Source: Candidatus Micrarchaeum sp. (GTDB lineage Archaea; Micrarchaeota; Micrarchaeia; Micrarchaeales; Micrarchaeaceae). From it: a DNA stretch of 32,000 nt. Each line of letters starts with the position of its first letter. Position 1 is the stretch's first letter. Both the position numbers and the translations under genes were made by a program. The notes beneath the pieces are model-generated. The model saw nothing but the letters and a program-made list of their open reading frames with translations. It ran no database searches and was not told the origin of the DNA. Location: contig NZ_CP060530.1 in NCBI RefSeq assembly GCF_016806735.1, positions 420,001-452,000 of the forward strand, read 5' to 3'. Shown here in pieces: positions 1-32,000 of the stretch.

Positions 1-426
1 CGTAAACCCGTCGGTCAACGCTTCGGCTTCAAATTCGCTTACTGCTTTTTTGAAGCTGTTATTGTAATAAGCGGTGCTGTTGAAAATAGTGCCGTTGTAC
101 AAAAGGCCATAAAGGACATCGCTTGAATTGGTTATAAAGTTGCCCATCCTTGTTGCAGGATCGCTTTCGAAAGCTATCATTATGCCTATAGATTTGGACA
201 TGCTTGAGTATAAGAATGCGTTCATTCCCGAATCTAAGTTCTGGGCAAAGTTCCCGGAAGCAAGGCTCTGTGCGACGCTGGAAGAAAGGTTGTCGTAGTT
301 TATGTTCAGTACCACATAGGTTATAACCTCTCCGAGCATTAGTATGAATATGACTAGAGTGAGCAGCGTAAGCAATATGCCTCTCTTGCTTTTTGGCTTT
401 CTCGGTATTTTTTTCTTCAGCGCCAT
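1..426 (-). CDS. Pilin-like (class III signal peptide-like) protein, 3' end cut by the window edge; 4th gene of the pilin-like/LamG operon
   Basis: Not in the ORF track because it runs off the window. My translation of the minus strand from ATG 426-424 gives MALKKKIPRKPKSKRGILLTLLTLVIFILMLGEVITYVVLNINYDNLSS..., open to position 1 (142 codons). GGTGAT SD-like motif lies directly upstream (complement of 427-436). It overlaps the stop of the upstream ORF (417-419) by 10 nt. Confidence 0.6.
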   Translation of the reverse strand, partial: MALKKKIPRKPKSKRGILLTLLTLVIFILMLGEVITYVVLNINYDNLSSSVAQSLASGNFAQNLDSGMNAFLYSSMSKSIGIMIAFESDPATRMGNFITNSSDVLYGLLYNGTIFNSTAYYNNSFKKAVSEFEAEALTDGFT

Positions 427-2276
427 ATCACCACACTCAGGTTATCTGTCTGCAATTCATTTCCTCTCCTAAGCGAAATCGGTATAGAAGACTTGCTTAC
501 GGAGTAAGCATTCACAAGGCTAGGCGGTGTGAATGGTATCGATACATAAGAAATATCATATGGTATCGCAGCGTCGCCGTTCCCGCTGTAGTCGTTGGTA
601 TTCCCATCAAGCGGCCACCATCCGACAAGATTGGAGTTTCCAAGTGCCATGCCGCTTATGCCCTGCAAATACAAATCGTAATACTCATTCGGGGCCAAGG
701 TCTTATTATAAATTTCAAGGTTTGTTATAGATCCGTTAAAAGTGCCTGTAATGCTGCCTGGATTTCCGGTAGCTCCTATTATTGTGTTTCCGCTCTCTGC
801 TATTACATTGCCAGTGGCATAAACGTTTTTCAAAACCCCTCCGTCATAGCTTATGTTGGCTATGGAAGCATTTCTTGTGAATCCTATCTGCGACCATGCT
901 CTCGCCTGCACTACCTCTGTGCTGCAATTCCATGTGCTTCCCAAGCTAGTCCCCTGAAGCTGTATACAAATGCTTCCAGATCCATTTATTCCAAGTGCAT
1001 AGCTTCCCTGTTTGTCAACTACTATGCATGTTGGTGTGGTTGCACCGCACGTACCTAATCCTTCGGGGTATATCCATGTAGATACTGTCATGTTCGGATT
1101 TCCTACGTCTAGAAGGCTGTTGTTGTATACCAAGCCGTAGCTTCCAGCTGTTGTATTGAAGAACGAAACGCTTTCGGAGCCGGAATAATTGCCATTTATA
1201 TATATGCCTGCCCTTGGCTGTCCCAATACAGAATCGTTCAGGAGAAACTCTGCATACATGCTGTCGTTGTTGAGGTACAGCTCTCCCAATGTTTCCGCTA
1301 TGCTTTCGTTTATGCTGGCGTTGTAATCTCCTATTGGGAGGTAATCCGTAACCACATAGTTCACGTTGTGCGGTATGCCATCATTTCCATTGCCGCTGTA
1401 ATCGTTGGAATTCTTGTCGAGCGGCCACCAACCTATAAGTTTCGAATTTCCTATGGGCACGCTGTTTATCGCACTCTTGTAAAGTTGGTATATCTTGCTC
1501 GGTGTCAGGGAAGAATTGTAGAGCTGCACGTTGGCTATGTAGCCTGTGAAATTGTATTCACCAAGATTACTGCTCCCTACTCCTCCCCCTGTCCCTAGCG
1601 CAGTACCAATTAGCAGATCTTTCAATACTGCAGTACTGGAGCTTGAAACATAATATGGCGTTTCTATTCCGTTTATAAAAATTGCAATAGCAGAAGAATT
1701 TCCGCGTATTGACACATAGGTCCATTTGCCTACCGGTACCGAGCCACTTCCAGATACTGGGCAATTCGTATACCATCCGTTTACGTATATTCCCGTACCG
1801 TTGTATCCGACTTCGACCGAATGCGTTGTGTTACCCAAATAAACTACGACGCTTGCGTTATTCCCATCCCCTGTCCCGCATCCGCTCACTGGCCTGCCCT
1901 CTTTTGTAGGTTTTATCCAAAAAGACAAGGTAAAACTGTTTTCTCTGACAGGATTAGTCGGTGCCGATATATAGCTTCCGTTGGCCAAGAAGCCCGAATA
2001 GCCAAACGGCTCGCTGCTGCTTGGGAGCTTGTAAGCCTGCAATGGCGGAAGAGCTACTCCGCTCTGCAATATTCCGGAAAGCTGTGTAGAGAGGATGTTG
2101 TGCATTACACTGAGCGCTTCTATCGTCGGCGCTGCTGCAGGGGTTATCGGGCTTGTGAAATGCACATACAAGAGCAGTGAAACCGCAGCGCTAGCTACTA
2201 TGAGGGAGAATACTGCGTCTAATGTGAATATGAACGCCTTGTAATTTTTGCTCTTTTCTTTCCTTTGCATGGTCAT
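417..2276 (-). CDS. Pilin-like N-terminus fused to multiple LamG (concanavalin A-like) domains; probable surface/adhesin protein
   Basis: ORF track gives 417..2306, but 2306 is a TTG. I prefer ATG 2276-2274, which overlaps the upstream stop TGA (2278-2276) as TGATG. N-terminus MTMQRKEKSKNYKAFIFTLDAVFSLIVASAAVSLLLY is a basic stretch plus hydrophobic helix. Repeated module borders GWWPLDKNSNDYSGNGNDG / GWWPLDGNTNDYSGNGDAA and VQLYNSSLTPSKIYQLY / LEIYNKTLAPNEYYDLY are typical of Laminin_G_3 domains. Many N-x-S/T sequons. Confidence 0.75.
   Translation of the reverse strand: MTMQRKEKSKNYKAFIFTLDAVFSLIVASAAVSLLLYVHFTSPITPAAAPTIEALSVMHNILSTQLSGILQSGVALPPLQAYKLPSSSEPFGYSGFLANGSYISAPTNPVRENSFTLSFWIKPTKEGRPVSGCGTGDGNNASVVVYLGNTTHSVEVGYNGTGIYVNGWYTNCPVSGSGSVPVGKWTYVSIRGNSSAIAIFINGIETPYYVSSSSTAVLKDLLIGTALGTGGGVGSSNLGEYNFTGYIANVQLYNSSLTPSKIYQLYKSAINSVPIGNSKLIGWWPLDKNSNDYSGNGNDGIPHNVNYVVTDYLPIGDYNASINESIAETLGELYLNNDSMYAEFLLNDSVLGQPRAGIYINGNYSGSESVSFFNTTAGSYGLVYNNSLLDVGNPNMTVSTWIYPEGLGTCGATTPTCIVVDKQGSYALGINGSGSICIQLQGTSLGSTWNCSTEVVQARAWSQIGFTRNASIANISYDGGVLKNVYATGNVIAESGNTIIGATGNPGSITGTFNGSITNLEIYNKTLAPNEYYDLYLQGISGMALGNSNLVGWWPLDGNTNDYSGNGDAAIPYDISYVSIPFTPPSLVNAYSVSKSSIPISLRRGNELQTDNLSVVIWR
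577..623 (-). repeat. DNA-level repeat copy A, encoding the W-P-L-D-G-N-T-N-D-Y-S-G-N-G LamG module border
   Basis: ccgttcccgctgtagtcgttggtattcccatcaagcggccaccatcc. By manual alignment it is 42/47 identical to 4523-4569 and 38/47 identical to 1386-1432. Confidence 0.7.
1386..1432 (-). repeat. DNA-level repeat copy B of the LamG module border
   Basis: ccattgccgctgtaatcgttggaattcttgtcgagcggccaccaacc; 38/47 identical to copy A by manual alignment. Confidence 0.6.
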
Positions 2277-2845
2277 CAGCTTATTGCTATGGGTTCGTTT
2301 GTCCAAACTATTACCTTCATCAGGACTGGCTCTGTTCCCATGACTGCCCTCGTTTTGTATACATATGAAGTTAGCGCATTGTGCGTTGCAGGATTTTCTC
2401 CTATGGTAATGTTCATATCCCTGCCCGATATGATTATGTAATAATCGTATCCTATTCCCATGACTGGCTTCGTAGCTTCGTAATCCGAAGTGTTGTAATT
2501 GGCCATTGCCATAAGCGCATATATCTTTTGCGCAGATATTTCGCTGCTGTTCGATGACGAGGTTAAGCCTACGCTAAAGTCCTTCCACGTAGAAGAGTTT
2601 GACGTATTTATCAACGCGCTCCAATCTGAAGGCGTGCCAGGCGTAAGCAGCCTTTCAGTAAGGACCTGCGTTTCGAACTGCATCGTCTCCGCGCCACTCC
2701 CATAGCTAAGTGCGAGCTGGTTGTCTATATTGTACCAAGTGTAAGCCAGTATGGTCATCGCCACGGTGAATATCACGATTGCGAATATTATATCAAAGCT
2801 CCAAAATTGGGCTCTGTAATTTTTTGACTTTAAATTCCTATACAA
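2276..2845 (-). CDS. Small pilin-like protein (class III signal peptide-like N-terminus)
   Basis: ORF track, 189 aa. TTG start (complement of caa 2843-2845), 5 nt after the stop of the 929-aa ORF. N-terminus MYRNLKSKNYRAQFWSFDIIFAIVIFTVAMTILAYTW is basic plus a hydrophobic helix. No other domain recognised. Confidence 0.65.
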   Translation of the reverse strand: MYRNLKSKNYRAQFWSFDIIFAIVIFTVAMTILAYTWYNIDNQLALSYGSGAETMQFETQVLTERLLTPGTPSDWSALINTSNSSTWKDFSVGLTSSSNSSEISAQKIYALMAMANYNTSDYEATKPVMGIGYDYYIIISGRDMNITIGENPATHNALTSYVYKTRAVMGTEPVLMKVIVWTNEPIAIS

Positions 2846-2850
2846 CTAAA

Positions 2851-5640
2851 TCATCCTGCTGAAATGTTAAAGCTCTTCTCTACCGGATTGCCGGCAACGT
2901 AAAGCTGCTCTATCTCATACGGTGTGAGGCTCACATTATATATCTGAAGGTTCGTAACCGAACCGTTGAAAAACTCCGTGCCGGTGTTTCCGTCTAGTGC
3001 ATCTCCAATATATCCTGTTTCGGTATAATTGCTAAGGTAATCTCCGCTAGGTACTGTCGCATTTGAGTAATATTTTCCATCCAAATAGAAATCCACTTTT
3101 TCCGTAGTTGAATTGTAGGTTCCAGTTACCATATAAAGCGTATCTGGCATTATTGTTGCTCCTGCGGGTGACACTCCGCTTCCGCTCGTTGGGCATCCTG
3201 GCGGATTGTTAGCATTTGATGTATACCATGCAATGAAGTTTATGTTCGATGGAGGAGACATCATAAATCCCATGGTACAACCGCCCCATCCTACTGGGTA
3301 TTGATTTTGGCTGAAGTATTGCGAGCCTCCTCTGTATTCAAGCCATGCGTTTATGGAATATGGATGATGGCCATTGAGCGTTTCCATTGGTGGTATGGAT
3401 ATTCTACTTGCAGAGCTCGTGCCGTTGAAGCTTGCTATCGGGATGCTGCTGGTGCTAGTAGCACTTACCGAGCGCTGATTAGTATACGTTATAGCATTTG
3501 ACGATACTGGATAATTGTTTGCTGAGTAATCGCTGGGATTGCCGCTCAGCGGGAACCACCCTATGAGCCCAACATTGCTTAACGGAGCCCCATTTATCCC
3601 GTTTTTGTATATCTGCGTTATGTAGCTCTGTTGCAGGGATGTATTGTATATCTGTACATTGCTTATCTTTCCGCTAAAGGCGTACATTCCCGGATACGCT
3701 GCGCCTATATTTATCTTTCCTATTGCCTCTGCGTATGTCCCATTTCCTGGGCTTGTAGCAACTGCCATTCCGTTTATGTATACTGTTATAGTGTTGTTGG
3801 CTCCGTTCCAAACTCCGGTTACCAGATAAGGTGTATTTGCTGTCAGTACACCTCCGCTTGGTTGCGGAGCCCCGCTGATGCTGCTTCCTTCGTTGTTCCA
3901 TCTTGCAACTGCGGCTCCATTTGCCCCGGTTATTCCTATATCGAATGTCTCATGAGTATATGGCCCTCCGGAAACCTCTGCTATGTTCTGCCAATAAGTT
4001 CCGGTTCCTGTGTTATTTATCCATGCAGATATTGTAATGCCTCTTGCATAAGTCTCCGCGGTTGTTGCGTTATCATAGCTGTTGCTCCCGTCAAAGTTTC
4101 CAACCATAAATGCAGTAGATACCAGTTGAAGTGGCTGCCAGTTAGAATTTGTGAAATCTCCCGAATTAAAATAGCCGCTGAAATCGAAGACGCTGCTTCC
4201 ATATCCCTCTTCCAGTGGCCACCACCCTCTAAGGTTAGCAGCAGTTGAAGAGTTGCCGTTGAAAAGGAAAGCCTGTCCAGATATGGAAGTTATTGGAGAA
4301 TTTGATGCCATGAAAAGCGTGGCATTGCCATTCGAATGCGTTATCCCTGCAACATAATTGTCGTTAGGCTGCGTTATGTATTCTGGAGATATCGAATCAA
4401 CTCCTGTATTGGTATCAAAGCCCACCAGAACGTGCGAAGCGTTGTCTCCGTTGGAAAGCGTTGCATGAGCCTCAACTTCTGCAATATTAACATACTTTAT
4501 ATTATAGGGTATTCCGTTGTTTCCGTTCCCGCTGTAGTCATTGGTATTACCGTCAAGCGGATACCATCCTACTACGTTTGCGCTGTCAACAGGGTTTCCG
4601 GCGATCCCCTCATTATAAATGGCGTTTATCTGGTTGGAAGATAATGCAGCATTATAAACTTGCACATTGGTGATAATAACATTGCCTATTGGCTGTGAAC
4701 TTTGGCTGCCTATTACAAAATTTCCTGTTGTGGCTTGGGAAGTACCTCCAGGTCCTCCGCCATAATATTTGCCATTTATATAAAGCGAAACGTCTCCGCT
4801 GCTGGCGTTATAAACTCCAGTCATAAGATAAAAGCTGCTTTTATTGTATGGGAAATTCATCTCTTGATTGCCTCCCCTCACCATCTCTATGGAGCCTCCT
4901 CCATTGCATATATCTCTTATAACCCCGTTTGGATATCCGCCGAAACCTATTACGTGGTAGCTCCAATAGCACGCAGGAGCAGGTTCCTCCTGGCTTTGTA
5001 TGTTTACCCAGGCGGATATAGTAAAGCTGTTAACATCAGGCACAAATGTGATGGTGTTTGACGATGGTACAAATACATAGCTTCCCGGGGCACTGCCGTT
5101 AAGTTCTACTCCTTTTGTAACTCCTTTGTTCTTTACGTATAGCGAATCAGGAAGGAAAGAGGTGCTGGGGGGCAGTTCGTCTATGTATATTTTTCCGTTA
5201 GCGTTCGTTATTTCTATGCTTCCGGTATAGGTAGACACGTTGTAAAGCGAAATCCCTCCGGAGCTTACGACTTTTGTTCCGTTTATTATGAGGTTCCTGG
5301 CTGAGCTGTAAGCTATAGCCTCAGCCTTGGTTATGCCTATGGTTATGTTTGCCTCAACGACTCCGCTTGTTGATATGAAAAGCCTGTAAGGATTCTCGCT
5401 GGTCACTGGAGGTATCGAAACTATTGCAGAATATCCATTGCCGGCAATTATTGCCTGATCCATGTGTATGGCTATATTCTGCGCCGCCAGCTGCAGCGAT
5501 TGGTATTCATCATTTCCCAAAGATGCAGCGCGCTGATTGACAACTAGAGCGAATATGATAACGAATATCAGAAGCACCAAAGAGTATACTATTAAGAATT
5601 CAAGGGCAATCTGCCCCTTCTTCCTGCCATTAAGCGCCAT
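2851..5640 (-). CDS. Giant type IV pilin-like protein with at least three LamG (concanavalin A-like) domains
   Basis: ORF track, 929 aa. N-terminus is MALNGRKKGQIALEFLIVYSLVLLIFVIIFALVV, with a KG|Q cleavage-like site, Glu at +5 and a hydrophobic helix. LamG borders: GWYPLDGNTNDYSGNGNNG, GWWPLEEGYGSSVFDFSG, GWFPLSGNPSDYS. Domain ends: VQVYNAALSSNQINAIY, VQIYNTSLQQSYITQIY, LQIYNVSLTPYEIEQLY. A TATA-like aataaataaata (5661-5672) is centred about 27 nt upstream of the ATG, suggesting a leaderless first gene. Confidence 0.8.
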   Translation of the reverse strand: MALNGRKKGQIALEFLIVYSLVLLIFVIIFALVVNQRAASLGNDEYQSLQLAAQNIAIHMDQAIIAGNGYSAIVSIPPVTSENPYRLFISTSGVVEANITIGITKAEAIAYSSARNLIINGTKVVSSGGISLYNVSTYTGSIEITNANGKIYIDELPPSTSFLPDSLYVKNKGVTKGVELNGSAPGSYVFVPSSNTITFVPDVNSFTISAWVNIQSQEEPAPACYWSYHVIGFGGYPNGVIRDICNGGGSIEMVRGGNQEMNFPYNKSSFYLMTGVYNASSGDVSLYINGKYYGGGPGGTSQATTGNFVIGSQSSQPIGNVIITNVQVYNAALSSNQINAIYNEGIAGNPVDSANVVGWYPLDGNTNDYSGNGNNGIPYNIKYVNIAEVEAHATLSNGDNASHVLVGFDTNTGVDSISPEYITQPNDNYVAGITHSNGNATLFMASNSPITSISGQAFLFNGNSSTAANLRGWWPLEEGYGSSVFDFSGYFNSGDFTNSNWQPLQLVSTAFMVGNFDGSNSYDNATTAETYARGITISAWINNTGTGTYWQNIAEVSGGPYTHETFDIGITGANGAAVARWNNEGSSISGAPQPSGGVLTANTPYLVTGVWNGANNTITVYINGMAVATSPGNGTYAEAIGKINIGAAYPGMYAFSGKISNVQIYNTSLQQSYITQIYKNGINGAPLSNVGLIGWFPLSGNPSDYSANNYPVSSNAITYTNQRSVSATSTSSIPIASFNGTSSASRISIPPMETLNGHHPYSINAWLEYRGGSQYFSQNQYPVGWGGCTMGFMMSPPSNINFIAWYTSNANNPPGCPTSGSGVSPAGATIMPDTLYMVTGTYNSTTEKVDFYLDGKYYSNATVPSGDYLSNYTETGYIGDALDGNTGTEFFNGSVTNLQIYNVSLTPYEIEQLYVAGNPVEKSFNISAG
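4523..4569 (-). repeat. DNA-level repeat copy C of the LamG module border
   Basis: ccgttcccgctgtagtcattggtattaccgtcaagcggataccatcc; 42/47 identical to copy A (577-623), which lies in a different gene. Confidence 0.7.
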
Positions 5641-5691
5641 ATACTGATTATTGAGATAGCAATAAATAAATACATGATTTAAGCAGGTAAA

Positions 5692-6270
5692 TCAGGAGAA
5701 AAGCAGCGCCATGGAAACAAGCGCGAAAAGTATGCCCTCGTTCATGAAAAGCACAGTGCTGATGAACGCTTGGGAGTTGAGGTATGCGCTGCCGGAGTAG
5801 AAAGCCAGGGAATACAATCCAAGGAATCCAAAAAGAGCCGAGACTATATAGAGATACGACAGAGGCTCCCTCTTTAACATTCCTATGTTGCTTTGGCTTA
5901 CCTTTATTGCATAAGCCATTAGAGGCGCTATTATTATGGCAAGGCATGCAAAAGTAGCAAGCTGCGGGTTTATGTAAAGCGCAGCCACGTTTTGGAACGA
6001 CAGGTTAGGCACCATGACTATTATTTCTGCAAAAGCAGCTGCAGCTATGGCATGCTTGTAAATTGCATGGCTCCTCGGATTCCTCATCCTAGCAGTCCTG
6101 TCCCTAGCGCTTTCATAATAAGCCAAAAGCCCGGCGCATCCCAATATTATGAGCAAGCCCACGGCAATGCTGTATATGGTATAATAATAAACCGCATTAA
6201 ATGCGTTGAAGATGAATGCGATTGCCAGTAAAAAAATCGCATAAGCCTCAATCGGCATTCTCCCTGCCAT
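5692..6270 (-). CDS. Polytopic integral membrane protein, function unknown
   Basis: ORF track gives 5692..6291 (TTG). The first ATG at 6270 gives MAGRMPIEAYAIFLLAIAFIF.... About 5-6 hydrophobic helices. It has a single Asp in the whole protein, so it is not an A24/FlaK-type prepilin peptidase. Confidence 0.6.
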   Translation of the reverse strand: MAGRMPIEAYAIFLLAIAFIFNAFNAVYYYTIYSIAVGLLIILGCAGLLAYYESARDRTARMRNPRSHAIYKHAIAAAAFAEIIVMVPNLSFQNVAALYINPQLATFACLAIIIAPLMAYAIKVSQSNIGMLKREPLSYLYIVSALFGFLGLYSLAFYSGSAYLNSQAFISTVLFMNEGILFALVSMALLFS

Positions 6271-6310
6271 AATGATACTTCTTGCATGCAAAACTAGTTA
6301 TTGCTTGCCA

Positions 6311-6337
6311 AAGAAAAAAAGAAAAAAGGAAAGAAGC
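6311..6337 (-). terminator. Oligo-T tract (minus strand) downstream of hsp20; possible archaeal intrinsic terminator
   Basis: The plus strand reads aaagaaaaaaagaaaaaaggaaagaag, so the minus strand carries T-runs starting 8 nt after the hsp20 stop (6345-6347). Confidence 0.35.
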
Positions 6338-6344
6338 GAACCTC

Positions 6345-6812
6345 TCACTCTATGCTTACTTCGTTCCCTTTAGTCTCTTCAGACTTTTCGACGTCGATTT
6401 TGAGCGTGCCGTTTTCCATCTTCGCCTTGGCGCTCTTCGGTTTTATCTTCTCCGGCAGCGGTATGCTCCTGTAGTATCCCATCGAGGCCCTCTCCTTGGA
6501 ATAATAGCCGCCCCTATGCTCCTCCTTTTCCTCGTTCTTTTCTGCTCTTACTTCTATGCTGTCTCCCAGTACCTTCAGCTTTATATTCTTCTTGTCGATC
6601 CCAGGCAGGTCTATCTTCACCGTATAGAAGTCCCCGTTGTCTATGACGTCTGCGTCAGGCGTTTTGTAGCTGGAAAAGTAATTGTTCAGCAGCTTGTACG
6701 GTATTTTCGTAGCGTAGTCGAAAAAGTCGTCCATCCTATCCAGTGCTTCGAAGGGCCTGTATACATCAAGCTTCTTTTCCTTTCCGTTTTTTGCCTTTTC
6801 ATCCTTCTTCAT
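6345..6812 (-). CDS. hsp20: Small heat shock protein, Hsp20/alpha-crystallin family
   Basis: ORF track, 155 aa. Alpha-crystallin core: PDADVIDNGDFYTVKIDLPGIDKKNIKLKVLGDSIEVRAEK...YYRSIPLPEKIKPKSAKAKMENGTLKIDV. AAGGTGAG SD lies 5 nt upstream of the ATG. Confidence 0.9.
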   Translation of the reverse strand: MKKDEKAKNGKEKKLDVYRPFEALDRMDDFFDYATKIPYKLLNNYFSSYKTPDADVIDNGDFYTVKIDLPGIDKKNIKLKVLGDSIEVRAEKNEEKEEHRGGYYSKERASMGYYRSIPLPEKIKPKSAKAKMENGTLKIDVEKSEETKGNEVSIE

Positions 6813-6825
6813 TATCTCACCTTTT

Positions 6826-6844
6826 TGTCAAGTTTTATTTGACA
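6826..6844. promoter_or_regulatory. Inverted repeat TGTCAA-N7-TTGACA in the hsp20 / regulator divergent promoter; candidate operator
   Basis: tgtcaa (6826-6831), gttttat, ttgaca (6839-6844): perfect 6-bp arms. It lies between the hsp20 TATA-like element (complement of 6851-6867) and the hsp20 SD, about where transcription should start. Confidence 0.3.
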
Positions 6845-6914
6845 TATCCAATTATATTATAATTAAACCGAAAATTATTTATATCTTTTGTTTCATAATC
6901 CTATCTGCGATTGC

Positions 6915-7370
6915 ATGCGGATAGTTATAAAGACTGTTGAAAGAGCTTCAAACAAGACCCCAACAGGGTTTGTTAAATGGCTGTGCGAGGTTCTGGATTT
7001 GGCAGAGGACAACGAAAGCTCCAAAGCGCTGGACCAGCAGATACTTGAAAAGCTCATAGTTGCGTCAAGGCTTAACACAGGCATAACAAGCTCCGAGATA
7101 GGCAAAAAGGAGGGCATTGCCAGGAGCACTGTAATATACCATCTAAACAGGCTAATAAACACCGGGCTTGTTACGAAAAAAGGTAGAAAGTATTACCTGC
7201 GTGCCATAGACGTGGCATCTACAATCAAGGAGATGGAATACGACATAGACAGGGAGTTTTCAAGAATACACGACGCTGCGCAGGAATTCGACCGCATGCT
7301 TATCGAGCAAATGCGCGAAATGCAATCAAAGAAAAAAATGCAAAAAGGTGAATCTAGGGATGGCAGATGA
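6915..7370 (+). CDS. Winged-helix (ArsR/MarR/TrmB-like) transcriptional regulator, first gene of the grpE-dnaK-dnaJ locus
   Basis: ORF track gives 6888..7370 (TTG). ATG at 6915 fits the TATA-like aaaattatttatatc at 6871-6885. HTH segment: ITSSEIGKKEGIARSTVIYHLNRLINTGLVTKKGRKYYL. Its stop (7368-7370) overlaps the grpE ATG (7360). Confidence 0.75.
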   Translation: MRIVIKTVERASNKTPTGFVKWLCEVLDLAEDNESSKALDQQILEKLIVASRLNTGITSSEIGKKEGIARSTVIYHLNRLINTGLVTKKGRKYYLRAIDVASTIKEMEYDIDREFSRIHDAAQEFDRMLIEQMREMQSKKKMQKGESRDGR

Positions 7371-7929
7371 AAAAAACAGCAATGGAAACGGCAAAATTCC
7401 CGAGAAGAATGGGGATCGTTCGCAAGGCAAAGAGCCGGAAGCTGCAATGAATAATGTAGTGTCAAAATCCGAATACGAAGAGCTCAAGGAAAGGGTGCTT
7501 CGCATGGCCGCCGAATTCGACAACTACAAAAAGCGCTCGGCAGCTGACGTAGCCAATGCGAAGAACGTCGGCAAGGCAGAAATGCTGAAGAGGATGCTTC
7601 CAGTTCTTGACGAATTTGAGCTGGCGATGATTTCCTCTGCAAAAAGCCAGGACGAAAACCTCTCAAAAGGCGTAAAAATGGTCTATGCAAACCTGATGGA
7701 TGCCCTCAAGGCGGAAGGCCTTAGCGAACTCGAGCCCAGCGGCAAATACGACCCATACACAGACGAGATAATAATGGCCAAGGAAACAGACAAGGACCCA
7801 GGTACTGTCCTCGAAGTGCTGAAGAAGGGCTATAAAATGAATGGCATACTGGTAAGGCCTGCTTCGGTAATAATATCAAAAGAGCCAAATGGGGCCCAAA
7901 AGGATACGGGAAACAAAGATGGAAAATGA
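7360..7929 (+). CDS. grpE: Nucleotide exchange factor GrpE
   Basis: ORF track gives 7348..7929 (GTG). The in-frame ATG at 7360 is preceded by AGGTGA (7345-7350). GrpE core: LRMAAEFDNYKKRSAADVANAKNVGKAEMLKRMLPVLDEFELA...GYKMNGILVRPASV. Confidence 0.92.
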   Translation: MADEKNSNGNGKIPEKNGDRSQGKEPEAAMNNVVSKSEYEELKERVLRMAAEFDNYKKRSAADVANAKNVGKAEMLKRMLPVLDEFELAMISSAKSQDENLSKGVKMVYANLMDALKAEGLSELEPSGKYDPYTDEIIMAKETDKDPGTVLEVLKKGYKMNGILVRPASVIISKEPNGAQKDTGNKDGK

Positions 7930-7969
7930 AAATTTGTCTTAAAAACAAAAAACGCTAAAAGGTGTAAAA

Positions 7970-9835
7970 ATGAAAATAATTGGAATAGATTTGGGAACAT
8001 CGAATTCTGCTGCAGCCGTGCTTGAAGGCGGAAGGCCAACCATAGTGCCAAGCAGCGAGGGCGCTTCGCTATACGGCAAGGCATTTCCGAGCTATGTCGC
8101 TTTTACGAAAGATGGGCAGCGCCTAGTGGGAGAGCCGGCAAGAAGGCAGGCTGTTGCGAATCCGGAAGGCACTATAACCGCTTTCAAGAGAAAGATGGGC
8201 AGCGATTACACATACAAGATATATGGAAAAGACTACAAGCCACAAGAGCTTTCGGCCTTGCTGCTGCAGAAGATAAAGAAGGATGCGGAAGCATTCCTCG
8301 GCGAAGAAGTAAAGAAGGCAGTAATAACAGTGCCTGCATACTTCAACGACAACCAGAGGCAGGCAACGAAAGATGCAGGAGCAATAGCCGGACTAGAAGT
8401 TGTGAGGCTTGTCAACGAGCCGACAGCCGCGTGCCTTGCATACGGGCTTGACAAGACTGACAAGGAGATGAAGATTCTAGTATATGACCTCGGAGGCGGA
8501 ACCCTTGACGTGACGATAATGGAATTCGGAAACGGAGTGTTTGAAGTCAAGTCAACTAGCGGTGACACGCAGCTAGGAGGCACGGACATGGATAATGCCA
8601 TAGTAGAATTCCTAAAGTCTGAGGTTAAAAACCAGTCCGGAGTAGACATAAGCAAGGATATGCAGGCAATGCAAAGGCTCAGGGAGGCTGGAGAGAAGGC
8701 AAAGATTGAGCTGTCTACGGTCCTGACTACGGAAGTTAACCTGCCGTTCCTTGCCCAGAAAAACGGGCAGCCCGTAAACTTCACATACCAGTTCACCAGG
8801 GCCAAGCTCGAGAGCCTTGTAGTGCCGATAATAGAGAAATCTACAAAACCTGTAATGCAGGCATTAAAGGATGCAAAGCTCGAGCCAACCGCACTAGACA
8901 AGGTCATACTCGTCGGCGGTCCGACTAGAATGCCAATAGTGCAGAGGTACGTGGAGCAGCTGCTCGGCAAGAAGATAGAGCGGGGAGTGGATCCTATGGA
9001 AGCAGTGGCGCTTGGCGCTGCAATACAAGCTGGCGTCCTCACCGGAGAGGTAAAGGACATACTGCTGCTGGACGTTACGCCGCTCACTTTAAGCATAGAA
9101 ACTTTGGGTGGGGTTGCAACGCCAATAATAGACAGGAACACAACCATACCCGTAAAGAAATCCCAGGTCTTCAGCACGGCCGCAGACTTCCAGACAAGCG
9201 TGGACATACACGTGGTCCAGGGCGAGAGGGCACTAGCCAAGGACAATATAGACCTAGGCAAGTTTACCCTCACTGGCATACCTCCTTCGAGGCGCGGAGT
9301 GCCGCAGATAGAAGTCACGTTCGACATAGACGCCAACGGCATACTGCACGTAACGGCTACCGACAAGGCAACCGGAAAGGCCCAGAGTATGGACATCGTG
9401 GCGCCGCACAAGATGAACAAGGATGACATAGAAAAGAAAATGAACGAAGCGCACCAATACGAGGAGCAGGACAAGAAGCTTAGGGAGCAGATAGAGACGA
9501 AGAACAGCGCAGAATCGCTCGTGTTCACTGCCGAGCACACCCTTGAGGAATTCAAGGATAAGATAAAGGAAGAGCAGAAAGACAAGGTAAACAAAGCCAA
9601 GGCCGCGCTGGAAGACACCCTCAAAACCGACAACTACGACGAAATAAAGGCAAAGACCGAAGACCTGAAGAAGGCCCTTGAAGACATAGGCTCCTCGCTA
9701 TACGGGGCTGCTTCGCAAGGCCAATCTGGAGGGGAAGGGCCTTCAGACGGATCCGCAGGACCGGATGGCCAACAGGGCCAGGACGGGGCCAGCGACGGAA
9801 CCGGGGCAACCGATGCGGATTTCAAGGTGAAATGA
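7970..9835 (+). CDS. dnaK: Hsp70 chaperone DnaK
   Basis: ORF track, 621 aa. Hsp70 signatures: [34 protein letters not shown]. Gly/Asp/Gln-rich acidic C-terminal tail. GGTG SD lies 5 nt upstream of the ATG. Confidence 0.98.
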
Positions 9836-9852
9836 AAAGCGGGCAAAATGTA

Positions 9853-9873
9853 GCATGGGCATTATGCCCATGC
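9853..9873 (+). promoter_or_regulatory. Perfect 21-nt palindrome (hairpin) between dnaK and dnaJ; either a terminator or an operator
   Basis: gcatgggcat t atgcccatgc. Every position from 9853 to 9873 pairs around 9863. It starts 18 nt after the dnaK stop and ends 7 nt before a TATA-like box. Confidence 0.45.
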
Positions 9874-9880
9874 AAAAATG

Positions 9881-9890
9881 TTTATAAATA
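9881..9890 (+). promoter_or_regulatory. TATA-like box for dnaJ
   Basis: tttataaata lies about 45 nt upstream of the dnaJ ATG (9930). This implies dnaJ can be transcribed independently. Confidence 0.4.
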
Positions 9891-9929
9891 AGGTGCACAA
9901 AATAAGAGAAACCCATCGGGTAGTGAGAA

Positions 9930-11063
9930 ATGGCAAAGGATTTTTACGACGTTCTTGGAGTTAAGAAGGGGGCTTCCCTAGACGAGATAAAGCAGGCTTA
10001 CAGGAAGCTCGCATTGCAGTACCATCCGGACAGGAACAAGAGCAAGGAAGCAGAAGAAAAATTCAAGGAGATAAACGAAGCGTATGCGGTGCTGAGCAAT
10101 CCTGAAAAGCGCAAGCAGTATGACGCATACGGTCCAGATCAGTTCAATCAGCGTTTCTCTGAGGAGGACATATTCCGCGGATTTGATTTCCAGAATATAT
10201 TCAGGAATATGGGCTTCGACGTGGGCGACCAAGGATTCTCCGGATTCGGGAACATAGATGACATATTTGACAACTTATTCAACAGGGGCTCGCAATACGG
10301 TCAGGGCACAAGGGGCAACGACATACTCGCAAGGATCAGGCTCTCGATGCTCGAAGCCGTCAACGGCGCTACAAAGACATTAACAATAAAGCACATAGCG
10401 CAGTGCGACAGGTGTGCTGGCACGGGTGCAGAGCCCGGATCAAAAGTGATAACATGCCCCACATGCAACGGCAGGGGGCAAGTTGCAAATGCCAGGAGGA
10501 CTCCATTCGGCGTCATGCAGACTATAACCACGTGTCCGACTTGCGGAGGTTCGGGAAAAGTACCAGAGAAAAAATGCAGGAAGTGCGGCGGCACCGGAAG
10601 AATACAGAAGGATGACAGCGTTGAAGTGGAAATCCCAAAAGGCGTGGATACCGGTACCAGGCTCAGGCTGCGCGGCCTTGGGGACTACGGCACTTCCAGG
10701 AGAGGCGACCTTTACATAGACGTAGAAGTTGAACCAGACCCAAGGTTTAAGCGCAAGGGCGACGACTTAGTGACTACGATACACGTACCCTTCTACACTG
10801 CCATACTTGGAGGCACTATAGAAGCTCCGACGATAGATGGCTCGGAAAGCGTAAAGATAAGCCCAGGCACGCAGAGCGGCGATACTGCTGTGATAAAGGG
10901 CAAGGGAGTACCAAGATTCAACAGGGCCGGGGTTGGAGACGAGATAATACGCATACAGGTTGACCTGCCAAAGAAGATGACGCAAGAGCAGGAAGATCTC
11001 ATAAGAAAATACGCGGAAACAGAGGGCGATTCCTCAAGCAAGAAGAAACGCTTCTGGAAATGA
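9930..11063 (+). CDS. dnaJ: Hsp40 co-chaperone DnaJ (type I)
   Basis: ORF track, 377 aa. J domain with HPD (LQYHPDRN), a G/F-rich linker, and four CxxCxGxG repeats ([32 protein letters not shown]). Confidence 0.97.
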
Positions 11064-11192
11064 AAGCTCTGGCCGTTTCTGCAAATAAATCCGGCAAGCC
11101 ATAAGGCAAAACACGGCAAAGGCTATTTATAAATATTTGAACTGTGCCATATGCAATCCATAGTTATACTATCCATAATGCGTGTGATATTT

Positions 11193-11879
11193 ATGACAGA
11201 AACAACAAAGCCCGATGAGAACAAAAACGACCAGAAAATGTCCGTGCAGGTACAGAGCGTAGCAAGCGTCAATACGCCAAATCCAAATGCAAAGACCCAA
11301 GCAGATAGCGCAAAAGAAAGAAAGGCATTGATAAGTGCAGGAAAGGGGACCATCCAAGCTCTTGTTTATAACAACAGCAAGGAGAACAGGCAGGCTTTTT
11401 CAGATCTGCTCAAGGCAGTATCGGAAACCGACAGCCTCAAGCTAATAAAATCCACAAAGAGGACCATAAAGCATGAATTCAAAAGCGTGTACAAGCAGTT
11501 CTCGAAGGAAAACCCAGCAGAGCGCGCTGAGCACATGAAAAAGCTTTACGATTACACATTCAACATGCTTGAATCGTTGAGGTCCAACAAGGCATTCAGG
11601 GAGCTTAACGATGTAGATACAAAGCTGGCAAAATCAAAAGCGAAGGCCTACAAAAAGATGAACTACCATATAAGCGAGGCAGAAACAGAATTGGAAAATT
11701 CGCTAAAAGAGCTTATGAGGATGGAAAAGCATCTTGACAAGAGGGTCGTCAAGCGCACAAAGAAGCTCGCATCCGCGAAGGCCGAGCTGTCAAACACCGG
11801 AAAAGAAATAAAGGCCCTGAATTTGGAAAAGAAGAAGCTTGAGAAGTACTCGCAACCAAATTCATACCTGAGAAAGTGA
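11193..11879 (+). CDS. Lys-rich coiled-coil protein, function unknown
   Basis: ORF track gives 11151..11879. In-frame ATGs occur at 11151, 11178 and 11193. A TATA-like tatttataaatattt (11124-11138) sits too close to 11151, so I chose 11193 (MTETTKPDENK...), which has gtgat upstream. The start is uncertain. The C-terminal half is heptad-like and K/E-rich. Confidence 0.55.
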   Translation: MTETTKPDENKNDQKMSVQVQSVASVNTPNPNAKTQADSAKERKALISAGKGTIQALVYNNSKENRQAFSDLLKAVSETDSLKLIKSTKRTIKHEFKSVYKQFSKENPAERAEHMKKLYDYTFNMLESLRSNKAFRELNDVDTKLAKSKAKAYKKMNYHISEAETELENSLKELMRMEKHLDKRVVKRTKKLASAKAELSNTGKEIKALNLEKKKLEKYSQPNSYLRK

Positions 11880-11896
11880 ATAACGATCAAAGACTG

Positions 11897-13333
11897 TTAT
11901 TCTTCAGAATAATCCGTGTATATGTTCTTTCTTTTCAGATATTCCAATATGCCGTAAGTGCTTCCTTCGCCAGCTTGCCCGGTCATCCTGAAACCGGTAT
12001 GATAACCCTGCGAAGCTTCCGGGCCAGGCATGTTTATATAAAGCTCGCCAAAGCGCACGCGTTCTGACGCTTCCTGCGCCAGCGCAAAATCCTTTGTAAA
12101 CAGGTATGAAGCCAGGCCATACTTGGAATCGTTTGCATATTTGAAAAGCTCCTCCTTTCCTGATACTTTTATTGCCCCTATTACTGGGCCAAACACTTCT
12201 TCCTGGAAAAGCCCGGATTTCTGATCCAATCCTTCGATTACTGTGGGCTTGAAGTAGTAGCCTTTAGCTCCCGAATCTGCCAGCTTTGGCTTGCTCCCTC
12301 CGCACGCCACAATCCCTCCGTTTCCAACCGACTCATCCACAATCTTTTCCATGCTTTCAAGGGCTGAAGAATTTATTAGCGGTCCCATGCCCGAGCCAGA
12401 AGGCACCCCTACTTTGAGCGCCTTGCTCATTGATACAAACTTTTTTACAAAGCTGTCGTATATCTCTTCATGGACGTAAAGCCTTTCCGCTGCTATGCAC
12501 GATTGGCCAGTGTTCCAGTACTTGGCCCACATCAGGGTTTTAAGCGCTTTTTCAATGTCTGCATCCTTCCAAACCATGAACGGGGCTTTTCCTCCCAATT
12601 CAAGTATAAGCTTGGCCATGTTGGATGACGCCTTTTCCATTATCCTTTGCCCTGTCGCGGTTGAGCCCGTCATTGTAATAAGCGCTACGTCTTTGTGCGA
12701 AACTATATAATCGCCTATTTCGGATCCTTTTCCTGCAACCAAGCTTAGAACCCCTTTCGGCAATCCCGCTTCCTCGAATTTCTTTACTATGAACTCTGCG
12801 CTTCCAGGCGTGTCGCTGCTAGGTTTCAGCACCACAGTATTTCCTGTAAGAAGTGCGGGAGCAAGCTTCCGTGCTACCATGGCAGCAGGAAAGTTCCATG
12901 GCGTTATGGCAACTACGACTCCGTAAGGCTGAAGGTACTGGAATATCTTTCTTGTCCTTGTGGTGCCCTCTATTATGCTCCCATTCAGCTTCCTTGCGAA
13001 TTCTGCATAATACTGCATCTGGTCAATTACGCCGTCTACTTCCTCTTTCGCCTCTTTTGTCAGCTTCCCGTTTTCGTTGTATATTATGCGTTCAAGCTCC
13101 TTCCTGCTTTTGGCTATAAGATCCAATGCCTTGTATATGTATTTGGACCTCTCAACTTCAGTCATCGAGCTCCACTTAGGGAATGCTTCATACGCGCCTC
13201 TTATCGCTTTGTCTACATCATCCTTGGAAGCGCCTTTGAAAGAGTAAAGCCTTTTTCCATTTATTGGCGATAGCTTTTCTATCTTGCTGGGGCTTGTCCC
13301 ATCTATCCATTTGCCACCTATATACATCTTCAT
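11897..13333 (-). CDS. NAD(P)+ aldehyde dehydrogenase (probable glyceraldehyde/glycolaldehyde dehydrogenase, from context)
   Basis: ORF track gives 11897..13342 (GTG). ATG at 13333 (MKMYIGGKWIDG) is preceded by GGGTG. ALDH motifs: ILELGGKAP (catalytic Glu), NTGQSCIAAERLYV (catalytic Cys), EEVFGPV. Confidence 0.9.
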   Translation of the reverse strand: MKMYIGGKWIDGTSPSKIEKLSPINGKRLYSFKGASKDDVDKAIRGAYEAFPKWSSMTEVERSKYIYKALDLIAKSRKELERIIYNENGKLTKEAKEEVDGVIDQMQYYAEFARKLNGSIIEGTTRTRKIFQYLQPYGVVVAITPWNFPAAMVARKLAPALLTGNTVVLKPSSDTPGSAEFIVKKFEEAGLPKGVLSLVAGKGSEIGDYIVSHKDVALITMTGSTATGQRIMEKASSNMAKLILELGGKAPFMVWKDADIEKALKTLMWAKYWNTGQSCIAAERLYVHEEIYDSFVKKFVSMSKALKVGVPSGSGMGPLINSSALESMEKIVDESVGNGGIVACGGSKPKLADSGAKGYYFKPTVIEGLDQKSGLFQEEVFGPVIGAIKVSGKEELFKYANDSKYGLASYLFTKDFALAQEASERVRFGELYINMPGPEASQGYHTGFRMTGQAGEGSTYGILEYLKRKNIYTDYSEE

Positions 13334-13363
13334 CAATAACACCCAAATATGAAGCCCTGTTTG

Positions 13364-14266
13364 TCAGTCAATAAGCCTGGACGCGGATTTGTAAAGATCC
13401 TCGCCATATTTGTCGCTTATGCTTTCAAGGGGAGGAACTGCATTCGTCTCGCGTGAATGCATTATCCTTCTGTAAAACATGTAATTGTAATCTGATGGAA
13501 ACTGAACGTGCGTGAACAAATGCATCAGCACGGTCAGCCTTTCCTGCAGCTCTTTTGCCTTATTCAACCGACCAGAAACATAAGCCTTGTAGACGTCAAA
13601 AGCCAGCCTTGTAAAATTAGTGGTTCCGCAAACCCCGCCGTGTGCACCTATCATAAGCGATGGCAGAAGCAAATCATCCTGACCTTGGAAGACTGCAAAT
13701 TCGTTGCCCATCCCTTCTATGAATCCCGATATGCTCCTGAAATCTCCGCTGCTGTCCTTGACTCCTATTATGTTTTTGTGCCGCTCTGCAAGCTTCTTTG
13801 CCATGCTTAAGGTTATCCAATTGCCAGTGAATTGCGGTATGTTGTAAAGTACTATTCCAGCATCAATCTTATCTGCCACGCTGTCAAAATACCTAAAAAG
13901 CGATTTCTCGTCCATCTTTAAGTAATATGGCGTCACTATTACGAGCGCATCGGCTCCGAATTTAATTGCACTGTGCGCAACTTCCAACGTTTCTTCGACA
14001 GAATTTCTTCCCACTCCTGGAAGCATAAAAAGCTTCGAACTTGCAAATTCCGAGAATTCCTTGATTAGCGATACATGCTGCTCAAAAGACAATAGCGCCC
14101 CACAGCCATTTGAACCTGCAGGAAATATTCCGCTTGCGCCATTTTTCTCCAAAAAATCGACGAGTGCTGCAATGGCTTTTGAATCAAATTTTCCACCCTT
14201 GAACGGGGTTATTGCCGGTGTTATTATTCCCAAGGCCTTTTTCTTTAGCCATTTTTCATAATCCAT
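13364..14266 (-). CDS. kdgA: DapA/N-acetylneuraminate lyase family class I aldolase, probable 2-keto-3-deoxy(-gluconate) aldolase
   Basis: ORF track, 300 aa. GIITPAITPF N-terminus, YNIPQFTG, and IIGVKDSSGD (Schiff-base Lys). As I recall it, this resembles the Sulfolobus KD(P)G aldolase pattern. The substrate is inferred from the neighbouring genes. Confidence 0.8.
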   Translation of the reverse strand: MDYEKWLKKKALGIITPAITPFKGGKFDSKAIAALVDFLEKNGASGIFPAGSNGCGALLSFEQHVSLIKEFSEFASSKLFMLPGVGRNSVEETLEVAHSAIKFGADALVIVTPYYLKMDEKSLFRYFDSVADKIDAGIVLYNIPQFTGNWITLSMAKKLAERHKNIIGVKDSSGDFRSISGFIEGMGNEFAVFQGQDDLLLPSLMIGAHGGVCGTTNFTRLAFDVYKAYVSGRLNKAKELQERLTVLMHLFTHVQFPSDYNYMFYRRIMHSRETNAVPPLESISDKYGEDLYKSASRLID

Positions 14267-14335
14267 TTACTCAGCTATACAATGGCTTTTCCAATTATTA
14301 AAAGTTTTGCAGTTGCAACTGGTAGTGGTGGAAAA

Positions 14336-15562
14336 ATGAGTGTAATAAAGGATATCGAAATAATAGAGCTGGGCGAGGCCGATTCTTCAAAATCAAGCCC
14401 ATGGAGTTCCACCGTTCTAATATTGAAGCTTACAACGAGCGATGGCATAGTCGGCTACGGCGAAGCTCCAACTACTCTCATGACATTGCCGGTATACGAA
14501 GAAATGAAAGAAGTGTCAAGAATATTCAAGGGCAAGGAGGCAACGGAAATACAGAAAAATTACCTGGATTTTTACAAGAATTCTTTCTATCTCCCCGTCT
14601 CAATGGAATCTACTGCTGCCCTGAGTGCGTTCGAAATGGCATCGTGGGACATAACAGGAAAAATATACGGCATGCCGGTTTACGATGCGTTTGGCGGGAT
14701 GATAAGGGACAGAGTAAGAGCATACGCCAACGGCTGGTACGACAATTGCGTGAGCCCTGACGATTTTGTCAAAAAGGCAAAGGGAGTTGTAAAGATGGGC
14801 TTCACAGGGGTCAAATTTGATCCGTTCGGCGACGCTTACGACAGCATAAATGCAAAACAGCTCGAAAACGCAAAAGAGGTCGTCGGCGCAATGAGGGAAT
14901 CTTTCAAGGATCTTGACTTGATGATTGAATGCCATGGCCGCTTTAATGCCAATTCTGCAATAAGAATAGGTCTTGCCCTAGAAGAATATTCGCCACTTTT
15001 CATCGAGGAGCCAGTGCACCCTGACCAGTTTGAAGGCTTGATAAGGTTTCGCGAAAGGGTGGGAATACCAGTTGCATTGGGTGAGCGCGTTCTTGACAGG
15101 AATCTGTTTTTGAACTATATGGTAAACAATGCAGTCGACGTCATCCAGCCGGATATAACAAACTTCGGAGGCTTGATGCAGGGAAAGAGCGTAGCCGACA
15201 TGGCTTATTCCTTCGGGATAGAAGTCGCGTATCATAACGCTTTTGGCCCTATACAGACTGCAGCTACGCTGAACCTTGATTATACAATACCAAACCTTTT
15301 GATACAGGAAAGCTTTGAGGCATTCAATCCTGCATGGAAGAAGAATCTGCTTAAATCAGGATATAGCTTGGATGAGGGGTATTTCAAATTGGCAAAGGGA
15401 AGGCCAGGCTTGGGCATAGAAGTCAACGAGCGAATACTTGAAGAGTATAAGCTGCACGGCATGGAGCCGTTCAACGATTCCGAGCCGCCATGGGTTGTGC
15501 AAGGAACGTTCAAGCCTGCCAAAGCAAAACCAAGGGGGCAAAAGAAGAAAAAGGCAAGGTAA
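14336..15562 (+). CDS. Enolase-superfamily (mandelate racemase/muconate lactonizing) sugar-acid dehydratase, probable D-gluconate dehydratase
   Basis: ORF track gives 14282..15562. ATG at 14336 (MSVIKDIEIIELG) has GGTGG 4 nt upstream. Long colinear similarity, from my recollection, to archaeal gluconate dehydratase: VGYGEA, ASWDI.GK, RAYANGWY, VKFDPFG, ECHGRFNANSAI, FIEEPVHP, VALGER, IQPDITN.GG, AYHNAFGPIQ, PGLGIE. Unusual polybasic tail KPAKAKPRGQKKKKAR. Confidence 0.85.
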   Translation: MSVIKDIEIIELGEADSSKSSPWSSTVLILKLTTSDGIVGYGEAPTTLMTLPVYEEMKEVSRIFKGKEATEIQKNYLDFYKNSFYLPVSMESTAALSAFEMASWDITGKIYGMPVYDAFGGMIRDRVRAYANGWYDNCVSPDDFVKKAKGVVKMGFTGVKFDPFGDAYDSINAKQLENAKEVVGAMRESFKDLDLMIECHGRFNANSAIRIGLALEEYSPLFIEEPVHPDQFEGLIRFRERVGIPVALGERVLDRNLFLNYMVNNAVDVIQPDITNFGGLMQGKSVADMAYSFGIEVAYHNAFGPIQTAATLNLDYTIPNLLIQESFEAFNPAWKKNLLKSGYSLDEGYFKLAKGRPGLGIEVNERILEEYKLHGMEPFNDSEPPWVVQGTFKPAKAKPRGQKKKKAR

Positions 15563-15566
15563 TCAT

Positions 15567-17276
15567 ATGAAAGAAACTCACTTGTCTGGGAAGAAAAGCG
15601 AGCCAATGCTTAAGGAGCGTTCCGATGCTCTTTATAAAGGGCCTTACAAGGCTCCTAACAGGGCTTACATGAAAGCCATGGGCCTTTCCGATTCGGATCT
15701 GTCAAGGCCGATGATAGGGGTAGGGGTAGCATGGAGCGAAGCAGGCCCATGCAACTTGCATACTATGGGCCTTGGCAGGAAGGCAAAGGAGGGCGTATAT
15801 TACAACAAGGGCACCCCTAGGATGTTCGCGACTCCCTTAGTAATAGACGGCGTTGCAATGGGATACGAGGGCATGAAGTACTCGCTCGTAAGCAGGGAAA
15901 TAATAGCCAATACTGTTGAAATGACGATAAACGCCCATGCCTACGACGCATTCGTAGGCATATCCGGATGCGATAAGACTACCCCGGCCATGCTGATGGC
16001 TGCCGGACGGCTTAACATACCTTCCATAATATTATACGGCGGCACCAACATGAACGGCTACCTTAACGGCAAGGAAATAACAATGGAAGATGTTTTCGAA
16101 GCGGTGGGCCAGTTTGCAGGCAATAAGCTCAGTGCCGAGGAGCTCAAAGAGCTCGAGGACAATGCAATACCTGGAATAGGGACATGCGCAGGCTTATTCA
16201 CTGCAAATACTATGGGCACCATGGCAGAAACGCTTGGCATGGCGCTTCCTGGGAGCTCCGCACCGCCTGCTGTAGAAGGCATAAAATATGACTATGCTTA
16301 CGAGTCGGGAAAGGCAATAATGGCACTGCTTGAAAATGGGATACTGCCGCGAGACATAATGACTTATGGAGCTTTCGAAAACGCCATAACTGCGCTCATG
16401 TCTATGGGCGGCTCAACAAATGTCGTCATGCATCTGATAGCCATAGCTCACGAGAATGGAATAAAACTGACTCTCGACGATTTCGACAGAATAGGCTCAA
16501 AAGTCCCAGAGATAGCCAATATGAGGCCCGGGGGCACACATACGATGGAAGACCTGTTCAGGGTCGGCGGGGTGCCGTTGGTACTCAAAAAACTGCTGAA
16601 ATCCAAGCTCCTTGACGGCAATGTGCTTACTGTTACTGGCAAAACCATGGCTGAAAATATCGCATCAATGAAAATCCCAGAAATGAAAAACGATGTGATA
16701 TCAGAAGTTTCAAAGCCGTACCACGTTCGCGGAGGGATAAGGATCCTGAGGGGCAGCCTTGCTCCTGAAGGTGCCGTGATAAAAGTGGCTGCGGCCAAGA
16801 TAACAAAGCTTAGAGGGCCTGCGGTAGTGTTCGATTCCGAAGAGGAGGCATTTAATGGGGTTACCAACGGAAGGGTAAAGCCTGGAGATATAGTCGTCAT
16901 AAGATTCGAGGGGCCCAAGGGCGGCCCAGGCATGCGCGAGATGCTTTCAGTAACCGCCGCAATCATTGGCAAGGATCTTGGCGAGAAAGTGGCAATGGTT
17001 ACAGACGGAAGGTTTTCGGGCGCCACCAGGGGACTAATGATAGGACACGTATCTCCTGAAGCCTACGTTGGAGGTCCTCTGGCTTTTGTGAAAAATGGAG
17101 ATTATATATCCATAGACTGCGACAGGGGCACGCTGGAGCTAGAAGTCGACAAAAAGGAGATGGACTCAAGGCGCAGGGGCTGGAGGCAGCCTGAACCAAA
17201 GCACAAATCCGGGCTATTAGCCCAGTACGCTATGCTGGTATCTAGCGCTTCGGAAGGAGCTGTGCTGAATCCATAA
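15567..17276 (+). CDS. ilvD: IlvD/Edd-family dehydratase (dihydroxy-acid or sugar-acid dehydratase)
   Basis: ORF track gives 15438..17276, but its first 43 codons overlap the previous gene. ATG at 15567 lies 4 nt after that gene's stop; ATG at 15606 is an alternative. Motifs: SGCDKTTPAMLMAA, GTCAGLFTANTMGT, MGGSTNVVMHL, TDGRFSGATRG. Confidence 0.92.
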   Translation: MKETHLSGKKSEPMLKERSDALYKGPYKAPNRAYMKAMGLSDSDLSRPMIGVGVAWSEAGPCNLHTMGLGRKAKEGVYYNKGTPRMFATPLVIDGVAMGYEGMKYSLVSREIIANTVEMTINAHAYDAFVGISGCDKTTPAMLMAAGRLNIPSIILYGGTNMNGYLNGKEITMEDVFEAVGQFAGNKLSAEELKELEDNAIPGIGTCAGLFTANTMGTMAETLGMALPGSSAPPAVEGIKYDYAYESGKAIMALLENGILPRDIMTYGAFENAITALMSMGGSTNVVMHLIAIAHENGIKLTLDDFDRIGSKVPEIANMRPGGTHTMEDLFRVGGVPLVLKKLLKSKLLDGNVLTVTGKTMAENIASMKIPEMKNDVISEVSKPYHVRGGIRILRGSLAPEGAVIKVAAAKITKLRGPAVVFDSEEEAFNGVTNGRVKPGDIVVIRFEGPKGGPGMREMLSVTAAIIGKDLGEKVAMVTDGRFSGATRGLMIGHVSPEAYVGGPLAFVKNGDYISIDCDRGTLELEVDKKEMDSRRRGWRQPEPKHKSGLLAQYAMLVSSASEGAVLNP

Positions 17277-17335
17277 AATAACTGCGTTGACCTGCAAAAT
17301 TATATAAATTCCATGAAGCAATAAATTGTGGTCAT

Positions 17336-18340
17336 TTGAAGGCAATAACACTAATACTTGCATTTGCGATTCTTTTGCATTTAGCCTTGGCTGCGTCTTC
17401 AATACAATATTATCCCGCTGCAAACGAGGCAGGTGCATTTTATAACGGTTCGGTTATAACCTATAATTATACTGGAAGCTATTCCTGCTACCCTCCACTT
17501 AGCTCTACAATTCCGAATGCAACTGCCAACGAAACGGATTACCCATGCTATGCAGGCATTGCTTCTAATTCATCGCAGGCACTTCCGGACTGGATATTGG
17601 TTCCCGCATATGCTGGAATGAGCATATTCGGCGTCAACTCAACCAACGGCATGCCCATCTTCAGAAACTCTACCTTTTACGTCAATTGCGGCGCTGGCAA
17701 CAGCTCGTCAATGTGCCAGCCTGATCCAAAATTTGTATATTCTCCAGATTTTGCAAAGATCGAAAATTTAATCGGAGAGAGCAGCTTTGACGGCCTGCCA
17801 AATGGCGTAATGACATTGCCTGCACACTCGCACCTTATCAACAATACTTTCCACAATGACCCAATACCTTGGTACGTAATAATAGTATACGTTTTTGACC
17901 CCAACATAATGCCAAACGTTACGAACGGAAAATGCACACAGGTTGTACCTTCAAACATCTCCAACCCTACAGGGAATTGCTTAACCTCATTGTCCGCAAT
18001 AAAACGGGCTATGCGGACGAAGGACAACGCCACGACCAATGCCAACATTGGCAACCCCGTATGGGATGCAATGGGCAAGCCAACTGCCGAAGTTTACATA
18101 CCTAACGATACATCGCAATCAGAAGTCGGAAATCCAAACACAAACATAGTAGTCCCATTCGCCGCAAAGAACAATAACTTCTATTTCTCTAGGCTCTCGA
18201 ACAGCACTGTGACAACTACGCAGCAGCAAAAAGCCAAAACGATTGGATTGAATGTTGGTGCGATAGCTGTTGCAGTCATAATTATATTGGCTATATTCGG
18301 GCTGTTCTACCTGCTGCTTTCAAAGCGCAATAGTAAATAA
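17336..18340 (+). CDS. Secreted, C-terminally membrane-anchored glycoprotein (surface protein), function unknown
   Basis: ORF track, 334 aa, TTG start. Signal-peptide-like MKAITLILAFAILLHLALAASS. 14 N-x-S/T sequons and 6 Cys by my manual count. Thr/Gln linker followed by the TM helix IGLNVGAIAVAVIIILAIFGLFYLLL and a basic tail SKRNSK. TATA-like aaaattatataaatt at 17296-17310. Confidence 0.65.
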   Translation: MKAITLILAFAILLHLALAASSIQYYPAANEAGAFYNGSVITYNYTGSYSCYPPLSSTIPNATANETDYPCYAGIASNSSQALPDWILVPAYAGMSIFGVNSTNGMPIFRNSTFYVNCGAGNSSSMCQPDPKFVYSPDFAKIENLIGESSFDGLPNGVMTLPAHSHLINNTFHNDPIPWYVIIVYVFDPNIMPNVTNGKCTQVVPSNISNPTGNCLTSLSAIKRAMRTKDNATTNANIGNPVWDAMGKPTAEVYIPNDTSQSEVGNPNTNIVVPFAAKNNNFYFSRLSNSTVTTTQQQKAKTIGLNVGAIAVAVIIILAIFGLFYLLLSKRNSK

Positions 18341-18360
18341 AAAATATTACAAAATATTAC

Positions 18361-18378
18361 TTTTCTTATTTTGATTTT
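18361..18378 (+). terminator. T-rich tract after the surface protein gene; possible archaeal terminator
   Basis: ttttcttattttgatttt starts 21 nt after the stop at 18338-18340. Confidence 0.3.
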
Positions 18379-18445
18379 AAGCTAAGATATAAATTACCTC
18401 GATAAAGAATATCTTATTGGAAGTGCGCAAAACACCCGCTAATAA

Positions 18446-18982
18446 ATGATATATATGTATTCAAACTTGCCGGAACTTGAAATCATAAAGCAAAAAAGGA
18501 AAAAGCTCAATCTTACACAGCAATATCTTGCATCAAAATGCAATATAAGCCAGTCGCTGCTTGCAAAAGTCGAACTCGGAAAGGTAACTCCAAATTATAA
18601 TATCGCCAAGCGCATTTTCGAAACCCTGGAACAGCTCGAAGTCTCGGACTCAGAGAAAGCCTATGAAATAATGAACAAGACTGTCATATCTCTTAAGCCT
18701 GGAGACCGCGTATCAAAGGCAGTAGCCATTGCGCTCAAGCGCGGCATATCTCAATTCCCTGTTGTGGAAAACGGAAGAGTAATAGGGTCCATAACGACTG
18801 CAGACCTGCTCGATGCGGAAAAAGGCTCCACAATATCAAAATACATGTCGCCAGCTATGCCTAGCGTTGGCAAGTCAATGCCTGTCTCTGCAATAAAGGA
18901 TATATTAAAAATAAGCGGCGCCGTTCTGGTAACCGATTCAGGGAAAGTCGTCGGAATAATAACTCCTGAAGAGCTTCTCTGA
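18446..18982 (+). CDS. XRE-type HTH + CBS-domain protein (putative transcriptional regulator)
   Basis: ORF track, 178 aa. HTH_3-like KRKKLNLTQQYLASKCNISQSLLAKVELGKVTPNYNIAKRIFETL, followed by CBS-like segments (ISQFPVVENGRVIGSITTADLL; GAVLVTDSGKVVGIITPEELL). Confidence 0.8.
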   Translation: MIYMYSNLPELEIIKQKRKKLNLTQQYLASKCNISQSLLAKVELGKVTPNYNIAKRIFETLEQLEVSDSEKAYEIMNKTVISLKPGDRVSKAVAIALKRGISQFPVVENGRVIGSITTADLLDAEKGSTISKYMSPAMPSVGKSMPVSAIKDILKISGAVLVTDSGKVVGIITPEELL

Positions 18983-18991
18983 TCCTGAGAA

Positions 18992-19810
18992 TCAGGCCTT
19001 GACCAAAGTATAAAATTCCGGGTTCGCAGTGCCAAGTAGCATAGCCTTTAGCATTCCTGGCCTTGTTATGTTGAAAATATATCCTTCGGCACCGGTGCGC
19101 TTGCAGGTTTCGTAGAGCCTTGCCAGTTTGGTTTTCATGCCTCCTGTGACATCAACTCTGGCATTTGACACGCCTGTGTTTTCCAATGCAGAGCCTATGT
19201 TTGCCGAGTCGATAACGTCTATGTGCTTGGCATCAGGGTGCTCTTTTGGATTTGCTGTAAAAACTCCGTCAGTATCGGAGCCGTAAAGTACCTTTTTGGG
19301 CTTTATTTCCTTTGCTATGAAATCAAGGACCTTTTCTGTAGAAGCTATGGATACGCCTTTGCTCTTATCCATTATGACGTCTCCGTAAACAACTGGTATG
19401 AATCCTTTTTCCACTGCGCCTGCAATATGGTCGCAGAATCCAGCCCCCAGCTCTCCATTGTCGGCCAATGAAAAATTTGCCGGAGAAAATGGGTAGAGCG
19501 GTATCTCAAGCCTTATTCCCTCACTTATAAATATATCATTCAGCTGCTTCGCAGTCATGTGCGTTATCAGCGCTCCTAGCTTGCTGTTTGGATAAGCCAA
19601 GCCTTCGTTGACCTTGTACTGGGCAGCGGCGACATGCCCGAAAGAGCCGCTGCCGTGCCCAATAATAAGGTCAAACCCACCCGAGGAATATGCTTCATAT
19701 GCTTCTTCCAGAAGCGTGCCTATGGTCACAGGCCCAGACGCCACGGTGTTTGGCTTGGAAAGGTCAGTAATGACGCTGCCCCCTATCTTCAGAAGATACA
19801 AGTCCCTCAT
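18992..19810 (-). CDS. ipk: Isopentenyl phosphate kinase (amino acid kinase family; archaeal mevalonate pathway)
   Basis: ORF track, 272 aa. LLKIGGSVITD, IIGHGSGSFGH, PVVYGDV, GSDTDGVF, VDVTGGM. As I recall it, this matches the IPK pattern of Thermoplasma and Methanocaldococcus. Confidence 0.88.
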   Translation of the reverse strand: MRDLYLLKIGGSVITDLSKPNTVASGPVTIGTLLEEAYEAYSSGGFDLIIGHGSGSFGHVAAAQYKVNEGLAYPNSKLGALITHMTAKQLNDIFISEGIRLEIPLYPFSPANFSLADNGELGAGFCDHIAGAVEKGFIPVVYGDVIMDKSKGVSIASTEKVLDFIAKEIKPKKVLYGSDTDGVFTANPKEHPDAKHIDVIDSANIGSALENTGVSNARVDVTGGMKTKLARLYETCKRTGAEGYIFNITRPGMLKAMLLGTANPEFYTLVKA

Positions 19811-19891
19811 ATCAAACTACCGCCAAGCGTATGCAATGGGTCTGCAATATACGCACGAAGCTAACTTATTGTCTCTGTCCATGTATATATT

Positions 19892-19908
19892 CGATGGCAT
19901 CTCCATCG
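19892..19908 (-). terminator. Short hairpin downstream of the 160-aa ORF; possible terminator
   Basis: cgatgg catct ccatcg: 6-bp perfect stem with a 5-nt loop, 28 nt past the stop at 19936. No clear T-run follows, so support is weak. Confidence 0.2.
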
Positions 19909-19935
19909 TCAATTGTCCAATGCTATGCAAAGCAG

Positions 19936-20418
19936 TCATTCTGAAGCAACCCTGTGCTCGGCGTACTTGTACAGCGTTTCCCTTTCAGTGTCATTCAGGC
20001 TCATTTCTATTGAGCGCTCCATGCGATCTTCCGCCTCCTTTTTGTAGGAAGAAAGCCTTGTTTTCAGCTGCGATATGGCCCCCTTCTCATAAGAGTTCCT
20101 TTCGTCTCTGTAAGCCCTGTCAAGGCTATCCATGTAATCATCAAGCATGTATACTGTCGCCACCAGTAAGCTCTTGTCATTTATAAACCTTCTAACCTCG
20201 CTGGCGAACCTTTCCAGGTCCGATCCCGACACATCTTTATAAAGCAGGTAAATGTTGTCTGACCTGAGTATTCTGTCATCACCTTTCATGTGCGCATCGT
20301 ATACGCCTTCTATTACATAGATTTTTCCAAATTTTTCCAGCTTGCTGTAAATATATTCGGTGTTGCTCTTTTTTATCTCATCCACCATTTCTTTTACTGA
20401 GACTTTACGCTTGTCCAT
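19936..20418 (-). CDS. Hypothetical protein (160 aa), no recognisable domain
   Basis: ORF track. GGGTGAT SD lies 3 nt upstream of ATG 20418. A TATA-like caaataaatatttg (complement of about 20444-20457) lies upstream. Charged, probably alpha/beta N-terminal half and helical C-terminal half. Confidence 0.6.
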   Translation of the reverse strand: MDKRKVSVKEMVDEIKKSNTEYIYSKLEKFGKIYVIEGVYDAHMKGDDRILRSDNIYLLYKDVSGSDLERFASEVRRFINDKSLLVATVYMLDDYMDSLDRAYRDERNSYEKGAISQLKTRLSSYKKEAEDRMERSIEMSLNDTERETLYKYAEHRVASE

Positions 20419-20534
20419 GCAATCACCCTAATCTAGCGCCTTTTCAAATATTTATTTGTTTAACATGGTCGTGTAAACCTATTTATATTATATAAAGCGT
20501 TTCTACTTTATCGATTTCAATGCGGTTTGGTTAA

Positions 20535-22286
20535 ATGCTATTCAAAAAGGGGCAGAAAATTGATGAAGAGGCAAGCAAGGTCGCGTCTACACTATCCAAA
20601 GTTAAGGAGATAGGGTATACTAATTATTTTTCGGAGCCATGGCCAGGGGAACTCAGGTTCTCAAGCTATCGGGAAATATCAAAATTCCTGATAAACACTG
20701 CGCTTTTTGGGGGCGAGAAACTATTCCGCGATTCCGTAGACGCAATAAAATCGGTACTGTACAACAATCCGGATCACGAAGAGGCAAGGTATCTCAAGTT
20801 CATATGCAAGGAGTTTTCGTCAAGCACTATCAGCAGCTATGCTGCACTGGGCTTATCTGTAATGCTAGAAGTTCCGGACTATGAAGAACAGGCGTCATTG
20901 CTCGAAAATGCACGTGCCTTTTTTAGCACAGGCTTTGGCACATCCCAGATAAGCAACGTGGGGATAGAAGCTGCAATTCTTATAATGCTGGAATACGGCT
21001 CGGCTGAAGACAGGAAGAAAGCCTTCGAGTCGCTTCCGCACTCGGATTCCACTACGAAATACAAGGCAATAACGCTTATGGACACTTCAAAGCAGGAAGA
21101 TCTTAGGGCTTTAGCGGCAATACTTAAGTATCCAGAACCTTACATATCCCAATCTGCAGCAGACAAGCTTTATTCTTCATTGTTCAAGCTCGGAACGGAG
21201 GGCTTCGACGCTATTGCTGCCAAGCTTCTAGAAGCGATAATACCTAAGCTGCTGTCGAGCCACGAATCAGGAAACAGGGCCTCGTTGGAGAGCCAGGCAG
21301 GATTGCTGGTTGCAGCCTCTATGTACGCATCCCCAAAATCCCTTGAAGGGTATTCCAGCAGCGTCGTATCGCTTCTGGCTTCCGAAGATCCGCTTGCTTT
21401 CGGCGCAGGCTATTCTATGGCCGAAAAACTGCTGGCGAGGTCCATCATAAAGAAAAGCGAACTGCCCGAAGGATACGCATCCAAGACCAAAGATTTGGAA
21501 TTTTTTAGGGGAGCATATTTAACATCGGCAATAAGCCTCGGCATGCATTTAACAACTAGTGAAATTTATCGTGCCTACCTGGCAAACATAGAACGCATGT
21601 TCAGCGAGGGAATAATCTCAGAAAGGGACTATGAAAAAAAACTGAAGCTCAGGACCGATTTCGAACGCAAGGAAGAAACGGCTAGGAACAGCAGCGCGAT
21701 GCTGTTCGGCATACTTAATGCCGGATTTCCAAGCAGCTCTAATTCAAGGAACGAAAAATCCCTAAAAGATGTATCTGTCATAGGTGTTGACGAATATGAG
21801 CTTTTCAAAAACGCAATAGACAGTGTCATGGTTTCTGAAATAAAATGGCAGTCATGGCTAAGCCACAGCCTTAGAAAGGCCGCAACTTCAAGGAATCCTT
21901 ACAGGGCGTATTGGAACATGCTCCGCCTAGAGGCAAGGGCCAACTGGAAGGCATCAAAGGAAGCATATTACAGCTCCGAAACCAGTGGCATTTTTGACAG
22001 CTATATACTTGAGCATCTGAAGGTGCTGAACTTATACTCGAGCGTGGATCGCGTCAACAATAGGCTTTACCTAATGCATGAGACTGATTCAAATTCCAGG
22101 TTTGAGGCTATGGAAAAGCTAGCCAAAGCAATCTCGGAAAGCAACAAGAAGCTTGTTGAAATAGTTAGTGCTTATTGCAAGGATCACGGCGTAATCCCTA
22201 ACGAAGAGCATACAAAAGAATACGAAGAGCTGGTATCTGCCAACATGGGCATGATAAAAGAACTAAGGGCAATGTGCAAGAAATAA
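20535..22286 (+). CDS. Hypothetical protein (583 aa), all-alpha, possibly solenoid/HEAT-like
   Basis: ORF track. TATA-like cctatttatattatataaag at 20478-20497. No TM segment, no P-loop and no catalytic motif that I can recognise. Confidence 0.65.
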   Translation: MLFKKGQKIDEEASKVASTLSKVKEIGYTNYFSEPWPGELRFSSYREISKFLINTALFGGEKLFRDSVDAIKSVLYNNPDHEEARYLKFICKEFSSSTISSYAALGLSVMLEVPDYEEQASLLENARAFFSTGFGTSQISNVGIEAAILIMLEYGSAEDRKKAFESLPHSDSTTKYKAITLMDTSKQEDLRALAAILKYPEPYISQSAADKLYSSLFKLGTEGFDAIAAKLLEAIIPKLLSSHESGNRASLESQAGLLVAASMYASPKSLEGYSSSVVSLLASEDPLAFGAGYSMAEKLLARSIIKKSELPEGYASKTKDLEFFRGAYLTSAISLGMHLTTSEIYRAYLANIERMFSEGIISERDYEKKLKLRTDFERKEETARNSSAMLFGILNAGFPSSSNSRNEKSLKDVSVIGVDEYELFKNAIDSVMVSEIKWQSWLSHSLRKAATSRNPYRAYWNMLRLEARANWKASKEAYYSSETSGIFDSYILEHLKVLNLYSSVDRVNNRLYLMHETDSNSRFEAMEKLAKAISESNKKLVEIVSAYCKDHGVIPNEEHTKEYEELVSANMGMIKELRAMCKK

Positions 22287-22319
22287 ATTGAGCACATGCA
22301 AGCGCGGCAGCCGTTCTGA

Positions 22320-23057
22320 TTAACGCCTTTCAATTCCGGAAATAAAGTAATGCATGCCAAGAAGCCTGTTCAGCGCCAGCCTATCGTCAGCAAGCCCATT
22401 GATTATGTCGCTTTTGTTCAGCAGTGCTATGTTATAGCCGATATTGCCTCCTTCTACTATCCTAAAGCACGAAGATACGAAATCCTTGTAGCTATCTCCT
22501 CCACGGCCTATCTCTTCCATAAGTCTCTTGTAAAATTCGACTGCAAGCCCTGATAAAATGGCCTCTTCCGGAAAAAACCCGCTCTTGTTTTTTATTATTT
22601 CCGATATCGCGAACGAGTTTATTGCTATTCTATTCATCAGCGAAACAGCCTTTCTTGCCTGCTTTGGATCTTCAATTAGTGTATTGGCTACTTCAATATC
22701 AAGATCAAAAAGGCTTTTGTGCGAGCCACCTACGCTATATGCCTCGCCTATATCGTCAGATATATATATGGATGCCACCATGTCCAATATCATATTGGAA
22801 TAGTTGCGCTGGATTCGAGAGCCTTGGCTTGTTAGAATAACATCTTTAGACATAGTCTGTTTAATCCTGTCCAATAACCTTGAAAATTCCGTAGAATTGA
22901 GGAGTCTGCCTATTGCTCTTTCGTCAACTTCATCATGGATATTACCCATGCCTTTAAGCAGACGTGCACTGCCGTAAAATAAAGCCCCGTATTTTTGGAC
23001 CATTTCTTTGATTTTTTTGCTGTTAGTGCTGCCTTCAGAATCCCTGCTGCTATTCAT
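22320..23057 (-). CDS. Hypothetical protein (245 aa), alpha-helical
   Basis: ORF track. TATA-like tatataaataaatatt (complement of 23080-23095) is centred about 30 nt upstream of ATG 23057. The only motif noticed is a C-terminal R-x4-H (NRLLGMHYF), which is weak. Confidence 0.6.
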   Translation of the reverse strand: MNSSRDSEGSTNSKKIKEMVQKYGALFYGSARLLKGMGNIHDEVDERAIGRLLNSTEFSRLLDRIKQTMSKDVILTSQGSRIQRNYSNMILDMVASIYISDDIGEAYSVGGSHKSLFDLDIEVANTLIEDPKQARKAVSLMNRIAINSFAISEIIKNKSGFFPEEAILSGLAVEFYKRLMEEIGRGGDSYKDFVSSCFRIVEGGNIGYNIALLNKSDIINGLADDRLALNRLLGMHYFISGIERR

Positions 23058-23341
23058 AATATGATATTCAATTGAATAATATTTATTTATATACCTGGCC
23101 TAATCAGGAATATATAAATTTGAATAATGCATCAAACGCCGTTGGCATTATAAGACAAGCATAAATAAGGAAGTATAAGCAGGAACAATACCGCTTATAA
23201 TAGCCGCAATGCCGAGCATGGCAGCGCCAAATATCGTCGCATCATGCTGCCAAGGAAACTAAAACGGGCTAAAATTTCCAAAAGTAAACGCTGAAATTGG
23301 AAAGGCATTAATTGTTTTGAGAGAAAAAGCATTGTGATTAT

Positions 23342-24007
23342 ATGGTTGAATTTAAATGGCTGGGCCATGCGGCATGGCTCATAGATTTTGGAACCGCAAA
23401 AGTCATAATAGATCCATTTCTCGACAGCAACCCTGCCTCTGCAATGAAGAGTGCCGAAATCAACGGCGTAGATTACGTATTCGTAACGCACAACCACTTC
23501 GACCATATGGGCGATGCGGTAAAGATAGCAAACGCCAACAACGCCAAGCTTGTGGCTGTTTTTGAAACCGTTGAGGAAGCAAAAAAGGCGGGCCTAAAGG
23601 AAGAGCTAGCAATGGGCATGAACATCGGCACATACGTCAATCTCGGCAAGCTTGAAGCTGCGCTTACGTTCGCCCTCCACAGCGGGAACCCCTCCGGAGT
23701 GGTAATAAGGTGCAATGGCGTCACCGCATACCATGCCGGAGACACTGGCCTTTTCGGCGACATGAAGCTGATAGGAGAAACATACAAGCCAGAAGTCGCT
23801 ATGCTCCCGATAGGGGGATTTTTCACTATGGGCCCCAAGGAGGCTGCAAGAGCAGCAGAATGGCTCGGAACAAAAGTGGTCCTTCCGATGCATTTCAACA
23901 CGTTTCCTGCGATAAAGCAGAACCCGGAGGAATTAAAGGAGATGCTAAAAAGCAAGGCGGAAGTACCTATACTTAACCCTGGAGATTCCTACAGTTTCGG
24001 GAACTAA
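23342..24007 (+). CDS. UPF0173-type metal-dependent hydrolase (metallo-beta-lactamase fold)
   Basis: ORF track, 221 aa. FKWLGHAAWLIDFGTAKVIIDPFL, DYVFVTHNHFDHMGDA (HxHxDH variant), AYHAGDTG. GTGAT SD lies 2 nt upstream of the ATG. Confidence 0.85.
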   Translation: MVEFKWLGHAAWLIDFGTAKVIIDPFLDSNPASAMKSAEINGVDYVFVTHNHFDHMGDAVKIANANNAKLVAVFETVEEAKKAGLKEELAMGMNIGTYVNLGKLEAALTFALHSGNPSGVVIRCNGVTAYHAGDTGLFGDMKLIGETYKPEVAMLPIGGFFTMGPKEAARAAEWLGTKVVLPMHFNTFPAIKQNPEELKEMLKSKAEVPILNPGDSYSFGN

Positions 24008-24023
24008 AGGTTTGTGCATCTGC

Positions 24024-25631
24024 TCATAGCTTGGAGAAGCCGCTTACCAACGCGGATTTTTCCTCCTTTAGGCTCATTGAGTTAAAAACGGATATCTTAA
24101 CCCTGTTCTTATACCTGAGCCTTGCCTTGTAAAAAGGCATGTAAAAGATTGAATGCTCTTCTAGCTTGCATCCAGGGTAGTTCATTTCTATTATCCTGCC
24201 AAGCTTTTCCGTATCGATGTCCATTACCATTCCATCAGGCTTGGCTGCAAATGTCTGGGGTATGCGCTTGTTTGTCTTAGGAAGCTGAACCGACCTGTAC
24301 TCTTTCCCGTCAAACGAGAGAAGGCCCTTGTTTTCAAGGCTTATAAGCAGATTCTCCATGCGTTCTACTGTCAAGCCGCATGCCTTCGCAAGCTTCGAGC
24401 TTTTGGCGTGCTTTAGCCTTCTAAGGGTTTCCAAGGTGGAGAATTCGACTGCATTCAGGCTGTTAGCCTTCTGTGGTGCGTGCCTCAATATTTTTGGGCT
24501 GCCGTGCAGCGACACCTCGCGCATGCTGCTGTCGTATATTGCTTCTATCTCGTCGTATTCCGATCCCTTGCCTCTAGGAACCAGTATCTTGACGTAAGCA
24601 AATGGCACATAAACGGTATCTATGGACTCTACGGAGTAGCCCCTTTTCGGCATCAAACGCGTTATGGCTCCCTTGGTTCCCTGCAAGCGCTGCATCAGCT
24701 CCTCCTTTTCACGTATTCCGCTGACCACATTTATCTCTTCTGCTCTCTGTTTTTCCTGGGCATTAGTTGTGCGCGCCTTTTGCCTGGGCTGCTTGCTTCC
24801 TGTTCTTTGCTCCACTGACGAGTTCTTGAGCTGTGATATGACGGATTCGAGGCTTATCTCCGTTCCGCTGCTGTAATCTATTGAAGGCGTGCTGCCCACG
24901 TGCGCTAAGCTCCTGCCCTTTACCTTGAAGACATCCTCGTTTCCCGTGCCGAAAGGAAGGAATTCTCCAGTTCCGAGCTTAGCCACCTCTTCCATGCGCT
25001 TCCTGTTCTCCAGCAGTATGCTTATGCTGTCAAAATCGTTCTCTATCGTTAGCTTGCCTATGAATCCGTATGAGCACTGTGCCAGGACGTTCTTGCTTAT
25101 GTTTGCAGGCCTCTGCGTGGCCACGAGCAGGCCTATGCCGCGCTTCCTGCCCCTGACGCTTACCTCTTCTATTATGTTTATCCTGCTTTTTACAATCTGG
25201 GGAACAAACTTGTCAGCCTCTTCTATGATAACCAGATAGGGGTTCCTGAGCTCTTCTTCCACGTCGTATAAGGCTCTTACTGCCTCATACACCGCATGCT
25301 GCGGATCGACGGCATCGGATACGTCCATTACTACGGGCTTCTTCGCCTGTATGCTCTGCCTGAAGAGCAGCCCGTAGTCGGTATCAAGGCCTATGTTTGC
25401 CTCAGGCCCGCTTCCGACTACTATAAGCCCATAGGCCTTTCCCAGATTCACATACTCGCCTTCTGTATCTACAATAAGGAAGGGAAGGTGCGACTTTGAC
25501 AGCTCCTCGGCTATAACCCCTATAAGGAATGATTTGCCGGAGCCGCTCTGCCCTATGACACAGCATCTTCCGGTAAGCAGCTTCTGAGCGTCTATGTCAA
25601 CGCCCTGAGCTATATTTATCTGCATGATCAT
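24024..25631 (-). CDS. HerA/FtsK-superfamily (DUF87-like) P-loop ATPase with a C-terminal winged-helix domain
   Basis: ORF track, 535 aa. Walker A VIGQSGSGKS, Walker B YLVIIEEADKF, ATQRP sensor motif. After a basic/Gln-rich linker there is a wHTH-like LNAVEFSTLETLRRLKHAKSSKLAKACGLTVERMENLLISLENKGLLSF. No TM segment. Confidence 0.8.
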   Translation of the reverse strand: MIMQINIAQGVDIDAQKLLTGRCCVIGQSGSGKSFLIGVIAEELSKSHLPFLIVDTEGEYVNLGKAYGLIVVGSGPEANIGLDTDYGLLFRQSIQAKKPVVMDVSDAVDPQHAVYEAVRALYDVEEELRNPYLVIIEEADKFVPQIVKSRINIIEEVSVRGRKRGIGLLVATQRPANISKNVLAQCSYGFIGKLTIENDFDSISILLENRKRMEEVAKLGTGEFLPFGTGNEDVFKVKGRSLAHVGSTPSIDYSSGTEISLESVISQLKNSSVEQRTGSKQPRQKARTTNAQEKQRAEEINVVSGIREKEELMQRLQGTKGAITRLMPKRGYSVESIDTVYVPFAYVKILVPRGKGSEYDEIEAIYDSSMREVSLHGSPKILRHAPQKANSLNAVEFSTLETLRRLKHAKSSKLAKACGLTVERMENLLISLENKGLLSFDGKEYRSVQLPKTNKRIPQTFAAKPDGMVMDIDTEKLGRIIEMNYPGCKLEEHSIFYMPFYKARLRYKNRVKISVFNSMSLKEEKSALVSGFSKL

Positions 25632-25675
25632 ATTTCACTGCTAAAATTAAATAAGCTTGATATGCCGCAGCGCAT

Positions 25676-26488
25676 TCAGCTCTTTATGAAGTTGGCCGTA
25701 AGCACAGAATTCGAGCTTAGCGATATGGTGGTCTGTATGTCGTTTGCATTTGCTATGCTTGATGATGCAGAGCTGAATATCCAGTTGTTGAACTGGTATC
25801 CGTTAGGCGGCACTGCGTATATCGTATAATTCTGCTTCTCCAACGGGACTATTATTCCGCTGCTGTATCCGATGCCGTTTATGACGACCCTTCCGTTGTC
25901 AGGGCTTGTGTCCACAGACAGGTTAACCAGCTGCGCGGATCCAGGGGATATGGTTTGTATGGAGCTTCCGGTAGATGTATAGGGGCCAGAGCATGAGCTG
26001 CCCTTGCATACATAATAGCCTATGCTGAAAGCTGAGCTTACGCTGCTGTACATTGGGGGTTCGACGCTTCCGTAAACGTATGCCGTGCATATCACTTCGG
26101 TGCCCGCATGTGCAATCAATGGAAGGCACGACCCTGTGCTGTTCGTCTCCCCCTTTTGTCCCACGTTATCCATTGTCACGTTGAAATGCTGCCCGGTGAA
26201 ATTAAGCGTGACACCCATATTGTTGACGAATATAAGCGAAAATTTTATCGGCTCTCCGGAATTTATGTATGGGGCCAGGTACGAATGCAGGCAAAGCATG
26301 AGCGGCTGTATGTTGCAGCTTGAGCCAAGATATTGCGCCGGCGTGAAAGGCCCGCTGAGGGCAAAAACCATAGCGACGACCATAGCGATTAGTATAATTG
26401 CCCACGAATATACGCTCAACATCTCTACTGCGGATTGAAGCCTGAAGCTTCTTTTCTTGAGGCGAAGCGTATCCCTCTTGCCGCGCAT
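25676..26488 (-). CDS. Type IV pilin-like (class III signal peptide) protein with a C-terminal beta-rich repeat domain
   Basis: ORF track gives 25676..26512 (TTG). ATG at 26488 has an AAGGAG SD 9 nt upstream and a tataaataatt TATA (complement of 26513-26523). N-terminus MRGKRDTLRLKKRSFRLQSAVEMLSVYSWAIILIAMVVAMVFAL matches the archaeal pilin Q-S-A-x-E-x-L-x-x-Y-x-W-A-I pattern. The C-terminus (YTIYAVPPNGYQFNNW...VLTANF) resembles InlB-B-repeat-like domains. Confidence 0.7.
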   Translation of the reverse strand: MRGKRDTLRLKKRSFRLQSAVEMLSVYSWAIILIAMVVAMVFALSGPFTPAQYLGSSCNIQPLMLCLHSYLAPYINSGEPIKFSLIFVNNMGVTLNFTGQHFNVTMDNVGQKGETNSTGSCLPLIAHAGTEVICTAYVYGSVEPPMYSSVSSAFSIGYYVCKGSSCSGPYTSTGSSIQTISPGSAQLVNLSVDTSPDNGRVVINGIGYSSGIIVPLEKQNYTIYAVPPNGYQFNNWIFSSASSSIANANDIQTTISLSSNSVLTANFIKS

Positions 26489-26645
26489 ATGATATACTCC
26501 TTGCATCGTCAATTATTTATACCCTGCAGGTTTCGATTACAGCATCTGTTCCAATGCAGGCGCAACGCCAGTGCAATACACATGTCATCTGTTGCAGGGC
26601 GCAATACTTAAATATAAAGAGGCACACAATAATATTGGTGGTGCG

Positions 26646-26855
26646 ATGAAAGAGACTGAGCACAGCAAGAAAAGGAAGACAAAGGCCGAACTCAAAGCTA
26701 AAATAAAATCAAAATACAGGTCAAAAGATCCGCACAGCGAACTGTATTCAAAAGAGTATCATGAAGTGAAGTACTCCAAGGAGCATATATGCCCGATATG
26801 CGGCAGCAGGATAGACGAAAATGGCATGTGCGCTTGCGGTGCAGGAGACTCATAA
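26646..26855 (+). CDS. Small basic zinc-ribbon protein (69 aa)
   Basis: ORF track gives 26571..26855. ATG at 26646 has GGTGGTG directly upstream and TATA-like ttaaatataaag at 26608-26619. The N-terminus is Lys-rich, followed by CPICGSRIDENGMCACG (CxxC...CxC). Confidence 0.55.
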   Translation: MKETEHSKKRKTKAELKAKIKSKYRSKDPHSELYSKEYHEVKYSKEHICPICGSRIDENGMCACGAGDS

Positions 26856-26898
26856 CAAGTAATAATGGGTTTTTATTCTTATCTTCCCGTTAACTAGC

Positions 26899-27339
26899 AT
26901 GGCAAGTTCGGAATTCACCCGTTCCGGGGCTGTAAAATATATATTGGACAGCAATCTTAGCCTGAACCACAGGCTGTGGCTGCTTGCCAATTCCAAGCTT
27001 ACTAGAGAGGATCTTGTTGAAATTGCCATGCGCAACGAATTCCCATCCTTATCAATAAATGCTTTTTATCTGATGGGCGACGAAGTGCTGAAGGCCAACA
27101 CCCTGATAAGAATGTTTTCCAGCGGCAAGCAGGAGAACATGGATGCCATAACGCATGCTTCCATAAAAGGCATAGGATCCAAAAAGCTGCTCTGGGACCT
27201 GTACGTGCATCCATCAACACCCAAGTATGCCAAACAGTATATCGAGGATCTTATAAACGGTACGGGCACGAGTACTCCGCCGCATACGAGCCTGATAAGG
27301 CTAGAAAAGCCCAGGGACAGATTTTCGGAAGAGCAGTAG
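26899..27339 (+). CDS. Hypothetical protein (146 aa)
   Basis: ORF track. It is the only long ORF across this interval. No SD or TATA recognised, and no domain recognised. Confidence 0.45.
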   Translation: MASSEFTRSGAVKYILDSNLSLNHRLWLLANSKLTREDLVEIAMRNEFPSLSINAFYLMGDEVLKANTLIRMFSSGKQENMDAITHASIKGIGSKKLLWDLYVHPSTPKYAKQYIEDLINGTGTSTPPHTSLIRLEKPRDRFSEEQ

Positions 27340-27340
27340 C

Positions 27341-28101
27341 CTATTCAAGGTCTTTGGATTTTATGCTGTGTCCTAGAAGCTTTGCCTTGGCCTCAAGATG
27401 CCTTTTCATGGTATTGTTTTTAGGCTTTATGTGTATGCCGTAGGGCTGCACGTCTATGCCGTACTGTTTCAGCCCCTCAACCTTTTTTGGGTTGTTGGTC
27501 ATGAGCCTAACCTTCCGTATTCCAAACTCTTTAAGCATTGCAGCGGCAGCTGCGAAAGACCTGTTCTCCTGAGGGTAGCCCAGCTTCTTGTAAGCGTCGT
27601 ATACGCTTACATCGGAGCCATCCTTCTTTTTCCTTTCGACTATCTTCCCGTTTTTCCATTCGAAAGCATTCGAATAAGCCTTTGTCTTTGCGGTTATTCC
27701 GTTTCCAGCGCCTTCCTGGTTAAGGTATATTACTATGCCGGACTTGGCTTTTGAGATGCGCTTCAAGGCCTCTTCAAGCTCCTCCCTGCATTCGCAGTTG
27801 GTAGCGTGAAACAGCTCGCTTGTGCCGCACGCCGAATGCACCCTTAGCAGAAGCCTCTCTTTTTTCTTTATCCTGCTTGCATCCCCGTATATCATCATCG
27901 TGTGGAACTGGCCGTTGGTCAGATCACCGAAAACGACATACGTGAAACCACCGTATTCGGTAGGCAGCGGAGTGCTGCCCAATCTCTTTATTATCGGGAC
28001 ATGCTGCCTATCCGCAACTCTCAGGTTTCCGCTTTCCAGGCTTGCAGTATCGCTCCACATTCGCTCGAAAAGCTCCTTCTGCGCCCTGCCTGTCAATCCC
28101 A

Positions 28102-28102
<1 letters not shown>
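27341..28102 (-). CDS. ribA: GTP cyclohydrolase II (RibA)-like protein, divergent
   Basis: ORF track gives 27341..28105 (TTG). The ATG at 28102-28100 overlaps the OFOR-beta stop as TGATG. RibA motifs: LLRVHSACGTSELFHATNCEC (Zn Cys triad), YLNQEGAGNG, KAY, ENRSF, VRLMTNNPKKVEGLKQYGIDV. Confidence 0.8.
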
Positions 28103-30871
<2,769 letters not shown>

Positions 30872-30994
30872 TTATTCACCTGATTAGCAATAGATTTAAA
30901 GTATATTAAACATTTCGTGAAAAGGAGTGAACCTGGTGCGTCGCAAGCGACCGCTTCCACCAATGCGGAAATGATTGCGTGCAGCATTTGCTTC

Positions 30995-31603
30995 TTACAC
31001 TGTATTATTAATCGCGTAAAGCATCGTGCTTATGGTCGCGTTCGGGTTTATATATCTTCCAGGGGTCTGTGTAACTGTTGCCGTATATATGGAATAATTT
31101 TTCATGAAAATGATTCCATAAAGCTCAGAACTTCCGGATTTGAGTATCACGCCGATATAATCCTTTGGCATATCCTTTATGTAGGTAGCGCCGCTCCCGC
31201 TGAAATTGGATATATAATCGTAGGCAGCGTTTGCAGTCTTACTGTCCGAATACGTTAGGGTCCTTATGACAAGGCTGGAGTTCTGGGACGTATAAGTAAC
31301 AAGTCTTCCGCTTACAAAGCCGTTGGATACAGGTACCTGCTCACTGCCGCTGAACAGGCCCACTTCGCTATTGTAGCTGTAATTCGCAATGCTGAGCCTT
31401 TCCAAATTCGCTGTGGTAGTCGATGAAATCGTCGAAACTGTTGTGGCCCTATTAGATATCGATGTAGTGATACTGCCATTAGGCTTCGAAGGCAAAGTTA
31501 CGACCAAAACAAAAACCGCCAAAACTACCATTATAACCAAAATAGCAAGCACGGTAGTCCATTTATCCGCAAAATCACCAAAATGCCTTATTTCCTCATC
31601 CAC
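30995..31603 (-). CDS. N-terminally membrane-anchored extracytoplasmic protein, function unknown
   Basis: ORF track, 202 aa, GTG start. TM helix WTTVLAILVIMVVLAVFVLVVTL, followed by a Ser/Thr-rich linker (SITTSISNRATTVSTISSTTTAN) and a beta-rich domain with several N-x-S/T sequons. Confidence 0.55.
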   Translation of the reverse strand: MDEEIRHFGDFADKWTTVLAILVIMVVLAVFVLVVTLPSKPNGSITTSISNRATTVSTISSTTTANLERLSIANYSYNSEVGLFSGSEQVPVSNGFVSGRLVTYTSQNSSLVIRTLTYSDSKTANAAYDYISNFSGSGATYIKDMPKDYIGVILKSGSSELYGIIFMKNYSIYTATVTQTPGRYINPNATISTMLYAINNTV

Positions 31604-31643
31604 ATAAAAATTGCATGCAAACAGATTTAAAAGTATCCCAAGA

Positions 31644-32000
31644 TCAATAATTCGCCTTGTAACTGTACAACAATTTATCTATCAGATATTCTGACGAGGT
31701 CTCACAAAATGATTCGTTTCCACTGCTGCACATGAAAAGCCCATTTCTAAGATAAAATGCAACTCCATATTTTTTGTAATTTATGCCGTTTGGGAAACGC
31801 ATGTTCATGCTGAGTATCTTTAGCCTTATTCCCTTATAAGAAACGCTAGATATGTTGACGCTGTAATTCGCGACTTCATAACCATAGAAGCTGTTTATAT
31901 AAGAATCATTTTCGAATTCAGAAAATGCCAGCGAAGAATTTTTAAATACAAAAGCCGTTATGGACTTGCCAAGTGAAACATCGCCAAGTACGTCAATGCC
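31644..32000 (-). CDS. Hypothetical protein, 5' end outside the window
   Basis: Not in the ORF track. My minus-strand translation from 32000 is open for 118 codons (GIDVLGDVSLGKSITAFVFKNSSLAFSEFENDSYINSFYGYEVANYSVNISS...YSYKANY) and ends at TGA (31646-31644). Confidence 0.5.
   Translation of the reverse strand, partial: GIDVLGDVSLGKSITAFVFKNSSLAFSEFENDSYINSFYGYEVANYSVNISSVSYKGIRLKILSMNMRFPNGINYKKYGVAFYLRNGLFMCSSGNESFCETSSEYLIDKLLYSYKANY

Follow-up and report, generated by a model that had tools for sequence, protein, structure and literature searches.

Descriptions of large adhesins encoded in archaeal pilus loci date from 2016 (PMC4858521) and 2026 (bioRxiv 10.64898/2026.04.22.720090), and the System 1/clade 1 type IV filaments have been reported in DPANN archaea (Makarova 2016, PMC4858521; Sivabalasarma and Albers 2026). 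The pilus locus of 'Ca. Mancarchaeum acidiphilum' Mia14 contains, in this order, genes for an ATPase (0170), two TadC proteins (0172 and 0173) and a "secreted component" (0176); genes for LamG-like jellyroll proteins are expanded in Mia14, and some are linked to pilus loci (PMC5498576). In bacteria, fusions of pilins to LamG are known, PF13385 (Laminin_G_3) being among the modules most commonly grafted onto pilins (PMC8179133), and the modular pilin PilC of Streptococcus sanguinis, which carries a concanavalin A-like lectin module, belongs to a tip complex with a nucleator that lacks Glu5 (PMC9934059). The CdiP pili of Cuniculiplasma divulgatum reportedly have terminal hooks (PMC12448462). The first-pass annotation of the DNA analyzed here held that pilin N-termini fused to LamG arrays are poorly characterized in archaea, which is a fair statement with respect to experiments, but in 2017 LamG proteins had already been linked to pilus loci in a Micrarchaeon (PMC5498576).

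A four-gene operon for pilin-like proteins

The analyzed DNA (hereafter, the window) is a stretch of 32,000 nucleotides from Candidatus Micrarchaeum, an ARMAN-2-like DPANN archaeon, in line with the guess, made from the letters alone, of an acidophilic archaeon living in a consortium. Four close-packed minus-strand genes, the last of which is truncated at the window edge, were delineated together with the intergenic region upstream:

P1, 2851..5640, minus strand: ORF of 929 aa with an ATG start, modular pilin-like protein
P2, 2276..2845, minus strand: ORF of 189 aa with a TTG start, small pilin-like protein
P3, 417..2276, minus strand: ORF of 619 aa from the ATG at 2276, modular pilin-like protein
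P4, 1..426, minus strand: initial 142 codons of a modular pilin-like protein of 1083-1102 aa
Intergenic region of 51 nt, 5641..5691, minus strand: TATA-like box TTTATTTATT at 5661-5670

The gene packing is as first described, with a 5-nt gap at 2846-2850, a TGATG stop/start sharing base 2276 and a 10-nt overlap at 417-426. The previously noticed TATA-like box spans positions -30 to -21 from the ATG of P1, and each of the 10 complete P1 orthologues has an AT-rich box about 22-37 nt upstream of its ATG. Judging from these sequence features, the region 5641..5691 likely serves as the promoter for the pilin operon, whose transcript would have a short 5' leader or none.

Pilin-like N-terminal regions

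In all four proteins, a basic leader at the N-terminus precedes a hydrophobic stretch, and a FlaFind-like pattern flags three of the four, the 189-aa P2 being missed solely for the F at +2. In P1, the leader MALNGRKKG/QIALEF (slashes between leader and mature part separate residues -1 and +1) is followed by an N-terminal helix and a beta-sandwich head, after which come three LamG modules. The KKG/QIALEF signal with Glu at +5 is indeed present, and 10 of 10 complete orthologues show K or R followed by G, A or S, then Q at +1 and E at +5; in a set of 57 homologues, Q10 and E14 reach at least 90% conservation. The other three proteins have their own characteristic patterns: P2 (...NYRA/QFWSFDIIFAIV) combines Q at +1 with D at +6 (37 of 38 orthologues), P3 (...NYKA/FIFTLDAVFSLIV) has D at +6 (40 of 40), and P4 (...KSKRG/ILLTLLTLVIF) contains no acidic residue from +1 to +10 in any of 41 orthologues. 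Residue -1 is M, L or I, not G, A or S, in 13 of the 38 P2 orthologues and 5 of the 40 P3 orthologues, which is atypical of prepilin peptidase substrates, and some P2 homologues apparently begin at MQFWSFD itself. Matches to the Pfam Class_IIIsignal model are sub-threshold (12-13 bits vs the cut-off of 23.7), as is every match of the P1 pilin module to PF04021, PF23928 (DUF7266) and TadF; homologues of P1 carry the UPF0333 (class III signal) family label in the JGI annotation. The AlphaFold2 (AF2) model of P1 (pLDDT 74.9) consists of a helix (residues 7-66), an all-beta domain (71-180) and, after this head, the LamG modules. The pilin-like nature proposed from the sequence is thus upheld by class III-type N-termini that are kept in orthologues and by the predicted long N-terminal helix with a globular head.

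P2 is the sole non-modular subunit among the four and a candidate core or adaptor subunit. Each of its 36 homologues is annotated as hypothetical, with Q13, F14, W15, S16 and D18 invariant. The AF2 model (pLDDT 81.6) combines a helix (residues 12-66) with a four-stranded alpha/beta head; a Foldseek comparison of this model with solved pilins gave no significant match, and the best match overall was ribosomal protein uS3 (E 5e-3, TM about 0.25). The N-terminal modules of P2 and P3 are homologous (hhalign 96.9%, E 1.3e-10).

LamG modules

Pfam identifies Laminin_G_3 three times in P1 (E 1.9e-43), twice in P3 (E 3.1e-28; modules at aa 99-262 and about 400-531) and three times in full-length P4, the off-window part of which comprises a 380-aa domain without a family match followed by the three modules. 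P4 is a third giant, so that three of the four proteins, rather than two as originally counted, are LamG fusions. The parts of P1 are located as follows:

P1 pilin module, aa 1-180, 5101..5640, minus strand: class III-type signal, alpha-1 helix of about 60 residues, beta-sandwich head
P1 LamG module 1, about aa 185-345, 4606..5088, minus strand: approximate boundaries, from Pfam, motifs and the AF2 model
P1 LamG module 2, about aa 494-680, 3601..4161, minus strand: best Pfam stretch 518-674
P1 LamG module 3, about aa 712-916, 2893..3507, minus strand: Laminin_G_3, with Pentaxin at 839-918

Linkers of the form W(W/Y/F)PLxGNxNDYSGNG and (V/L)Q(I/V/L)YN motifs occur at the module boundaries where they had been claimed; module 1 of P1 terminates in NVQVYN, with the WYPLDGNTNDYSGNGNNG linker next, at aa 359, and at the DNA level these motifs are visible as a 98-nt repeat with 69-72% identity. 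In Foldseek searches, P1 matched neurexin/laminin LG arrays and pentraxins. The above-threshold Pfam modules and the structural neighbors, which are binding modules rather than enzymes, substantiate the fusion to genuine LamG/concanavalin A-like binding modules. The reported density of N-x-S/T sequons applies to P3, with an approximately two-fold excess (22 vs 10.5 expected), but hardly to P1 (21 vs 17.3); in full-length P4, the excess is also about two-fold (38 vs 20 expected).

A convergent assembly operon beyond the window

No T2SSE, T2SSF or Peptidase_A24 gene is present within the window, as stated from the start; the further claim that there is no assembly machinery nearby does not hold, since the adjacent operon, which starts about 3.06 kb outside the window on the side of position 1, encodes this machinery, and the apparent lack is an artefact of the window edge. 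This neighborhood was read on public contigs that encode an identical 929-aa protein, where P4 (LamG), two T2SSF genes, a 209-aa gene and a T2SSE ATPase gene are found. The machinery operon is convergent to the pilin operon and encodes a split TadB/TadC-like platform, the 209-aa protein and a FlaI/CpaF-type ATPase; related loci of Micrarchaeota have a gene for a coiled-coil protein ahead of the ATPase. The two T2SSF proteins match the N-terminal (residues 34-226) and C-terminal (264-465) halves of UpsF, respectively, one protein per half, and the platform is therefore split. The nearest solved relatives of the ATPase are the archaeal GspE (2OAP), then FlaI and then CpaF, and its profile scores are 246 bits for FlaI and 124 bits for BasE (vs a cut-off of 1000).

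The layout of ATPase, 209-aa gene, T2SSF, T2SSF and convergent P4-P3-P2-P1 recurs in Micrarchaeota, with ATPase identity of 63-99%. Among the 51 Micrarchaeota loci with at least 9.5 kb of downstream sequence, 46 contain convergent LamG or pilin-like genes, and at least four such genes are found in 35, so the pilin operon is not an orphan. Across the Micrarchaeota loci, neither P2 nor the machinery diverges nearly as fast as the LamG proteins. Neither the window nor the 10 kb upstream of the ATPase in locus L011 encodes a prepilin peptidase, no small major pilin is encoded in any examined locus, and no ABC transporter adjoins the operon; EppA peptidase, FleN/MinD ATPase and a major pilin of about 70 aa were likewise sought in the loci and not found.

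Predicted function and alternative interpretations

Taken together, these observations make it rather likely that P1-P4 are encoded by a Micrarchaeota-wide type IV filament subunit operon, with modular pilins that display lectin-like adhesins, probably as part of a tip or priming complex; a pilus-displayed adhesin of this kind, one of the options considered initially, is the best-supported reading. Counting against it are the sub-threshold Class_IIIsignal scores, the atypical residue -1 in some P2 and P3 orthologues, the lack of a significant match between P2 and solved pilins, the failure to find a small major pilin in the loci or a prepilin peptidase in the stretches named above, and the absence of pili on cultured Micrarchaeum from the literature searched. 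P1, P3 and P4 would be modular pilins, each with a pilin module bearing two or three LamG binding modules, and P2 a small pilin-like protein of conventional size. The short leaders would be cut off by a prepilin peptidase encoded elsewhere, whereupon the ATPase and the platform would pull the hydrophobic helices from the membrane and the helices would bundle. By analogy with the bacterial GspHIJK and PilVWX-FimU and with PilABC of Streptococcus sanguinis, from which we infer the tip location and the adhesin role, the four subunits might form a tip or priming complex, with P4, which lacks an acidic residue near the N-terminus, at the top. The eight LamG modules would then face outward as lectin-like adhesins, plausibly targeting the glycan-coated, wall-less Thermoplasmatales host or the biofilm matrix, and a long filament shaft, if any, would be built of P2 or of a pilin whose gene lies elsewhere.

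The lack of a major pilin gene in the locus, along with the bulky binding proteins that account for three of the four subunits, is also compatible with a bindosome-like or pseudopilus display, in which a short stub across the envelope or a complex on the surface would catch glycans or nutrients and no long pilus would be made; class III signals would then serve only for the insertion and assembly of LamG proteins. Such a system would resemble the bindosome of Sulfolobus and the "functionalised TFF machineries" put forward in 2026. The literature searched contains no report of pili on cultured Micrarchaeum, the pseudoperiplasm is only 20-25 nm wide, a distance that by our estimate a LamG chain could span, and binding proteins with class III signals occur widely in archaea (bioRxiv 10.64898/2026.04.22.720090). 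We consider this alternative unlikely: the ATPase does match BasE, but with a score far under the cut-off and under that for FlaI, the LamG arrays are adhesin-type modules, not substrate-binding proteins of ABC transporters, none of which adjoins the operon, and a fixed set of four subunits, one without an acidic residue, is reminiscent of tip or priming complexes. It is less likely still, and indeed improbable, that the LamG giants are shaft subunits, with P1-P4 copolymerizing over the whole filament into a thick lectin-decorated fiber. An acidic residue at +5 or +6 is kept in P1, P2 and P3, as in polymerizing subunits, and the authors of the modular pilin study allow for a location in the filament body given flexible linkers (PMC8179133); nevertheless, subunits of 600-1100 aa are sterically bulky, in models of bacterial modular pilins, taken as an analogy, only the tip position fits (PMC9934059), and the fast divergence of the LamG proteins is typical of exposed, low-copy adhesins.

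The preferred reading of a pilus-like system with an adhesive tip also has to be weighed against interpretations that involve no filament. That P1-P4 are ordinary Sec-inserted, signal-anchored (type II membrane) LamG surface proteins, with the pilin likeness and the adjacency of pilus genes being coincidental, appears very improbable given the synteny with the ATPase and platform genes in 46 of the 51 loci, down to 63% ATPase identity, the invariant charged-then-hydrophobic N-terminal motifs including Q at +1 and E at +5, the predicted N-terminal helices of 55-60 residues, which far exceed the length of a membrane anchor, and the UPF0333 label of P1 homologues; the sub-threshold Class_IIIsignal scores, the non-canonical residue -1 in some orthologues and the absence of a structural match between P2 and solved pilins speak for it. 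Concanavalin A-like folds occur in glucanases as well, and richness in N-glycosylation sequons is seen in envelope proteins, yet a role as S-layer or envelope scaffold proteins or as secreted glycoside hydrolases is hardly credible: only lectin-type families (Laminin_G_3, pentaxin, sialidase-N) are matched, not S-layer or glycosidase ones, and the Foldseek neighbors are receptor-binding modules. The pilin-anchored surface layer suggested in the first-pass annotation is also unlikely, because P1-P4 match no S-layer family and the S-layer protein of Micrarchaeum, with a PF05123 domain, is encoded by a separate gene (bioRxiv 10.1101/2021.04.28.441871).

Comparison with known systems

The same gene order is found in Mia14 (MIA14_0170-0177; PMC5498576), where orthology is assigned from gene order only; in the description of that genome, the LamG proteins are not listed as pilins and class III N-termini are not described. 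The Micrarchaeum system further resembles the archaeal System 1/clade 1 filaments, such as the Epd pilus of Methanococcus maripaludis (PMC4858521), in the two-gene TadC-like platform, the several minor pilins with class III signals, the Q at +1 (P1 and P2) and the large adhesin-like locus proteins with a proposed tip position. The best solved relative of the ATPase is GspE of A. fulgidus. In contrast to System 1/clade 1, no EppA, FleN/MinD or major pilin of about 70 aa was found in the Micrarchaeota loci, and the adhesin modules are Laminin_G_3 fused directly to pilin modules, not DUF2341 proteins.

The platform is also split into two genes in the CdiP pilus of Cuniculiplasma divulgatum (Gaines et al. 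2025, PMC12448462), an organism that shares the acidic habitat of Micrarchaeum and belongs to a host lineage of Micrarchaeota; the CdiP system differs in being Aap-like, with two ATPases and small pilins encoded about 500 kb away, and no LamG fusions are described for it. TafC of the haloarchaeal Tat-fimbriae (PMC11821415) combines a filament-subunit-like N-terminal domain with a laminin G-like domain and is modelled as an adhesin at the filament tip. The NCBIfam TafC model gives weak matches to the LamG parts of P1, P3 and P4 (28-31 bits, far under the cut-off of 410); in contrast to what is proposed for P1-P4, TafC depends on Tat export and donor-strand exchange assembly, with no type IV machinery.

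Streptococcus sanguinis PilC and the PilABC complex (PMC9934059, PMC8179133) share with the Micrarchaeum operon the combination of a pilin module with a concanavalin A-like lectin module, a small partner pilin, co-encoded subunits of which one lacks the acidic residue at +5, and a proposed adhesive tip complex. Glycan binding and tip location have been demonstrated or modelled for PilC, and we infer them for P1, P3 and P4. The present system differs from PilC in belonging to Archaea, in having the class III N-terminal motif instead of the bacterial IPR012902 and in its LamG load, with two or three modules per protein and three such proteins per operon.

Operon of pilin-like proteins

The left end of the window encodes four consecutive minus-strand proteins with pilin-like N-termini (P1 to P4), as the first-pass annotation had described and the ORF calls bore out.

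Pilin-like genes of the operon (window coordinates)
2851-5640, minus strand: P1, ORF of 929 aa
2276-2845, minus strand: P2, ORF of 189 aa with a TTG start
417-2276, minus strand: P3, ORF of 619 aa
1-426, minus strand: start of P4, ORF running off the left edge of the window

The tight packing noticed at the outset, with a 5-nt gap, a TGATG stop/start overlap and a 10-nt overlap, is correct in all three instances. The proposed TATA-like box is found at 5661-5670, that is, at -30 to -21 from the P1 ATG, and an AT-rich box is present 22-37 nt upstream of the P1 ATG in 10 of the 10 complete orthologues. The linker and terminal motifs quoted for the repeated modules were located at the module boundaries and are also visible as a 98-nt DNA repeat (69-72% identity). 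Of the two proteins described at the outset as densely studded with N-x-S/T sequons, P3 has about twice the expected number, as does P4, and P1 is barely enriched.

The gene that precedes the pilin operon, at a distance of 51 nt, encodes a multi-pass membrane protein of 192-199 aa without a family match (5692-6291, minus strand). Homologues of this protein were detected only in the closest strains (contigs L001-L006), and because of this narrow recurrence it is probably not a core component of the system and was left out of it.

Further to the right, the window (6345-17276) contains housekeeping genes (hsp20, an HTH regulator and grpE-dnaK-dnaJ) together with genes of the non-phosphorylative Entner-Doudoroff type (aldehyde dehydrogenase, DHDPS-family aldolase, MR_MLE dehydratase and ILVD_EDD dehydratase); the reported content of the Micrarchaeon Mia14 agrees with this housekeeping context. 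The N-terminus of a 334-aa ORF with a TTG start (17336-18340, plus strand), LKA|ITLILAFAILL, is class III-like, and the ORF matches no family significantly; it could be merely a signal-anchored membrane protein. A HerA/DUF87-type ATPase (535 aa) and an adjoining 278-aa protein that contains an InlB B-repeat (Flg_new_2) domain are encoded at 24024-26512 (minus strand) and may form another pair of surface-related genes.

Pilin-type N-termini and head domains

All four proteins start with a short basic leader that ends in [KR][G/A/S] and is followed by approximately 20 hydrophobic residues, an arrangement that is kept in the orthologues. In the following, residues are counted from the predicted prepilin cleavage site (|). 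The N-terminus of P1 is [KR][GAS]|QIA(L/V)EF; Q at +1 and E at +5 are present in all 10 orthologues, and the conservation of the corresponding residues Q10 and E14 reaches at least 90% across 57 homologues. JGI annotates homologues of P1 as UPF0333 family. P2 starts with [KR]x|QFWSFD (Q at +1 and D at +6 in 37 of 38 orthologues) and P3 with K(G/A)|FIFT(L/V)D (D at +6 in all 40), whereas P4, with K(K/R)G|ILLTLL, has no acidic residue from +1 to +10 in any of 41 orthologues. At position -1, 13 of the 38 P2 and five of the 40 P3 orthologues have M, L or I. The Class_IIIsignal model PF04021 gave only sub-threshold matches (12-13.4 bits, cut-off 23.7), in P1 and one orthologue. When the four N-terminal modules were compared with hhalign, a clear relationship was found for P2 and P3 only (96.9%, E 1.3e-10).

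AF2 predictions from orthologue alignments give both P1 and P2 the long N-terminal helix and globular head expected of pilins. In the P2 model (pLDDT 81.6), a helix spanning residues 12-66 precedes a four-stranded alpha/beta head, and in the P1 model (pLDDT 74.9), a helix spanning residues 7-66 is followed by an all-beta domain (a beta-sandwich, residues 71-180) and then by beta-rich modules. Foldseek found no PDB match for the P2 model at E <1e-3 and no solved pilin with a head like that of P2; the P2 profile also retrieved nothing from PDB sequences. The Foldseek search with the P1 model was dominated by LamG matches, and a homologue search with the first 199 residues of P1 alone returned three fragments.

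From 1.84 billion representatives, the P2 profile collected 952 clusters (E up to 1e-3). Members of these clusters are mostly 160-190 aa long and match over their full length, and the named ones are annotated as "hypothetical [Ca. Micrarchaeota]". P2 and the P1 head may represent unrecognised archaeal pilin families. Distant members of the P2 family approach Pfam DUF7287, and the P1 head approaches DUF7266. Both matches are below threshold and partly transitive, and the two families have no literature mention, so we did not adopt these assignments and keep them as leads only.

LamG modules

The second part of the first-pass reading, that the large proteins carry Laminin_G_3 (LamG) or concanavalin A-like modules, is confirmed by the Pfam search. 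PF13385 matches P1 with 148.6 bits (E 1.9e-43, three domains), P3 with 99.3 bits (E 3.1e-28, two domains) and P4 with 117.9 bits (three domains), all above the gathering cut-off of 27.6, and no other domain exceeds the Pfam threshold in P1 and P3. The structural model of P1 agrees with this assignment: Foldseek retrieved beta-jellyrolls of LG/LNS/pentraxin-like structures with E down to 6e-13, and single-domain pentraxins align with TM of about 0.7 (normalised to the target). The nearest solved structures are neurexin and laminin LG arrays, pentraxins, clostridial toxin receptor-binding domains and carbohydrate-binding proteins. [quoted passage not shown] The pilin-plus-LamG reading holds, given the conserved class III-type N-termini, the predicted helix and head, and the above-threshold Laminin_G_3 domains. 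No match to an S-layer domain such as PF05123 was detected in the pilin-operon proteins in Pfam searches at E up to 1, and the Micrarchaeum S-layer protein is encoded by a gene distinct from P1-P4.

Assembly machinery beyond the edge of the window

An identical 929-aa P1 is encoded on 13 public contigs, one of which belongs to GCA_001896515.1 (Ca. Micrarchaeum sp. AZ1). These contigs contain the full-length P4 (1083-1102 aa), which consists of a 380-aa N-terminal region without a family match and three Laminin_G_3 domains. Directly after P4, in convergent orientation, they encode two T2SSF platform proteins (336 aa and 340-345 aa), a 209-aa protein that matches no family and a 544-aa T2SSE ATPase. 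A window position p corresponds to position 15641-p of one of these contigs, L003, and therefore the platform gene starts approximately 3.06 kb to the left of window position 1. The operon had been taken for an orphan with no assembly machinery nearby; this was wrong, an artefact of the window cut, because the ATPase and platform genes adjoin P4 just off the window, and a false puzzle is thereby removed. One of the T2SSF proteins matches the N-terminal half of UpsF, a platform encoded by a single gene, and the other matches its C-terminal half; the platform is thus split.

The closest PDB relative of the ATPase is the archaeal GspE 2OAP (afGspE), followed by FlaI and then CpaF. Among NCBIfam models, it scores 246 bits with FlaI and 174 bits with TadA, both below their own cut-offs, and shows a weak match to PilB3_C. 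A Peptidase_A24 prepilin peptidase (PibD/FlaK/EppA) was found neither in the window nor in the flank upstream of the ATPase in the related locus L011.

Two further genes in this upstream flank recur in Micrarchaeota. In 77 loci, the ATPase gene is immediately preceded, in the same orientation, by a gene for a coiled-coil protein of approximately 430 aa with only weak SMC/Rad50-like matches (L011:8380-9690), which probably belongs to the machinery as a conserved cytoplasmic part. About 35 loci have, next to the coiled-coil gene on its upstream side and again in the same orientation, a gene for a 231-aa multi-pass Peptidase_M50-like protein with HELMH and NxxPxxxLDG motifs (L011:7581-8276). We considered this membrane protein as the prepilin peptidase and rejected it; with its HELMH and LDG motifs it resembles M50/site-2 proteases, not A24.

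Conservation across Micrarchaeota

An ATPase scan of species-representative genomes yielded 80 loci, nearly all labelled Micrarchaeota, with 63-99% identity; ORFs were called in these loci and searched with the window proteins. A Thermoplasmatales origin of the window, which dnaK and the Entner-Doudoroff genes had seemed to indicate, was rejected because Micrarchaeota account for nearly all of the 80 loci and one contig is from Ca. Micrarchaeum sp. AZ1. The recurrent gene order is ATPase, 209-aa gene, T2SSF, T2SSF and then the convergent P4-P3-P2-P1. In 51 loci, the sequence extends for 9.5 kb or more past the ATPase on the downstream side; 46 of these carry LamG or pilin-like genes in convergent orientation, 39 have a P2 orthologue and 35 have at least four LamG/pilin-like genes. 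The pilin-like genes are thus encoded together with a type IV ATPase and a platform protein, and the genetic linkage of four pilin-type proteins, three of them with LamG arrays, to a type IV ATPase and a split platform is phylum-wide.

One locus without the LamG operon, L078, contains next to the platform genes a 190-aa ORF (5029-5601) that starts ...KIQSAMEYLITYGWAILII, with a textbook QxSxEYL class III motif; the subunit sets therefore vary between lineages. Four loci (L009, L010, L022 and L040; 66-98% ATPase identity) are titled Methanothrix sp., Candidatus Marsarchaeota or Candidatus Acidiferrales bacterium, which are likely binning or labelling errors in public MAGs.

Strain mosaic in P4

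The P4 genes of two closely related contigs, L001 (15215-18466) and L003 (15215-18523), the first 426 nt of which correspond to window 1-426, show a mosaic pattern. The two contigs are 99.4% identical in DNA over the genes upstream of the operon, over P1, P2 and P3, and over the initial 1.1 kb of P4 (to about codon 372); nucleotide similarity is lost entirely across LamG modules 1 and 2 of P4 and resumes over the machinery genes at 86%. At the protein level, residues 1-372 of P4 are approximately 97% identical, the cores of LamG1 and LamG2 only about 25% identical, with an identical linker between them, and the remainder about 88% identical. This pattern, directly visible in one strain pair, suggests cassette replacement of individual LamG modules at conserved linkers. 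If so, LamG exchange may retune host or glycan specificity, in the manner in which phage receptor-binding proteins diversify.

Possible function

By analogy with characterized systems, the leaders of P1-P4 would be cleaved and their helices assembled by the machinery, and the set would act as a tip or priming complex, capped by P4, which lacks the acidic residue and would in this respect mirror GspK and S. sanguinis PilA. The LamG arrays would then be adhesins, for which the biofilm matrix or the glycosylated surfaces of wall-less Thermoplasmatales hosts are the obvious targets. The main alternative is that the subunits build a short, bindosome-like display structure and no long filament. Screening of the window and of all 86 loci for short class III ORFs that might encode a small major pilin recovered only P2 orthologues and unrelated ORFs. 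The features of a Sulfolobus-type bindosome (Bas) are not found: the ATPase scores 124.5 bits with BasE, for which the cut-off is 1000, and Pfam detects no substrate-binding-protein domains in P1-P4. For a filament, P2 would be the candidate shaft subunit, being the only one of conventional size in the locus, with no other small pilin nearby.

Returning to a filament with a LamG-bearing tip, we tentatively propose, with low confidence, that obligate, genome-reduced Micrarchaeota episymbionts possess a dedicated type IV filament, the tip of which, made of three multi-LamG pilins and one small pilin, is a host-recognition device with LamG cassettes swapped by recombination at W(W/Y)PLxGNxNDYSGNG linkers. 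The candidate device would be a pilus-type machine whose subunits bear eight lectin-like modules, and the locus is a concrete phylum-wide candidate for the means by which DPANN episymbionts grip or recognize wall-less Thermoplasmatales hosts.

Comparison with known systems

A related locus has been reported in Mia14, with an ATPase (0170), two TadC genes (0172 and 0173) and a "secreted component" (0176); LamG-like genes are expanded in this genome, some of them linked to pilus loci, and a single FlaK-like peptidase is encoded (Golyshina et al., 2017, PMC5498576). The authors placed the Mia14 pilus locus in the Methanococci/Thermococci group (PMC5498576), and it is by this statement that the ATPase would be assigned to clade 1 (arCOG01819). 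Loci of the Methanococci/Thermococci clade contain a pair of TadC genes and several minor pilins; their major pilins are small and stand-alone, and a position at the tip has been proposed for their large PilY-like adhesins (Makarova et al., 2016, PMC4858521). In a 2026 classification, a split platform is the hallmark of System 1, which is reported in DPANN. The Micrarchaeum locus shares with System 1/clade 1 (Epd-like) the platform encoded as two TadC-like genes, whereas EppA and the major pilins of approximately 70 aa were not found in the window, the L011 upstream flank or the 86 loci and may be encoded elsewhere in the genome. [quoted passage not shown] Compared with these published loci, the present one is therefore a further, archaeal case of a known design. 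As far as the searchable literature shows, two aspects are apparently undescribed, namely the presence of pilin N-termini on the LamG giants themselves and the conservation of the four-gene set throughout Micrarchaeota. The locus extends to archaea the concept of the "modular pilin", which was established in bacteria.
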